A DNA stretch of 64,000 bases from Candidatus Bathyarchaeota archaeon (lineage in GTDB: Archaea > Thermoproteota > Bathyarchaeia > Bathyarchaeales > Bathycorpusculaceae). Numbering within the stretch: position 1 is the stretch's first letter; every line of letters begins with the position of its first letter. The notes beneath the pieces were generated by a model. It did not search any database and had not been told where the DNA came from. It saw nothing but the letters and a program-made list of their open reading frames with translations. Below, piece by piece: positions 1-64,000 of the stretch. The stretch lies in the NCBI GenBank assembly GCA_963702095.1, contig OY969706.1, positions 640,001-704,000 on the forward strand, in the 5' to 3' direction. The position numbers were made by a program, and so were the translations under genes.

Positions 1-2
1 AA

Positions 3-905
3 TATGACAACCTCTGGGCATTTGGCCCCAACTGTGGAGTCGACAACATAAACTACATAGTAAAAGCCTCTGAACTCTGCACTTCCTACGGTCTTGATGC
101 GACAAGCACCGGCTCCGCCATTAGCTTCCTGATGGATTGCCATGAAAAGGGTTTATTGAGCCACGAAGAACTCGACGGCATCGACCCCCACTTCGGCAAT
201 CAAAACGCTGTTTTCAACTTGGTGCACAAAATTGGTAAACGCGAGGGTATCGGCGAAAAACTTGCAGATGGCGTTAAGGTTGCTGCAGAGAAAATCGGCA
301 AGAACTCCACCGAACTTGCCCTGCACATTAAGGGCTTAGAATTAACTGGTTATGACTTAAGGTGCCTTAAAACAACTGCTTTAGCTGAAGCTGTGTCTTT
401 CCGGGGCGCTGATCACACCCGAAGCGGCGTGTACATCTTTGACGTGAAGGGCAGAGTTGACCGCTTGAAAGCTGAGAAGGGTCGAGGTAAACTTGTCAGA
501 GACCACGAAAACATCTGTAACCTCTTAGATTCACTTATTGTTTGCAAGAACGCCAAAGGCACCTTTGACGAAGAATTTGCTGACATGGCAAAACTCTACA
601 CTGCAGTTACAGGTTTTGAGGTTACTCCTCAAGATATGCGCCAAGCAGGCGACAGAATCCAAACCCTTGCTAAACTGATCAACCTCCGAGAAGGCTTAAC
701 CCGCAAAGATGACAGTTTGCCATGGAAAATCCATAACCAACCAGTCATTGACGACGGCGCCGCCAAAGGTTCTGTTGTAACTAAAGAAGAGCTTGACTTG
801 ATGCTTGACGATTACTATGAAGTCCGCGGCTGGAATAAAGAGGGTGCTCCAACAAAAGACACACTCAAAGAGTTAGATCTTGAGCAATTGGGAAGGGAGA
901 ACTAG
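3..905 (+). CDS. Aldehyde:ferredoxin oxidoreductase family protein, C-terminal part (5' end outside window)
   Basis: Frame is open from position 3 (YDNLWAFGPNCGVD...). Contains GLELTGYDLR, RGADH, DSLIVC and DDYYEVRGW motifs, and is a clear paralog of 1596-3453. Confidence 0.9.
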   Translation, partial: YDNLWAFGPNCGVDNINYIVKASELCTSYGLDATSTGSAISFLMDCHEKGLLSHEELDGIDPHFGNQNAVFNLVHKIGKREGIGEKLADGVKVAAEKIGKNSTELALHIKGLELTGYDLRCLKTTALAEAVSFRGADHTRSGVYIFDVKGRVDRLKAEKGRGKLVRDHENICNLLDSLIVCKNAKGTFDEEFADMAKLYTAVTGFEVTPQDMRQAGDRIQTLAKLINLREGLTRKDDSLPWKIHNQPVIDDGAAKGSVVTKEELDLMLDDYYEVRGWNKEGAPTKDTLKELDLEQLGREN

Positions 906-909
906 GAAT

Positions 910-1413
910 ATGGTATCGATTCATAATAGGAAATTCATCACCGTTGACGCAGACAAATGTGTCGGCTGCCAAACCTGTGAATACGCCTGCTCCTATAGCC
1001 ACGAAAAAGTGTTCAACGCAGTCAAATCCCGCATTCGCGTCGTCCGATCGAAGCAGACTAAAAACATAGCTCTCACCTGCAGAAAATGCATGGATCCCGC
1101 ATGCGTTGCTGCTTGCCCCCGAGATGCTCTTTCGCAGTCACTTGATACTGGCAACATAATAATCGATAAAGACCAATGCAACGGCTGTGGCTGGTGTATT
1201 GAAGCCTGTAGCTATGGTGCTGTGATGATTCATCCGGAAACGAAAACTGTCTATGTGTGTGATTTATGCCAGTTTAAACCTGAGGGTCCTCAATGTGTGA
1301 TGTGGTGCCCTGAAGAAGCATTGACAGTTGTGACAAGTGACGTGCAAGCGCAGAAGGCACGGCTTAACGCTATCAAGAAACTCTTCCAAACCCACGAAGA
1401 CGATGAAAAGTAG
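910..1413 (+). CDS. 4Fe-4S dicluster electron-transfer subunit (AOR partner)
   Basis: Four Cys clusters: CVGCQTCEYAC, CRKCMDPACVAACP, CNGCGWCIEAC, CDLC...CVMWCP. ATG at 910 chosen by alignment with the paralog at 3459. Confidence 0.9.
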   Translation: MVSIHNRKFITVDADKCVGCQTCEYACSYSHEKVFNAVKSRIRVVRSKQTKNIALTCRKCMDPACVAACPRDALSQSLDTGNIIIDKDQCNGCGWCIEACSYGAVMIHPETKTVYVCDLCQFKPEGPQCVMWCPEEALTVVTSDVQAQKARLNAIKKLFQTHEDDEK

Positions 1414-1595
1414 GGGAAACATCGGTTAACTGCAGAGTCATCTTTCTAATTTTTGTTTTACGCCCCTTTTCGAACTTACTGAATGGTACATTCGGATGAA
1501 GGTATGTTATTCCCGTAAATTTTTAGTCGAAGAACCCACTAGATTAATATAGCTTTTAACTGAAATTAGTACTCTAACCTCTCGGAGGGAAAAGG

Positions 1596-3453
1596 TTGCT
1601 CGGCTACGCAGGAACAATATTATATGTGGATCTTAGTACAGGCAAAACCCGCAAGGAAAAATTAACCGAAGAAACCGCCAAAAAATACGTTGGCGGAATC
1701 GGCTTAGGCATGAAACTCTACTTATCCAATTCAAAAGCAGGCGTAGACCCGCTTAGCGCGGAAAACCCGCTTGTTTTAGCTCTATGGCCCAATTTCAGGA
1801 ACAATGTTCCCAACAGGCGGAAACGGACACGCCTTCATATCCAAATCCCCCGCAACCGGCGGCGTCGGCGAAGCAGTAAGCCACGGCACCTTCGGCGCAG
1901 AACTAAAACGCGCAGGATACGACGCGGTTGTCTTAACTGGCAAAGCAGAGAAACCCGTTTACCTCTGGATAGACGATGATTCCATCCAAATCCTCGACGC
2001 AGCCAACATCTGGGGTAAATCACCCTGGGAAACCGAAGACGCCATTAAAGACGAGATCGGCGACTATTACGTCCGTGTAGCCTCCATCGGTTTAGCAGGT
2101 GAAAAACAAAGCAAAATAGCCTCCATCATAAACGATAAAACCCGTGCTGCCGGCAGAACTGGTTTAGGCGCTGTTATGGGCAGCAAAAACCTTAAAGCCA
2201 TAGCTGTAAGGGGAACCCACGATGTTTCAGTTGCGAAACCCGAAGAATTTATGGATATGGTTAGAGATTTCCATGAACGCATGAAGGGTCCAGCGGCACA
2301 GAAATACCGCACTGTAGGCACTGTTGAAAACATCCAAGTAGCCAACGACCTCTACTGTATGCCAACCCGCAACTACAACTCTTCACACTTCGACGACATA
2401 ACCAACATAAGCCCCGAAGAAATAAACGAACGCTTCATCGCAAAAATCATCGCTTGCAACTCATGTGCCATGCGATGTGAGCACGAAGCACTCGTCAGGG
2501 AGGGTCCCTACAAAGGCACCATAGCCCGATTGGAATACGATAACCTCTGGGCATTGGGACCAAACGTAGGCGTAGATCGGCTTGACGCAATCATCAAAGC
2601 TGCTGAACTCTGTAACTACTACGGATTAGACGCACAGAGCACAGGTGTAACAATTGCTTTCCTGATGGATTGCCATGAAAAAGGCATAATAAGCCACGAA
2701 GACCTTGGCGGAATCGACGCCCACTTCGGCAACGCAGATGCAGTTGTCCAACTTGTCGAAAAAATCGGCAAACGCGAAGGCATAGGCGACCTGCTTGCAG
2801 ACGGCGTAAAGGTTGCAGCTCAAAAAATCGGCAAAAACAGTGAGCACCTTGCCCAGCAAATCAAGGGTTTAGAAGTCACAGGTTACGACCTCAGATGCCT
2901 AAAAACCACCGCGTTAGGCGCAGCTGTTTCCTTCCGCGGAGCAGACCATAACCGCAGCGGCGTCTACGCATTAGACATGAAGGGTAAGGTTGACCGCACC
3001 AAAGCTGAGAGAGGCCGCGGTAAACTCGTTAAAGAAAACGAGGACATCTTGGCAGTTATCGATTCACTTATTGTATGCAAAAACTCCAAAGCCACCTTCT
3101 ACAAGGAACTTGCTGAAATGGCAAAACTCTACAGTGCAGTTACTGGTCTAGAGATGTCTGCAGACGAAATCGGTGTTGCAGGCGAACGTATAATTACCCT
3201 CGCCAAACTCATCAACGCCCGCGAAGGCTTAACCCGAAGCGACGACACATTACCTTGGAAAGTGCTAAATCAACCCGTAACTGACGATGGACCCGCCAAA
3301 GGAGCTGTTGTAACCCAAGAGGAACTTGACCTCTTACTGGACGATTACTATCATGCCCGCGGCTGGACTGTTGAAGGCTTCCCCACTAAAGCCAAACTCC
3401 AAGAGTTAGGCTTGCAGGAATACGCAAATCTAGTTGAAGGAAAAGAGGCGTAA
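1596..3453 (+). CDS. Aldehyde:ferredoxin oxidoreductase family protein, split by one extra base near 1785 (assembly error or pseudogene)
   Basis: ORF 1596 gives the AOR N-terminus (GYAGTILYVDLS...YVGGIGLG). Removing one base near 1785 joins it to ORF 1804 as ...LVLALGPISGTMFPT..., with KSPATG, GRTGLGAVMGSKNLKAI and CNSCAMRC motifs. Confidence 0.88.
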
Positions 3454-3458
3454 AAAAA

Positions 3459-3959
3459 ATGGTTAAAATTCACAACAGAAAATTCATTTCTGCTGATCCA
3501 GAAAAATGCGTCGGCTGTCAAGTCTGTGAATACGCTTGCTCCATGAACAAAGAAAAAGCTTTCAATCCACTTAAATCACGCATCCGCCTAGTTCGCGTTA
3601 ACCAACTTGCCAACATGGCTGTCACCTGCAGACTCTGCGAAGACCCTGCATGCGTCGCAGCTTGCCCCAGAGGTGCACTCTCACAAGCAGAAGACACAGG
3701 TAACATCGTTTTAGACAAAGACAAATGCAACGGCTGCGGCTGGTGCATTGAAGCATGCGACTACGGCGCCATGATGCTGCACCCCGAAACCAAAGTCGTC
3801 TACGTATGCGACCTCTGCAAAGACAAAGCTGACGGGCCACAATGCGTGAAGTGGTGCCCCGAAGAAGCCTTAACCGTGGTCACAAGCGATACTTTGGCGC
3901 AGAAAGCAAGAATCAGCGCGATCAAGAAGCTCTTCCAAGAAAAAGAAGAGAAACAGTAA
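3459..3959 (+). CDS. 4Fe-4S dicluster electron-transfer subunit (AOR partner), paralog of 910-1413
   Basis: Same four Cys clusters and collinear with the 910-1413 protein. Confidence 0.9.
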   Translation: MVKIHNRKFISADPEKCVGCQVCEYACSMNKEKAFNPLKSRIRLVRVNQLANMAVTCRLCEDPACVAACPRGALSQAEDTGNIVLDKDKCNGCGWCIEACDYGAMMLHPETKVVYVCDLCKDKADGPQCVKWCPEEALTVVTSDTLAQKARISAIKKLFQEKEEKQ

Positions 3960-3962
3960 ATT

Positions 3963-3977
3963 CGGGCTTTTTGCCCG
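3963..3977. terminator. Short hairpin between convergent genes
   Basis: CGGGC-TTTTT-GCCCG immediately after the stop at 3959. Confidence 0.35.
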
Positions 3978-3994
3978 CCACCCAATTTTGTTCT

Positions 3995-4115
3995 CTACAT
4001 TCCGCCCATATGCTCCTCTTTGCAATGGCCTTTCATAATCCTCACGGGTGTCGAATTCTTTGTTGTCTGTTTTGCATTTGTATTTGCCTTTTGAAGTTAT
4101 TTCGGGGGCTGGCAT
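3995..4115 (-). CDS. Tiny C2H2-like zinc-finger protein (39 aa) with a 1-nt insertion near 4030
   Basis: Removing one base gives MPAPEITSKGKYKCKTDNKEFDTREDYERHCKEEHMGGM*, which has C-x2-D-x3-F...H-x4-H spacing. Confidence 0.55.
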
Positions 4116-4282
4116 ATTCTCTTTATTCTCCAAAACATTCACCTCCCAAACAACAGGAAAACTACGCGTAATACTCAGAAACCTTGATTCATAAAGCTGT
4201 GTGACTGCAATAAACCAACAATAAATCCTGATTCTCAGGCTATATAGGGCAATTATATAGCGCTTCGAATCCGAACAGGAAA

Positions 4283-6061
4283 TTAAACGATTTTTTCAAG
4301 GTCACAGAGGAACCGTTCAAACACTTTTATGCCGCCCCTCCAGAAATCAGGCGCCGACAAATCCAACCCGACAACCGTGCCCAATTCCCTGGGTGATTTG
4401 CTGCTGCCTGCTGAGAGTAAAGCCATCAGTTTGGGCACAAATGCCTTGCCTTCCTCTAGATACCTCTCGTAGAGCGAGTACACGAACATCTGGGCGTAAA
4501 CGTAGGGGTAGTTGTAGAATCGGTAGTTTGCCATGTAATAATGCGGTTTCATAGTCCATTCTGCTTCCATCTCTGGGAACCATGTGACGGCGTCGCCGTA
4601 GATGCGGTTGCGAGCGTCTGTCCAGTGACGGCAGACGGTGGGGTAATCGAGAAATTCGCCTTTCTCGATGGAGGCGTAGAGCGCCTGCTCAAACCACACT
4701 CGAGCCGTAACCTGAAATGCAGTCATGCCTGCCTCATCTAAAACCAGACAAAGCAGCGCCTTGCGCTGAGCATCAGACTTGGCACCGTCAAACATCAAAT
4801 CCGTTAGCAAGAGTTCACCGAAAATCGATGCAGTCTCAGCTACGACAGAGGGCACATTGGTATTCAGTAGCGTCTGCGCTCTTGACATGTACCAGTCATG
4901 TGTGGCATGCCCCAACTCATGCGCCAAAGTAAAGACGTCGCTTAGTGTGCCGTTGAAACTCTGTAGGATATATGCGGTTTTGCCCTTGTAGTAGCTTGCA
5001 CAAAATGCGCCGTTGCGTTTTCCGAACCTTGGGCTTGCATCGATGTGCTGTTTTTGGAACATTTCCTGTACTGCAGAGGCGTAGTTTGGCTCGAAGCGAC
5101 TGTAGGCTTGAGTGATTCTTTCCTCTGCCTGCATATAAGTAAATTTCTGTTCAGGCGTATCAGGGAGCGGCGCAACGATGTCGTGGTTGCCCAGCACTGA
5201 CAAACCCATCAGTTTCGCCTTCAATTTGAGGTAGCGGCGATAGACTACGGAGCCCTCCTCCATGGTGAAGAGTAGGCGCTCGATTATGGCTTGTTCAGTG
5301 TCGTTGCTGATGAGGCTTGACTCCATGGGTGAGGTGTATTTTCGGCGTTTGGAAACGGTTACCCAGTCGTTGCAGATTGCTCTTAGCGCGGCTGAGAAGA
5401 TTTCGCCGTCTTTGCCCAGTAATCCATAGATGGAGCGGTTGACTGATTCGCGGGTGGCACGGTCAGGATTTGGCAGAAGCCCATTAGCTTCACCGTAGCT
5501 TAGCTGTTTCTTTTCACCTAAAACCACCACGTCGAACATGCGGGTATTGAGCCATTTACTCTGCAGCTCCTCCCAAGCATTCACGCCGAACTGATCCTTC
5601 TCAATGATAAGCTGCTCTTCCACCTCGCTGAGTTGATGCTCCACTCGACGTTGCACACGTTGCAGCATATGCCTATAATTCGCCAAAACCGGGTTCTCAA
5701 TCAACTCTGGCTTAGCCTTCACCAATTTGCCCAGCTCCAAAGAGTAAAACGCCAGTTGCTTGCTGATTTTAGCATCCAACTTGTCCACGCGGTCATGCAG
5801 CGTCTGGGTGGAGGGATGGGTCATGTCGGCGGAGAACGAGAGGCTTGAGAAAAGGGTTAGGTCTCTAAATTTGGCTTCAAACGCCTCGACTTCTTGGAGG
5901 CACTCCAGTAATGCCTCGGGTGATAGGGTGGCTATTTTTCCACGGTAGTTTTTTTCGAAGGTGTCTGTGTGGGCGGTGGTTTCATGGATGGCTTGTTCGA
6001 TTTTTGGGTCGGAGGGATCTGTGAAGAGGGAGGTTAGGTTCCATGTGATTTGGGCTGCCAA
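4283..6061 (-). CDS. pepF: M3 family oligoendopeptidase F
   Basis: TLAHELGHA zinc motif, AETASIFGE, GKRNGAFC and FYNYPYVYA motifs; 592 aa. Confidence 0.93.
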   Translation of the reverse strand: MAAQITWNLTSLFTDPSDPKIEQAIHETTAHTDTFEKNYRGKIATLSPEALLECLQEVEAFEAKFRDLTLFSSLSFSADMTHPSTQTLHDRVDKLDAKISKQLAFYSLELGKLVKAKPELIENPVLANYRHMLQRVQRRVEHQLSEVEEQLIIEKDQFGVNAWEELQSKWLNTRMFDVVVLGEKKQLSYGEANGLLPNPDRATRESVNRSIYGLLGKDGEIFSAALRAICNDWVTVSKRRKYTSPMESSLISNDTEQAIIERLLFTMEEGSVVYRRYLKLKAKLMGLSVLGNHDIVAPLPDTPEQKFTYMQAEERITQAYSRFEPNYASAVQEMFQKQHIDASPRFGKRNGAFCASYYKGKTAYILQSFNGTLSDVFTLAHELGHATHDWYMSRAQTLLNTNVPSVVAETASIFGELLLTDLMFDGAKSDAQRKALLCLVLDEAGMTAFQVTARVWFEQALYASIEKGEFLDYPTVCRHWTDARNRIYGDAVTWFPEMEAEWTMKPHYYMANYRFYNYPYVYAQMFVYSLYERYLEEGKAFVPKLMALLSAGSSKSPRELGTVVGLDLSAPDFWRGGIKVFERFLCDLEKIV

Positions 6062-6292
6062 TGTTTTTTTCCTCTTCCTATGTATATGTGCGGGGTTATT
6101 TTGCGTTTTGTTAGCTGCAGTTGTTTGCGTTTGTTAAGCGTTTTCTTGGTTACTCGTGTTTTTGTATGTTTAAACTTGACTTTTAAGCTATTGTATCTAT
6201 TTATTATGTTGTTTTATGAACAAGTGTGAAGAGTTCTCAACTACCCTTTTAAAAGCAGTTTCCCATCCCATACATTAAAGGAGTAAAAAACC

Positions 6293-7147
6293 ATGGAACA
6301 ACTCGCAATATGTACAGAAGCCGAAGAGCCAAGCACCTCCCTGCTTAGCTACACCAAAGCTCAAGCGCAAAAAAAGAGTTGCGCCAGCATGCTAGAGGAG
6401 CATCCACGCCTCGACGTTGGACGCTTCAAATTCAGCAAGCTCAAATTGGTAGTAACATCCCCCAGCAACGTCGGCAACAACTATTGCGACCCCAAAAACA
6501 CCAAACCAAAGGTGACATCAGCAAAAGAAAGCATCGCACAAATCCGCTCCGCCGCCAAAAACGACCCCCGCCTCCGCGTAATCGAAGTTTCTGGTTCAGG
6601 CGACGCATTAACAAGCAACGTAACCTTCGAAATCCTCCGCATGGTCCGCAAAGAATTTCCCTATTTCACCACCTGCGTAGTCACCAACGGGTTGTTGCTG
6701 CCCAGAAAACTTGCTCTCCTACAAGACTTAGGCATCCACGCCATAAAAGTGACAGTGAACGCCGTTGACTCCTACGTTGGCCAGCAGATTTACAGTTACA
6801 TCCGCTTAAACGGCAAAACCCTGCGTGGCAGAGAAGCCTTTGAAGTGTTAAGCATAAACCAGCTTGAAGGCTTACGCAATGCCGCCGACGCCGGTTTGAT
6901 GGTGGAAGTTGACGCTGCCTACATTCCAGGCGTGAACTCGGAGCATCTGGTTGAAGTGGCAAGAATCGTGCGGAGCCTAGGCGCATATGTGATGGATATT
7001 ATGCCTCTTGACCAGTCGGTGGGATTTGCTGGTTTGGATGCGCCCTATTTGGAGGAGATGGTGAAGATTCGCCGTGACTGCGAGGATGTGGTCGCTTCCG
7101 AGGTGCTTCTGCATTCTTGGCCTGATGCATCATGCTATATCGCCTAA
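6293..7147 (+). CDS. NifB-like radical-SAM-fold protein with degenerate Fe-S motif
   Basis: NifB-like segments: EEHP, GSGDAL, CVVTNGLLLP, VTVNAVD...QIYSYI, NQLEGL, IPGVNSEH, IMPL. The CxxxCxxC position reads SNVGNNYC. Confidence 0.7.
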   Translation: MEQLAICTEAEEPSTSLLSYTKAQAQKKSCASMLEEHPRLDVGRFKFSKLKLVVTSPSNVGNNYCDPKNTKPKVTSAKESIAQIRSAAKNDPRLRVIEVSGSGDALTSNVTFEILRMVRKEFPYFTTCVVTNGLLLPRKLALLQDLGIHAIKVTVNAVDSYVGQQIYSYIRLNGKTLRGREAFEVLSINQLEGLRNAADAGLMVEVDAAYIPGVNSEHLVEVARIVRSLGAYVMDIMPLDQSVGFAGLDAPYLEEMVKIRRDCEDVVASEVLLHSWPDASCYIA

Positions 7148-7222
7148 AACCTATAGTGGCAATCGCCCTGGAGTATGATTTCTCCCTTTTTTCACTGTGG
7201 ACCAAAAAGGGATGAAGCGGTT

Positions 7223-7351
7223 CTGCTTGTGGTTTGCTCCTCAACCAGCCAGTAATCCATTGGCGTCGCAGAACTCCAAACAGAATCATCTGCTAAGCCC
7301 ATAAGAAGATGATGAGCAAGGGCGACACTCTCTTCTTCTTAAACTAGAAAA
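7223..7351. repeat. Dispersed 129-bp intergenic repeat, copy 1
   Basis: Aligns without gaps to 26831-26959 and 37429-37557; 95/129 identical to copy 3 by hand count. Confidence 0.8.
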
Positions 7352-7505
7352 CACAAAATAAATAAAAGCTGAAGCCTGTGGCAATAACAAACTATAGAAA
7401 ACAGATTCTAATTTAATCCACAACTCTTTCTTAGGTAATCCTGCTGGTGGCTTTGCAAAAGCTATTAATAATGACGGCTCGACTGTAACTTAAAACCGGC
7501 GTAGG

Positions 7506-8318
7506 GTGGCAGCATTGCTTGATCAACTATCAATTACCATTATTCTTGGGTTGATTCAGGGTTTCTCAGAATGGCTGCCCATATCTAGCACTGCGCATCT
7601 GCGAATTGCTGAGCACTTCATCGGTTTCCAAGCTACACCCTTGTTTAACGTTGTTTTGCATGCTGGAACTTTGGGAGTGGTGATTTTCTACTTTAGACAC
7701 GAGATAAAAGCGGTGCTTTCCGCGTTGGTGCACCTTGATTTTCACTCTGAATACGGTAGGTTCATCCCCCTACTCGTCGTCGCAACTATTCCCGGCGGCA
7801 TAATCGGCGTCTTATACAACATTTTTCTCTCTGACAACTACCAAACCCTCCTAATAATGGGTGTAACATTCCTCGTAGGCGCCGCTATAGTTTACTGCTC
7901 CAAATTCGCCAAGGAAAAAACGCCTCAAATTTCCTACAAAACTGCTCTTTTTATGGGAGTCGCGGAGGGTGCTGCAAGTTTTCCAGGGCTCTCCCGCAGC
8001 GGAGCCACCATAGCCACGGGGTTGCTTAGCGGCATAACGAGGGAGAGGGTTTTCACGTTTTCCTTTTTAGCTTCTATCCCCGCGATAATTGGCAACATAG
8101 GCGTAGACGCTTACTTGCAGAGGGGCAACTTTGTGGCGGAGAGCGCCCTGTTTAACCCTCTTTATCTTGCCGTGGGGCTAGCGGTTACTGCGGTTGCGGG
8201 GTACATTGCGATTGTTTTGGTGCGTAAACTGGTGCTTAGTAAAAAATTCTATTACTTCGCTATCTACACGTTTGCGCTTGGTGTTATTCTGATTGTTCTG
8301 TCATTCCTAGGCTATTAA
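7506..8318 (+). CDS. uppP: Undecaprenyl/polyprenyl-diphosphate phosphatase (BacA/UppP)
   Basis: GLIQGFSEWLPISSTAHL and PGLSRSGATI signatures; multi-pass hydrophobic protein. Confidence 0.92.
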   Translation: MAALLDQLSITIILGLIQGFSEWLPISSTAHLRIAEHFIGFQATPLFNVVLHAGTLGVVIFYFRHEIKAVLSALVHLDFHSEYGRFIPLLVVATIPGGIIGVLYNIFLSDNYQTLLIMGVTFLVGAAIVYCSKFAKEKTPQISYKTALFMGVAEGAASFPGLSRSGATIATGLLSGITRERVFTFSFLASIPAIIGNIGVDAYLQRGNFVAESALFNPLYLAVGLAVTAVAGYIAIVLVRKLVLSKKFYYFAIYTFALGVILIVLSFLGY

Positions 8319-8367
8319 TAACGTAAAATTTAGTGGATAAAAATTGAAAAATAAAGGGTTAAGCTCC

Positions 8368-8386
8368 TTCTAAGTTAAACTTAGAA
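8368..8386. terminator. 9-bp inverted repeat between convergent genes
   Basis: TTCTAAGTT-A-AACTTAGAA next to a T-run. Confidence 0.35.
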
Positions 8387-8397
8387 TTGCTTTTTTC

Positions 8398-8580
8398 TTA
8401 ACATAATGCTTGCTCTATGGCTTGAAGCATTAATTTGCCGCCTACTTTGACGGTTAAGAGTTCTGTTCCGCAGACTGGGCAGGGAACAAACTCGTTTTGT
8501 CCTATAGCGTCGAATTCGAAGTTCTCACTGCATTGTGGGCAAGTGAACAGTATCGATGCTTGTAGTGTTTGGTTTTTCAT
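8398..8580 (-). CDS. Small zinc-ribbon protein, LysW/ArgW-like fold without the EDWGE tail
   Basis: CPQC...CPVCGTELL; 60 aa; GGAGG upstream on the minus strand. Confidence 0.6.
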   Translation of the reverse strand: MKNQTLQASILFTCPQCSENFEFDAIGQNEFVPCPVCGTELLTVKVGGKLMLQAIEQALC

Positions 8581-8806
8581 AGTTTTTCCTCCTGAAATGG
8601 TTTAATGTTTAGGTATGCAATTAAGCCTCTGAATGTAGTTGTCAGCAACTATATAGAAATAGCTTACTTGTATCTCTCCACATACAACACATAACTATGC
8701 TATTAACGTTTTTGTGAAACATTAAGCAAATAACATAACATTTTTACCTATGCATCGGCGACCCACGGGAAACGCTTATGGCTCCAGATATGCAAAGAAA
8801 TGAGCA

Positions 8807-9286
8807 GTGACAGAAATGCGGGATAAACGCTTTGTCGCCGAACACAGAGGCGGACCCCTAACAAAAACCCAGCATCGGCAACTAATGCAGTGGGCAATCC
8901 AATGCGCCAAGCATGTACGCCCACTTTTTGGGGAAAAAGTTGACCCACGCCTGGAAAACGCGCTGAAGGTAGCCGCGGCTTGGGAACACGAGGAAGCTTC
9001 GGTTGGCGATGCAAGAAACGCCGCTATTGCCGCACATGCTGTCGGGCGTGAATCATCCAATCCAGCGTCGGTAGCGGTTGCCCGTGCCGTGGGGCATGCT
9101 GTTGCAGTCGCTCACATGGCTGACCACTCGCTTGGAGCGGCACTGTATGCACTGAAAGCTGTGAAGGCTGCGGGTGGTTCGGTTGAGGCGGAGCAAAATT
9201 GGCAGCTTGAGCATTTGCCGGTTGATGTAAGGTACCTTGTTTTGTCAGCTCTGGAAGCGCCGAAGTTCAAGAAATTCAAAATCTAA
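8807..9286 (+). CDS. Putative immunity-like (Imm5-like) helical protein
   Basis: HRQLMQWAIQCAKHV, D.R...AL..A.AW and ARAVGHAVAVAHMADH pattern. Confidence 0.6.
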   Translation: MTEMRDKRFVAEHRGGPLTKTQHRQLMQWAIQCAKHVRPLFGEKVDPRLENALKVAAAWEHEEASVGDARNAAIAAHAVGRESSNPASVAVARAVGHAVAVAHMADHSLGAALYALKAVKAAGGSVEAEQNWQLEHLPVDVRYLVLSALEAPKFKKFKI

Positions 9287-9303
9287 TCGCCCTTGCAAGG
9301 GGC

Positions 9304-9558
9304 TTAGTGCCGAAATTCTTTTTCAGCTGCGTCTGCCCGTTTTTGCAGCGTTAACTGGTAGTTATCAACCTGTTTTTCCGTCAAATCCCCTTTTTCGCTA
9401 TCCTCACTGAATAACTTAAAAAACTGTTTGTCGCCGAGTTTCGATAGGGCTTCGGTGAGTTGGTCGAGTTGCCTGCGGATGTTAGCGAGCTCCAAAGCTA
9501 AGGCCACGATGCACCTTTTTTCTTCCTCTGTCAAGACTGCTTTAGTCAACCATGTCAC
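9304..9558 (-). CDS. Hypothetical protein, paralog of the antitoxin-like gene at 9925-10155
   Basis: AVLTEEEKR...ELANIRRQLDQLTEALSKLGDK aligns with AVFTDEDKR...ELPKLRIVVEELKETLEILSDE. Confidence 0.6.
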   Translation of the reverse strand: MTWLTKAVLTEEEKRCIVALALELANIRRQLDQLTEALSKLGDKQFFKLFSEDSEKGDLTEKQVDNYQLTLQKRADAAEKEFRH

Positions 9559-9630
9559 CGAGCAAAGATTACCACATACAAGGATTAGGCTCTATTAAAA
9601 ATTCACTGTAAAATTGGAGAGTGTAAATTA

Positions 9631-9674
9631 TGCTGTGGGGCGGGATTTGAACCTGCAAACCCCTGCGGGAAAGG
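9631..9674 (-). repeat. Degenerate copy of the tRNA-Leu 3' half (relic att site)
   Basis: TGCTGTGGGGCGGGATTTGAACCTGCAAACCCCTGCGGGAAAGG matches 24603-24645 at 38 of 44 positions. Confidence 0.85.
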
Positions 9675-9682
9675 TTCACGTT

Positions 9683-9941
9683 TTATTTGTCATAAACTTT
9701 TTTGCGGTGCCCAATAGTTCGGATAATGATTTTATGCTCAGACACTTGGTAGATTACCCTATAATCGCCCGTTCGAAAAGACTTAAGCTCACTTAAACGT
9801 CCCACCAATTGTTTGCTAGCAAATGGCTTGTCTTCTAAAATTTCCAGTTCTCTTAGGATTCTGATTTGGGTTTGCCTATCGAGGCGCTTGAGCTTTTTTT
9901 AGGAATTCTTTGGTAAAGGTGAACTCAAAGCTCTTTTTCAT
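9683..9941 (-). pseudogene. relE: RelE/ParE-family toxin with a +1 frameshift in an A7 run (9894-9900)
   Basis: Corrected translation MKKSFEFTFTKEFLKKLKRLDRQTQIRI...KSFRTGDYRVIYQV...IGHRKKVYDK* (85 aa). Overlaps the 3' end of the upstream antitoxin-like gene. Confidence 0.8.
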
Positions 9942-10155
9942 CGATGCTCAACTCTCGGAGCAATTCTTTGTAGCTAAGCACTCTATTTTCTTCAACATTT
10001 TTTTGGCTGGCTTGAATGCTCTTCATCAGTTTCTCATCACTTAAAATTTCCAGTGTCTCCTTGAGTTCCTCAACAACTATGCGTAGTTTAGGTAGTTCTT
10101 CCGCTATGACTTTGAGATTCCTTTTGTCTTCGTCTGTAAAAACCGCTTCAACCAT
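9925..10155 (-). CDS. Putative antitoxin of the RelE-type pair
   Basis: 76 aa, acidic, with ETLEILSDEKLMKSI motif; lies upstream of and overlaps relE. Confidence 0.7.
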   Translation of the reverse strand: MVEAVFTDEDKRNLKVIAEELPKLRIVVEELKETLEILSDEKLMKSIQASQKNVEENRVLSYKELLRELSIDEKEL

Positions 10156-10229
10156 CCTGACATCACCAGTTGCATCCCACTATTCTATTGTCTTTGGTAT
10201 TAAAAATTTCTCTAATAAACAAGGTTTTG

Positions 10230-10247
10230 TGGTGCTACGGGCAGGAT
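10230..10247. repeat. att direct repeat, left boundary of the integrated element
   Basis: TGGTGCTACGGGCAGGAT is identical to 24600-24617 (the last 18 nt of tRNA-Leu including CCA). Confidence 0.92.
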
Positions 10248-10438
10248 GCCCGACACCAGAAGCATTTTCGTACTGCCTCCTCCCCCTCTTTTTCTACGCA
10301 AACGGTTTCTTCACTTTCAAATTCTCTCTCGAAACAAGTATTCTACTGTATGGACTGCCTCTTTTGGTGTGGGCGCTGTATCGAGCCAATCCTAAAAGGG
10401 ACTAGAGCAGTCATTAATCGTATCGCTATTTCTGAAGC

Positions 10439-11437
10439 ATGTGGGCGGTTCTTGAAAGCGAAGAGAGATTGATTTTTTTGGGCCCCACGTCTGGAGATAG
10501 AAGTCAAAATATTTCGCGTTTAAAGTCAAAAGTCAAATTTGACTTCAATACCGTCCGCTCCCGCGTCATACCCATACTCAAAGGCATCGAAGTCAAAATG
10601 TACCCTGCCAAGATAGGACGAGTACGCGGATGGAAGCGCCAGCATGTAGCTTACTATGTTAAGAAGCTTGAAAAGGCAGGTCTAATCCGTCGCTTGAAAC
10701 GCAGTAACATCATTGATTACGAGTTAACTGAGCGAGGTCAAAATTTTCTCATATCCTGTGAGGGAGTCCTCTTTAGCAGCGGGGTGTTTCGGTTGCATCG
10801 ATGTTTCTTCAAGTATCCGGTGTTGCGTGAAGGAGTTTATCCATCGGGGGATTTTAAGCGGATTGAGATGCAGAATTGGACCGCTCTTTTGGGTTTAGAG
10901 CAAGGCGTCAAGGTGAGGCATACGACGACGTCTTGGATTGTTCATGTTGAGACTTTCTATGGTCGCAGTCCCGGAGAGCTGGTGACTTTAGCTAAGAATT
11001 TGGCTGACCGTGTCGCTCAGGGTTTAATGAGTAAGTATGGTTGTGTTTTGGGGCAGGGAACAATTAACAATCGTCATGAGTTAGGCATCGATGACCCAGT
11101 AGCCAATCTGTTAAACCGGTATTTTGAGGTGAGCACGCCTAAGCGGTTGATTGATGATAGCCCAGGAGAAGACGAGGGAGAACTGGATCATCTGGGTCGT
11201 GATGCTGCAGTCGAGTATTTGCTGATGCCTGAGCGGGTTAAGAAACTGGAAGGACAAGTAGAAACTGCGCTTGGCGATTTAGAGCGGATTTCAGGCAGTC
11301 TTGCAAAACTGGAGAAGATGGGTTGCGACTTGGCTAAGGTCGCGGACGCTTTAGGGCGACTTGTAGGCAATTTAGAGGGAGCTACCCAAGAGGCACCTCA
11401 AACTGGTGGAGAGGGAGGAAAAAGCTATGTGTCTTAG
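10439..11437 (+). CDS. wHTH (MarR-like) protein with an uncharacterised C-terminal domain and coiled coil; possible replication or regulatory protein
   Basis: YPAKIGR...KRQHVAYYVKKLEKAGLIRR...YELTERG wHTH; acidic IDDSPGEDEGELD motif. True start uncertain. Confidence 0.7.
   Translation: MWAVLESEERLIFLGPTSGDRSQNISRLKSKVKFDFNTVRSRVIPILKGIEVKMYPAKIGRVRGWKRQHVAYYVKKLEKAGLIRRLKRSNIIDYELTERGQNFLISCEGVLFSSGVFRLHRCFFKYPVLREGVYPSGDFKRIEMQNWTALLGLEQGVKVRHTTTSWIVHVETFYGRSPGELVTLAKNLADRVAQGLMSKYGCVLGQGTINNRHELGIDDPVANLLNRYFEVSTPKRLIDDSPGEDEGELDHLGRDAAVEYLLMPERVKKLEGQVETALGDLERISGSLAKLEKMGCDLAKVADALGRLVGNLEGATQEAPQTGGEGGKSYVS
10501..10545. promoter_or_regulatory. AAGTCAAA iterons ending in a perfect 16-bp palindrome
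   Basis: AAGTCAAA at 10501, 10523 and 10530; AAGTCAAATTTGACTT at 10530-10545. Confidence 0.45.
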
Positions 11438-11588
11438 CGTTAGTTTCAGTTTTTTGGCTGTTGAAACCTGTTCAAAAGCCATTTTAGTACATAGGCGAGG
11501 GTATGGGAAAAGTCCATGCTTTTTGGAAGTTGCTTTTCTACGGTTGCTTGGTGTATAGATGCCAGACTGTTAAAACTTGCCTGTCTGA

Positions 11589-12146
11589 ATGGAGCGAAAA
11601 CCTTGGAGTGTGCATTTTGACATGGAAGCAAGCGATGAACCTGTTCAAAACACGGCATTTTCAACCCAAAAAGCAGAGAAAAAGAAGCGCAGCCAAGACG
11701 ACAAGGTCGGGAAACTCAAATACCTACTTGCCAAGGACAAGAAACTCGACCGCGACGTCGCTGAGATAAAGCTGTTGCTCAGAGTTATCTTTGCTGGCTT
11801 GAAGGATACTTTGCATTTTGAGAAATCGCTTATCGAAGAAGCGGCCTGCTGCGATGAGGTCGACAAGGCAATTCTTCAGTTGCTGTTTGAAGCAGGCGCT
11901 TCTGGGCTGTTGCCTAAAGACATAGCCGCCAAATTGGTTGAGTTCAACATTACCCGACATCAAGTGACTCGACGGATTGTACGCATGAATAAGCGGCTGG
12001 CTAAAGAGTTGGATTCAGTGGTTGTTGAGCGGCGGGGTTGGTGCTGGGCTATGACAAACTTTGGCGTAGACGCTTACAACGCTTCAGAGAAAGACGTGCT
12101 AGCCGAAGGCGTAAACATACATAGTGCTTCTGAAGAGGAGACATAG
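11589..12146 (+). CDS. Hypothetical wHTH-like DNA-binding protein
   Basis: DKAILQLL...GLLPKDIAAKL...ITRHQVTRRIVRMN helix-turn-helix-like pattern. Confidence 0.6.
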   Translation: MERKPWSVHFDMEASDEPVQNTAFSTQKAEKKKRSQDDKVGKLKYLLAKDKKLDRDVAEIKLLLRVIFAGLKDTLHFEKSLIEEAACCDEVDKAILQLLFEAGASGLLPKDIAAKLVEFNITRHQVTRRIVRMNKRLAKELDSVVVERRGWCWAMTNFGVDAYNASEKDVLAEGVNIHSASEEET

Positions 12147-12149
12147 CTT

Positions 12150-12365
12150 ATGGCGTTGACTGAGCGTGAGAAAGCGATTTTGCGTTTGAAGGCAGAGGGG
12201 GTATCCGATTATAAAATTGCTAAGAAATTAAAGATAGAATCACCTAATGTATCTCGTTCTCGAAAGAAAGCTCTTAAAAAAATTAAGCGGGCTAAAGCTG
12301 ACTTAGAATTTATAGACACTCTAAAAACCAAATGTCCAACTGTTCTTCGGGATTATAATTTATAA
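12150..12365 (+). CDS. LuxR/sigma70-region-4-like HTH protein
   Basis: LTEREKAILRLKAEGVSDYKIAKKLKI...VSRSRKKALKK; GAGGAG upstream. Confidence 0.8.
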   Translation: MALTEREKAILRLKAEGVSDYKIAKKLKIESPNVSRSRKKALKKIKRAKADLEFIDTLKTKCPTVLRDYNL

Positions 12366-12507
12366 GGAACTCGTGCATTTTGTCGGATTATTCTTGGGTT
12401 CATAATTAGTTGTTTATTTTGTCATTTGATTGCTCGTTCCTATTGTGGTATTGTGTGAAAATGAGGATTCCTCCAAGAATTTTAGCAGTTGTTTATCTCA
12501 TATGGTT

Positions 12508-12717
12508 TCAAGCATTTGCTTCCTTCTGTTGTATTAAGCCTCGTTTTAAAGCCAGAAAAACAAAAAACTGAGATAATGCTGCCACAGAAGCCGCTTCTAT
12601 CGCATTTAGTGTATTAATTCCAGTTATTGCACCACCGCCTAATGCGCTAAAAAAAGTTACACCGCTAATTATGATAGCGTCTATCAATGCATTCTCCCAA
12701 TCAAACTTTTTTTCCAT
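12508..12717 (-). CDS. Small two-TM membrane protein (holin-like size and topology)
   Basis: MEKKFDWENALIDAIIISGVTFFSALGGG...SQFFVFLALKRG; could start further upstream at 12819. Confidence 0.55.
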   Translation of the reverse strand: MEKKFDWENALIDAIIISGVTFFSALGGGAITGINTLNAIEAASVAALSQFFVFLALKRGLIQQKEANA

Positions 12718-13101
12718 CTCATTTATTTTGTTCGTGCAATAAATTATGAAGCCCTTTATTGTCAACGTTGCAGTTATTTTCTTTTTTGTCACTTCACCAT
12801 TTAGAGTGCATTTGGTCATGTGTTTCCCCCAATTAAACTACGGTATCTAGGTTAATGAGGAAACGGTATATTTGCCAAACCACTTCGAGAAGTAATTTTT
12901 CAGAGGCTATTTACGAAAACCACCGTTTGATTGATTTCTATTCAGCAAATTCCTAAAGTGGAAAAATGGCTAGTCATACAAACGGCAAATTGAACTGCCA
13001 ACGATAAGGCGATTATGGTCAGAGAGTAAATCGGTAAAAATTTAGATTCATAATACCTGGCAAAAACTCCAATCAAGCGCTACTCCCGTAAAATTCAAGA
13101 A

Positions 13102-13302
13102 ATGATTAATTATTTTTCCGCCAAAACTGGAGGTGAAACAATCAAGCCCAGAGAACTCATCTGCCCAGGATGTGGAACCCCTATTGCTCAAAGTAACTGT
13201 GAGAGCTGTAGAAAGAAGCGCATTCGTAGCTATAAATGCCTAAAATGTGGCTCCGAGGTCCCTAACCCAGAATATGGAACGATGAGGGCAAATAATTTTT
13301 AA
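13102..13302 (+). CDS. Small Cys-rich zinc-binding protein
   Basis: CPGC, CESC and CLKC pairs. GGAGGTGA at about 13130 suggests the real start is near 13141. Confidence 0.6.
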   Translation: MINYFSAKTGGETIKPRELICPGCGTPIAQSNCESCRKKRIRSYKCLKCGSEVPNPEYGTMRANNF

Positions 13303-13344
13303 GGTAAAATCTCCTTTTTTCTCAGTATCATATTTTTTAAGGTG

Positions 13345-14700
13345 TCAGCGTTTACGCCGCTTTCCTAAAATTATGCCTGTCAATACAAAAAGTAGTGCTA
13401 TGATGATCGTGGTGATGACAACAAAGCTGTCAATATGAAAGTTATCGGTAGCAGTCTTTGGATCTGTAGATCCTAAATTTATTGCATAAATGTTAATCTT
13501 GCTAATTAGCGGATAATGGTCAATGTTGTTTTCATTTATAGTGTAAGATGCGCTGCCTATTCCAGAGGTACTTGCTACTTGCGATTGTGGAGTGTAATCG
13601 CTCCAATAGTTACCAAAATAGCCATTATCCCAAGAAACAACATTGGTGCCGTTCCCAATTACTTGACCGTTGTAACTCTGGTTAACCATAAGCAGCAAAT
13701 TTGGGGGATATGCACTCTCTACAACTGCGTTTGCTGTATTATTGATTAAATTGTTATTGAATACACTATTTCCATTTCCGACCTCAGGCGCAAAGGGCCA
13801 TAGAAGGAAATTGCTTACTTTTACTCCAACACCATTATCCGTAATATTATTAGAGTATACATTGGAATCTCGGCAAAAATCGTTAAAGTTAATACCAAAA
13901 TCTCTATTTTTCTGGATTCGGTTTTCGAAAATCTTGAGATCACTAGCATTCGGTCCAATTAGTAGGCCGCCAAACTCACCTGCGTTTGTGCTAAATCCAT
14001 TGTTTGAAATCATATTCGCCTGAAGAATAATATCGTGGCAGCTTGAAAATTGAACACCAATATCACAATCTGTAATGGTATTACCTATAATTGAAGTATC
14101 AGACGAGCTAACAATTATTCCAAAAGAAGCTTGTCTAATCAAGTTACGTGCAATCGTATTGTTTGTTCCTTCATTAGTAGAAATGCCGGCTGACTTATTG
14201 GCTATAATAATATTATCCGTTATTTCTACTCCTGATGGGTTTACACCGTTATATTCACCATAATCCCAAAGCCCTATCTCCGTTCCAGCGTAACCCGTAA
14301 CTGTGAAGCCTGAGATAGTGACGTTATCGGAGACAACCCCAATTACCGCTTGGGCATCCCTGGCGTCTGCTCCGTGAATAATGGTGTTTTTGTTGTTTTC
14401 ACCGATCAGAGAGATAGGCTTGTTTATCAGAATAGCCACATCGCCTCCTGTTATGTAATCGACATTGTAAGTGCCAGAACGTACAAAGATCATATCGCAT
14501 GGTTTAGCGCTATCTATGGCGGATTGTATAGTTTTATACTGGTCAGGAACAATTAAAGCCCCGTCCGAAGGGCTGAACTCTCCATCTTCAGGGTTTGCAA
14601 AACATAATTTAACCTGTAAAAACAAAGATGACCCCAACAGACCAATAACGGTTAATATTAGAATATATTTACGCTTGTTCAGGTTGCGCTCACTTGTCAT
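13345..14700 (-). CDS. Cell-surface right-handed beta-helix (NosD/pectin-lyase-like) protein
   Basis: N-terminal signal peptide, VPDQYKTIQSAID..GTY, repeated I.GN.I..N units, GNYWSDY...D.YPL, and a C-terminal TM helix followed by KRRKR. Confidence 0.85.
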   Translation of the reverse strand: MTSERNLNKRKYILILTVIGLLGSSLFLQVKLCFANPEDGEFSPSDGALIVPDQYKTIQSAIDSAKPCDMIFVRSGTYNVDYITGGDVAILINKPISLIGENNKNTIIHGADARDAQAVIGVVSDNVTISGFTVTGYAGTEIGLWDYGEYNGVNPSGVEITDNIIIANKSAGISTNEGTNNTIARNLIRQASFGIIVSSSDTSIIGNTITDCDIGVQFSSCHDIILQANMISNNGFSTNAGEFGGLLIGPNASDLKIFENRIQKNRDFGINFNDFCRDSNVYSNNITDNGVGVKVSNFLLWPFAPEVGNGNSVFNNNLINNTANAVVESAYPPNLLLMVNQSYNGQVIGNGTNVVSWDNGYFGNYWSDYTPQSQVASTSGIGSASYTINENNIDHYPLISKINIYAINLGSTDPKTATDNFHIDSFVVITTIIIALLFVLTGIILGKRRKR

Positions 14701-14867
14701 CTGTATGGTCTGGTAAAATAAAAAGTTTTACAAATTGGCAGGTCTGCAGGGAATTGTACGACTTACTGATTTTATATGTTAATATGGTCTCCCGCTTGTT
14801 AGACAAACATATCGTCCTGTTTTAACCTTGCCTAATAGTATTCACCTTCACCTAAAAGGTGTAAAAC

Positions 14868-14960
14868 ATGAAGAAATTCAATAATTTGAAAGAAACAAAT
14901 AGGCTCCAGCGAAGTTTAGACTTTAGACTTGGGGAGGACGTAACTTATGTGTCCATATGA
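14868..14960 (+). CDS. Possible 30-aa upstream peptide overlapping the start of the Cys-rich protein
   Basis: AAGGTG, then ATG at 14868; MKKFNNLKETNRLQRSLDFRLGEDVTYVSI*. Confidence 0.3.
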   Translation: MKKFNNLKETNRLQRSLDFRLGEDVTYVSI

Positions 14961-16509
14961 TCATGCTGATACTTCTACGCATATCGATCAAATTCCGAAT
15001 TATCCTCCAGCAAAAACTTGGGACACAAACTTCCAATGCGATCCTCACAACACTGATGCCCAATCTATGGGGAATGTTGGAGTAACTTATTGGCGAAACC
15101 CACAATCCCTAGGACATGGAGTTAACATTACTGTACCGAAAGGAACAGGTGGAAATCCTGGTAGTTGCACAATAAGCTTTACTTGCACACAACCAAGAGG
15201 ATACTCGAATAAAGACGCCTGCCTGCTGTATTATGCTCCCATCGCAATCTCACCCGGCGACACCAACGATATTCGACTTAGCTTTCAATTAAACCTAGGA
15301 GTACAAAAAGATCTATGCTATATCAATGGGGCTGTTGGTCAAGGGGCGCAGCAATGCTATGACCTTGTCAATAACAATTATGACTATAATGATACAGGAC
15401 TAAACTGCATCGTCATTTACAACTATAGCCAACAGTGTGATGTTAGACTCATAGACTTTCAAGTTGTTAGAACTTATACAATGCAGAGACTTGCAGATAA
15501 CCCATGCTCAGAAGTTCCTCAGACGCCCGCTACCGGAACTCTAGATCAGTACCGTATTGATTATCCCTGCAACATAAATCAATGTGGAGGAAGAAGCTAT
15601 ACATTCCATTTCGATGGTTACCATGAAGGCGAATACTTAGCAAGCGGAAATTACTTTGAATGGTCATTCAACTGGGCTAAAGATTGGACCACACCACTTG
15701 GCGATGATCACAACTATATTGCTAAAGAAATATGCATGTTTAACTTCAATCAAATTAAAGCTACCAATGGCTCTACGGATGTTCACTTAAGGGCGTACCT
15801 TAATGGCGTCTCGGTCGGTGACTATTATATAAGCAAGCAGTATAACAACTGTTCATTCCCGAGCATTGATTTAGCAGATTTTGACGCCTATAATGACACT
15901 GGTTCAAACACTGTCAGACTCACAAACTTAGGCGACCGCCAAATTCAGATGTGCGACGGAGCTGGCATAAATATCTATCGAATCTATAGGACTGAGTGCA
16001 TTTCAATGCATTTGATTTCTCCAACAGCAGGTATGGGCGGTTCAATAGTTGCAACGCCTCAAAACATTTACAGGCAATATATCCCAGTGGCTTCAGGCGA
16101 TAATCAACAATTCCAGATAACAGCGAACTCAAACTATTTGATTTCAGATGTTGTGATTAATAGTAGTCAGCATTTAGGGGCTCAAAGCAGCCCTTACACG
16201 TACACATTCAACAACGTCACTGGAGACGGTTCAATTTCGGCAGAATTCGCTGCAAATCAGCCAACCCATAACTTAACTATCAATGCATTCCTTGACCCAA
16301 TATCAGATTACGTCAATGTAGGTGTCAGCGTTAACGGCCAGTATGTAGGAACAACTCCTGTAACAGTTTCAGTGCCCGAAGGGACTTCAACAGTTTACGT
16401 AGACTTCAACTATGGTTACTGGTGTTTCATACTCTTCAACAACAGCTATGCAATGGGTGATCCTATACCTGTCTACTCAGACGTAACATTAACAGCCCGA
16501 TACGCATAA
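14947..16509 (+). CDS. Cys/Tyr/Asn-rich beta-domain protein: two internal repeats, an InlB-B-repeat-like domain and a PEGA-like domain; no signal peptide
   Basis: Repeats YINGAVG...YNDTGLN...VVRTY and YLNGVSVG...YNDTGSN...IYRIY; TAGMGGSI...FQITANSNYLISDVVIN...YTYTFNNVT; VNGQYVGTTPVTVSVPEG. Confidence 0.75.
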   Translation: MCPYDHADTSTHIDQIPNYPPAKTWDTNFQCDPHNTDAQSMGNVGVTYWRNPQSLGHGVNITVPKGTGGNPGSCTISFTCTQPRGYSNKDACLLYYAPIAISPGDTNDIRLSFQLNLGVQKDLCYINGAVGQGAQQCYDLVNNNYDYNDTGLNCIVIYNYSQQCDVRLIDFQVVRTYTMQRLADNPCSEVPQTPATGTLDQYRIDYPCNINQCGGRSYTFHFDGYHEGEYLASGNYFEWSFNWAKDWTTPLGDDHNYIAKEICMFNFNQIKATNGSTDVHLRAYLNGVSVGDYYISKQYNNCSFPSIDLADFDAYNDTGSNTVRLTNLGDRQIQMCDGAGINIYRIYRTECISMHLISPTAGMGGSIVATPQNIYRQYIPVASGDNQQFQITANSNYLISDVVINSSQHLGAQSSPYTYTFNNVTGDGSISAEFAANQPTHNLTINAFLDPISDYVNVGVSVNGQYVGTTPVTVSVPEGTSTVYVDFNYGYWCFILFNNSYAMGDPIPVYSDVTLTARYA

Positions 16510-16520
16510 TCAACAAAAAG

Positions 16521-16709
16521 GTGAATAATATGTCTGAAATAAGCGAATTAACACAGAAGTTGCAGCCAGCACAACAAATCAAAACAAAGTTAATCGTCAA
16601 CGAAATGATAGTTCAAGTGGATTCCGTCGTAAAAAAACTGATCTCGCAGAATGCGGCCCTAAGAAAGGAAAACGCTGATCTAAAGGCTCAACAAGCAACA
16701 ACGATATAA
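16521..16709 (+). CDS. Small coiled-coil protein
   Basis: KLISQNAALRKENADLKAQQ heptads; 11 nt after the previous stop. Confidence 0.65.
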   Translation: MNNMSEISELTQKLQPAQQIKTKLIVNEMIVQVDSVVKKLISQNAALRKENADLKAQQATTI

Positions 16710-16857
16710 ACGAAAAAACCTCTTTCTTTCCCTATTTTTTTACTTATATTAAATCAAACATTTACTCCAAATAGCAAATAGTGTTTCGGAAACCTATCGT
16801 TTGGCTTAATGCCCCAAACAAGCGTCTTTAGAACATGGAGGAATAAAAATAACTACA

Positions 16858-18090
16858 TTGATTCTACCAAGTATCGCGTGCAACCTAAGATGTAGCTATT
16901 GTTTCGGTCATAATCATTATTGGAACACCGCACAAAAATATGATCTTCAATCCATCTTAGATTCCATGGAACAGCTAAAACAACAATCAAGTGATGAAAC
17001 TTTTTCATTGCATGGCGGTGAATGCACTTTGGTACCTCGAGAAGACTTTGAAGTTTTACTTAGGAAAATGGTTGATCTTCAGGGATATTCCTCTTTGCAA
17101 ACGAATTGTTATCAGTTGGATGAGGACTTAATTAGGATGTTTATAAAGTACCGCACTTCAGTGGGTATAAGCATCGATGGAAATGGACCTTTAAATTCAT
17201 TGAGAGGCTTCCCTCGAAATCGAAAAGTAAACAGAAATTACACTAATCAAGTGATTAATAACATAAGCAGGCTTCGTCAGGCAGGCATATCAGTAGGTAT
17301 ACTTACAATATTGAGTAAAGTCAATGCTGGTTCTAATTGCAAACTCATGGCGCTTCTTCGTTTTATTCTTATGTTGAGAAACCACGGCGTCAAAGATGGC
17401 CGGCTAAATTTTATGTGGAGCAACCTGCCCGACGTAAGAAAGATTGAATTAACACCCGAAGAGGCGTCACAAGCTTGGATATACCTTTACCAACATATGA
17501 AAGAATACGATGATCTTCACTGGCAACCTTTCAGAGAGTTTAGCGACAGCTTGCTTGGATTTGGGAATTCAAGTTGTTCCTATGGACAATGTGACTATTT
17601 TTGCACTCAAACCAAACTTATCTTGCCTGATGGTATAGTCGCTAACTGTGATCGAACGCACCAAGAGGACTCTTTCTATACAAGGGCACAACTGTCCTAT
17701 GAAAGATATGACATTCTAAAACAGACCGACTGTTACCATTGCAGATTTTGGGATGTTTGCTATGGAGGATGCCCTGCTGAAGGAGCAGAAGGGGATTGGC
17801 GGAATAAAACAAGATGGTGTAAGCCCATTTATGATTTATACTTACAAATTGAAAATCAACTGAAAAGCACTTTTCCCAATGTTAAACTCATGTCTCATTA
17901 TGCTGGTTCAGAAGATTATTTCCACACCTTCAGCCAAGGGATAAAAAACGATCCTTTTAGGTGTATGTCATGGAAAACCGCTAAAAACCCGTCTTCTTGG
18001 AAGGCGGTTCAGTTATATGACCAACAAGAAAGACAAAACCAAACAAGTATAGTCCCTTTACCAAGCGATCATAATAAAATAACCAATTAA
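16858..18090 (+). CDS. Radical SAM/SPASM-domain enzyme (anSME/peptide-maturase type)
   Basis: CNLRCSYC, HGGE, QTN and SIDG motifs; SPASM CYHCRFWDVCYGGCP...WC plus CSYGQCDYFC. Confidence 0.92.
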   Translation: MILPSIACNLRCSYCFGHNHYWNTAQKYDLQSILDSMEQLKQQSSDETFSLHGGECTLVPREDFEVLLRKMVDLQGYSSLQTNCYQLDEDLIRMFIKYRTSVGISIDGNGPLNSLRGFPRNRKVNRNYTNQVINNISRLRQAGISVGILTILSKVNAGSNCKLMALLRFILMLRNHGVKDGRLNFMWSNLPDVRKIELTPEEASQAWIYLYQHMKEYDDLHWQPFREFSDSLLGFGNSSCSYGQCDYFCTQTKLILPDGIVANCDRTHQEDSFYTRAQLSYERYDILKQTDCYHCRFWDVCYGGCPAEGAEGDWRNKTRWCKPIYDLYLQIENQLKSTFPNVKLMSHYAGSEDYFHTFSQGIKNDPFRCMSWKTAKNPSSWKAVQLYDQQERQNQTSIVPLPSDHNKITN

Positions 18091-18103
18091 AAGAGGAATC
18101 AAT

Positions 18104-18904
18104 GTGAAAGAAATCAACCCCTTCATAAAAATTTCTTGGAGCTCAGAGGAAACTAGAAGAAAATGGGCTTCGTATTTGCCTTCTATTGCTAAAATAACCG
18201 CTAATTCAGAATACGCGCTGGTGAAAAAGGGAATAAGAGCCGCTAACATATTTTGTATGCATCCACAAAGTTTTGACAGAGAAATCGAAAAGATAACAAT
18301 GGATGGCCTTGTCTTTCTGCCCATGCTTAGAAGTAAGTCATACGTAGGATTCAGTCATAAGCACAATCCTGTTAAGGCGATAGATTCCAACGCTCTAATA
18401 TACGGTGTCATTGCAAGAAAGCTTGAAACAGCACAAAATTTCGTAAATCTTTCAAATGAAAATAACCATATAGCAATTGGTCAACTGCTAGGTTATCCTA
18501 ATTGCTGCTCAGAAGCCTTTCAGCAATACTGGGGAAATAGAGAAATATTCGACCCATGCTACGAAATAGCTCAATGCACTCCTGGCGCTATTACTAGCGG
18601 CACATGTGTGCACGTGGGTGTCAATCCGTTAATTAATCCGCTTTTAAGGTATTTTGGAATTAAGGTTATTCCATTCTTTCCATGCAGCTATGAATGCCCT
18701 CAGGCTGTAAAGATCGCTGAAGTTTGGTTTAATGAGCTGAAATCCCTTGATGTCGAAATTGCCAGTGTAATAAAAAAATTCATGGAACAATCGATGACTT
18801 GGAGTCTGAACAAAGGGATTATTTTCGTAAAAAATCCTATTTTCAGAGGTGTGGTAAATGGTTATGAGTGTAAAATTAAAAAGGAAATCTTTGCAAACTG
18901 TTAG
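18104..18904 (+). CDS. DUF483-like Cys-motif protein
   Basis: IGQLLGYPNCCSEAF and FFPCSYECPQA motifs; 13 nt after the radical SAM stop. Confidence 0.7.
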   Translation: MKEINPFIKISWSSEETRRKWASYLPSIAKITANSEYALVKKGIRAANIFCMHPQSFDREIEKITMDGLVFLPMLRSKSYVGFSHKHNPVKAIDSNALIYGVIARKLETAQNFVNLSNENNHIAIGQLLGYPNCCSEAFQQYWGNREIFDPCYEIAQCTPGAITSGTCVHVGVNPLINPLLRYFGIKVIPFFPCSYECPQAVKIAEVWFNELKSLDVEIASVIKKFMEQSMTWSLNKGIIFVKNPIFRGVVNGYECKIKKEIFANC

Positions 18905-19080
18905 AATTTCCCAAAAAAACAAAAGCAGTTATGCGTCTGGCTATCAAAAAATAACCCTGATAATCTCCCAAAGCTATTTCTCGTAAGTATGCTGAAAGAT
19001 TGTATGAACTTGATCCAATTTGACAATTTAATAACAAAAAAGCCGTTTTAATTGGGGAGTTAGTTATATGGGGGGTCAAA

Positions 19081-19302
19081 TTGGTAAAGTTCCAAGAGTT
19101 CTGGATTAAGAAATCCTATAAGAAATGGAAACAGAAATACCGTTATCGCGGGGTTCTGATTAAAATCCCTAAAAAATTTCACAAGACGATTGAGCCCTTC
19201 ATAGGATTAGATCTAGAAATTGTTGAGATTACAACAGCTAATCACAACCTTAACGATGTGTCAATCAGAATAGTTTTAGTTAGAAAGGCGCTTAATGCAT
19301 AG
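19081..19302 (+). CDS. Small basic protein, AbrB/SpoVT-like DNA-binding candidate
   Basis: Lys-rich; VLIKIPKKF...F.G.DLEI pattern. Confidence 0.45.
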   Translation: MVKFQEFWIKKSYKKWKQKYRYRGVLIKIPKKFHKTIEPFIGLDLEIVEITTANHNLNDVSIRIVLVRKALNA

Positions 19303-19598
19303 GGCTATCTTGCGCCGCAAACAAGTCTTTTCCAGTTTTATTCTTGTTTATGCCTTGCGTTAACTTTTTCTAGGTCTAGAAATATACCGTTATAGAAACC
19401 GTCTTTTATACTCAATCCATCCCGTTTTTTTATCAAAGCTAGCAAACTTGATATATAAAAGCCGATGAACAAGAAATTCCCTTGATTTTTGCAGTCCTAG
19501 AAATTTTTTGCCCCTAACGGTCTTGTCGAATTGACAGGCGTTAAGGTTAGATAGCTTTGTTGTTTTACCCCCTTCAGAGCTAATATCGGGGGGAAAGA

Positions 19599-19970
19599 AT
19601 GTTTACGGTTAATAACGGTACTCGGCTTCTAGTTTTCAGTGGACGAGAAGCCCGTTTAAACCGTGCTATTTTTCAGATAATGCGAAAGAAAGACTACTCT
19701 TGCTATGACATTTACAAAGAACTTCGCCACTTGAAAGAGTTTAGGCATGTGGATTATCGTACAGTTACAAGACGTATACAGGCGTTATTGAGGGAGAAAT
19801 GGATTGACGAGAGAGGAAGTAAACTAACTCAGCCAGGCTGGGATTCGATTATATATGGTTTAACGGTCAGAGCTGAGGCGGCTTTAGCTTTAGACAAAAT
19901 AAATTTAGATAGCTTCCTTGAAACAGTGTCTGACGATCAAATTCAAAGACTCATTGATTCTTTAAGATAA
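19599..19970 (+). CDS. wHTH protein, paralog of 21931-22323
   Basis: LVFSGREARLNRAIF...YDIYKELR...RRIQAL...W...YGLTVRAEAAL. Confidence 0.75.
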   Translation: MFTVNNGTRLLVFSGREARLNRAIFQIMRKKDYSCYDIYKELRHLKEFRHVDYRTVTRRIQALLREKWIDERGSKLTQPGWDSIIYGLTVRAEAALALDKINLDSFLETVSDDQIQRLIDSLR

Positions 19971-20162
19971 GTCTGTTTTAGATACATGGCTTTTTGGTCT
20001 ACGATAAGCCATGATGGCTTTGTGGAGATGGATGCTCTTTATGCTTAGTTACCAATCATCTCCCTGATGATCTGCATGATTTCAGTACTTACCGAGTGCT
20101 GTTATTCAGTTTGCTCTAAGGGGGATTGCTAGCTGGAACTCAATAAAATTCTTGCTTCCTCT

Positions 20163-20420
20163 TTGAGACAAAAAATTATCGAGGAACTCTCATCAACAAG
20201 GGAAATTCGGGTGATGAAATTAGCACAAAGGGTTAATAGTACTTACAATGATTTGAACAGGAACCTTGTCACATTAGAAAAAGAGGGTATAATAATTAAT
20301 GAGTATAGAGAAGTGGTAAGGCACGGAAGAATTAGAATATTACGTCTTAATATGGATAATGAAAAAACAAAAGTTCTTCTAATTGTGTTGAAAGCCATTA
20401 AACCAAACGGCAGTAGTTAG
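20163..20420 (+). CDS. ArsR-like wHTH protein (probably starts upstream, about 20133)
   Basis: (ILASS)LRQKIIEEL...VMKLAQRVNSTYNDLNRNLVTLEKEGII. Confidence 0.7.
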   Translation: MRQKIIEELSSTREIRVMKLAQRVNSTYNDLNRNLVTLEKEGIIINEYREVVRHGRIRILRLNMDNEKTKVLLIVLKAIKPNGSS

Positions 20421-20560
20421 AGTAGCTACGCCCCAAACCCATTTTTAGTTAGGTTCAGCGTTTCCTAAAATCTCTAGTTATCCTGTTTATGGTAGTATCC
20501 TGTTTTGGCTCTCAAGCCATTAATGCTTAATCGCAGAATTGTTTTCTTGGCGATTTAGCT

Positions 20561-21478
20561 ATGTCTCAGGATGGCTCTGGCTGTAAGGATTGTAAGCATG
20601 TTCGGGAGCACGTATCTTCGGTTCTTCCCTTCAAAGTCCTTGAAGCAGTAGCAGAGAAGCCCTTACGAATCGGCGGAGTTGCATTGGCCGCTGGAATGTC
20701 TAGGAACTTTAACGTTTATACGCCTGAAGAACTCCGAGCTTTTGCTGACAAGTTGGTTGATGCCCCTGTCTATATTGAGCATGTGGCTGTTGATTCGGCT
20801 GTTGGAAAAGTAACCAAGTGCAACTACGATGCCGCTGCTCGATGTCTAAATTATGAGGCTGAGATTTATGACGCTGCCACCGCTGATAAAATTAGAAATG
20901 GACTCGTTCAGCACGTTAGTGTCGGCGCTGACTACAACACGCTTGACGTAGTGGACGCCAAAGTTCCGCACGGCCTATTCAATCCCGAGTTATCGCTTGT
21001 TGCCGTTCCAGGTGTGCCTGAAACTAACGTTCAGGTACTAGAGCATCTTGCAACGGGTAAGAATCCTGTACAATTGGCAGAGAAAGACTTGAATTTAATC
21101 GCTGAAAAGGTCGCTGCAAAAGTAAACGGACAGAACACGGAAACAATCGAGAACCTCAAATTACAGATTTCAGAAGCTAACACAAAGTTATCTGACACAG
21201 AGAGCAAATGCAAGACCGCTGAGAATACCTGCGATGAGGCAAAAAACCAGCTGTCTACTGCTAACAAAACCATCGAGGAACTGCGAAAGAAGTTGCCCGG
21301 TGGAGGATTGCTAAAAAAGCCGTCAATTATGATTCCTCTCTCTGAGCATATTGCTTGCCTTGAGCGTTTGTTGCCTTCTCAAATGGTGCAACGTTCAAGC
21401 TTGGGCATGCAACGTATCTGTCAATCTATCCGCTCAGAAGTTTTTAAGGCAAAAGAACGCTTGGGGCGTGGACCTTAG
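20561..21478 (+). CDS. Viral prohead protease/scaffold-like protein
   Basis: IGGVAL..GMSRN..VYT.EEL, VYIEH, HVSVG and ELSLVAVPG protease-like motifs, followed by a long coiled coil. Confidence 0.7.
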   Translation: MSQDGSGCKDCKHVREHVSSVLPFKVLEAVAEKPLRIGGVALAAGMSRNFNVYTPEELRAFADKLVDAPVYIEHVAVDSAVGKVTKCNYDAAARCLNYEAEIYDAATADKIRNGLVQHVSVGADYNTLDVVDAKVPHGLFNPELSLVAVPGVPETNVQVLEHLATGKNPVQLAEKDLNLIAEKVAAKVNGQNTETIENLKLQISEANTKLSDTESKCKTAENTCDEAKNQLSTANKTIEELRKKLPGGGLLKKPSIMIPLSEHIACLERLLPSQMVQRSSLGMQRICQSIRSEVFKAKERLGRGP

Positions 21479-21555
21479 TTTATGCTCACTTTTGTGGGGC
21501 TAGCTGGCCAAGAACGACCTTGGCTGAACGTTAAAACTTTTGGAGATTATTTTGG

Positions 21556-21786
21556 ATGGCTGATAAAACAGGTAAGCCTTGGATGGCTGCTGGCGAAACT
21601 GACGATCCAAATGCAGTCATTGAAAGTTATGCGGCCAATGGCGCAGTTATAAAGGGGTCACCTGTCGAATTAACAAATGATGGCAAAGTGACGGCTACTC
21701 CTACCACTTGGTATGGCTTTGGCATTGCTGTTAAAGCCGCTGCGGATGGCGAGCAGGTTCTATCAAACATTCTAGAACCAATTTAA
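21556..21786 (+). pseudogene. Truncated capsid cement/head-decoration-like protein
   Basis: YAANGAVIKGSPVEL..DGKV...GFGIAVKAAADGEQV, then an abrupt end. No major capsid gene follows. Confidence 0.55.
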
Positions 21787-21930
21787 CCGCTCTATAAAGC
21801 GGAAAAGGCGATTATACAGTCTTCCAACTTACGCCCATTTTCCTCTACATGAAAGGAGCAGGCGTGCCTCTGCATGGCATGCCAAAGCACCCAGCTTTTG
21901 CTCTTCTGCCCGTCGGGGGAGTAGACATCT

Positions 21931-22323
21931 GTGACTCGGAAGAGATGCAAGGGCACAGAACTGAAAGTGTTTAGCGGCAGAGAGGCTGCCCTAAACTTTG
22001 TCATCTTTCTGGTTCTCTACCCAGAGGGCAAACTTTTGGCAAGTTATGACGTATTCAGAGAGGTTAGAGCCGTCAAAGGCTTCAGACGCAAAGGAAGACA
22101 AAACATTGACCGGCGACTGAAGGCTCTTTTCAAGCAGCACTGGCTAGAATTAGAAGGCACAAGGACTATACGTGCACATTTTTCCGTTACACCCCTCTAC
22201 AAGTTGAGCCTAAGAGGCAGGGCAGCCTTAGAGCTAAGTAAAAAAGACCTCAACGTTTTTCTTCAAATAGCGCCCGAAGACCAACTCCAAAAGCTAATAG
22301 ATGCACTAAAGATGTATCCGTAA
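21931..22323 (+). CDS. wHTH protein, paralog of 19599-19970
   Basis: LKVFSGREAALNFVIF...YDVFREVR...RRLKAL...W...YKLSLRGRAAL. Confidence 0.75.
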   Translation: MTRKRCKGTELKVFSGREAALNFVIFLVLYPEGKLLASYDVFREVRAVKGFRRKGRQNIDRRLKALFKQHWLELEGTRTIRAHFSVTPLYKLSLRGRAALELSKKDLNVFLQIAPEDQLQKLIDALKMYP

Positions 22324-22348
22324 CAGAATAGTCTCGTTGCTAACCCCT

Positions 22349-22369
22349 ACAACGAGATGATCTCGTTGT
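22349..22369. promoter_or_regulatory. Perfect 10-bp inverted repeat (operator candidate) upstream of the integrase operon
   Basis: ACAACGAGAT-G-ATCTCGTTGT, plus an extra half-site TCTCGTTG at 22332-22339. Confidence 0.5.
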
Positions 22370-22422
22370 GTCGATAGATAGTTTTTACGTTTAGCCTGAG
22401 AGTTGGTCAAGGTGAAAAAGGC

Positions 22423-22683
22423 TTGGTTAAACCCCAAAAAGTAACTGTACAAGAAATCATCAGAGACATCGGCGCTATCCTAAACAAGATCAACCGTGTA
22501 CTAAACGACCACGAGCAAAGACTGCAGCTTATCGAAGAGTTAGCCCTCAAGTCTGAGCTTGAACTACTCAAAAACCGAATTCTATCTATTTCTGACCAGA
22601 ACAAGCAGAAGGAAGCTTTGCAGGCGTTCAAGAATCTGTGCGATACGCTTGGAATCTCGGATTTAGACGTTGTCAAATCATAG
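22423..22683 (+). CDS. Hypothetical coiled-coil protein
   Basis: 86-aa ORF with AAGGTGA upstream; co-oriented with the integrase. Confidence 0.55.
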   Translation: MVKPQKVTVQEIIRDIGAILNKINRVLNDHEQRLQLIEELALKSELELLKNRILSISDQNKQKEALQAFKNLCDTLGISDLDVVKS

Positions 22684-22701
22684 GCTGTTGGGTGGGAGGG
22701 A

Positions 22702-23172
22702 ATGGCTGAACTTACATCAAACGTGACACAACCCCCAGGCAGCATTGGAGGCACAAACTGTAAGTCATCCCTGAAAGGGGATGCAGGCACCAGCTCCCCA
22801 AACCCATCTCAGCAACTGATTTTTGTCCGCTACCTAGACCATGTCCTCTACAACCGCAATTATGCTGTTTTGATGAAACCGCAGACAAGAGAAGCCGTCG
22901 GCTGGCTAGTCTACGATTGCGAGTTGTACCTCGTTTTATCTTGGGATAGAGACGCTGAGCCGCCTACGCTTCATGGCGGCGACCCTAAAGCTTCTGGTTT
23001 GGTGCTTCTGAAAAGCGATATTTTGGACTTGCAACTGTTTACGGTGGGTTTGCAGTCTCTACCAGAAAATTATGAATTGAATTTAAAAAGCAAACAAGCC
23101 ATACAAGAGGTTGAGTATGCGTTCCGACCATCGGAGCGAAAAACTCTAAGAGAAGGAGTCAAGAAAAAATGA
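22702..23172 (+). CDS. Hypothetical protein coupled to the integrase
   Basis: GGGAGGG upstream; VRYLDH...REAVGWLV motif; ATGA overlap with the integrase start. Confidence 0.65.
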   Translation: MAELTSNVTQPPGSIGGTNCKSSLKGDAGTSSPNPSQQLIFVRYLDHVLYNRNYAVLMKPQTREAVGWLVYDCELYLVLSWDRDAEPPTLHGGDPKASGLVLLKSDILDLQLFTVGLQSLPENYELNLKSKQAIQEVEYAFRPSERKTLREGVKKK

Positions 23173-24686
23173 GCAACATCAGACTAGCACCGCCTATCAT
23201 CCGCAAACAGCAACTAACCATCGAAGACATAAAAGACCTCAAGCTGCCAATCGAAATCTTAAGCGACAAAATCATCATCACACGCAGCCTAAGAAACTGG
23301 AAACTCCAACAACCAATCACACTGGAACTAAGCAAAGTCTTAGACGCCAAAGAAAAAGGACTCGTAAACTACATCATAACCAGCTTCATCAGCGACCGAC
23401 CCGCCCTTCTACCATTCGTTTTCGACAATCAAAGCCTAATCAAACTCGCCAGACACCTACTGCGTCACTACAGTGGAAGCTACAAAAGCTGCCTCGTCTA
23501 CACAGTCAACTTCTATAGATACTCCACATGGCTCGGCTACTCCCCTGACCTAATCATAGCAGACCTAAAACCAGTAGGAAACATTCCTGACCCCCAACGC
23601 GTACAAAACCACACCGGATACCTCAACGACTACTTAGCACAGCTGCAAGACGACGGACTTAAACCCGGAGGCGTAGAGAACCGCATCAAAGCCGTAAAAA
23701 CCTTCTACCGCGTCAACGGCGTAAAAATTGAGCTCACCGAACCCCTAAGCCGACGAGTCGTCTACAAAGACCGAGCACCAAAACCTGAAGAACTCGCAAC
23801 CATGCTGGACTTAACCGATCTACGCGGCAAAGTCATCGTTTCATGCCTCGCACTAGGCGGTTTCCGAGAAGAAACCTTTTCCAAACTGCTCTACCGACAT
23901 GTCAAAGACGACTTAGAAGCAGGGACCATACCCATCCACGTACACGTCGAAATCGAAATAACCAAAGGCAAATACCACGACTACGACACGTTCCTAGGCG
24001 CCGAAGCCGCATACTACCTAAAACTCTACCTCGACCAACGCAGAAAAGGCACAAAAAAAGTCCCACCCGAAAACATAACCTACGACTCACCTTTAATCCG
24101 CGATGAAACCCGCCGAACCCCAAAAAGCATAAGCACCAAACAACTCCGAAAAATCGTACACGAACTCTACTTCAAAGCAGGCTTTATCAAACCCAACAAA
24201 ACAGGCGCAATGTACGACCTCCGCGTTCATAGCATACGCAAATACTTCAAAACCCAACTAATCGCACTTGGCGTTCAAGAAGACTACGCTGATTACTTTA
24301 TGGGCCACACAGTAGACACCTACCACGACATTCAAAGCCTCGGCATCGACAAACTACGCACCATCTACGCCGCAGCAGGCTTAGCCATACGCAAAAAAAC
24401 AGCAATCAGCAAAATCGACACCATAAAAGAAATGATACGGGCATTAGGCGAAAACCCAGAGCAGCTACTGACACGAGAAGCGCTGTCCAGAGGCAACCAC
24501 ACAGAGCTAAACATCGAAGATCATCAGGTTGGCGTGCTTACTGAGGAGTTAGTGAAGTTGATCCGCCAAACAGCGGACAGTACAAATGCTCATCGGGAAT
24601 GGTGCTACGGGCAGGATTCGAACCTGCGAACCCCTGCGGGAAAGGATATCCCATCCGTGGGGCCAGACCTGCCGGCCAAACGTTGA
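23169..24686 (+). CDS. Tyrosine recombinase/integrase
   Basis: Catalytic residues in GGFREET (R), TKGK (K), VHSIRK (HxxR) and FMGH...TY; adjacent to att and tRNA. Confidence 0.93.
   Translation: MSNIRLAPPIIRKQQLTIEDIKDLKLPIEILSDKIIITRSLRNWKLQQPITLELSKVLDAKEKGLVNYIITSFISDRPALLPFVFDNQSLIKLARHLLRHYSGSYKSCLVYTVNFYRYSTWLGYSPDLIIADLKPVGNIPDPQRVQNHTGYLNDYLAQLQDDGLKPGGVENRIKAVKTFYRVNGVKIELTEPLSRRVVYKDRAPKPEELATMLDLTDLRGKVIVSCLALGGFREETFSKLLYRHVKDDLEAGTIPIHVHVEIEITKGKYHDYDTFLGAEAAYYLKLYLDQRRKGTKKVPPENITYDSPLIRDETRRTPKSISTKQLRKIVHELYFKAGFIKPNKTGAMYDLRVHSIRKYFKTQLIALGVQEDYADYFMGHTVDTYHDIQSLGIDKLRTIYAAAGLAIRKKTAISKIDTIKEMIRALGENPEQLLTREALSRGNHTELNIEDHQVGVLTEELVKLIRQTADSTNAHREWCYGQDSNLRTPAGKDIPSVGPDLPAKR
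24600..24617. repeat. att direct repeat, right boundary (tRNA 3' end)
   Basis: Identical to 10230-10247. Confidence 0.92.
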
Positions 24687-24727
24687 TCTTGAGTCCTTCA
24701 CCTTTGACCTGGCTTGGTTACCGTAGC
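24600..24727 (-). tRNA. tRNA-Leu(CAA) with a 40-nt intron (24648-24687) at position 37/38; CCA encoded
   Basis: GCTACGG/CCGTAGC acceptor stem, AAGGA-CT-CAA-G^A-TCCTT anticodon arm, long variable arm, GGTTCGAATCC T-loop, ACCA end. Confidence 0.95.
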
Positions 24728-25003
24728 CCAATGCAGTACCAACATGGTTGGGTTCTGACTTATTAATCATTTCCCACTGTCTTAGTTGGATGTTCAGTCA
24801 AGGAATAGGGCATATTTGACTTCTAATATCCAACCTATGCACTGCACCTATAGAGGGGAGAGTCCACGGCATCATATCTGGAGCCTATTAGAAACTATAT
24901 GCAGAAACCTATAGAGGGTAGAGCCTATTGACCAAAAAAGCAGCCAAAAAACGGTCTGACTACCACAAAAGTAAAAACATTACACCACCATACATATGGC
25001 TGC

Positions 25004-25894
25004 ATGCCCACCCAGCACCGAATCGTCCTCGGCAACAGCCAACAAATGCCTGAACTCGCCGACGGCTGTGTCCACTTGATGGTTACTTCTCCGCCGTACC
25101 CTATGATTGCGATGTGGGATGAACTCTTCTGCCAAGACCCCGCAGTCAAGAAGCTATGGTGTAAACTCGACGGGGACAAAGACGACGAAGCGGTGCGGCA
25201 AATCTACGACGCCATGCACCAAAGCCTCGCAGAAGTCTGGGCGGAAGCTTACCGTGTCCTAACCGACGGCGGCATAGCAGCCATAAACATCGGCGACGCC
25301 ACCCGCCGTGTAAACGGCAGATTCCAGCTTTTCCCCAACCATAGCCGCGTCATCGAAGCCTGCGAAAAAACTGGCTTCACCACCTTACCCTACATTCTAT
25401 GGAAGAAACCAACGAACCGCCCAAAGTACAAGGGCAAAGGCGCCTTCCTCGGCTCAGGCTTTCTTCCCCCAAACGCCTATGTCACCTTGGACTGCGAGTT
25501 TATTCTGCTTTTCCGCAAGGGGAAACTGCGTAAATTCGAGCCCCACCACGCCGAGCGTTATGAAAGTAAGTTTACGAAGGCGCAGCGGGATGAGTGGTTT
25601 AGCCAAATCTGGGAGTTCAAAGGCACTAGGCAGACGGTGGATGAGTTAGAGCGCCGAACGGCAGCTTACCCCGACGAGGTTGCAGAGCGGCTTATCCGCA
25701 TGTTCAGCGTCAGAGGCGAATTGGTACTGGACCCGTTTTTGGGTTCAGGTACGACAACGAAGGTTGCTATACAAAACGACCGTAATAGTATCGGGTATGA
25801 AATGGATTCACAGCTACAGCCCACTATAGAAGAGCAAATTGGGAAGGCAAAAATAGCCAAAGCCGCATACGTAAACATAACCAAACGCCCATAG
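25004..25894 (+). CDS. Site-specific DNA methyltransferase (N4-C/N6-A, beta class)
   Basis: TSPPY catalytic motif precedes the VLDPFLGSGTT SAM-binding motif. Confidence 0.9.
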   Translation: MPTQHRIVLGNSQQMPELADGCVHLMVTSPPYPMIAMWDELFCQDPAVKKLWCKLDGDKDDEAVRQIYDAMHQSLAEVWAEAYRVLTDGGIAAINIGDATRRVNGRFQLFPNHSRVIEACEKTGFTTLPYILWKKPTNRPKYKGKGAFLGSGFLPPNAYVTLDCEFILLFRKGKLRKFEPHHAERYESKFTKAQRDEWFSQIWEFKGTRQTVDELERRTAAYPDEVAERLIRMFSVRGELVLDPFLGSGTTTKVAIQNDRNSIGYEMDSQLQPTIEEQIGKAKIAKAAYVNITKRP

Positions 25895-25903
25895 TGGAAT
25901 GCC

Positions 25904-26356
25904 GTGAACGCAATCGTTGTTTATTCGACCCATCGTGGCAACACCGAAAAAGTAGCCCAAGCAGTAGCCGCCCAAGCAAACTGCAAAGCGGTAAAATTAA
26001 CCGAAAACTTTGACGCTTCAACCCTGCCCTTGGATGGCTACGACTTGGTTTTCTTCGGCACAGGCATCAGAGGCGGCGAACCCTACACGGAGCTACTGAA
26101 CTATCTAAAAGCGGTCGAACTCAAAGAGGGCAGCAAACGGTTTTTGCTGTTTATGACGTGGGCAGGCGGCGGCGCAAGCAACAAACTGGTTTATGAGAGT
26201 GTTAAGAAGGCTGTTGAAGCAAGGGGGCAGCGGTTGGAGGCGGATTATTTTATTTGTTTAGGGCAGACGTTTGGTTTTACTCATCGGGGCAGACCAAACG
26301 CCGGCGACTTAGCAGAAGCCAAAAAGTGGGCGACACAACAGATAGGCAATCCCTAA
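25904..26356 (+). CDS. Flavodoxin family protein
   Basis: IVVYSTHRGNTEKVAQAV and YDLVFFGTG motifs. Confidence 0.85.
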   Translation: MNAIVVYSTHRGNTEKVAQAVAAQANCKAVKLTENFDASTLPLDGYDLVFFGTGIRGGEPYTELLNYLKAVELKEGSKRFLLFMTWAGGGASNKLVYESVKKAVEARGQRLEADYFICLGQTFGFTHRGRPNAGDLAEAKKWATQQIGNP

Positions 26357-26470
26357 TCCATAGAAAAGTCGGCTCTCAACAATCTGCACTGTTTAAGCCA
26401 GGCTTTTTAAGTTAAATCACCCTCAACACCGCTTTTTCCATGGAAAGCGGCACTTTTTAATAGAGCTTCA

Positions 26471-26809
26471 ATGAATAGCAACCCAAAGGTTACCTTGGTG
26501 CCTAAAAAAACCTCAACCGACAAACCCTACGGCTTCGGCAACACCAACCGCCGTTTTCCCCATGCGAAACGCCAAAAAGGCAGCATCGCCAAAGACCGCT
26601 TTGCCTACGATCAAGCTATGCAGGGTAATGACTGCAAAAAGCTGGGGCGGGGCGGCGATTTTGTGGTGCAGCGGCGTGATTTCTTCGGTGGGGCAGAGGG
26701 TGAAGCCACGGTGGTTGATGTTAAGGCGGGTGATTCGAGGGTGACTGAGGCGCAGATGCAGCGTAGGCGGCGGTTGGGACGCAATCGGTATAGAACTGTG
26801 CGTTACTAG
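26471..26809 (+). CDS. Small PD-(D/E)XK nuclease-like protein
   Basis: GGDFVV...VVDVKAG.S.VTEAQ motif arrangement. Confidence 0.45.
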   Translation: MNSNPKVTLVPKKTSTDKPYGFGNTNRRFPHAKRQKGSIAKDRFAYDQAMQGNDCKKLGRGGDFVVQRRDFFGGAEGEATVVDVKAGDSRVTEAQMQRRRRLGRNRYRTVRY

Positions 26810-26830
26810 AAATGGAGAAAAATTGGTGTT

Positions 26831-26959
26831 TTGCTTGCGGATTTGTCCACAACTTGCTTGCAATGTGGCCTAGATGCTGAGGCAGAAAAGCAGTCGCCAG
26901 ACAAACCCACAGGAAGAAGAAGAGCAAGGGCGACTCTGCCTTCATCTAACACTAGAAAA
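26831..26959. repeat. Dispersed 129-bp intergenic repeat, copy 2 (most divergent)
   Basis: TTGCTTGC...GAAGAAGAAGAGCAAGGGCGACTCT...ACTAGAAAA; same length and register as copies 1 and 3. Confidence 0.65.
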
Positions 26960-27331
26960 AAACAAAAAATAACCATAACGAGGTCAATTAGTTTCGCCTC
27001 TCAAAGACAGATACTTTTTGCGTCAACGAGCCGCTTTTTTGTTTTGATTCCTGTTTTTCGCCTTATGCAACCTTAAGACTGCTGGTTTTTAAGCACCGGG
27101 CTGCATTAAAGTGTAGAAGTCTTTGTCTTCTCGCGCATTGTCCATAAAAAAGTTTATTAGAAAGGTATGAAGCATGTGTTTGTGCTCTTAGAAAAGTTCG
27201 CGTTCGGAGATTCCTTTTTCGAAGTTGGCCAACCAGCATCGGAGGAAATGTAAGCTTGAAAAACACCCCACTACCCAAAAATCACGGTAACCATTATACT
27301 TTTATGTTAAATTTATGGGAGAATTAAAAAT

Positions 27332-30300
27332 TTGACAACTATACAAAAAGTCCAAAAAGAAGACATTCACTATCTCCTCAAAACATTCTTCAACGATAAA
27401 GGCCTAGTCCGCCAGCACCTCGACAGCTACAACGAATTCATCGACCATGGACTCCAAGAAGTCGTGGACGAAGTCGCCGAAATCCCCATCGAAGTGCCAG
27501 AGAGCCCATACAAAGTTAAGCTAGGCCAAATCTGGGTCATAGACCCGCAGAGCCGCATCACCGGTCCCTACGCAACCGAAGTAGACGGCACCAAACATGA
27601 AATTTACCCCATGGAAGCAAGACTTAGAAACTTGGCGTATTCCGCGCCTATAGCGTTGGAAATGACTCCGGTCATCGACGGCAGAGAACAAGACACGGAG
27701 TTAGTCTACATCGGCAACATCCCCGTCATGTTAAAAAGCAAACTTTGCTTCCTAAGCCAGCTGAGCCGCGAAGAACTTATCGCAGCAGGCGAAGACCCAG
27801 ACGATCCTGGAGGATACTTTGTCGTTAACGGTTCTGAGCGCGTCATCGTCGCCATGGAGGACTTGGCGCCCAACCGCGTCATAGTTGACATCGACGAAAA
27901 AGGAACCAGTCCCATTTTCCAAGCAAAAATCTTCTCAACCACTGTAGGCTTCCGCGCACGCATAGAGCTCAAGCTCAAAAGCGACGACGCAATCTACGTC
28001 ACCATGCCCGGTGTCCCCACAGAAATCCCCTTCGTCGTCATCATGCGCGCCCTAACACTCGAAAAAGACAAAGACATCGCCGAAGCAGTCAGCCTAGACC
28101 CCGACACCCAAACCCAACTGGGCGCTTCATTCGAAAAAGCCATCGGCGTAGACACACCCCAAGACGCCATCCTCTTCATCGGCAACCGCGTCGCCCATGG
28201 ACAAGTCGAAGAATACAGGCTTCAGAAAGCCGAAACCGCCCTCGACAAAAACTTCCTGCCGCACTTGGGCAGAAGCGATAAAAACCGCCGCGATAAAGCC
28301 ATATTTTTAGGCGAAATGGCATACCGCGTTATCCAACTCAAGACGGGCAGGCGCCAACCAGACGACAAAGACCACTTCAAAAACAAACGTCTACGACTCG
28401 GCGGTCCACTCTTAGCAGACCTCTTCCGAGTCTCCTTCCGCAATCTTACACGTGACATCAAGTATCAGCTTGAACGCATAGGCGTTAAGGGCCCAATAAT
28501 CACTGTCTCAGCCGCAGTCCGCCCCGGCATCATCACCGAACGGTTCCAGCATGCATTGGCAACTGGCAACTGGGGCAGAGGCAGAGTCGGCATCACCCAA
28601 CTACTCGACCGAACAAACTACATCTCAACCCTTAGCCACCTACGAAGGCTCCAGTCGCCATTGAGCAGAAGCCAACCTAACTTCGAAGCCAGAGACTTAC
28701 ACCCCACCCACTGGGGCAGACTCTGTCCAAACGAGACGCCTGAAGGCTCAAACTGCGGTCTCGTAAAAAACCTCGCGTTATCCGCTTCCATCGCCGTCGG
28801 CGTAAACCCCGACCGCATCCGCCAACTACTCTTCGAAATGGGCACGGTCCCAGCATACGAAGCCACCAACGAACTGCGCATAAACGGCGCCAAAGTCTTC
28901 GTTGACGGAAACATAATCGGCTACTGCAACAACCCCCAAGATATGGTGCAGAATTTCCGCCAAAGACGACGTGCAGGCGAAATCTCCACAGAAGTCAACG
29001 TAACCTACTTCTCCAAGCAGCAAACCGAAACCGAAGAACTCCACGCTAACTGCGACGAAGGCAGAGTCCGCCGCCCACTCATCATTGTGGAAAACGGCAT
29101 TGCGAAATTGCAGGGTAAGCACTTCGAGAAAATCGGGTTAGGCGAATGGACTTGGGAAGACCTTGTCAAAAACGGCTTAGTCGAATACCTTGACGCTGAG
29201 GAAGAGGAAAACGCTTACATCGCTCTTAGCTACGAAACCATAGCGCCCGATTCAACTCATGTTGAAATCGCCACCTACACCATACTTGGTATCTGCGCAT
29301 CCACTATCCCCTATCCAGAGCACAACCAGTCACCACGCAACTCCTACCAAGCAGCCATGGCAAAACAAGCTTTAGGCGTCTACGGCACAAACTTCCATCA
29401 CCGCGTCGACAGTCGCAGCCACATTCTCCACTACCCTCAGGTGCCACTGGTCCAAACCGAAAACATGGAAGTCATGGGCTACAAGCAACGTCCCACAGGG
29501 CAAAACTGCGTTGTCGCCGTGTTATCGTTTGAAGGATACAACATGGAAGACGCCATCATATTCAATAAAGCCTCAATAGAAAGGGGCTTAGCACGCAGCA
29601 CCTTCTACCGCATCTACGAAGCTGAGTGCCGCCAGTACCTCGGTGGACTCAAAGACCAATTCAGAATACCCGAGGCAGGCACACGTGGTTACAGAGGCGA
29701 ACAATACTACCGCTTACTAGAACCCGACGGAATCATTGGTCTCGAATCAACGGTTGTCGGCGGAGACGTGCTTATCGGCAGAATCAGCCCCCCAAGATTC
29801 CTCGAAGAATACAAGGAATTCGAAGTCAAGGGACCCAGCATGCGTGACACCTCTGTTGACATGCGCCCGTCTGAAACAGGCATCGTGGATGGCATATTCA
29901 TCACTGAAAGCGGCGAAGGCAGCCAACTCGTCAAAGTCCGCGTCAGAGACCAACGTGTCCCTGAACTCGGAGACAAATTCGCCAGCCGCCATGGACAGAA
30001 AGGAGTCATCGGCTTAATCGTGCCCCAAGAAGACTTACCCTTCACAGACGACGGCATCGTCCCCGACTTAATCATCAACCCGCACGCTATCCCCAGCCGT
30101 ATGACCATCGGACAATTCATCGAGTCACTCTCAGGCAAAGTCGCAGCGGCAAGTGGCAAACCAGGCGACGGCACGCCCTTCACCAATGAAGGACCCGACG
30201 AAGTACGCAAAAACCTCACAAAACACGGATTCAGCCACACAGGCAGCGAAGTCTTCTATAACGGCAAATCAGGAGAAAAATTCGTCGCCGATGTTTTCGT

Positions 30301-30706
30301 AGGCTTAGTTTACTACCAGAAACTCCACCACATGGTCGCTGACAAAATCCACGCTCGCGCTCGTGGCCAAGTGCAGATGCTCACTCGCCAGCCAACTGAA
30401 GGCCGTGCGAGGGGTGGTGGTCTGCGTTTCGGAGAAATGGAGCGGGACTGCCTAATCGGACACGGCGCCGCTATGCTACTGCGTGACAGATTGCTGGAGG
30501 AGTCAGACAAGTACACGCTCTACATCTGCGAGAACTGTGGGCAAATCGCTTACTTCGATATGAAACAGAGGCGTTATGTCTGCAAAATCTGTGACGAAAA
30601 AGCCAAGATCGCCCCAGTAATCGTATCATACGCTTTCAAGCTTCTCTTACAGGAGCTGCAGAGCCTATGCATCACACCCAAACTCAAACTTAAGGAGAAG
30701 GCATAA
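27332..30706 (+). CDS. rpoB: DNA-directed RNA polymerase subunit B (Rpo2, unsplit)
   Basis: GDKFASRHGQKG, KLHHMVADK and GGLRFGEMERD motifs. Confidence 0.98.
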   Translation: MTTIQKVQKEDIHYLLKTFFNDKGLVRQHLDSYNEFIDHGLQEVVDEVAEIPIEVPESPYKVKLGQIWVIDPQSRITGPYATEVDGTKHEIYPMEARLRNLAYSAPIALEMTPVIDGREQDTELVYIGNIPVMLKSKLCFLSQLSREELIAAGEDPDDPGGYFVVNGSERVIVAMEDLAPNRVIVDIDEKGTSPIFQAKIFSTTVGFRARIELKLKSDDAIYVTMPGVPTEIPFVVIMRALTLEKDKDIAEAVSLDPDTQTQLGASFEKAIGVDTPQDAILFIGNRVAHGQVEEYRLQKAETALDKNFLPHLGRSDKNRRDKAIFLGEMAYRVIQLKTGRRQPDDKDHFKNKRLRLGGPLLADLFRVSFRNLTRDIKYQLERIGVKGPIITVSAAVRPGIITERFQHALATGNWGRGRVGITQLLDRTNYISTLSHLRRLQSPLSRSQPNFEARDLHPTHWGRLCPNETPEGSNCGLVKNLALSASIAVGVNPDRIRQLLFEMGTVPAYEATNELRINGAKVFVDGNIIGYCNNPQDMVQNFRQRRRAGEISTEVNVTYFSKQQTETEELHANCDEGRVRRPLIIVENGIAKLQGKHFEKIGLGEWTWEDLVKNGLVEYLDAEEEENAYIALSYETIAPDSTHVEIATYTILGICASTIPYPEHNQSPRNSYQAAMAKQALGVYGTNFHHRVDSRSHILHYPQVPLVQTENMEVMGYKQRPTGQNCVVAVLSFEGYNMEDAIIFNKASIERGLARSTFYRIYEAECRQYLGGLKDQFRIPEAGTRGYRGEQYYRLLEPDGIIGLESTVVGGDVLIGRISPPRFLEEYKEFEVKGPSMRDTSVDMRPSETGIVDGIFITESGEGSQLVKVRVRDQRVPELGDKFASRHGQKGVIGLIVPQEDLPFTDDGIVPDLIINPHAIPSRMTIGQFIESLSGKVAAASGKPGDGTPFTNEGPDEVRKNLTKHGFSHTGSEVFYNGKSGEKFVADVFVGLVYYQKLHHMVADKIHARARGQVQMLTRQPTEGRARGGGLRFGEMERDCLIGHGAAMLLRDRLLEESDKYTLYICENCGQIAYFDMKQRRYVCKICDEKAKIAPVIVSYAFKLLLQELQSLCITPKLKLKEKA

Positions 30707-30707
30707 G

Positions 30708-33700
30708 ATGGCACAACAGGAAGAATTAATCCACAAAATAGTAGACGAAATATCATTCGGACTAATCTCACCAAAAGACCTCAGAAAACAATCCGTCGTA
30801 GAAATACAAACCCCAGACACCTACGACGAAGACGGTGCACCCATCACCGCAGGCCTCATGGACGGACGCCTCGGCACCCTCGAACCACGTCAACGCTGCA
30901 AAACCTGCGGCAACACAGCCATCCGCTGCCCCGGACACTTCGGACACATCGAACTCGCAGTACCCATAGTTCACATTGAATTCACCAAAATCATCTTCGA
31001 CCTCTTAAAAGCAACTTGCCGCACATGCGGACGCATCCTACTCTCCGAAGAAGCATCCAAAAAAGCCCGCCAACGCATCGAACGCTTCAACGAACTCCTA
31101 GGCACCATCCCAGACGAAGTCTACAAAGAAATCATGACCGACATCAAAGCCAAACAATGCCCCTACTGCGCTGCTCCACAATTCAAAATCACCTTTGAGA
31201 AACCAACCAAATTCATTGAGCAAACTGAAGCAGGCTCTGAACCGCTCACACCCAGCATGATCCGCGAACGCCTTGAACGCGTCAGCGACGAAGACCTCGA
31301 AATCTTGGGTTTCAACCCCAAAGTTGCACGCCCAGAATGGATGGTTCTACAAGTATTGCCCGTTCCCCCAGTGTATGTGCGCCCATCAATCACACTTGAA
31401 TCAGGTATCCGCAGTGAAGACGACTTAACCCATAAACTCGTCGACATTATCCGCATTAACCAGCGCCTCAAAGAAAACATGGAGGCAGGTGCGCCAACAC
31501 TTATCATCCAAGACCTCAGCGAATTGTTGCAGTACCACGTTACTACTTACTTTAACAACGAAGCCTCAGGTATCCCGCCTGCACGCCACCGCAGCGGCAG
31601 AGCACTCAAAACATTGAGCCAACGGTTGAAAGGCAAAGAAGGCCGATTCCGAAGCAACCTCTCAGGCAAACGTGTCGACTTCTCTGCACGTACCGTCATC
31701 TCACCTGACCCTAACCTTGACATAAACGAAGTCGGTGTCCCAAAAGACGTCGCTATGCGCCTCAGTGTCCCCGAAAAAGTTACCACTTGGAACATCGAGG
31801 AAATGAGGAAACTCGTCATCAACGGACCCGAAACCTACCCTGGCGCACTATACATTATTCGCCCAGACGGCAAACGCATCCGCCTCGAGTTCGTCGTGGA
31901 CCGCACCAAAATCGCCGAGGCAGTCGAATTAGGCTTCGTTGTCGAACGCCACCTCAAAAACGGCGACATCGCAATCTTTAACCGACAGCCCTCACTCCAC
32001 CGCATGTCCATCATGGCACACTACGTCCGCGTATTGCCCTACAAGACTTTCCGTATGCACCTCTGTGTCTGTCCACCCTACAACGCAGACTTTGACGGCG
32101 ACGAAATGAACCTCCACGTTCCACAGAGCGAGGAAGCCCGAACCGAATCGCTGCTGCTCATGCAGGTGCAAGACCAAATCCTCTCACCTAGATTCGGCGG
32201 ACCCATCATCGGTGCCATCAGAGACTTCATCACAAGCGCCTACTATTTTACCAAGAGAGGCAGTTACCTTACCCGCGGCGAAGTCGACCGACTTTTAACA
32301 AGCACCACCTACCAAGGTGACTTGCCCGAACCTGAAATCAAGGAACCCGAACCTAAATGGTCAGGCAAACAAATCTTCAGTTTATTCCTACCCAAAACAC
32401 TCAACTACATCCTAAAAGCCAACATCTGCCAAGGCTGCAACAAATGTGAAGAAGAAGAATGCAAACACGACGCCTACGTAGTCGTCCGCAACGGACAATT
32501 AGTTTCAGGCATCATTGACCGCCGCAGCATCGGCTCTGAACAATCCGAAAGCTTACTTCACAGAATCATCAAAGACTACGGCACACAAGCCGGACGTGAG
32601 TTCCTCAACAACGTCACTCACCTGCTTAAACTCTACATCTCCCTGCGTGGCTTCAGCTACACCTATGACCAATTGGTCTTGTCGCCGAGAGCACGCAATC
32701 GCATGGCAAAAACCATGGATCGCACACAGAAGAAAATCGAAGAACACATCGTCAATTTCAACAACGGCACACTCCCGCGACTCCCAGGTCAAACACTCGA
32801 GGAATCATTCGAAATCTATGTTATGCATGAACTTTCAATAGCCAGAGACGAATCAGGCAAGATAGCAGACGACGACTTCACTCTCGAAAACGCGGGCATC
32901 GTTATGACCCGTACAGGCGCAAGGGGCTCAAGCCTCAACATCGGCCAAATGGCAGCTTGCGTTGGTCAACAGTCAGTTCGAGGCAAACGTATCCTTAGAG
33001 GCTATGCAGGGCGTGCATTACCCCATTTCAAACCCAATGATCCACTGCCAAAGGCAAGAGGCTTCGTTTACAACAGCTACCAAACAGGCTTAGACGCAAT
33101 TGAGTTCTTCTTCCACGCTATGGGTGGCAGAGAAGGATTAGTCGACACAGCCGTCCGCACCCAGCAAAGCGGTTACATGCAGCGCAGACTCATCAACGCA
33201 TTAGAACACATTCGCCTAGAATACGACAGCACAGTCCGCGACAGCGCAGGCGACATCATCCAGTTCCGCTATGGCGAAGACGGCGTGGACCCAGCAAAAA
33301 GCGACCACGGCAAAGCCGTAAACGTCAGCCGACTCATCGACCAAGTTAGACTTGGCGAAGAAAAAGGCGAAACCGCCTCAACCGAATACATAAAGAAGCA
33401 ACTTAAAAAAGTCGAAGACCAAATTACCCCAATACTGCTAAATCAGCTTAAACAGAACTTCACCAAACACAAGCTTACAGAAAAAGGCGTTGAAAAAGCC
33501 GTATCCGTCACAGCCCAGCAGTACAAACGTGCTTTAATGGAGCCAGGCGAAGCAGTCGGCATCGTCGCAGCTCAATCAATCGGTGAACCCGGCACACAGA
33601 TGACTCTTAGAACCTTCCACTATGCAGGTGTCAAAGAGCAAAACGTCACCTTAGGGTTGCCTCGACTCATCGAAATTGTGGATGCACGCAGAATCCCCTC

Positions 33701-34544
33701 GACCCCAATCATGACAATCTTCTTAATGGGCGACCATGCAAAAAGCAGAGAAGGCGCCGTAGAAGTCGCACGTAATATCATCTACACCTCAGTCTTGGAC
33801 TTAGCATCATCAATCTATGAGGATCCAGTGCGCGAAGAAATAATCATCGAACTCAACAAGCAGATGATGGACGACCGCAACATCACCATGGACGAGATTA
33901 AAGCGAAAATGGAACTCCAAAACGCCACTGTAACAGTCACCGACACAACAGTCGAAATCAAACCCAAGAAAGCTGAACAAATAAAACGCATGCTCACCAA
34001 AGTGCCTGGATACCAAGTTAAAGGTGTCCCAGACATCAAACGTGTACTGGTTACAGAGGAAAGCGGCGAATGGGTTATCCGCACCGACGGCTCAAACCTC
34101 AGTAAAGTCCTCGAAGTTGAAGGCGTAGACACTTCACGCACAACCACCAACAACATCCACGAAATCGCCAAAACCCTCGGTGTCGAAGCAAGTCGCAACG
34201 CACTCGTCCACGAAGCAAAGGGCGTCCTCGAAGACCAAGGACTCGACGTTGATGTCCGCCACGTTATGCTCGTAGCAGACATGATGACCACCACAGGCGA
34301 TGTCCAACAGATCGGTCGGCACGGTATCAGTGGCAAGAAAGCCAGTGTGCTGGCGCGCGCCGCATTCGAAATCACCGTTCCCAACATTGTTGAAGCAGCC
34401 GTGAAAGGTGAAAGTGATCCTCTGGCTGGAGTGACAGAAAACGTTATAGTTGGGCAATCTATACCAATCGGCACAGGCTTAGTTGAATTGTACATGTCAA
34501 CTTTCGAACGTCAAAGTAAAGATGGAGGTAAAACCGAAGCATGA
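30708..34544 (+). CDS. rpoA: DNA-directed RNA polymerase subunit A, fused A'+A'' (Rpo1)
   Basis: NADFDGDEMN active site and GEPGTQMTLRTFH in a single 1278-aa ORF. Confidence 0.98.
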   Translation: MAQQEELIHKIVDEISFGLISPKDLRKQSVVEIQTPDTYDEDGAPITAGLMDGRLGTLEPRQRCKTCGNTAIRCPGHFGHIELAVPIVHIEFTKIIFDLLKATCRTCGRILLSEEASKKARQRIERFNELLGTIPDEVYKEIMTDIKAKQCPYCAAPQFKITFEKPTKFIEQTEAGSEPLTPSMIRERLERVSDEDLEILGFNPKVARPEWMVLQVLPVPPVYVRPSITLESGIRSEDDLTHKLVDIIRINQRLKENMEAGAPTLIIQDLSELLQYHVTTYFNNEASGIPPARHRSGRALKTLSQRLKGKEGRFRSNLSGKRVDFSARTVISPDPNLDINEVGVPKDVAMRLSVPEKVTTWNIEEMRKLVINGPETYPGALYIIRPDGKRIRLEFVVDRTKIAEAVELGFVVERHLKNGDIAIFNRQPSLHRMSIMAHYVRVLPYKTFRMHLCVCPPYNADFDGDEMNLHVPQSEEARTESLLLMQVQDQILSPRFGGPIIGAIRDFITSAYYFTKRGSYLTRGEVDRLLTSTTYQGDLPEPEIKEPEPKWSGKQIFSLFLPKTLNYILKANICQGCNKCEEEECKHDAYVVVRNGQLVSGIIDRRSIGSEQSESLLHRIIKDYGTQAGREFLNNVTHLLKLYISLRGFSYTYDQLVLSPRARNRMAKTMDRTQKKIEEHIVNFNNGTLPRLPGQTLEESFEIYVMHELSIARDESGKIADDDFTLENAGIVMTRTGARGSSLNIGQMAACVGQQSVRGKRILRGYAGRALPHFKPNDPLPKARGFVYNSYQTGLDAIEFFFHAMGGREGLVDTAVRTQQSGYMQRRLINALEHIRLEYDSTVRDSAGDIIQFRYGEDGVDPAKSDHGKAVNVSRLIDQVRLGEEKGETASTEYIKKQLKKVEDQITPILLNQLKQNFTKHKLTEKGVEKAVSVTAQQYKRALMEPGEAVGIVAAQSIGEPGTQMTLRTFHYAGVKEQNVTLGLPRLIEIVDARRIPSTPIMTIFLMGDHAKSREGAVEVARNIIYTSVLDLASSIYEDPVREEIIIELNKQMMDDRNITMDEIKAKMELQNATVTVTDTTVEIKPKKAEQIKRMLTKVPGYQVKGVPDIKRVLVTEESGEWVIRTDGSNLSKVLEVEGVDTSRTTTNNIHEIAKTLGVEASRNALVHEAKGVLEDQGLDVDVRHVMLVADMMTTTGDVQQIGRHGISGKKASVLARAAFEITVPNIVEAAVKGESDPLAGVTENVIVGQSIPIGTGLVELYMSTFERQSKDGGKTEA

Positions 34545-34843
34545 TAGACATAGATAAAGCGTTAGCGTCAGTAGTGAAAACCGGTAAGGTATCCTTTGGA
34601 TCCAATACTGCATTGCAGAACGCCAAAACAGGGAAGGCTAAAATGATTGTTTTAGCCGCAAACTGTCCACAAGACATAAAAGAACAAATTGAATACTATG
34701 GAGAACTCTCTAAAGTTCCCGTTATAACCTACAAAGGTGGCTCGATGGATCTCGCCGAAGTCTGCAGCAAACTCTTCATTATCTCTGCAATGAGCATCCG
34801 CGAAACTGGGGACTCCGATATTCTCAAATTAGTTGAATCATAA
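34541..34843 (+). CDS. rpl30e: 50S ribosomal protein L30e
   Basis: KTGKV.FG...GKAKMIVLAANCP...GDSDIL; canonical position after rpoA. Confidence 0.95.
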   Translation: MIDIDKALASVVKTGKVSFGSNTALQNAKTGKAKMIVLAANCPQDIKEQIEYYGELSKVPVITYKGGSMDLAEVCSKLFIISAMSIRETGDSDILKLVES

Positions 34844-34852
34844 AAAAAATAA

Positions 34853-35308
34853 ATGGAGGAAAAAAAGAAACTGACCACTGGCATAAAAATTACCTGCGAC
34901 GAAATGCGATACATAGCTCTATTTGAAAGCATCAGCGGCGCCAGCGTAAAAGACTGCATCGTAGACGAGGTTGAGCAACGAGCAATATTCATCGTCAACC
35001 AAGGCCAAGTCGGCGTAGCAATCGGCAAAGGCGGACGCAACATCCACACCCTTGAACGCATGACCGGCAAGAAACACGAAATCATCGAGTACAGCGAAGA
35101 CCCAGTCACTTTCATGAAAAACGCCTTGAAACCCGCAGCAGTTAGAGAAATCCGTGTCACCGAACGCACCGACGGCAAAAAGATGGCAGTCATCACAATT
35201 AACCCTAAAGATAAGGGCGTCGCAATAGGTAAGAACGGCAAGAACGCCGAACGTTTGCGCTTTTTGGCAAAACGGTACTTTGACATTCAGAACGTAAGCA
35301 TCACCTAA
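34853..35308 (+). CDS. nusA: Archaeal NusA (two KH domains)
   Basis: AIGKGGRNI and AIGKNGKNA GxxG loops. Confidence 0.95.
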   Translation: MEEKKKLTTGIKITCDEMRYIALFESISGASVKDCIVDEVEQRAIFIVNQGQVGVAIGKGGRNIHTLERMTGKKHEIIEYSEDPVTFMKNALKPAAVREIRVTERTDGKKMAVITINPKDKGVAIGKNGKNAERLRFLAKRYFDIQNVSIT

Positions 35309-35500
35309 GCTCAGTTCGCAGCGTCGGCTGGCTAGGTGACGAATCGTTGCTGATTCATGTTATTGTTAAATAAGCAGATTCCCACCCTAGAGTTCTTCCT
35401 AAACAGTTTAGTCCAGAAACCTTGACTAAGCTTTGTCAAGGAATCTGAACAAATAATCTTTTATTGCAAATTAAAAAGGAAGTGCTAGTGGTGAAAGCAC

Positions 35501-37036
35501 ATGAAAAAAATTGGTGTCTTTACAGTTCTAGCGTTGCTGACTTTGCTCTTGTTGTGTTTTTTTACTTCCTCGGTTAGTTCAGGTTCAAACGAAAACTCTG
35601 CCGCATCCAGAGATAATTGGTCAACCTACCGCCATGACCCTTCAGGCTCCGGATTCTCCACCTCACCTGCCGCCAACTGCAGCCTACTTTGGCGATTCTT
35701 CACCGGCGCATCCCTCACAGTGCCTTCCCTGACTGACCGTTTACGTGCAACCCCCACCGTCGCCGACGGCGTCCTCTACATGGGCACCAACAACAGCTGC
35801 TTCTATGCTCTCAACGCATCCACTGGACTCCCTCTCTGGCAAGTCAACACGGATAGCGTTATCATATCTTCAGCTGCAGTTTCAAAAGGAGTGGTGTATA
35901 TTGGATTTTTATGGGATGGGCATAAGGGCTACATTGATGCCTATAACACTACTGATGGCTTCTTAGTTTGGCGGTTCGCTGTTAGTGGTGGCGTCGAATC
36001 TTCGCCTACTGTAGTTGACGGCGTTGTTTACGTTGGGTCAGAATGCGGCGTCTACGCGTTAAACGCCACTAACGGCGCTTTACTGTGGACTTGTCCTACG
36101 GCTCAATCGGCACTTTCTTCTCCAGCCGTTGCCAACGGCACCGTTTACATCGGTTCAATGACAGGTAACGTCTACGCCTTAAACGCAGCCAACGGCAAAA
36201 TTATTTGGGTGTTTCAAGCCCCAACTTCTGTCTACGCTTCCCCCGCAGTCGTCAATGGCACAGTCTACATTAACTCCGATGACGGCATACTCTATGCTCT
36301 GCGGGCAAGTGATGGCTCAAAAATTTGGCAAGCCCCCTTCGGCTCAGGCACAGACCACGCTGACGATTCCCCCGCAGTCGCATACGGCATCGTCTATGTG
36401 GGTACACGCAACGGCTACTACGCTTTCAACGCCACCGACGGCCGCCAAATCTGGTTCTTCACTTCACCCTACTCCAATCGGTACCTCACTGGCTTCATGT
36501 ATTCTTCACCGGCAGTCGCAGGCAACCTCGTATACTTTGGGTTCATCGACAGCTATGTGTTCGCTTTAGACGCGTTTAACGGCTCTGTAGTGTGGGCTTA
36601 CCGCACAGGCGGATTTCTGTTTTCTTCACCCACAATAGTTGACGGCACCCTCTACATTGGATCCTACGACGGCTACATCTACGCTTTAGGCGGTTCCACC
36701 GCTTCTTACCCGCCAATGCCATCGCCTACGCCTCAACCCACAGCAACTCCAACACCTACACCAACTCCTATACCCGAGCCTACCTCGGCGTCTTCCACGG
36801 CGGTCGCAGCCACGCCCACATCAACACCCCAACCCTCGGCGACGCCTTACCCCAACCCTGACCCCACAGTGGACCAAGTCGCATCTGATAACTCGATAGT
36901 TTACCCCCCAATAAACCCACAAACCACTAAGCCAACTGAAGATGAATCCATAAACTGGGTAATATTAGCAGCCATAGCTATCGTGGCAGCCATAACGATT
37001 GTGACAATGTTTCGTGTTTTTAAGATTCAGCCTTAA
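35501..37036 (+). CDS. Secreted PQQ-type (BamB-like) beta-propeller protein with PT linker and C-terminal TM anchor
   Basis: Repeated SSPAVxxGxVYIGS...VYALNAxxG...W units. Confidence 0.9.
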   Translation: MKKIGVFTVLALLTLLLLCFFTSSVSSGSNENSAASRDNWSTYRHDPSGSGFSTSPAANCSLLWRFFTGASLTVPSLTDRLRATPTVADGVLYMGTNNSCFYALNASTGLPLWQVNTDSVIISSAAVSKGVVYIGFLWDGHKGYIDAYNTTDGFLVWRFAVSGGVESSPTVVDGVVYVGSECGVYALNATNGALLWTCPTAQSALSSPAVANGTVYIGSMTGNVYALNAANGKIIWVFQAPTSVYASPAVVNGTVYINSDDGILYALRASDGSKIWQAPFGSGTDHADDSPAVAYGIVYVGTRNGYYAFNATDGRQIWFFTSPYSNRYLTGFMYSSPAVAGNLVYFGFIDSYVFALDAFNGSVVWAYRTGGFLFSSPTIVDGTLYIGSYDGYIYALGGSTASYPPMPSPTPQPTATPTPTPTPIPEPTSASSTAVAATPTSTPQPSATPYPNPDPTVDQVASDNSIVYPPINPQTTKPTEDESINWVILAAIAIVAAITIVTMFRVFKIQP

Positions 37037-37082
37037 GGCTTCCATTTTCCTTTTTTTAAGGTATTCAATTCAGTAAAGGCAA

Positions 37083-37313
37083 CTAGACTTTCTTTTTTGG
37101 GCTCTCATGCACCGTCTCGATGTGTAGGGTTAATTCTTCTTTGGAGTTGAAGACTTTGCCGCAGACTTGGCAGGTAAACTTAGTCGGGATTGGGTTGCTA
37201 ATGGGCGGCGGAGAGGGAGGCGTTGGGGGTTCAGGAGGCGGCATAGGAGGAGGAGCAACCGGGGCTTCTGCGGGGTTAGGCTGTTTAGGGTAGGGGTAAT
37301 CTGGTTCAGTCAA
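37083..37313 (-). CDS. Pro-rich C2H2 zinc-finger protein
   Basis: FTCQVCGKVFNSKEELTLHIETVH. Confidence 0.8.
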   Translation of the reverse strand: MTEPDYPYPKQPNPAEAPVAPPPMPPPEPPTPPSPPPISNPIPTKFTCQVCGKVFNSKEELTLHIETVHESPKKKV

Positions 37314-37428
37314 TTAGTTTCACTATTGAAATGGGTGGTTTTCTGGTTTTGATAAGCATTTGTGGGTGCACCATGGCTGTAACAGATGCCTTTTCGGTAC
37401 TCCTGCGCTTTACAGAAGGGAGAGCGTA

Positions 37429-37557
37429 CTGCTTGTAGAAAAAGCCTCAACCAGCCTGCAATCCATAGCTGATGCAGATGCCAAAAAGAGCAATTCTGCC
37501 AGGCCCGCAAGAAGATGATGAGTATGGGCAACTCTCTCTTCTTCTTAAACTAGAAAA
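37429..37557. repeat. Dispersed 129-bp intergenic repeat, copy 3
   Basis: Shares CTGCTTGT, CCTCAACCAGCC, AAGAAGATGATGAG and CTCTCTTCTTCTTAAACTAGAAAA with copy 1. Confidence 0.8.
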
Positions 37558-37637
37558 AATTTGACTTGCCTTGATTCTACATTAATGGTGTTTAAAAGGT
37601 GCGCCTCTGCATCGGCAACAAAACGACCCCTTGTAAA

Positions 37638-37910
37638 TCAGGTTTGTCTGGATTCATAAACTATAATCGAGTCAACTTTAATCTGCATCATCAAGTCGTG
37701 GCCTTCAACGATTTTCCGTATTCCACCGATGTCTTCTTTGGAAAAGTTTGCTTTTATGTTTATATGGTATCCTTCGTAGTGGGGGAAGATTGCTTTTTTG
37801 GGGTTCAAAGTTATTGTAGTGCCTTCTAAACCGGGGCATTTATCTGCGATTTCACGGATTAGGATGGCTGCTTCAGCGAATTTCATAGCGTAAACACATA
37901 GCTTTGCCAA
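37638..37910 (-). CDS. Hypothetical protein
   Basis: Protein-like composition (EAAILIREIADKCP...GYHINIK); may start at the internal Met. Confidence 0.5.
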   Translation of the reverse strand: MAKLCVYAMKFAEAAILIREIADKCPGLEGTTITLNPKKAIFPHYEGYHINIKANFSKEDIGGIRKIVEGHDLMMQIKVDSIIVYESRQT

Positions 37911-38095
37911 TAAAAAACGTTTTAGTGAAAAAACCTATTTCGCTCCAAGAAGAAGCCTGTTTATTTGCTGCTTCTGCCCCTGTTTAAAATGATTCAATCC
38001 TCACTTGGCGCTGGTAAAAAAGACACAAAACTGTCAAATCCTTTTAATAAGACTCTTTCCCCATAGTTTGACTCTCCAAAAAGAGAAGAAACCCA

Positions 38096-40012
38096 ATGCT
38101 GATTCAGGAACTTATCGTTGAAAACTTTATGAGTTACGAGTACGCCCGCATACCCTTCAAAGGCGGCGTTAACGTAATCGGGGGTCCAAACGGTGCCGGC
38201 AAATCCTCGTTGCTGCTGGCCATCAGCGTGGGGCTGGGGCAAACCAGCACAGAACGCAGTCGAAAACTCAGCGATTTGATCCGCTGGGGACAAAACCAAG
38301 CCCGCGTCACACTTATCCTCGACAACAGCCGACAAGGCAACAGGCGCCCCGAACCAAAATACCAAAAAGACCAGCTTTTCCTAACCCGCGTCTTGCGCCG
38401 AGACGGCAAATACTTTTTTGAACTTGAAAACCGAGTCGCCAGCAAACAGGATGTGGAGCGACTGCTGGGCAAATTCGGCGTTGACCCCGACAACATGCTC
38501 ATCATTATGCACCAGAACATGGTGGAGCAATTCAGCGTCTTAAGCAACCTCGATAAGCTCCGTATGGTAGAGGAAGCCGTGGGGCTCGAACCGTTCCGCA
38601 ACAATGTTGTGCAAGCCAAAACCAAACTCACCCGCATCCTTACCCAAGAAGAATCCGTGGGCAAACTCCTCGAACAAGCCCAGCAGACCCTTAACTATTG
38701 GCGGGAACAATACGAAAAGTTCCAAGAGAAAAAGCAGCTGCAGCTCAAACGTCAATTCTTAAACCGTGAGTTGGCTTGGGCGGAAGTTGAACGTCGAGAA
38801 GGCATCGTCAAAGCGTTGCAAGGCAACTTTAACCGCAACCAGCAGGCAATCGGCAAAATTGAAGACGAACGCCAAGCCATACTGGGCGAGTTGGATGGGC
38901 AACAAACCAAGCAGCAGACGCTTAAGCGCGAAGTTAAAGCCGTCTACGACGAACGCATCGAACTGGAGCGGAAAATCGCCCAAAACCAAGCCACCCTCAC
39001 ACTTATAGAGCAACTGCTGGCTGAAGCAGAAATCCTCGAATCCCTCCCAACCAAAAAACAGTTCCGGCTACTACGTGCCGAGAGCCTCAAAGAAATGCTC
39101 GATGTTTCGCAGCAGCAATTAAAGAAAGCGACCGGGCAAATCGGCGCCACCCAAAACAAACTGGGCAAGCTAGAAGAATCAACCGACAAAATCTCCACGC
39201 AGGCACTGGATAGGCGGGTTGCGCTTGCGCTGTTGGATTTTAAACGTGACCGCGCCGCTAAAGAGCAGGAATCCATCGAGAAACAGCTCAAAGAAGCCCA
39301 AGCGAGCCTAAACGCAGCCGCCGCCAAAGCAGCGGAGTCAGGTGAACGCATTGCGGTCCTTAAATCAGCAGGCGAAATCCAAGAAGAGATGGGTTTAACT
39401 GATGGTCACTTAGCCGCGTTGGCAAGCGTTTCTGAGGAGATTGAGCGGCAATACGAATCCTACTCAAAACTCTACCTTGAACTCAAAGAAAAAGCCCAGT
39501 TGGTCGCTGAGAACCGCGAGAAAACTCTCGAGGAAGTCAAAACTCGCCTGCAGGCTTGGCGCACTGTCATGGAGCAACTGCTGGGCCGCGTTAACACCGA
39601 GTACCAGCGCATTATGGGGCAGACCTTGGCGACTGGCGAGGTGTTGCTTTCTAACCCGCAGGACATTGAGACGGCGGGGCTGGAAATCTATGTGGGTTTC
39701 AAAGGCAGTAAACCAGTCGCGTTGGATGCTTACACGCAGAGCGGGGGCGAAAGAACCACCGCAACCATGGGCTTCCTGTTGGCACTGCAGCAGCATGTGC
39801 GTTCACCGTTCCGTGCAGTCGACGAATACGACATTCACATGGACCCCAAAAACCGTGAAATGATCGCCAAAGTCCTCTTATCCCTGATTAAAGACGCCAC
39901 CGCCCAATACGTCGTCATCACGCCTAGCCAAATTACTTTTGCACAAAAAGACGCCAACGTTATAACCGTCCAGAACCTTGAAGGCAAATCAGTGGCACGT
40001 GAGGTAGCCTAA
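38096..40012 (+). CDS. Short SMC-family ATPase, SMC5/6- or ClsN-like
   Basis: ENFMSY, Walker A GPNGAGKS, long coiled coil, signature QSGGER, and PFRAVDEYDIHMD Walker B/D-loop. Confidence 0.9.
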   Translation: MLIQELIVENFMSYEYARIPFKGGVNVIGGPNGAGKSSLLLAISVGLGQTSTERSRKLSDLIRWGQNQARVTLILDNSRQGNRRPEPKYQKDQLFLTRVLRRDGKYFFELENRVASKQDVERLLGKFGVDPDNMLIIMHQNMVEQFSVLSNLDKLRMVEEAVGLEPFRNNVVQAKTKLTRILTQEESVGKLLEQAQQTLNYWREQYEKFQEKKQLQLKRQFLNRELAWAEVERREGIVKALQGNFNRNQQAIGKIEDERQAILGELDGQQTKQQTLKREVKAVYDERIELERKIAQNQATLTLIEQLLAEAEILESLPTKKQFRLLRAESLKEMLDVSQQQLKKATGQIGATQNKLGKLEESTDKISTQALDRRVALALLDFKRDRAAKEQESIEKQLKEAQASLNAAAAKAAESGERIAVLKSAGEIQEEMGLTDGHLAALASVSEEIERQYESYSKLYLELKEKAQLVAENREKTLEEVKTRLQAWRTVMEQLLGRVNTEYQRIMGQTLATGEVLLSNPQDIETAGLEIYVGFKGSKPVALDAYTQSGGERTTATMGFLLALQQHVRSPFRAVDEYDIHMDPKNREMIAKVLLSLIKDATAQYVVITPSQITFAQKDANVITVQNLEGKSVAREVA

Positions 40013-40839
40013 TGCCAACAGAACAGCATGAGAAGAAACTGGGCAAAGAACGCCTCGAACGCATCATCGAAATGTGCGTCGCCATCGAAAACCACAGAGT
40101 GGACCCCTTCACCTTCAATGTGGACGAAATCATCGCTGTGGTGAAAGAGTATTTTCCCCATTGGGAACACCCTGACGAACTTAAACTCGACGCTGAAACC
40201 CTTCATCATCTCGCCACAGTCATTAAAATTCAGAGTGAATGGGTAAAACACCGCTCAACCAGCCTCTACACTGACCCGTTTCTGCTGGAGGAGAAGATTC
40301 GGCAAACAGGCAAACAGGGCATGGTTGAAGTGTTCGCCTCAGCGTGGACGCCTCTTGTGGAGTTTGAGCAGTTGAGCCTGCAGAGTTTGGCGCAGGGGAT
40401 GCTGTATTGGGAAGCACTGGCTCCATTGGGGGAGCGTTGGAAAGACATCGATGTATCTGCTGTTGAGATGGGGCAGGTGAGCCGCGACGAACTCGTTAAG
40501 CAGCGAGTGCTAGGCGACAAAGAATTCAGCGAAGAACTCGAAGCTTACTGGCAGGAACTCAAAGCCAGAGTCGCCGAAAAAAGCACCGAATGTAAAATAG
40601 CCTACTGGGACTTCATCGGCGCAGGCACCTACGAAGAAACCGTGCAACGCGCATACTTAACCAGTTTCTTGGTCACCTATGGCTACGCCACCCTTGAAAT
40701 CGACCGTTTAGAAGAAACCATCGTCATTATTCCCTACGACAAACCGCGGGAGCAACCATTGTCGGTGCAATCCACTTCGGTGCCTATCGCGGTTTCGGCG
40801 GAGGATTGGCAGAAATGGAAGGAAGGCAAACAACCATGA
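40012..40839 (+). CDS. Putative kleisin (ScpA-like) partner
   Basis: Translationally coupled to the SMC gene; N-terminal VDPFTFNVDEII and C-terminal wHTH-like FLVTYGYATLE. Confidence 0.6.
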   Translation: MPTEQHEKKLGKERLERIIEMCVAIENHRVDPFTFNVDEIIAVVKEYFPHWEHPDELKLDAETLHHLATVIKIQSEWVKHRSTSLYTDPFLLEEKIRQTGKQGMVEVFASAWTPLVEFEQLSLQSLAQGMLYWEALAPLGERWKDIDVSAVEMGQVSRDELVKQRVLGDKEFSEELEAYWQELKARVAEKSTECKIAYWDFIGAGTYEETVQRAYLTSFLVTYGYATLEIDRLEETIVIIPYDKPREQPLSVQSTSVPIAVSAEDWQKWKEGKQP

Positions 40840-41468
40840 GCACAAGAAAGAAAGGCGTCTACGCAGGCAAAGTCAAGAAAGCCACCCAGATGCTCTTCTA
40901 CAAACGCCATGCTAAACCGGGTGTGAAAGGCTGGGAACTCCACAAAGCCTTGGGCGCGGATTACCCCAAAGTGCTCGGTGTCTTGGACGATTACCTCAAA
41001 CCCATGGATCTGCAAGTCAAGACGGTTTTTGAGGAAGAAAAAACCCCCGAGAAACCAACCGTTGAAGAACTCGACAAAGCACGCTTCTTCATAGCCCTCC
41101 AAGACGTTGACACCAAAGACAAGTTGATGGGTTGGCGCATAGACGACTTAGCCGGCTTAGCCATAACTATCAGCTACATCATAAGTAAAAGAGGTCAAGC
41201 TGCAAGAAAAGACGTCGAGAAACTGCTCGGCGAAAAAATGCCCAACTGGAAAGTCGGTTTAAACCTCGACCGCTACATCCGCCACGGCTACCTCACACAA
41301 GACGAAGCGGGGCAACTGTTTCTGGACTGGCGCACACGCGCAGAAGTAGACCAGAAAAAACTCATCGACATGCTACTGAGCGCGGAAAAGCAGAAAGCAG
41401 AATCAGAGGAGCCAGTGGAGGAAGCGGTGGCTAAAGACGAGTCTTGGACAGAAGATGACCAAGAATAA
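40836..41468 (+). CDS. Putative kite (tandem winged-helix, ScpB/Nse1-like) subunit
   Basis: ATGA overlap; LAITISYIISKRG...V.KLL...LDRYIRHGYL...LFLDWRT.AE. Confidence 0.55.
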   Translation: MSTRKKGVYAGKVKKATQMLFYKRHAKPGVKGWELHKALGADYPKVLGVLDDYLKPMDLQVKTVFEEEKTPEKPTVEELDKARFFIALQDVDTKDKLMGWRIDDLAGLAITISYIISKRGQAARKDVEKLLGEKMPNWKVGLNLDRYIRHGYLTQDEAGQLFLDWRTRAEVDQKKLIDMLLSAEKQKAESEEPVEEAVAKDESWTEDDQE

Positions 41469-41603
41469 TCCCGTATTCTCATGTCACTACATAAAGAGAA
41501 AAAACCGAGATTGCATTTGTCAGGAGAAGGACGGCAAAGCAACAGAATTCGGCAAATTCTTATACCATAAAACCGCCATATCATCTTGCGGTCGGGTTAG
41601 GGT

Positions 41604-42902
41604 TTGGGTGGCAACGAAGAAGAAATTTACTCAATCATGTTTACGTCGCTTAAGCATCCAGTACGCCGCAGAATCCTGCGTATGCTAAACGATAAGCCTA
41701 TGGCTTTTATGGAGATGGTAGAGTTGATCGGCGTCTCCAGTTCACATTTAACTTACCATCTGGAAAGCCTCGGCGAACTGGTCTACAAGATGGATGACGG
41801 CAGGTACAGGCTGTCAAGTTTCGGCAAAGCAACGGTGAGCGCCATGAAGGGCGTGGAAGAAGCGCCTGAACTTGAAACTCGACGCCCCAAAAAGATGGCG
41901 TTCAAATGGAAAGCCACCATCGCCGCGTTGTTGGTGGCGGTTCTGGTTCTCTCCGTTTTTGCAGGCCTCCAATACGGCAACCTTACCCAGCTTGCAGCCA
42001 GCCACGACAGCCTCTCCGCAGAAAACCAGCAGTTGCTCTCCTGGGGGTTTGGCACAAACAAAGTCGCCGATATCCTTCGAGACATAGTCCAACTTGACAC
42101 TAACTATTACAAGATAACTTTGTTGAGCAACACGTTGGAGTACCGCACCGACATCGGCGTCACTGAAGAAGTCATCAAATACACTTTAACCGACCCAGAC
42201 GGCAGCGATGTACAAGTTTTGGCGCCGCTAGACGTTAACTTCCGCTTCAGAGAAAACCACCTCTCCCGCTACCAACTCATCATGGACGAAAACACCATCC
42301 CCCTACTCAAACAGTACCCCTCCAGCAGTGTACTTGAAGCTGCAAAAGACACCTTAAACCGCTACAAAACCTACAGTGGCGATTACTACCTCGACGACAT
42401 GGCAACTATGTTGGAGTCAGTGAACCAAACCGAAGACACCACAGTTGTGGCGGATAACATGAAACTCCAAATCACGCTGACAGGGAACAACGCGGAGTTC
42501 CTCTGGATGTACACTGAGAGGGGCATAGATTTCTCGGCGAAAAGCCTTCGCTTGGATTTCCAAAACCGCGTCTTAACAGACTTAATCGACGGTTACTTCC
42601 TCTTCACAGTGGGCAACGCAGACCTCAACCTAAACCAAGACCAAGCCATAACAGCCGCCAAAAACTACGTCAAAACACTGGTCTGGACCATCGACGGCAA
42701 ACAAACCAGCGGCTTCAACCCCCAAGACGTCATATCAGTCCAACTGATGCCTCATCCACACCCCAAATCCGCGGCGCTGGTGCCATACTGGTACATTGTG
42801 CTGCAACTAGACAAAACCTACGCTGGTGGCATAAACGAGGCAACCGTAGGCATTTACGGTGACACAGGCGAAATTGCTGACATCCAGATGTTAAGCGGTT
42901 AG
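41604..42902 (+). CDS. Membrane-anchored ArsR-type wHTH regulator with a large C-terminal extracellular domain
   Basis: LKHPVRRRILRML...SSSHLTYHLESLGELV...YRLSSFG, then a TM helix and a soluble domain. Confidence 0.8.
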   Translation: MGGNEEEIYSIMFTSLKHPVRRRILRMLNDKPMAFMEMVELIGVSSSHLTYHLESLGELVYKMDDGRYRLSSFGKATVSAMKGVEEAPELETRRPKKMAFKWKATIAALLVAVLVLSVFAGLQYGNLTQLAASHDSLSAENQQLLSWGFGTNKVADILRDIVQLDTNYYKITLLSNTLEYRTDIGVTEEVIKYTLTDPDGSDVQVLAPLDVNFRFRENHLSRYQLIMDENTIPLLKQYPSSSVLEAAKDTLNRYKTYSGDYYLDDMATMLESVNQTEDTTVVADNMKLQITLTGNNAEFLWMYTERGIDFSAKSLRLDFQNRVLTDLIDGYFLFTVGNADLNLNQDQAITAAKNYVKTLVWTIDGKQTSGFNPQDVISVQLMPHPHPKSAALVPYWYIVLQLDKTYAGGINEATVGIYGDTGEIADIQMLSG

Positions 42903-43439
42903 TACTGCAATGTAACAGTTTACGGCCTCGTCGTCCACGAACGCTTCAACTTGTAAGTCGCTGTTTTCCAGCAAATCCATGAACTCTTCAAGCTTAAACG
43001 CTTTTTTTAGCCCCGTCACCACAACTTTTCCTCCTGCCCCAACCGCCCTTGATAGTTCAGCTAAAGTCAAAACTGGGTTAGGCATGTTCTGCAGCATCGT
43101 CAACGCAAACACCGCATCAAACAAGCCGTCCACAAAAGGCAAATGGTCAGCGTCCGCCTGCACCACAAAAACCCCGCCTCCTCCCCTCACACGCGCATTA
43201 GCTATAAGCAGCAATCCATGAGACAAGTCGACGCCCACAACCATCTTAGCTTCACTGGCTAAGTGGCTAAACAGCAAGCCCGAACCGCACCCCACATCCA
43301 AAACCACCCTGCCAGAAACCCCCACTTTATCAAGTGCTACTTGGTACTTGCGGTTCTGCTCTTCCCCATAGCGCTCATCGTAAATGTCTGCAGTGGCATC
43401 GTAGGCATGCTTTACTCTGCGTTTCTCACTCCAAGCCAT
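42891..43439 (-). CDS. Class I SAM-dependent methyltransferase
   Basis: VLDVGCGSG, VGVDLS and ADADHLPF...FD motifs. Confidence 0.88.
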   Translation of the reverse strand: MAWSEKRRVKHAYDATADIYDERYGEEQNRKYQVALDKVGVSGRVVLDVGCGSGLLFSHLASEAKMVVGVDLSHGLLLIANARVRGGGGVFVVQADADHLPFVDGLFDAVFALTMLQNMPNPVLTLAELSRAVGAGGKVVVTGLKKAFKLEEFMDLLENSDLQVEAFVDDEAVNCYIAVLTA

Positions 43440-43504
43440 TGCGTGTCTGTCCTTCAAGAAATCTTATGTACCCAAGCAGCTCCCTAAATACATGGCGCAT
43501 AAAA

Positions 43505-44290
43505 ATGGCGGCGGCAACCAACAAACTCAGCGTACTCAAAGAACCCACATTAGCGGAAGCTGCCATAGTCATCGAAAAAGCCTTCTCCGCTCGGCGAACA
43601 CTCGTAGTCGCAGGCAAATGCCATGTACACTACGTGGGCAGGGCAAATTCGACGCTGGAAAACGGCGAACGCCTACTCATCATCAAATCCGACGGCAGCC
43701 TCCTTGTGCATCGCCCAACAGGCTACGAACCCGTCAACTGGCAACCCTCAGGAGCAGTATTCCATGTGGAGGTCAAAGATAACAAGTTAGAAGTGCATGG
43801 CATCCGGCAGAAGCCGCATGAAACCGTCAGGGTGACTTTTGTGGATGTACTGATGGTTTCAGCATTGAACCTCTCTGATGCGGGTGAGTTTATTCTGCAT
43901 GCCAGCGAAGATGACATGCACCGCGCAATACTGCTTAAACCTGAACTGTTTGAAACGGGGTTTAAACCGATAAGTTGGGAGAAGCATGTGGAACCCGGAT
44001 TTGTCGACATCTACGGAGAAGACCGCGACGGCAAACTCGTCATCATCGAAGTTAAACGCAAAACCGCCACCAAAGACAACGCACTGCAACTATCTAAATA
44101 CATTGAACCCATCAAAGCCAAAGTAAACCGTCCCATACGCGCTGTCTTGGTTGCGCCGAGCCTTGCCAAAGATGTGCAGCGGCTGCTGGTATCTATGGGG
44201 CTGGAGTTTAAAGCGTTAGACCCCAAAGATTGCGCAGTTGTCCTCAAAAAAGCCAGCGCATCCAAGTTGGAATCGTTCTTTGAGAATTAA
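43505..44290 (+). CDS. nucS: Endonuclease NucS/EndoMS
   Basis: YVGRA.S.L..GERLLIIK.DGS.LVH...PVNWQP; VDIYG.D...IIEVKR...QL.KY. Confidence 0.93.
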   Translation: MAAATNKLSVLKEPTLAEAAIVIEKAFSARRTLVVAGKCHVHYVGRANSTLENGERLLIIKSDGSLLVHRPTGYEPVNWQPSGAVFHVEVKDNKLEVHGIRQKPHETVRVTFVDVLMVSALNLSDAGEFILHASEDDMHRAILLKPELFETGFKPISWEKHVEPGFVDIYGEDRDGKLVIIEVKRKTATKDNALQLSKYIEPIKAKVNRPIRAVLVAPSLAKDVQRLLVSMGLEFKALDPKDCAVVLKKASASKLESFFEN

Positions 44291-44344
44291 TGCCTCCATA
44301 TACGCTTAAATCACCGCATAGCTTCTGCTTTTTTGGTGGTAGCA

Positions 44345-44890
44345 ATGAATTTTTGGAGGCAAATCCCCGCAGGCGCTAATCCGCCGCTGGAACTCAATAT
44401 GGTTATAGAAGTTAATAGTGGTTCCCGGAGCAAGTTTGAGTACAAGTCTGAGTGGGAAGCCTTTGTACTAAATCGCATCGTGCCCTCGTCGGTGGTGTTT
44501 CCAGTCGAATATGGGTTTGTCCCCCAGTCCCTCTGCGTAGACGGTGATCCACTTGACATTATGGCGCTCTCTTTTGCGCCTCTGGTGGTGGGAACGGTTG
44601 CGCCGGTCCGCGTGATGGGGGTGTTGGTTATGGAGGATGAGGCGGGCTTGGATTCAAAAATTCTCTCTGTACTCGCCAACGATAGGCGTTTTGAAGGTTA
44701 TAACGACTTAGCTGACGTGCAGGAGCATCAGTTGACTGAGATATTAGAGTTCTTTGAGACGTACAAGCGCCTGCAACCATGTAGTTGGGTTAAAGTTAGA
44801 GGCTGGCAGAACAAGGCAGCAGCGATAGAAGTAGTTTTAGAAGCTATAAAAAGCTACCAAACGAACTTAGCTACTAATGAACTCAATTAA
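44345..44890 (+). CDS. ppa: Family I inorganic pyrophosphatase
   Basis: YGFVPQS..DGDPLDI, MEDEAGLDSKI and FFETYK motifs. Confidence 0.92.
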   Translation: MNFWRQIPAGANPPLELNMVIEVNSGSRSKFEYKSEWEAFVLNRIVPSSVVFPVEYGFVPQSLCVDGDPLDIMALSFAPLVVGTVAPVRVMGVLVMEDEAGLDSKILSVLANDRRFEGYNDLADVQEHQLTEILEFFETYKRLQPCSWVKVRGWQNKAAAIEVVLEAIKSYQTNLATNELN

Positions 44891-45135
44891 CCGGCAAGTT
44901 GCTGCTCTTAGGGGTTTCTTAATCGCTTAAAAGGTCTCAGGTACTTTTTGCTTGGGTAATCATTTAATGAGCTTGTATTCTTCAAGCAACCAAGGTTAAT
45001 TTGGGTGTGGTTTTTAGTGATGACTTCATTTTCCGAGGAGTTAGTGTATTTCTGGTGTACATGTTTGCACTAAACATATCTCACCAATAATGTTTATTAA
45101 GTCTCACTATAAACTATGCAGAGGAAGGGCAAAAT

Positions 45136-45590
45136 ATGGTAAACCCGATCAAGACCTCAAAATTCGTAGTAATAGCACTAACTATAACGGCAATTGTCCT
45201 AACTTCAACAACGGTCGCAGTTCTTACAGTCAACCAAAACGTGTCCTCATCAGGAACCGTTAGTACCTCCCCAAACATAGGCGTCTACTCAGACAGCGGC
45301 TGCACCCAAAATAAGACAGCAATAAACTGGGGTACGATAGCACTGGAGCTAGTACAACACAAACAATATATGTTAAAAATACTGGGACTGCAACAATGAC
45401 GTTAGGACTGTCCGTGACTAACTGGTCACCAGCCTCAGCAAGCACACACATAAGTGTTGCGTGGAACAAACAAAATACACCGCTCTCACCCGGGCAATCG
45501 ACCGCTGCAATACTCACATTAACGATAGATTCCGGCATTACAGACGTAACAGATTTCAGTAACAGTATAACAATTTCAGGAACCGGTTAA
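45136..45590 (+). CDS. Secreted/surface Ig-like protein split by a 1-nt deletion near 45341
   Basis: Signal peptide, then INWGTIA(P)GASTTQTIYVKNTGTATMTLGLSVTNWSP once the frames are joined. Confidence 0.7.
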
Positions 45591-45958
45591 ATACAATTGA
45601 CCTGTTTTGCTGACAAGAATTAGACTTGGTCAAGATGTAGGTAGACAAGTTCACCTTTTGCTTGTGCTGGGTTTTTTCTTTTATTTTTTTAGACTTAAGT
45701 ATCATATATATCAATTCAGAGGAAAAATGTTTTTTTTAGATAGTTTAAGGGCGCAGACAAAATAAGTACTAATTTCCTTGTAGAATCAGGTTCAAAAATT
45801 ATGGAGTTAGTCAAATATAGCAATGTAGGGCTTCTTGTTTTACTAGCAAGTTTGTTGTTATTGGTGGTAATTTACGCTATTTTCCGTTTGAAACTTATAA
45901 AAATTTTTTACTTTACTCCGAGCTTTTTAATTCAACGCTAGCCAATGACTTCCTTTTT

Positions 45959-46420
45959 TTAATTCGTTTTAAACCGCCTTTTTGTAACGGTCAATTGCTT
46001 TTTTACCTCATAATTAGCAAGTCCATTGTATTTGAGTATCTGACTGCTTTGATTTAGTATATGTATTGCGAAATTATCGATAAATCTTTGGTTCAACTGT
46101 TCATGTACAGTTAACTTCTCTTGACAAGATTTATGCTGTTGCTCTGCCCATAGGCCGGTATTCAGAAAAGTATGACTTGTACCGTCAATAGTTATATCTA
46201 TCAGACAGTTTCGATTTGTTTCTAACTCAACTGTTTTAACGATGCCTGGACCTTTGATTTCAAGAACTATTTTCCCCTTGTCAGGATTTATTTCCTGCTC
46301 AAATTTTGATATTTCCGGAATCAGCTTAATGGTGACTTTGCGGAAAAGCAGATAAGTAATAATTATAATTAATACAAAAAGAAGCGCTGTAATAATCGTC
46401 CAATCTTCGATTTGAATCAT
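45959..46420 (-). CDS. Hypothetical protein with N-terminal TM anchor
   Basis: 153-aa ORF with a hydrophobic N-terminus. Confidence 0.55.
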   Translation of the reverse strand: MIQIEDWTIITALLFVLIIIITYLLFRKVTIKLIPEISKFEQEINPDKGKIVLEIKGPGIVKTVELETNRNCLIDITIDGTSHTFLNTGLWAEQQHKSCQEKLTVHEQLNQRFIDNFAIHILNQSSQILKYNGLANYEVKKQLTVTKRRFKTN

Positions 46421-46684
46421 GCTAACATTGTTGTATGGGCTTAGGAGATAAATATTTTCTTAACCGCTTTAGTCTACTTATCACGTCTAGCGTGGTTCTA
46501 CTCAGGTGAAGAATTTAGAGTGGATGTATTATTCAAGCCAAACAACAATTGCGGTTTAACTTTCGTTCGCTAAGTGCTTTAGATACATGGCAACTTTGCA
46601 ATAAATAGGTTAGACTCCTGATTTGCGTTACAAAAATTTTTATTAGGCTATCGAGTTAGCTATAATACGAGTGGGGAGCAAAAA

Positions 46685-47017
46685 ATGGTGAGACGGTCTG
46701 TACTTGAAAGTATATTAAAAGAAATGATTACTATTCGTCAACGGCTTGACGAAATCGAGAGAAATTACTCAAAATTGCAGTCCAAGCCTATTGACCTTCA
46801 GGAACCGGAACTTATTGCTCTACCTGATCATCTTAGAAAAAGCTTCATTATAGTTGCCTCTAAGGGGGAGTGCGATGCCTCTATAGTTTCTAATCTATCA
46901 GGTCGTTGCCGTGCTATTGAGAGCAATTATCTCAATCAGTTGGAACGAATGGGTTGGGTTAGTAAGCGCCGAGTATCAAAAGTGGTTTATTTTAGACCTT
47001 GCGTAGAGAATTTTTGA
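46685..47017 (+). CDS. Coiled-coil plus wHTH transcriptional regulator
   Basis: LPDHLRKS...SGRCRAIESNYLNQLERMGWVSKRR. Confidence 0.75.
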   Translation: MVRRSVLESILKEMITIRQRLDEIERNYSKLQSKPIDLQEPELIALPDHLRKSFIIVASKGECDASIVSNLSGRCRAIESNYLNQLERMGWVSKRRVSKVVYFRPCVENF

Positions 47018-47305
47018 TTCATTTTCAGCCCTTTTAGGCTGTGAGAGAGATCTCAACTTGTGGGTCTGCTTCTCAATTTTACATATTTTAAGACTAACAA
47101 TCTTGATGATATTAATCTGAATCATATATTGCGAATTATACAACAATCAATTGCCCCTTTCTTAACAATGTGCTCTTCCAGCGAAATGCTTATCTTAACT
47201 GCGTTTACTTATTATATGACCTTTTTCAATGCAATATATCGATGAATGTCGAATTGATAAGTTACCTCAAACAGACATTAAAGCCCCCTCAGCATAAAGA
47301 GGCAT

Positions 47306-47875
47306 GTGATAATGGCAAATCTTAGCATGAAACTCTCCACTCTTTTGCTTATAATAGTGGGTCTTCTGACGATTCTGCTATCTTTGCCGTTTAATGCGAT
47401 TTACGTGACATATACTGGGTTAGGCATTCTGTTTTGGGGAATAATTCTCGTTTCCATAATGAAGACTAATCCTTCGACAATGCAAAATGAAATAGAAAGA
47501 GAAATCGAGAATATGCCGAAAAGATATAACTCGGCTGATACTAATAAAAACGGTCGGAAAATCGAGTATGAGAATCTGATCTGTGAGAACGGAAGAACTC
47601 CCAATTCAACGAAAATAAGATTAAACGACTTCCGACTTAATGAAAATTTAAGCTTTACTGAAGAAATGCTAAACAATAACGAATATCAATCAGTTGATAA
47701 ACCTTTCAACATAATTGATAACGGATTTAGAAAAAGAGATGCTCTAACGCAGGAAGAACGAAAAAATTCCGTTTATCAAGCAGTAAATCATTTTCCTGAA
47801 AAAAATGTTATACACGCTTCGCTTCAGACTCCAATTCCGCCAACAAGACTTCTGACTATGATGAAAGAAAGATGA
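47306..47875 (+). CDS. Hypothetical membrane protein
   Basis: Two N-terminal TM segments; ATGA overlap with the next ORF. Confidence 0.5.
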   Translation: MIMANLSMKLSTLLLIIVGLLTILLSLPFNAIYVTYTGLGILFWGIILVSIMKTNPSTMQNEIEREIENMPKRYNSADTNKNGRKIEYENLICENGRTPNSTKIRLNDFRLNENLSFTEEMLNNNEYQSVDKPFNIIDNGFRKRDALTQEERKNSVYQAVNHFPEKNVIHASLQTPIPPTRLLTMMKER

Positions 47876-48138
47876 TAGAGAGGCAGGACCGTGACCGACG
47901 AATTCAAGATAAAAACAAGCGAATTGAAGAACTCTTTGAAGAGCTTGAACATTCTAAAGAGGATACAAAGAAGCTCTTTGAAAAATACAAAAACAATCCC
48001 GTTGAACTGATCGACCCAAAATTAGGAAAGTATGCCTTAGAGATTACCGAGTGCCCTCTCCGTATACGTGATTTACAAGATTGTACCTTTTGTGAAGCAA
48101 AAAATTGTAAAGATAGAATATCGTTAGGGTCCAATTAG
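47872..48138 (+). CDS. Hypothetical small protein with C-terminal Cys cluster
   Basis: ECP...DCTFC...NC. Confidence 0.45.
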   Translation: MIERQDRDRRIQDKNKRIEELFEELEHSKEDTKKLFEKYKNNPVELIDPKLGKYALEITECPLRIRDLQDCTFCEAKNCKDRISLGSN

Positions 48139-48244
48139 CGACTGAAGAAGGCAGAATCAAAGCCAAGAAGAATATTAGTAATAGTGCTTTTCGGGCCTTT
48201 TCGGATATTTTTATCGGTGAAATGAAAAAAAGGGTGGAAGCTTT

Positions 48245-49267
48245 TTAGGAGTATAGGGCGGAGTAGGCTGTGGCGTATGTGGAGGCTAAAACCATGTTAT
48301 CGACGTATACTGTCATCGGTAGAGTGTTGGGAGTGCCTGAACCGACATATGTGCCTGCGTCGACAAATCCGTTTGCATATTGATCAGAGGGGGCGTAGTT
48401 AGAGTAGTTAGTCACCTTCAAGTTGCCATTTATCCAAAGTTCCAATACACCATTTGAAACTGAATGTATGTGCATTATTGCGGTGAACCATTTGCCTAGG
48501 TAGTTGGTGACGTCTATTGTGTCTCGCCATATCATTCTCCATGAGCCGCCGTTTATCATGCTCCATAGGGTGAATTTGACTGTTCCGTCTGAGAGTTTGT
48601 TGGCCATTAATGCTGCGGGTACGTCGTTTCCGGTCATGCCGTGAATCTGCATTACGTTAACCCAGCCTGAGTTGCCTATTTTTGACACAAAATCAGAAGG
48701 CAAATATATTGCAGCACCGAAGTAGAAGTCCGCTATGTTTCTTGCTGGTGTCCAGCTTATTGCTTTGGCGTGGTTTATTCCTGAGGAGTATGTTACTGTG
48801 GCTTGGGCTGCGTAGTGTCCGGCGAAGACGTTGCTTGTTTCTACGTTTAGGGTGGCGCCGGGGGTTACTTGTGCTTCGCCGTTGGATGTTTTTGCTGTGC
48901 CTGTTAGGTCTTGGAAGTTGCCTTCTTCGAAGTCGGCTTTCCAGTATAGTGTTCCGCTGTCTGGTTTAGTGGTGGGTGAGGGAGTAGGTGATGGTGTTGG
49001 AGTAGGTCGTGTTGTTGGGGTGGGTGTTGAAGTTGGAGAAGGAGTAGCCCTTGGCGAAGAAGTAGGCGTCGGTAACGAAGTTGGTGTTATACTACGCCAT
49101 GCCGAATATCCGTACCAAAATTCACTTTGGTGTGCGTATTGCCCATATCTGAAAGACGGCGTCGCAGCATTGACTGTGTAGTTTGCAGCAGTACTCACCA
49201 AAGAAATGACACTGATAGCCAATAGTACTCCGACAATTGTTTTTACTACTATTCCTTTTTTGTTCAT
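48245..49267 (-). CDS. Secreted polysaccharide-lyase-like (jelly-roll) protein with PT linker
   Basis: Signal peptide, PT repeats, ADFEEG, IYLPSDF...VMQIH, GKWF...G.LELWING and YVDN motifs. Confidence 0.65.
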   Translation of the reverse strand: MNKKGIVVKTIVGVLLAISVISLVSTAANYTVNAATPSFRYGQYAHQSEFWYGYSAWRSITPTSLPTPTSSPRATPSPTSTPTPTTRPTPTPSPTPSPTTKPDSGTLYWKADFEEGNFQDLTGTAKTSNGEAQVTPGATLNVETSNVFAGHYAAQATVTYSSGINHAKAISWTPARNIADFYFGAAIYLPSDFVSKIGNSGWVNVMQIHGMTGNDVPAALMANKLSDGTVKFTLWSMINGGSWRMIWRDTIDVTNYLGKWFTAIMHIHSVSNGVLELWINGNLKVTNYSNYAPSDQYANGFVDAGTYVGSGTPNTLPMTVYVDNMVLASTYATAYSALYS

Positions 49268-50814
49268 TTTTTGCTCTCTTCCTTAGTTAGGGAGCCCTTG
49301 GCTAGATCTTTTATAGCCTTTTTTGAAAATTTTTCTTTGCTATGCTTGCGAATAGCTGTGCATTTTTGAAAATTTTTTTTCGCATTTTTGCCAATTCTAT
49401 TTGACAAGTTCTTTCAGGGGAGGTATTGGCTAAATTGGTTGTTCATCGCATGCTGAGAGACAGCAAAATGTTGTTATTACTCATAAAACATAAAATCTGT
49501 CCATCGGATTGCTTGTTTGGCTACCTAGGTTATTGAAAGAAAAAACATGCTGTGAGTCAACTAATTATTTGAAAAAAATTACGTAACTTCCTTTATGTGC
49601 CTTTAAATTCGGTCGCCCTTCTCCTTGTAAGGGAAAATACTCTGCCCGAATACAGGCCTAGACGTAGTATGCTTCCAAGGAATAGACCTAAAGGATGGTT
49701 TATGAATTTAAGTATCGAATGCGGAACACATCACTAAAAGTAAGTTCTGTACATTCATGTACAATCGATTATGTTAAAACATATTCTACTTTTTCTCCAT
49801 TCTGGCGTTGTACGCGTACAACCTTTGCCAAAACAGGTAGATAAAGTGAATAGACTTTAATAATATAAAGAAATGTTTGTAACAACAAGAGAACACAGTC
49901 TCATAGTAGAAATTGTTGCCGTCAGGCCCTATCGGCAGGGCGAAGAGGTCGCCTGTAAGTTCCTGCTTTAAGATTGTGTAATTTTTAGGTATATCATAAG
50001 ACAAAAAATGATCCAAATTAATATATTGACTATCTTCAGTCTTTTCTTGCTTACACACCTAGATAATTCTGGAAAATCGTCAATTATAATTGTTATAATT
50101 GTCAAGAAAACTGATGATATTCCAAATAACATAATTATTTCTAAAGGTAAATCGTACAGCTATTGGGTCCCTTCTTATTCCGTCATGCCAAATATTCTGT
50201 TATCTAATATCTCGCTTGCTTTTTTCTTTATAAAATTTTTTATCAAGCAAGCATTATTTTGATTCAAGGTTAGAAAATTATTCCCATATTTGACAGATAG
50301 TACAATTCTGCAAGGGAAGCACCAATCCGACTCTTATGTAATTGGTTAATCACAGCATAGTATGACAAAAAGGTAACATATACCACGTTAAATCTAAGAA
50401 GGCAAGTACTGATTGTCAGTGACTCTATGAAGAGAACACCTGAGCGTTCCCCCGAACTGAACTTATAGTTGTCTGTTCGATGATTGCATAAAGACTTAAG
50501 AGCTATCACCGTAATGAGAATAGCAAGTTTGGTGAAAAGATATAGCCGACCATTCTTATCTGCTTCCATCAGGAAGGGATTTTATCACGGTGGAGTTTCA
50601 AGATAGTATCTTTTTTGAAGTAAAATAATAACTAAGTATACTCTTCTTGGCGGCGAAATATTCAAAGAAGAGTATTTGGAGTTAGCATTCAAAATTGATT
50701 ATTCGTGCCTGAAGAGTAAAATATTTGATACATTCCTTTTATGACGCATATTAAGAAGGGAATAGTTTGAATAGCTGGTTTTGAGGGTTCAAAGCTTTTT
50801 CGGGAGGATGGAGT

Positions 50815-51873
50815 GTGCAAGGAAAAGTCTTAATTGTTTGTATTCTTTTTATACCCTTGTTTGTAAGTCTTTATCTTTATCCTACTGCTGTTGCTCAAGA
50901 AGAGAATACTTCAGCGATTTCAGTCGTTCACATGAGACTTTTAACTTGTTTTGAGTTGGCAAGTCAAGCAGAATCTGAAGGGGCTAACATTACAAGTTTG
51001 AGCTCAAGGCTTAATGCAGCAAGTGATCTTCTGTCTAGAGCTGAAGAGGCGTATGCATCTGGAGATTTTTCTAGTTCGGCAGACTTGGCCGATCAAAGTC
51101 AGGTGGTGCTTGCAAATTTCGAGAGTTCAGCTATTTCTCTCAAAAATTCAGCTATGGAGAGAAATAATAATAGTTTTTGGCTAAATACGGTAGTCCCCAT
51201 TGTTGGATCTATGACAGTTGCAATAATAAGTTTCTTGGTATGGCGGCTGGTAAAAAAACAATATGCTGTTAATACAGCTAAACGATCGAATTTTCATAAG
51301 CTTAAGCTTTCATTTGTTATAATTTCTGCCATAATTGTTCTTTTTATTGCTTCACCCCTATTGCAGCGTGCTTTTACATACCCGCAGACAGAATTTACTG
51401 AGCTGTCCCTTCTAGGTCCTCAGCATTTAATTCAGGATTATCCATATAATATAATTCGAGCAAATGATTATCAAGTATATTTGAATATTACCAATCATTT
51501 GGGGGCATGTGCTTTTTATCAAATACAGGTAAAATTCATAAATGAATCCCAGTCTTCACCAAATATCCTTTCAGGAACCCCTAGCTCTTTAACCTCTCTA
51601 TATAGCGTTGAAGCATTTGTTCCAGATAAAACAAGTTGGGAATTACCGGTAAAATTAAGTCTAAACTACTCGATTGTAGATAATAAGGTCCTCTTCAATG
51701 AACTAAGCCTGAATAGTAAATCTATAACTTTGGGAGGTCTCTCTTCAGAGCGAAATTCAATAGATAATTCTCTTTATGGAAATTTAATTTTTGAACTTTG
51801 GATTTACAACGCAACTATTGGCAATTTTCAGTATAATCAACGATTTGTTGATTTGAAACTTAACATGACTTAG
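50815..51873 (+). CDS. DUF1616-like membrane protein with a fused N-terminal helical domain
   Basis: EFTELSLLGP...DYP...VYLNITNHLG...Y.I.VK motif. Confidence 0.7.
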   Translation: MQGKVLIVCILFIPLFVSLYLYPTAVAQEENTSAISVVHMRLLTCFELASQAESEGANITSLSSRLNAASDLLSRAEEAYASGDFSSSADLADQSQVVLANFESSAISLKNSAMERNNNSFWLNTVVPIVGSMTVAIISFLVWRLVKKQYAVNTAKRSNFHKLKLSFVIISAIIVLFIASPLLQRAFTYPQTEFTELSLLGPQHLIQDYPYNIIRANDYQVYLNITNHLGACAFYQIQVKFINESQSSPNILSGTPSSLTSLYSVEAFVPDKTSWELPVKLSLNYSIVDNKVLFNELSLNSKSITLGGLSSERNSIDNSLYGNLIFELWIYNATIGNFQYNQRFVDLKLNMT

Positions 51874-52365
51874 CGGGAAGAACAAATGGCGTTAGATTTT
51901 ATATGAATCCGTACACTCGCATTCATACGCGCGGGTATGCCACAGGCATGAGTATTGACAGTAACGGATAATATAGTACACTAATGATAGTGCTGAGGTA
52001 AACGACAATCGATGATATCTTTATGTGGAAAATTTGAGGATTTCTTTTGTTTATTTTGAGGTTATGTTATACGATAATCTGACGGTAAATTCTCGTAAAA
52101 AAGCGCTACAAAGCATTGACTTTGTTCCTGATGAGCAAGCTCTGCATGAAGATACTGGCCAGATAGAAAATTAATATCGCTAACTTAATAGGTGACTAAT
52201 ATCCTAGCTATCCACCAATCGCCAAAGTTCATGTAAATTGGAAAAATCTTGAGATTTGTGTATGGCATCACTTTCAACTAATAAATAATGAGGAAACAAT
52301 ATCCGACTAAAAGTAACGATGAAAAAACAGTATGGAATATCGACTCTATTAGATGAGGGTTTCCT

Positions 52366-53421
52366 ATGACTTCTACCTATAACGTGAACTTGATAACTTT
52401 GAGATTCCCAGTTCCGGCAAGATACGGAAAAATGTACAAAAGCATTAGTAAGATTTTCCGCACAAACCTAATCACTGGAACGGCAGTTGACACAATACAT
52501 CTGAGGATGAATCTGGGAACAATCTATTCCTATGTAAATCTTACTGCAAAATGCACCCTAAATAACAAGCCTTCAGTCCTTGATGTCAATGCCTTATCAA
52601 CATCAATGCTGCATTTGAGAAAAGACTTAGTTGTAGATTTCAGAACCCCTTTTTCATATGAACTGATGTGGCTTGGCCATAGTTATCTATCTCATATTGC
52701 TTCAAATATCGAAAAGCGTCTAAGTAAAATCGGTCTGATTACAGCAGCTAACGAACATATGGCCAAATATTGTAAGGATATTGGTGCTGAAACCGTTCAA
52801 GTTATCCCTAATTATCCCTCTAAAGATTTTATCGCAACGGTGGATCCAATAAACTGGAAAAAGAGGCATCACTTAAAAATAGATGACGATATAGTACTGT
52901 TTACGGGGGGTGTCCGTTTGCGTGAAATTTATGGACTTGATATGCTTCTGAAAAGTTGGAAAATTGTTGAGAATTCTACTGAATCGGGGAAACTTGTAAT
53001 TATAGGCGACGATTCGATTGAAATTATCAAGCAAATTTCCCATAAATTAGGAATAAGAAGGTTAATATTAACTGGCAGAAGAGGACCTAAGGATGTTGCA
53101 AATTGGATAAATTCTGCTAAGTTATGTCTAGCACCTAAAACGCCTGGTTTTTCAAATGCTTTCTATAATGACAAAGACTCAACAAAAATATCGGAATATG
53201 CGGCATTAGAGAAACCTATATTGGCTACAGAGTATGCGCCATCCAGTCAATACCTTCAAGTCTATCCTGACCCTGAGAACTTTGCTGAAGGAGTACTAAA
53301 GGGACTTGATGGCAAGATACAAAACTCAAAAGCCCATTTTTGGGAAGAAAATGAATCTTTATTATTGCGTTCTCTCTCAGAATTCTGGCCTCAAAAGAGT
53401 GCTGATCTGACGGGTATGTAA
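52366..53421 (+). CDS. Glycosyltransferase (GT-B, GT4-like)
   Basis: VIPNYP, VLFTGG and KISEYAALEKPILAT motifs. Confidence 0.8.
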   Translation: MTSTYNVNLITLRFPVPARYGKMYKSISKIFRTNLITGTAVDTIHLRMNLGTIYSYVNLTAKCTLNNKPSVLDVNALSTSMLHLRKDLVVDFRTPFSYELMWLGHSYLSHIASNIEKRLSKIGLITAANEHMAKYCKDIGAETVQVIPNYPSKDFIATVDPINWKKRHHLKIDDDIVLFTGGVRLREIYGLDMLLKSWKIVENSTESGKLVIIGDDSIEIIKQISHKLGIRRLILTGRRGPKDVANWINSAKLCLAPKTPGFSNAFYNDKDSTKISEYAALEKPILATEYAPSSQYLQVYPDPENFAEGVLKGLDGKIQNSKAHFWEENESLLLRSLSEFWPQKSADLTGM

Positions 53422-53446
53422 ACTTTAATATGGAGGAAAGAGCCAA

Positions 53447-54808
53447 ATGTCAAGCTATAAAGAACTACTTAATAGAATACAAACCAAGAAAGCTAAAATT
53501 GCTGTGATCGGTCTTGGGTACATAGGACTTCCAACGGCTGCTATTTTCGCTAATCTCGGCTTTAATGTAAAAGGTATCGATAAAAACCGTAACATCATAA
53601 ATAGTATTAATCATTCTATATTGCACGTTGAAGAACCAGGCTTGAAAGATATTATTGCGAATGCCGTTCAGAACCATCTTTTCTCTGCAACTGATGACGC
53701 TTCAGATGCCTTGTTTGATGCTGAAGTAATAATAATCTGCGTTCAAACCCCATTAAACCGTGCAGGAACCGCTGATACTTCTTTCCTTGAGAATGCTTGT
53801 CGAGAGATTGCTAGCATTCCAAAAAAAGGTCGACTTCTTATTATACAGAGTACTGTTCCCCCAAACACTATCTCTAACATTGTGATTCCAACTTTGGAAA
53901 AACCAAACATGAGATGTGGTCGAGACTTTTTTGTAGCATATTGTCCTGAACGAATGGCGCCTGGAACAGGGTTACATGATTTATCAGAAAATATGCGCTT
54001 GATCGGTGGATATGACCAAGAGAGTACGACTCTTGCAAGTAGCTTATTCAAATTTGCGACTAAGGGGCCACTTCAATTAACTAGTGTTCCTGCAGCGGAA
54101 CTTTCAAAGCTAGCGGAAAACGCATACAGATATGTTAACATAGCATTTGCCAATGAATTAGCTCTAATATGCAAACAACTAAATGTTGACGTTAAGGAAG
54201 TCATTCAGCTTGCCAACACTCATCCGCGAGTAAATATACATAGTCCTGGATGCGGCGCTGGAGGACCTTGTTTGTCCAAGGATACCAATTTACTTATTAA
54301 TTCAGCAAAATCAGCAGTCTTTAAACCAAAAGTGCTCAAAGCTGCAAAGGAAGTAAACACTAATATGCCCATTTATGTTGCTCAACTAGCTCTGAACGCT
54401 CTAAAAAGTCAAGGGAAGAGCTTCAATACATCGAGAATTGCGATTTTAGGAACGGCGTATAAAGGATGTGTTAATGATTCTCGTGATAGCCCATCCGAAG
54501 GGATAATCAAAGAACTTGAGCGAAATAACGTAATGCAGGTAGTTTTCGATCCATATTGTAATGAATCTTTTGGTCAAAAAAAGGTTTCAGATTTAAAAGA
54601 AGCCGTAACAGGTGCTGACTGTATAATCATTGCAACTGACCATAAAGAATTTTTTCACTTAAATTTAGGTGAAATAAGACAGTTAATGAAATCAGACCCG
54701 ATAATATTGGACGGAAGAAGAACAATAAAAGCCGACGAAGCGGTAAGTTTAGGGTTCGATTATATAACTATATCTCAAAACTGCCGGCTAGAAAACAATA
54801 TTAAATAA
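53447..54808 (+). CDS. Nucleotide-sugar dehydrogenase (UDP-ManNAc/GlcNAc dehydrogenase family)
   Basis: VIGLGYIGLP, CPERMAPG, KLAENAYRYVNIAFANEL and GGPCL motifs. Confidence 0.93.
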   Translation: MSSYKELLNRIQTKKAKIAVIGLGYIGLPTAAIFANLGFNVKGIDKNRNIINSINHSILHVEEPGLKDIIANAVQNHLFSATDDASDALFDAEVIIICVQTPLNRAGTADTSFLENACREIASIPKKGRLLIIQSTVPPNTISNIVIPTLEKPNMRCGRDFFVAYCPERMAPGTGLHDLSENMRLIGGYDQESTTLASSLFKFATKGPLQLTSVPAAELSKLAENAYRYVNIAFANELALICKQLNVDVKEVIQLANTHPRVNIHSPGCGAGGPCLSKDTNLLINSAKSAVFKPKVLKAAKEVNTNMPIYVAQLALNALKSQGKSFNTSRIAILGTAYKGCVNDSRDSPSEGIIKELERNNVMQVVFDPYCNESFGQKKVSDLKEAVTGADCIIIATDHKEFFHLNLGEIRQLMKSDPIILDGRRTIKADEAVSLGFDYITISQNCRLENNIK

Positions 54809-54820
54809 TACTACAAACGC

Positions 54821-56041
54821 ATGCCATCTGGTAAACGAAACGGCGATTTGAAATTGGTAAAGAAAAATACAGTAGATCAGGTAGCGCTTCTTACCCTAGA
54901 AGGCGGCGGTATATCAACTGTATGTTACGGATTAGCTAAAAGACTGGAACAACAAAGAGTGCATGCGACTGTATTCACGGAAACCAAAAGAAAGCAAGAA
55001 ATCAACGTGTTATCTGACCACTTGGAGATTGATAGACTTCATAGAGTAGAATTGCCCCCACGTTTTTTTTGGTTCCAAATGCAGAATTACCGTTTCCTTC
55101 TCAACAAACTCGTGGGTTTTGATATTATTCATGGTGTATATTCAGACGCCTCAACGATGGTTACTCGATATAAGGAAACAATCAAAAAGCCGTTAGTCGT
55201 ATCTTTCCACGCAGAACCCTTTTCTAATCTCCTCGATTTTATCAAAATGCCTGTTACTTCTTGGACACCTCAAGAAATTTTTTTCCACATCTTAGAATAT
55301 CCTTTATTTAAGCATAATTATAGAACTTTCTTGCAAAAATCCGATCATATAATTATCTGTAGCAAATCAACGTTAGAAGAATTTGAAGCAGTTTACAATA
55401 GAGAGATTGATTTGTCTAAGATGACTATAATATATAATGCTATTGACTTAGATGAGCTAAATTCTATTTTTGCCAGCAACGCGCGATCCCTTGAAAAAAG
55501 AGTTTCGATAATTTATGCTGGTCGTTTATTTTGGTTAAAAGGTCTTCAGTACTTACTACGGGCTTTTAAAATAGTTGTTAGAGACTTTCCGTTCGTATTT
55601 TTGGATATCTATGGAGAAGGCCCGGAAGAAATGAAATTTAAGAAACTTGTAAGAACGTTAAAGTTAGAACATAGAGTTTTTTTTCATGGCCGCTTACAAA
55701 AGAATGAATTGTTGCAAAAAATGAAAAATTCTGACATTCTTGTAGCGCCTAGTATGCATGAAGCGCAATCTATGGTTGTGCTCGAAGGAATGGCTTGCCA
55801 AAAACCAGTTATCGCGTTCGATATTCCCTCTATGAAAGAAATAATCTCAGACGGGTATAATGGTCTTCTTGCTCGGTCATTTGATATTGAAGATTTGGCT
55901 GAGAAGATTGAATCTCTTCTCTCTAACGAAAAACTGAGGTTGGAAATAGGAGAAAAGGCCTATATCTATATAAAGAAAAAACATAATTGGCAAAATCAAG
56001 TTCAAGAATACTTGCATATATATAAATCTCTAACAAATTAA
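54821..56041 (+). CDS. GT4 glycosyltransferase
   Basis: YAGRL..LKG and PSMHEAQSMVVLEGMACQKPVI motifs. Confidence 0.9.
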   Translation: MPSGKRNGDLKLVKKNTVDQVALLTLEGGGISTVCYGLAKRLEQQRVHATVFTETKRKQEINVLSDHLEIDRLHRVELPPRFFWFQMQNYRFLLNKLVGFDIIHGVYSDASTMVTRYKETIKKPLVVSFHAEPFSNLLDFIKMPVTSWTPQEIFFHILEYPLFKHNYRTFLQKSDHIIICSKSTLEEFEAVYNREIDLSKMTIIYNAIDLDELNSIFASNARSLEKRVSIIYAGRLFWLKGLQYLLRAFKIVVRDFPFVFLDIYGEGPEEMKFKKLVRTLKLEHRVFFHGRLQKNELLQKMKNSDILVAPSMHEAQSMVVLEGMACQKPVIAFDIPSMKEIISDGYNGLLARSFDIEDLAEKIESLLSNEKLRLEIGEKAYIYIKKKHNWQNQVQEYLHIYKSLTN

Positions 56042-56069
56042 GTCCCCAAGTTACCGGTGCAATCTTGCC

Positions 56070-57227
56070 ATGAATTTCGAACTCTTGGATTCCGCAAAAA
56101 AGCTTCACAACTTTATCTATCTCAACTTTTGGGATGGTTTAAAGATTATTGGTCCTGACCCTGGCCTAAAGTTCGACTTACGCTTGTTCCGATTTGTTAA
56201 GAGTTATTTTCCTTTCTTGAGTCAGAATAGTAGATATTTTTTTCTACAAGCCCAAGGTTACTGGATAAGGGCGAACTGGGACTTATTCAAATTAACTTCC
56301 GAGTCCTTATATAAGGACATAGCAATCGCTTGCTCAAACACCGTAATAGAATACCAAAGACCTGATGGTTCCTGGGAATATCCACTTAAGGAGTGGAAGG
56401 ACTATGTTTCGACCGTGGAAGGATGTTGGGCAGCACTAGGACTGTTGAGAAGTTATAGAGAAAGTGGTGATAAAAAATATCTTGACGCAGCAATCCACTG
56501 GTATTCCTTTGTATTTGAGCAAATTGGTTTTGAACCCTATCTTGATTCGTTGGCTGTTAATTATTTTGCGTTCTCTCCAGAAAAGCGGAAAGTGCCGAAC
56601 AACGCTACACTGGCCTTGTGGCTTTTCTCAGAATTGTATGATATTACTGGGGATAAAAAGTTTAACACTTATATCGATAAGTTGGTTAGGTTCCTTGAAA
56701 TTACTCAAAAAACAGACGGTGAGTTAGTTTATGAGGTTGGGAAAGAGCATTATCTTTGTTATCAATATAATTCTTTTGAATTTGTTGACCTATTAAATGC
56801 TTATAATCTTAACAAAAATGTTACACTTAGGCAGATATTAGTGCGTTTAGCAGAGTTTATCAGTTCAGGCGTAACTAAAAAAGGATCGGTAAAGTACTCG
56901 TGCAATCAAGAGTTGCCTGAATTTATTTTGTTTTCCAGTGCCGCTGGATCTGCTTTGTTCAGTGCTTCAAAACAAGGTTTGGGAGACTACTGCAAGGAAA
57001 GTTGCTTAGTATACGGTTACATACTTAAGAATCAGAGAACTGATGGGTCCTTCTATTTTAGTCGACGAGATATGATGTACTACAAGACGCCAGTAAGTTG
57101 GGGTTTTTTAACGGATAAAACTAGATACCCTCGTCAGTTATGTTATTTATTGCAACATATTCTAACCCCGCTGGGTTACAATAGTTCTACTGTTTCCAAA
57201 GAAATCGGATTTGGTATTCATGAATAA
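56070..57227 (+). CDS. Alpha/alpha-toroid protein (glycan-modifying candidate)
   Basis: Repeated QRPDGSW, QKTDGE and QRTDGSF units; YLDAAIHWY; located in the glycan cluster. Confidence 0.6.
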   Translation: MNFELLDSAKKLHNFIYLNFWDGLKIIGPDPGLKFDLRLFRFVKSYFPFLSQNSRYFFLQAQGYWIRANWDLFKLTSESLYKDIAIACSNTVIEYQRPDGSWEYPLKEWKDYVSTVEGCWAALGLLRSYRESGDKKYLDAAIHWYSFVFEQIGFEPYLDSLAVNYFAFSPEKRKVPNNATLALWLFSELYDITGDKKFNTYIDKLVRFLEITQKTDGELVYEVGKEHYLCYQYNSFEFVDLLNAYNLNKNVTLRQILVRLAEFISSGVTKKGSVKYSCNQELPEFILFSSAAGSALFSASKQGLGDYCKESCLVYGYILKNQRTDGSFYFSRRDMMYYKTPVSWGFLTDKTRYPRQLCYLLQHILTPLGYNSSTVSKEIGFGIHE

Positions 57228-57648
57228 TCCCGTGTACTATCTATTCTTAACTGAACACTCGATGTATAAAAAGAGAATACCTATACTGCCTACGGTGATT
57301 CAGGGAATAATCAGATGTTTTTTTTATGCCGTTATTCCGCCACAGATAGAAATTGGAAAAAATGTGCATTTCGGGTATAATGGTCTAGGTATTATTTTGC
57401 ATCCGCGAAGCAGAATTGGGGAGAATGTTAGCATTGGCCCTCATGTTACCGTAGGCGGTAGGGGGCAATATGGTGTTCCGGTTATAGGAAACAATGTTGA
57501 AATAGGCTCTGGCGCAAGGATACTAGGTCCAATTCGTATTGGAAACAATGTCAAAATTGGTGCAAATGCGGTTGTTCTAGTAGATATCCCCGATAACTCA
57601 ACAGCGGTCGGCATTCCAGCAAGGGTTATTAAAAAAACATGTGGCTAA
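57220..57648 (+). CDS. Hexapeptide-repeat O-acetyltransferase (serine acetyltransferase/WcaB-like)
   Basis: PVIGNNVEIGSGARILGPIRIGNNVKIGANAVV..DIP...AVGIPAR. Confidence 0.88.
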   Translation: MNNPVYYLFLTEHSMYKKRIPILPTVIQGIIRCFFYAVIPPQIEIGKNVHFGYNGLGIILHPRSRIGENVSIGPHVTVGGRGQYGVPVIGNNVEIGSGARILGPIRIGNNVKIGANAVVLVDIPDNSTAVGIPARVIKKTCG

Positions 57649-57654
57649 ACAGGT

Positions 57655-59778
57655 TTGGGTATCTCATTGAAGATTTTTAATTTTAACGTTCATGTACCCT
57701 TGTTCATTATCGCTACGTGGATTATAGTTCTATCAGACATTCCTCTTTTACGACAATTATTTGGTTTTATTTTTCTCTACTACCTTACGGGTATGCTGTC
57801 AATAAAAGCATTAGGCATTAGAAAAAATTTTTTGATTTCAACGATATTGTCAATTGCGATAAGTATTGTAATTTCAATGATAATTGGTTTATTGTTAAAT
57901 TGGTCCCTCCCTCTGATGGGTGATTCGACACCGCTTGAAACATCAAATATAATGGTTGCTTTGACTTTTCTTGATTTAGTATTATATGCAAAAATTTTTC
58001 TTTCGAGGCAAGATTTCTCCTCTTTTGATTTAAAAGAAAATCTTGGCAAATCCTTTGTGCTATTAGCCCTTATACCTATTGTGGGCATTATTGGAGCAAT
58101 ATTGGTTGCTTATGGTAATAATGTATTATCGTTGTTTAATTTTGTCATCATTGCTATTGCTGTAATTTTGGCTTCGGCAAGAAAGATTTCTCTACGAGCT
58201 TTTCCTCTTCTAATTTTCGTAATTTCTTTTTCGTTACTACTTCAAACCACATTAACAAACAACTACCTTAACGGTTGGGATATACAAGTTGAATACTATG
58301 TTGCCCAGATTACACAGAGTAAGCAATTCTGGGATTTTTCTTTAATGTCTTCACTTACCACTAGCGTGAACAATTACAATACAATGCTGAGCATAACTAT
58401 TCTACCTACAATCAGTTCAAATATATTGAATATCGATATTCCGTTAGTTTACAAAATTATCTATCCTTTAGTTTTTTCTTTGGTTCCTGTTACGTTGTAT
58501 CTTTTATTTGAAAAACATGTTGGATCTCGCTTTGCATTTATCTCATCGTTCCTTCTACTCTCAATAACAGCTTTTTATCAAATGGCATTTCTAGCAAGAC
58601 AAATGATTGCTGAATTCTTCTTTGTTTTAATTTTCTATTTGCTGATAGAATATGAGTACAAAAAATTATCAAAACCTTTGGCTGTTCTGTTGATTTTATT
58701 CGCTTTTGGACTAGTGGTATCCCATTATTCAACGGCCTTTATGTGCATTTATTATCTTTTATTTTTAACAATAGCTTTTTACAAAAGAATAAATCGATCT
58801 CTGATGCTGTCTTTTTTCTTTCTTTTTATTGATGTAACTTTAATTTGGTATATGACGGTCTCAAATGCCACTCCGCTAGATTCCTTAGGTATGATTGCGA
58901 ACATGAGCTTTCAGGAGCTGTTTACAGGTGCCTCTGGATCATCTCAACTGCTAGCTATGACTAGTAACGAATATTTGGTTAACATATTCAGTAAAGTAGT
59001 TTTTATTTTAATAAATGCAATTATCGCCTTAGGAATTATTCGATTAATTACAAACAGGAAAAAATTTCCTCCCAGCTACTTTGCTATTTGTTTAGGTGGT
59101 GCCATCTTATTATTGGCAGCAGCCTTAGTCCCCAACTTAATTCTTGGACTTGAATTTGCTAGAACTTATCAGTTCGGTCTTATTTTCTCTGCTACTTTGA
59201 TTGTCTTCGGTTCTGATTTAGTCTTAGTAAGCATAGAAAAAATAAGAAAAGTACATATTTCTACTAAGAAATTGATCAATAGAATTGCGCCACCATTACT
59301 ATCGTTTATGATAGTAATTTTCTTCTTATTTCAATACGGTGTAATCACTAATATAGCTGAGGGCGTTCCATCCAATCTTTCGCTTTCTACTGACAAACAA
59401 CAATTTGTCGATACACTTAACCTCTCGCCTCTTAATGCATATATCTATCCACAGGATGTTTACGGTGCAAGATGGCTATCAAATAATTTGGCGAAGGGTT
59501 CAGATACGCCAGTATATTGCGATTCAACATCTGCTTCTCAAGTTCTGCTAAGTTACGGCCTAATAAACCCCTTGCTCATCGCAGTCCCCTCAAACACAAC
59601 ACTCTTACTAAACCAATCAACAGTCTTTTTACGGCAAGTTAACTTAGAATATCATCTATTCCAAGATTTTAAATTCGTGAATAATGTGACAGAATATGGG
59701 AATTTATTGAAAAATACCGATAACATTTATTCTAATGGTGGCTCTCAAATATTATTTTCACCGACCTACCACAAATAG
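57655..59778 (+). CDS. DUF2206-like polytopic membrane protein (GT-C-like)
   Basis: GWDIQVEYY, LSITILP, ARQMIAE, VVSHYST and IYSNG motifs; many TM helices. Confidence 0.8.
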   Translation: MGISLKIFNFNVHVPLFIIATWIIVLSDIPLLRQLFGFIFLYYLTGMLSIKALGIRKNFLISTILSIAISIVISMIIGLLLNWSLPLMGDSTPLETSNIMVALTFLDLVLYAKIFLSRQDFSSFDLKENLGKSFVLLALIPIVGIIGAILVAYGNNVLSLFNFVIIAIAVILASARKISLRAFPLLIFVISFSLLLQTTLTNNYLNGWDIQVEYYVAQITQSKQFWDFSLMSSLTTSVNNYNTMLSITILPTISSNILNIDIPLVYKIIYPLVFSLVPVTLYLLFEKHVGSRFAFISSFLLLSITAFYQMAFLARQMIAEFFFVLIFYLLIEYEYKKLSKPLAVLLILFAFGLVVSHYSTAFMCIYYLLFLTIAFYKRINRSLMLSFFFLFIDVTLIWYMTVSNATPLDSLGMIANMSFQELFTGASGSSQLLAMTSNEYLVNIFSKVVFILINAIIALGIIRLITNRKKFPPSYFAICLGGAILLLAAALVPNLILGLEFARTYQFGLIFSATLIVFGSDLVLVSIEKIRKVHISTKKLINRIAPPLLSFMIVIFFLFQYGVITNIAEGVPSNLSLSTDKQQFVDTLNLSPLNAYIYPQDVYGARWLSNNLAKGSDTPVYCDSTSASQVLLSYGLINPLLIAVPSNTTLLLNQSTVFLRQVNLEYHLFQDFKFVNNVTEYGNLLKNTDNIYSNGGSQILFSPTYHK

Positions 59779-59847
59779 GGAAAGACAATTCCCTGTCTAA
59801 AGTATTTTAGGCACACCTCTAAATAATATTAAAAAGGAAAAAATAAT

Positions 59848-60876
59848 ATGAATGTACTCTTGGTTGGTCATTCAGGGACTGGTGGCGGAAAGGAGCAAAT
59901 AAAAGCATACAGCGCCTTTCTTCAAGCAAAAGGTTATGACGCTACAGCCTTATTATTTCCCTCAGACAGTTACTCTTCAAAACTGTGGTATTTATTTCAA
60001 AATGCACGGGCTAGAATAAACAAGCGAGAAAAAGATGTTATTGAAAAAATATCGCAGCAAATTAAAAAAGAAATAGACAAGAATCGATTTGATGCAATAA
60101 TCTGCGTGGGAACTCCTTTCGCTCATATTTTGTCGAAAGATTTAGATTGTCTTAAGATATTTAGCCCGCAAACATCCGGAAATGATGAGTTGTATTTTTC
60201 TAAACGGTTGGCTATCGAGAGGATTAAGGAATACAAGGATCTTGAAATAGAAATAATGGAAAAATCAGATTTTGTAATTTTTCCTTGTGAGTCACTCCAA
60301 AATTATGTAAAAAAACATGTTATTGATGGTAAGAATTTTGTAATCGTGAATTATGGGTGTTATCCTCAATCACGTCACGTATCATACTCTTTTCCACCAG
60401 CAATAATTTCCATGGGTAATCTAAGTCACTATTGGTCTAACAAAGAGCTTTTATCCACTCTTACTCAGACAAGTCCGTACATAGTAGATGCATACGGTCA
60501 ATATAGACCGGAAAAAAAATATGCAATACGTTATAAAGGGTATGCTTTATCCCTCGATATTTTATACAATTATCAGTTCGGGCTTAATACGGTCTCTAAA
60601 GATCCTCTCAGGAGAAGCGATCATTCTTCTAGAGTGCTTACTTACCTTGCTTATGGTTTGCCTGTTTTATCTCCCGATTGGATGGAATTCTCTAATAGCT
60701 TAAGGGGTTGCTTACCTTTTAACGAAGATAACTTCACTACTCTTATTGAAAGAAACAGTGAAAGAGAGGACTGGGAAAGATTAAGCCGTGAAGCTTATAA
60801 CCAAGCGTTGGAATTAGACTGGAATAAGACGCTTAAGGATCTAGACAGACTATTGACTAGCAATATCAAGACATAA
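59848..60876 (+). CDS. Putative glycosyltransferase
   Basis: GT-B-like SRVLTYLAYGLPVLS; located in the glycan operon. Confidence 0.7.
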   Translation: MNVLLVGHSGTGGGKEQIKAYSAFLQAKGYDATALLFPSDSYSSKLWYLFQNARARINKREKDVIEKISQQIKKEIDKNRFDAIICVGTPFAHILSKDLDCLKIFSPQTSGNDELYFSKRLAIERIKEYKDLEIEIMEKSDFVIFPCESLQNYVKKHVIDGKNFVIVNYGCYPQSRHVSYSFPPAIISMGNLSHYWSNKELLSTLTQTSPYIVDAYGQYRPEKKYAIRYKGYALSLDILYNYQFGLNTVSKDPLRRSDHSSRVLTYLAYGLPVLSPDWMEFSNSLRGCLPFNEDNFTTLIERNSEREDWERLSREAYNQALELDWNKTLKDLDRLLTSNIKT

Positions 60877-60904
60877 ATTAAATACTTAAGGGATTGAAGT
60901 TTGG

Positions 60905-61960
60905 ATGTCTAAAAAAACAAAAAAGGCATTAATAACTGGCGTTACAGGCCAGGATGGGTCTTACTTGGCAGAATTTTTGCTTGGTAAGGGTTATGAAGTA
61001 CATGGAATTGTGAGAAGGGCATCGACGTTTAACACAAAGAGAATTGATCACCTGATTTTAGATCACCATGACCCTAAGGCGCGATTTTTCTTCTACTATG
61101 GTGATCTATCCGATTCTGAACAAATGTCAAATATTATTAGTGAAATAGTGCCTGATGAAATTTATCACTTAGGAGCTCAAAGCCAAGTTAGAACAAGCTT
61201 CGATATTCCTGAGTATACCGGAAATGTTACTGCGTTGAGTGCAACGAGATTACTTGAGGCTGTTAGAAGAAGCAAATTACCGATTAAATTGTATCAAGCC
61301 TCAAGCAGTGAAATGTTTGGGAGTTCCCCTCCTCCTCAGAATGAGCAAACACCTCTAAAACCACGTAGTCCATACGCGTGTGCAAAGGTATATGCACATT
61401 TAATGACGAATAATTATAGGGAAGGTTACAACATTTTCGTTTGTAATGGCATATTATTCAATCACGAATCACCGAGGCGGGGCGAGACCTTTGTTACCCG
61501 AAAAATTACAAGGGCTATTGCAAGTATACTGAATAAAAAACAAACTGTATTATACCTAGGAAATCTCGATAATCGACGTGATTGGGGTTTTGCTCCAGAG
61601 TATGTAGAAATGATGTGGAAAATGTTACAGATCAAATGTCCAGAAGACTTTGCAATTGGAACTGGAGAGGCCCATTCAATAAATGAATTTCTAGAAGAAG
61701 CTTTCTCGTATGCAGGTTTGGATTGGCATAAATATGTCAAAATTGACCCGATGTATTTTAGGCCGACTGAACCAGAAACACTAATCGCAGACGCAGCCAA
61801 AGCTAAAGAAAAACTGGACTGGAAACCCAAGGTCAAATTTATTGACTTAGTTAAAATTATGGTTGATTCCGATGTACGTTCTGTAGGACTGAACCCTCCT
61901 GGCGAAGGAGATGAAATACTCAAAAGACTCTTTCCAGATCGCTGGTGGAAAATAGATTAA
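60905..61960 (+). CDS. gmd: GDP-mannose 4,6-dehydratase
   Basis: [26 protein letters not shown] and [17 protein letters not shown] motifs. Confidence 0.96.
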
Positions 61961-61973
61961 GGGGACCAGCAAT

Positions 61974-62903
61974 TTGGATAAGAAAATATTTGTGCCTGGC
62001 GGAAACGGGTTCTTGGGGAGAAGAATTACAAAGAAATTACAAGAAAGGAAAGTTCCTTTTGTTTCTCTTTCTCTTCGTGACGGATATGATTTCCGTAATT
62101 TTGAGCAAACCTTGGGTTTATTTGAGGAGAACAATTTTGATGCAGTAATAAATTGTGCAGCTTTTGTTGGAGGCATACAATTTGGCTATGAGAAACCTGC
62201 TGAATTATATTACAACAATATTGTTATGGCAACTAACCTGATGGAAGCCGCAAGACGAACAGGTGTAAAAAAGTTTGTCAATCCAATTTCTAACTGTTCT
62301 TACCCGGCGAAAGTGACCACCGATTTCAAAGAGGATGAATGGTGGGAAGGTGAGCTTCACGAATCGGTTCTGGTTTACGGCTTTGTACGAAAAGCTAGTT
62401 GGGTGCAGAGCTGGGCGTATGAAAAGCAGTATGGGTTCCAAACAGTAAATCTCATATTGCCCAATATGTATGGCCGTGGGGATCACTTTGAAGAAAAGCG
62501 ATCTCACGCTTTAGGTGCCTTAATTATGAAAATGGTACAGGCAAAAAGGAATGGCGTCTCTCAAGTTACTATTTGGGGAACTGGAGCACCAGTAAGAGAA
62601 TGGCTTTACGTTGATGATGGCGCAGAAGCGTTGATTAGAAGCTTAGACATAGAAAACGTACCTTTTCCAATTAATATTGGTGTGGGGAAAGGTATCTCCA
62701 TTGGAAATCTCGCTAATTTAATTAAAGAAATAGTAGATTTTAGCGGCAATTTGGTTTTTGACCCATCTAAGCCGGATGGGGCAATGCATAAAACCATGAA
62801 TAATGAACGGATGCAACAAATTTTAAAGTGGGCGCCATCAATGAGCCTGAAGGAAGGAATAGCGACTACAGTGGAATGGTATACAGAAAACGTTGTTGAA
62901 TGA
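61974..62903 (+). CDS. fcl: GDP-L-fucose synthase-like epimerase/reductase
   Basis: GGNGFLG, AAFVGGI, NMYG.GD and IWGTG.PVREWLYVDD motifs; follows gmd. Confidence 0.82.
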   Translation: MDKKIFVPGGNGFLGRRITKKLQERKVPFVSLSLRDGYDFRNFEQTLGLFEENNFDAVINCAAFVGGIQFGYEKPAELYYNNIVMATNLMEAARRTGVKKFVNPISNCSYPAKVTTDFKEDEWWEGELHESVLVYGFVRKASWVQSWAYEKQYGFQTVNLILPNMYGRGDHFEEKRSHALGALIMKMVQAKRNGVSQVTIWGTGAPVREWLYVDDGAEALIRSLDIENVPFPINIGVGKGISIGNLANLIKEIVDFSGNLVFDPSKPDGAMHKTMNNERMQQILKWAPSMSLKEGIATTVEWYTENVVE

Positions 62904-63331
62904 CCATGGCCACAGAGAAAATAATGCACAGTCAAGAAATTTTAGCCTTGATCCTCCGAGATTCAGATTGGCAGGAAGGATTAAACTTCCTATCCCAAAG
63001 CAGCGACTACCAGCAAGTGGGTACTTGGTGGTATAATGCTGGCAAAAAACTCAATGCACACATTCACCTCCCCGAGCAACGTGTCGTATTGTATACCCAG
63101 GAAGTCCTATTTATCAAAAAAGGTGCGGTGCGTGCCTATATCTACTCGCAAGATGAAACTTTAGTTCATACTGCTGATTTGTTTGAAGGTGATGTCATAG
63201 TTCTTTTGAGAGGGGGCCATGGCTATAGAATTTTACAGGACGGGACAAAAGTCTTAGAAGTAAAAAATGGCCCTTACGTTGGCGCCGACAAAGATCGAAG
63301 AGTTATCGAAAAACCAAAAATTGAGGATTGA
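62900..63331 (+). CDS. Cupin-fold protein of sugar-nucleotide clusters
   Basis: HIH...TQEVL...G...GGHG...EVKNGPY. Confidence 0.75.
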   Translation: MTMATEKIMHSQEILALILRDSDWQEGLNFLSQSSDYQQVGTWWYNAGKKLNAHIHLPEQRVVLYTQEVLFIKKGAVRAYIYSQDETLVHTADLFEGDVIVLLRGGHGYRILQDGTKVLEVKNGPYVGADKDRRVIEKPKIED

Positions 63332-63334
63332 TGC

Positions 63335-64000
63335 ATGACGTTCATAAATCAAATGGAACCGTGGATAGGTGAAGAGGAAAAGAGAGCAGTCATAGCTTAT
63401 TTAGAAGGTGGTGGTTGGCTTACCGAATTTAAGAAGACCCGCGAGTTTGAACAAATGATTGCTAGTTATGTTAATTCTAAATATGTCTCGGTAGTTAATA
63501 ACGGAACCACTAGTTTAATCGTTGCTTTAATGAGTCTAGGTATAGGTCTCGATGACGAAGTCATTGTTCCAGATTATACGATGATCGCGTCGTCTAATGC
63601 TGTAATCTTCGCAGGAGCTAAGCCAATTTTAGTCGATATTGAGAAGGAAAACCTATGCTTAGATCTTCAAAAGACTGAAGAATCAATAACAGAAAGAACA
63701 AAAGCGATAATGCATGTCAGCATTAACGGCAGAAGCAACAATATGGAAAAAGTTATGTCTCTAGCTAGAAAGCATAACTTGTATGTGGTTGAAGATGCCG
63801 CCCAGTCCCTTGGGTCCAAGTTTAATGGTAAGCATCTAGGTACATTTGGCGATATTGGGAGTATTTCTTTTAGCGCTCCGAAAATTATTACAACAGGTCA
63901 GGGTGGAGCTTTACTGACTGATAATGAAGAAATATTTAAAAGAATTCTGATGGTTCGGGACTTTGGCCGTACAAAAGCGGGGGTAGACTATCACCAAGTA
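63335..64000 (+). CDS. DegT/DnrJ/EryC1/StrS aminotransferase (perosamine-synthase-like), runs off the window
   Basis: Translated by hand: MTFINQMEPWIGEEE...NNGTTSL...EDAAQSLG...SFSAPKIITTGQGG. Confidence 0.88.
   Translation, partial: MTFINQMEPWIGEEEKRAVIAYLEGGGWLTEFKKTREFEQMIASYVNSKYVSVVNNGTTSLIVALMSLGIGLDDEVIVPDYTMIASSNAVIFAGAKPILVDIEKENLCLDLQKTEESITERTKAIMHVSINGRSNNMEKVMSLARKHNLYVVEDAAQSLGSKFNGKHLGTFGDIGSISFSAPKIITTGQGGALLTDNEEIFKRILMVRDFGRTKAGVDYHQV

Follow-up and report, generated by a model that had tools for sequence, protein, structure and literature searches.

The integrated element and its genes

Four co-oriented genes were confirmed on the forward strand of the window (i.e. the whole 64,000-nucleotide stretch analysed here), where an earlier reading of the DNA (the first-pass annotation) had proposed them. 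They encode an all-beta, multidomain protein of 520 aa with 17 cysteines (14947..16509, + strand; the candidate target of the cassette), a 62-aa ORF (16521..16709, +), a radical SAM/SPASM enzyme of 410 aa when counted from a TTG start (16858..18090, +) and a DUF483-like partner of 266 aa with a GTG start (18104..18904, +), in which the previously described GYPxCC and PCSxxC motifs are present. The AT-rich character of this stretch was also borne out (GC content of 0.37-0.42 across 12-20 kb, versus 0.45-0.47 in the flanks on either side).

The genes are housed in an element of approximately 15 kb, integrated at an intron-containing tRNA gene (24603..24727, - strand; Rfam RF00005, 43.3 bits, E 2.2e-6) that was detected by Rfam and not called by ARAGORN. 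A partial copy of the tRNA 3' end forms the left att-like boundary (9638..9674; a 37-nt direct repeat, 92% identical to 24609-24645), while a second, exact copy of 18 nt, comprising the tRNA 3' end and its flank (10230..10247; 100% identical to 24600-24617), may alternatively mark an older or different left boundary. At the right end lies a tyrosine-integrase-like gene (23169..24686, +) that matches Phage_integrase (E 4.7e-5, 23.7 bits, under the 27.1 cut-off) and PHROG integrase families, and whose 3' end overlaps the tRNA gene. Of the claim that the genes are virus-borne, the integrated setting stands and the cassette family is abundant in viral contigs, although in this element no capsid or terminase match was found and traces of a head module were only faint. 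Sulfatase, transporter and protease families had no match among the element's scanned ORFs, as the first-pass annotation had noted.

The same AT-rich cargo stretch contains, on the strand opposite to the cassette, a gene for a right-handed beta-helix (NosD-like) protein of 451 aa (13345..14700, -; Pfam Beta_helix 80.4 bits, NosD 48.6 bits), of which no homologue adjoins the cassette in the 10 related loci searched. The 62-aa ORF, previously described as a coiled-coil peptide, is present and has a coiled-coil-like composition; its Pfam coiled-coil matches are, however, all sub-threshold and BLAST gave no match in the 10 related loci. It is a putative gene outside the conserved parts of the cassette.

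A radical SAM enzyme and its DUF483-like partner

In Pfam, the 410-aa protein scores 61.4 bits against Radical_SAM (PF04055; cut-off 29.5), and it bears a CxxxCxxC motif together with a complete seven-cysteine SPASM motif; across 30 homologues the residues C8/C12/C15, C240, C245, G259, C264, C292, C295, C301, C305 and C321 are invariant. As the Pfam SPASM model did not match at E<=0.1, the SPASM assignment stems from the invariant cysteine motif and from alignments to the models of DynA and anSME that span the full length. The best NCBIfam matches (DynA 82, anSME 73.5, AmcB 63.8 and YhhB 60.9 bits) fall far under the cut-offs of those models (300-650), and every curated radical SAM subfamily cut-off, that of anSME included, was missed by a wide margin. 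Since this holds for all the curated triceptide/cyclophane models, the enzyme is not assigned to that family by its sequence.

The start region (16837..16860, +) comprises GGAGG, an ATA at 16849 and a TTG at 16858. In the start codon alignment the position of the ATA is occupied by ATG in four homologous loci (L002, L003, L005 and L016) and by GTG in L015, so that the ancestral ATG has become ATA here and the local copy may be decaying. The first usable start, the TTG three codons 3' of the ATA, keeps the entire CxxxCxxC motif inside the product. A public gene call (P0178, 374 aa) begins 3' of the cluster motif. The enzyme, formerly described as intact, is complete in its motifs, but not in its ancestral start codon.

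The 266-aa protein falls just short of the DUF483 model itself (PF04467, 24.5 bits, cut-off 25), whereas 19 of its 20 non-self homologues carry the domain, which favours the earlier DUF483-like label. C134, C194 and C198 are invariant, C135, C152 and H85 nearly so, and besides this conserved cysteine set there is a conserved GFSH loop; two independent intein insertions in homologues sit exactly at GYPK|CC and GGF|SHKH. The AlphaFold2 (AF2) model (pLDDT 86.5) had no match among solved structures. For the complex of the two proteins an ipSAE of 0.80 was predicted (three runs: 0.82, 0.80 and 0.77), as compared with 0.00 for the best of 3 control pairs; by the tool's calibration, which holds only roughly here because custom alignments were used, 58 of 80 solved complexes attain the 0.80 mark, compared with 2 of 110 mismatched pairs. 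At least 93% of the contacts recur between runs (partner pLDDT at least 83), and rSAM residues 248-316 face DUF483 residues 1-18 and 236-259. The model supports binding between the two proteins, with the DUF483-like protein predicted to bind the SPASM domain.

The radical SAM gene lies directly 5' of the DUF483-like gene in 10/10 archaeal-type loci, 75 of 80 IMG/VR loci (60 of the 65 clusters obtained by dereplication at 90% identity) encode an enzyme of the family, and the pair recurs in 3/3 Thermus phages. Natural fusions exist as well, joining rSAM to DUF483 (P0043, P0053) or rSAM and DUF483 to a methyltransferase (P0163); in P0167, which lacks a radical SAM domain, a DUF483 homologue is joined to both a PqqD RiPP-recognition domain (38.9 bits, cut-off 23.4) and an aKG-HExxH peptide beta-hydroxylase (56.9 bits, cut-off 40). 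The pair is thus a conserved module of a mostly virus-borne family. An RlaP-like nucleotidyltransferase is the third enzyme in 6/10 archaeal-type loci, and the window's subclade often has a nucleotidyltransferase in place of the methyltransferase; the RlaP-like enzyme was not found in the window's genome and no methyltransferase partner is present locally. Nor was the cassette found in 10 same-genus and 25 same-family genomes.

Aromatic-x-Asp/Asn arrays and the candidate local target

Array ORFs, defined as those in which 60 aa hold >=8 aromatic-x-[DN] motifs, were found in 72/80 viral loci (58/65 clusters), and in 62/80 (48/65 clusters) they lie no farther than 300 nt from the cassette; 8/80 loci have no array ORF. 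By contrast, the threshold is reached by 6 of 504 control ORFs lying over 3 kb away from the cassette, and by 3 of 11,497 frames in the genome to which the window belongs, which encodes no array protein. All three Thermus phages carry an array next to the cassette (Cumys gp13, 54 motifs in 343 aa; phiMa gp29, 53; phiLo gp137, 75), as do five archaeal-type loci (L002, L003, L004, L015 and L018). This link of array genes to the cassette, found in nearly all the viral loci, is a new observation.

Array proteins measure 176-1421 aa and hold as many as about 100 motifs. A census of 3576 motifs from 82 non-identical arrays gave H 76%, Y 12%, F 9% and W 4% at position 1, and D 74% and N 26% at position 3. 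Position 2 is variable, Ser being the commonest residue (25%) and Thr, Gly, Ala, Val and others making up the remaining 75%; some arrays are all-Phe (e.g. L102). We infer that the arrays are the substrate of the cassette. The survey, proposed in the first-pass annotation as a search for a conserved neighbouring substrate, did reveal a conserved candidate of this kind, and its genomic pattern supports the suggestion that the enzyme pair acts on an adjacent protein rather than on a small-molecule precursor.

The local 520-aa protein is a more modest candidate. Its AF2 model (mean pLDDT 68.7, a low value for the proposed Cys-rich beta-domain protein) has residues 1-42 disordered and beta-sandwich domains in the remainder; fold matches were of the generic beta-sandwich kind only, and Pfam gave a weak PEGA match at the C-terminus. 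The role of virion fibre or adhesin suggested for it stays tentative, drawing solely on those fold matches and on gene order in phage Cumys. In L002 and L005, homologues with 36% and 26% identity, respectively, are encoded immediately 5' of the cassette.

Its motif density peaks at 4 per 60 aa (against the threshold of 8), and its sole two-motif unit is HAD-TST-HID (residues 6-14; 14962..14988, +), a proposed modification site with two His-x-Asp motifs that sits in the disordered N-terminal tail (pLDDT about 30). The pattern H[ASTG]D[TS][ST][TS]H.[DN], drawn up post hoc with the data already seen, has a single occurrence in the 2.94-Mb genome translated in all six frames, the HADTSTHID found here, and within 1,597 ORFs of related loci it is confined to five array-type proteins next to cassettes (L002, L004, L070, Cumys, twice, and phiMa, twice); the looser H.D.{0,5}H.D is present in 5/4173 ORFs. 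The L002 orthologue combines the same N-terminal unit with a C-terminal array, at the place of which the 520-aa protein has PEGA/B-repeat-like domains. Between the two the unit is conserved and the following ~25 residues are not, while two further relatives (P0023, P0024) lack the unit. Hence the importance formerly attached to HxD motifs is upheld by the arrays beside cassettes, but the window's own protein offers one two-motif patch.

A candidate two-subunit maturase among known systems

We reason that the radical SAM enzyme and the DUF483-like protein are two subunits of a protein-modifying maturase, probably installing triceptide-like cross-links; the local copy is a reduced one, and we hold the maturase reading to be probable, if modestly so. 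The family's conserved third component would be the adjacent protein with its array of three-residue motifs (an aromatic residue, a small one, then Asp or Asn). With the DUF483-like subunit docked onto the SPASM domain, the radical SAM enzyme would abstract a hydrogen within each motif, likeliest from the Asp/Asn C-beta, which would then be bonded to the ring of the aromatic residue two positions earlier, as in triceptide cyclophane synthases, with a predicted loss of 2 Da per motif. The bond type is proposed by analogy: an aromatic residue and Asp/Asn at i and i+2, with position 2 free, fit the needs of a three-residue cyclophane, and the closest curated models (the cyclophane/cross-link maturases DynA, AmcB and YhhB, along with anSME) count as peptide-maturase kinship, as does the P0167 fusion. 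In the window, the cassette has neither an array nor a third tailoring enzyme, and its sole motif-bearing candidate target is the disordered HAD-TST-HID patch of the protein encoded immediately 5'; we infer that this copy may still be active. The interpretation of the first-pass annotation is partly supported, and neither of its two sequence-based checks refuted it; if the protein-maturase reading holds, a widespread, mostly viral cassette would constitute a two-enzyme maturase for His-x-Asp array proteins.

The same cassette may act on the same arrays by a chemistry other than aromatic-to-C-beta cross-linking, with the DUF483-like protein as a second catalytic enzyme; HxsA-type carbon insertion or dehydrogenation, epimerisation, beta-carbon methylation or hydroxylation, or a His N-C link are the options, and we deem this unlikely, though worth keeping in view. 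The invariant Cys/His motifs of DUF483 and the intein insertion points, typical of active sites, favour a catalytic role, as does the occurrence of the domain apart from radical SAM, fused to an RRE and a hydroxylase. The maturase family that contains DynA makes more than one bond type. In the HXS system, moreover, the radical SAM-dependent change on an S-H-R-S-S motif is reported as +8 Da rather than -2 Da (PMC13128918), so that related systems may use other chemistry. Against this, the constants of the motif are the aromatic residue and the Asp/Asn at i and i+2, position 2 being free, and what Asp and Asn have in common is C-beta chemistry alone. It is rather doubtful that the local cassette is a decaying passenger, inactive or no longer acting on the 520-aa protein, its adjacency handed down from an L002-like ancestor that still had the C-terminal array: the ATA codon, the genome without an array, the missing nucleotidyltransferase or methyltransferase partner, the absence from the same-genus and same-family genomes searched and the PEGA/B-repeat-like replacement of the array would fit, yet both ORFs are full length without frameshift or stop, all invariant family residues are retained in both proteins, the TTG start preserves the whole CxxxCxxC, and the N-terminal unit was kept while the next ~25 residues diverged.

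Modification of DNA or another nucleic acid, with array proteins adjoining for some other reason, appears improbable. Homologues are indeed reported from cyanobacterial loci with deazapurine DNA-modification genes (bioRxiv 10.1101/2024.08.14.607894), phages carry the cassette, and methyltransferase and Pol-beta-type nucleotidyltransferase partner domains are common in such chemistry; methyltransferase, nucleotidyltransferase and glycosyltransferase partners would suit it too, which counts against the protein-maturase reading. On the other hand, the enzyme is SPASM-type with peptide/protein maturases as its closest curated models, a fusion to PqqD/RRE and a peptide hydroxylase exists, and array genes lie within 300 nt in 62/80 loci versus 6/504 distant ORFs; the word 'histidine' does not occur in the preprint's searchable text, and the arrays were apparently not considered there. 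Least probable is an anaerobic sulfatase-maturase-like oxidase that turns the Ser of H-S-D into formylglycine or a comparable carbonyl. Among the curated models that of anSME ranks second (73.5 bits, aligned full length), the closest solved structure by sequence is an anSME (4k36, 43.3 bits, residues 5-115) and Ser tops position 2; still, the score is far under the cut-off of 349 (TIGR03942), so that the enzyme does not behave like a true sulfatase maturase, 75% of motifs have another residue at position 2, no sulfatase was found among the element's scanned ORFs, and the cassette enzyme, unlike anSMEs, always has a DUF483 partner.

Among known systems, anSME resembles the cassette enzyme in its CxxxCxxC at the extreme N-terminus, its lack of an N-terminal RRE and its two auxiliary clusters, and its substrate, a folded or large protein, can be likened to the candidate target; the conserved neighbour here is, however, an array protein and not a sulfatase. 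The first-pass annotation's term 'undescribed' was too strong, as a 2024 preprint had noted an 'rSAM module' of three linked genes in the Thermus phages Cumys and phiMa, along with DUF483 fusions to methyltransferase or rSAM domains; its available text gives no function and suggests DNA modification (bioRxiv 10.1101/2024.08.14.607894). That module and the cassette are one and the same: its rSAM shares 31% identity (E 2.6e-54) and its DUF483 protein 28% identity with the window's proteins. Its third gene is a His-x-Asp array, which goes unmentioned in the preprint's searchable text; the window's copy differs in being archaeal and without an array.

In the HXS antiphage system, the radical SAM enzymes (HxsB and HxsC, the latter bound to the small partner HxsD) mature HxsA, a protein with His-x-Ser repeats (PMC13128918), which offers a precedent for the proposed maturase. 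A protein target with His-x-small-residue repeats, a non-rSAM partner (predicted here) and a phage-host setting are common to both systems. Nonetheless, the window's enzyme scores 28.5 bits against the HxsB model (cut-off 370), the DUF483-like protein had no NCBIfam match at E<=0.1 and was thus not detected as an HxsD, and the cassette has one radical SAM enzyme instead of two, acidic H-x-D/N motifs in much longer arrays instead of five basic H-x-S repeats, and a virus or element as its carrier instead of a role in host defence.

Triceptide synthases (e.g. HaaB, YhhB, HtkB, OscB/GrrM, XyeB and ChlB) are radical SAM/SPASM enzymes that form three-residue cyclophanes on precursors with aromatic-X-X motifs, often several in each, and with HAA, HNR and HTK among the known His motifs (PMC11499958). 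The cassette shares with them a radical SAM/SPASM gene that adjoins its (here presumed) substrate gene, aromatic-X-X motifs and the interchange of H, Y, F and W. It is set apart by low scores against their models (AmcB 63.8, YhhB 60.9, GrrM 34.4 and XyeB 31.9 bits, for cut-offs of 425, 445, 310 and 450, respectively), by Asp/Asn at position 3, by an obligate DUF483 partner and by its presence on phages and archaeal elements; its candidate substrates are array proteins of 176-1421 aa, whereas those of triceptide synthases are short leader-core peptides.

The integrated element and its cargo

The four co-oriented genes described in the first-pass annotation were recovered as ORFs on the forward strand: a 520-aa protein with 17 cysteines (14947-16509), a 62-aa ORF (16521-16709), a radical SAM (rSAM)/SPASM protein of 410 aa matched by PF04055 (16858-18090) and a DUF483-like protein of 266 aa with a PF04467-type match (18104-18904); the last two are hereafter called the cassette. 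The stretch is indeed AT-rich (GC 0.37-0.42 at 12-20 kb, against 0.45-0.47 on both sides), and, in agreement with the earlier statement that no sulfatase lies nearby, none of the element's ORFs that were scanned matched a sulfatase family.

An integrase-like gene (23169-24686, assigned by family matches) abuts a tRNA gene on the reverse strand (24603-24727; Rfam, 43.3 bits), which ARAGORN missed and which, being 125 nt long, probably contains an intron. The final ~84 nt of the integrase ORF overlap the tRNA gene on the opposite strand. At the far end, a partial copy of the tRNA 3' end forms a direct repeat (9638-9674; 37 nt, 92% identical), and a repeat search located an exact 18-nt copy of the same end at 10230-10247. 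With a tRNA target, a far-end direct repeat of its 3' end and an integrase at one end, the region is an integrated mobile element, which also encodes regulators and is flanked by ordinary archaeal genes (aldehyde:ferredoxin oxidoreductase, BacA, RNA polymerase subunits). We refrain from calling the element virus-borne or a provirus, since family scans (with libraries that cover archaeal virus proteins poorly) matched no major capsid, terminase or portal within it, and the head module left just two sub-threshold traces, namely Phage_cement_2 (21556-21786, E 0.003, below the cut-off) and Phage_scaffold (20561-21478, E 0.03).

Two paralogous small proteins on the forward strand (38% identity, E 6e-29) lie one in the AT-rich cargo (19599-19970) and one in the GC-richer, integrase-proximal part (21931-22323); as the pair spans both parts, it suggests a composite origin of the element from two related ones. 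Immediately beyond the left att-like repeat, an Imm-5-like putative immunity protein is encoded (8807-9286, forward strand, Pfam E 3e-40), and a second, unrelated radical SAM gene (6293-7147, forward strand, 284 aa, PF04055 38.7 bits) is found among host genes outside the element. Within the RNA polymerase genes (27332-34544, forward strand), subunit B is a single 1124-aa ORF and subunit A a single 1278-aa ORF with Rpb1 domains 1-5; in many archaea these subunits are split as A'/A'' and B'/B''. Unrelated to the element, GC content drops sharply near 44.5 kb (from ~0.47-0.55 at 25-44 kb to ~0.33-0.41 at 45-64 kb).

The rSAM/SPASM enzyme and its DUF483-like partner

The 410-aa protein belongs to the radical SAM superfamily (PF04055, 61.4 bits; cut-off 29.5). 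The SPASM consensus reads Cx9-15Gx4C, gap, Cx2Cx5Cx3C, gap, C, and the protein carries this C-terminal seven-cysteine motif of the subgroup (C245-x13-G259-x4-C264, C292-x2-C295-x5-C301-x3-C305 and C321), together with C240; all of these, as well as the cysteines of the CxxxCxxC cluster motif (C8, C12, C15), are invariant in an alignment of 30 homologues. The Pfam SPASM model gave no match to it at E<=0.1, and TIGR04085 scored 22.8-24.2 bits on fused relatives (cut-off 27). The enzyme aligns end to end with the DynA (82 bits, cut-off 450) and anSME (73.5 bits) models, and among solved structures its sequence comes closest to anSME (43.3 bits) and to ChlB, a triceptide synthase (25.1 bits). It does not score as a true sulfatase maturase, for which TIGR03942, PRK13758 and PRK13745 gave 73.5, 45.8 and 33.4 bits against cut-offs of 349.45, 441 and 484. 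Likewise missed were the cut-offs of AmcB (63.8 vs 425 bits), YhhB (60.9 vs 445), GrrM (34.4 vs 310), FxsB (32.8 vs 370) and XyeB (31.9 vs 450).

The ancestral start position of the gene is ATG in four relatives, GTG in one and ATA in the window, where a GGAGG lies 7 nt upstream of the ATA codon. Three codons further on, the TTG at 16858 is the first usable start and retains the cluster motif; translation must begin at or before this codon to include CxxxCxxC, and the public gene call (P0178) starts further in and lacks it. Two Bathyarchaeota MAG contigs (L004 and L005) have the rSAM gene broken up into a pair of ORFs, and in L004 the nucleotidyltransferase gene is broken up as well; these splits may be frameshifts or long-read assembly errors.

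The DUF483 assignment of the 266-aa protein is borderline by itself (PF04467, 24.5 bits vs a gathering cut-off of 25, covering profile positions 35-101 of 122; in a six-frame search, 22.7 bits at the window protein and 26.3 with neighbours in frame), and 19 of its 20 close non-self homologues carry a precomputed PF04467 annotation. Within this family C134, C194 and C198 are invariant, and C135, C152 and a G-F-S-H loop nearly so. NCBIfam held no match to the protein, and its AlphaFold2 model, although confident (pLDDT 86.5), found no PDB match by Foldseek at E<=0.001. The best VIA-align fold matches (2guk, of unknown function, Z 5.8; NleE, Z 4.3) were set aside as too weak, a weakness which is no evidence for a new fold.

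The two cassette proteins are predicted to form a complex (ipSAE 0.80; runs 0.82, 0.80 and 0.77; best of three controls 0.00), a level attained in calibration by 58 of 80 solved complexes as against 2 of 110 mismatched pairs; the calibration is approximate because our own alignments were fed to the prediction. The runs agreed in at least 93% of contacts with a partner pLDDT of at least 83, and placed the SPASM region of the rSAM enzyme (residues 248-316) against the first strand and last sheet of the DUF483-like protein, the predicted interface including rSAM residues 274-277 and 313-316 and DUF483 residues 10-15 and 236-241; the modelling thus supports binding between the two.

The pair is conserved: in all ten related loci (four from MAGs labelled Bathyarchaeota, six from metagenomes) the DUF483-like gene follows immediately after the rSAM gene. 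Besides rSAM-DUF483 fusions, the DUF483 family includes rSAM-DUF483-methyltransferase, DUF483-methyltransferase and glycosyltransferase-DUF483 proteins, and it has RiPP-type domain links, one member being fused to a PqqD RiPP-recognition element (RRE) and an aKG-HExxH peptide beta-hydroxylase. Two homologues (P0056 and P0051) carry LAGLIDADG homing-endonuclease inteins, at GYPK|CC and GGF|SHKH; intein insertion exactly at conserved motifs is typical of catalytic motifs. The DUF483-like protein could serve in substrate presentation or in a second catalytic step.

The cassette is accessory; searches did not find it in 10 same-genus and 25 same-family genomes, and other genomes of the phylum gave only weak matches, in 7 of 400. 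BLAST showed neither an rSAM nor an array gene next to the distant DUF483 matches in five same-phylum genomes (L021-L025), which were set aside as a different subfamily. Six of the ten related loci have an RlaP-like (Pol-beta/RlaP-type) nucleotidyltransferase beside the pair; at a further archaeal-type locus (L016) a free-standing methyltransferase-like gene takes its place. These nucleotidyltransferase-like proteins matched no NCBIfam family, and a search with the protein of locus L002 did not find one in the window's genome (90% complete). On a cassette-bearing metagenome contig (L017:7432-9771, forward strand) a 780-aa protein with nucleotidyltransferase and ATP-dependent DNA ligase domains is encoded downstream of two ConA-like lectin-domain genes.

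Aromatic-x-Asp/Asn arrays beside the cassette

At four related loci (L003, L004, L015 and L018) the gene that immediately precedes rSAM encodes a protein dense in H-S-D, H-T-D, H-T-N, F-S-D and Y-x-D triplets, reaching 7-10 H-x-[DN] per 100 aa (in 140 neighbouring ORFs the median is 0 and the 95th percentile 1.4). By tblastn against phage genomes the cassette was also located in the Thermus phages Cumys, phiMa and phiLo. The Cumys gene order runs through baseplate genes, a tail-collar-fibre gene, a small gene, gp13, rSAM and DUF483, and gp13 holds 54 H-x-[DN] motifs in 343 aa; phiMa gp29 holds 53 and phiLo gp137, encoded 3.3 kb from the cassette on the other strand, 75.

The DUF483-like profile retrieved 2067 representative proteins at E<=0.001 (181 at E<=1e-30) from a library clustered at 50% identity. 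In IMG/VR, the close-homologue alignment A1 found no relative and the broader alignment A5 found one on 128 contigs, 80 of which were taken as the viral sample regardless of their neighbours. A same-family rSAM gene was present in 75 of these 80 loci, and an ORF reaching our array threshold (a 60-aa stretch with 8 or more aromatic-x-[DN] motifs) in 72, lying no more than 300 nt from the cassette in 62; rSAM-DUF483 pairs do therefore recur beside HxD-type genes, the neighbourhood check that the first-pass annotation had put forward. Dereplication at 90% identity left 65 clusters, with rSAM in 60, an array in 58 and an adjacent array in 48. As controls, 504 ORFs of these loci at distances above 3 kb and 11,497 frames (70 aa or longer) of the genome to which the window belongs were held to the same threshold, which 6 and 3 of them reached, respectively. 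The adjacency of cassette and array is near-constant. In a first, density-based count 24 of the 80 loci had failed, and several of these encode 845-1421-aa proteins with the array confined to the C-terminus.

Across 82 non-identical array proteins (3576 motifs) the first position is H (76%), Y (12%), F (9%) or W (4%), the second varies (S 25%, T 20%, G 10%, A 7%, others) and the third is D (74%) or N (26%). Start-to-start spacing is most commonly 5 residues, with 3 and 4 also frequent. H-x-D is constant while the spacers vary, and the array almost always extends to the last residue. Phe predominates in 3 of the 82 proteins and Tyr in another 3; at L102:2908-3945 (forward strand) and other viral loci the arrays are almost all Phe-x-Asn/Asp (P-F-x-N-T type), following the same three-repeat N-terminal domain as in Cumys gp13. 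This conserved domain of ~90 aa with three short repeats occurs in 34 of the 41 proteins whose N-terminal part is short, among them Cumys gp13, and the second type has a long, unrelated N-terminal part of up to ~1150 aa. Array proteins matched no NCBIfam or Pfam family, and the non-repeat N-terminal parts of two large ones (L055 and L081) had no tblastn match in 50,697 phage records, for which reason a tail-fibre identity lacks homology support.

The 520-aa protein of the window has homologues in L002 (36% identity) and L005 (26%), in both cases encoded upstream of the cassette, and few other relatives. Its AlphaFold2 model (mean pLDDT 68.7) consists of a disordered 42-residue tail followed by beta-sandwich domains, with fold matches to generic multi-beta-sandwich proteins only (TM-scores <=0.34). 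It has no array (4 motifs in its best 60-aa window); as adjacent array-type motifs the window offers just two, HAD and HID, within residues 6-14 of this protein (H-A-D-T-S-T-H-I-D). The same place in L002 reads H-S-D-T-S-T-H-I-D, in a protein that also bears a C-terminal array, and H-A-D-T-S-T-H-G/N-D recurs within the arrays of Cumys and phiMa. When the 2.94-Mb genome is translated in six frames, the nine-residue pattern occurs once, in the 520-aa protein, and elsewhere it was seen only in array-type proteins beside cassettes; this link to the arrays is suggestive, the pattern having been defined after it was seen. No array protein is encoded in the window's genome, no small precursor peptide was found in six frames of the window, and the 62-aa ORF is conserved in none of the related loci. 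The earlier proposal that the 520-aa neighbour is the target is partly supported, with the HAD/HID unit and the array adjacency of the cassette family in its favour and the missing array against it.

Proposed function and comparison with known systems

The cassette is probably a form of rSAM protein/peptide maturation, of which the window holds a reduced archaeal member. In the mechanism that we propose, the arrays would be the substrate, the DUF483-like protein would dock on the SPASM domain of the rSAM enzyme, and the latter would form a bond within each triplet. Taken to its full extent, our reading is that a widespread rSAM/SPASM-DUF483 pair (the latter of unsolved fold) of bacterial viruses and archaeal mobile elements installs dozens of intramolecular His(aromatic)-Asp/Asn cross-links in long C-terminal arrays of virion proteins or other element-encoded, maybe tail-fibre-like, proteins; as a whole we hold this tentatively, as a possibility somewhat short of an even chance.

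The system is not wholly undescribed, as the first-pass annotation had it: a 2024 preprint on Thermus phages pointed out an rSAM module, assigning no function and guessing at DNA modification (bioRxiv 10.1101/2024.08.14.607894). That guess is disfavoured by the SPASM/maturase kinship of the enzyme, by the fusion of DUF483 to an RRE and by the array genes adjoining the cassette. An anSME-like oxidation of Ser, to which the end-to-end alignment with anSME might point, is disfavoured too, as position 2 of the array is not conserved. That the local copy is decaying has to be taken seriously, for its rSAM start codon is lost and it has neither an array nor a third enzyme; against this, the rSAM and DUF483-like ORFs are undamaged in other respects and retain every invariant residue. 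The window by itself holds a reduced and possibly decaying copy, and maturation of array proteins by the cassette family at large is the reading that we retain. In the searchable literature we found no work linking the module to His-x-Asp arrays or to protein modification; triceptide similarity-network supplements and Figure 3B of the preprint may already include the family.

Despite its size, the DUF483-like family is without an assigned function or a solved fold match. With aromatic-x-Asp/Asn arrays as a recognisable class of substrate for the pair, the phage 'rSAM module', so far unexplained, becomes a hypothesis open to direct testing. If the proposal holds, DUF483 would gain a role, and radical cross-linking of the RiPP type, so far a matter of small peptides, would extend to large viral proteins of bacterial and archaeal mobilomes as a structural post-translational modification of whole proteins, with a swappable tailoring enzyme (methyltransferase, nucleotidyltransferase, glycosyltransferase or hydroxylase). 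In that case the window would show the system at its most minimal, one tagged patch being carried by a beta-sandwich protein, and the cassette would be a virus-side counterpart of the newly described HXS host defence, with its rSAM-matured His-x-Ser repeat protein.

In triceptides, rSAM/SPASM enzymes join an aromatic ring to the C-beta of residue 3, with HAA, HNR and HTK among the His units described (PMC11499958). The array motif fits this aromatic-X-X unit, Asp and Asn sharing exactly that C-beta, and the cassette family has such a substrate adjacent to the enzyme, as triceptide/cyclophane maturases do, although the window's enzyme misses the cut-offs of their curated models. In the HXS antiphage system, a His-x-Ser repeat protein is matured, with a change of +8 Da, by rSAM enzymes of which HxsC is bound to the small HxsD (PMC13128918); owing to this precedent, we put a triceptide-like cross-link, which would mean -2 Da and is argued here by analogy, at roughly even odds. 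Unlike HXS, with its HxsB/HxsC pair, HxsD and HxsA, the window cassette has a single rSAM enzyme (28.5 bits with the HxsB model, cut-off 370), and the DUF483-like and array proteins of the cassette are unmatched in NCBIfam. From the three-enzyme archaeal-type cassette, the window differs in having no nucleotidyltransferase gene beside the pair.
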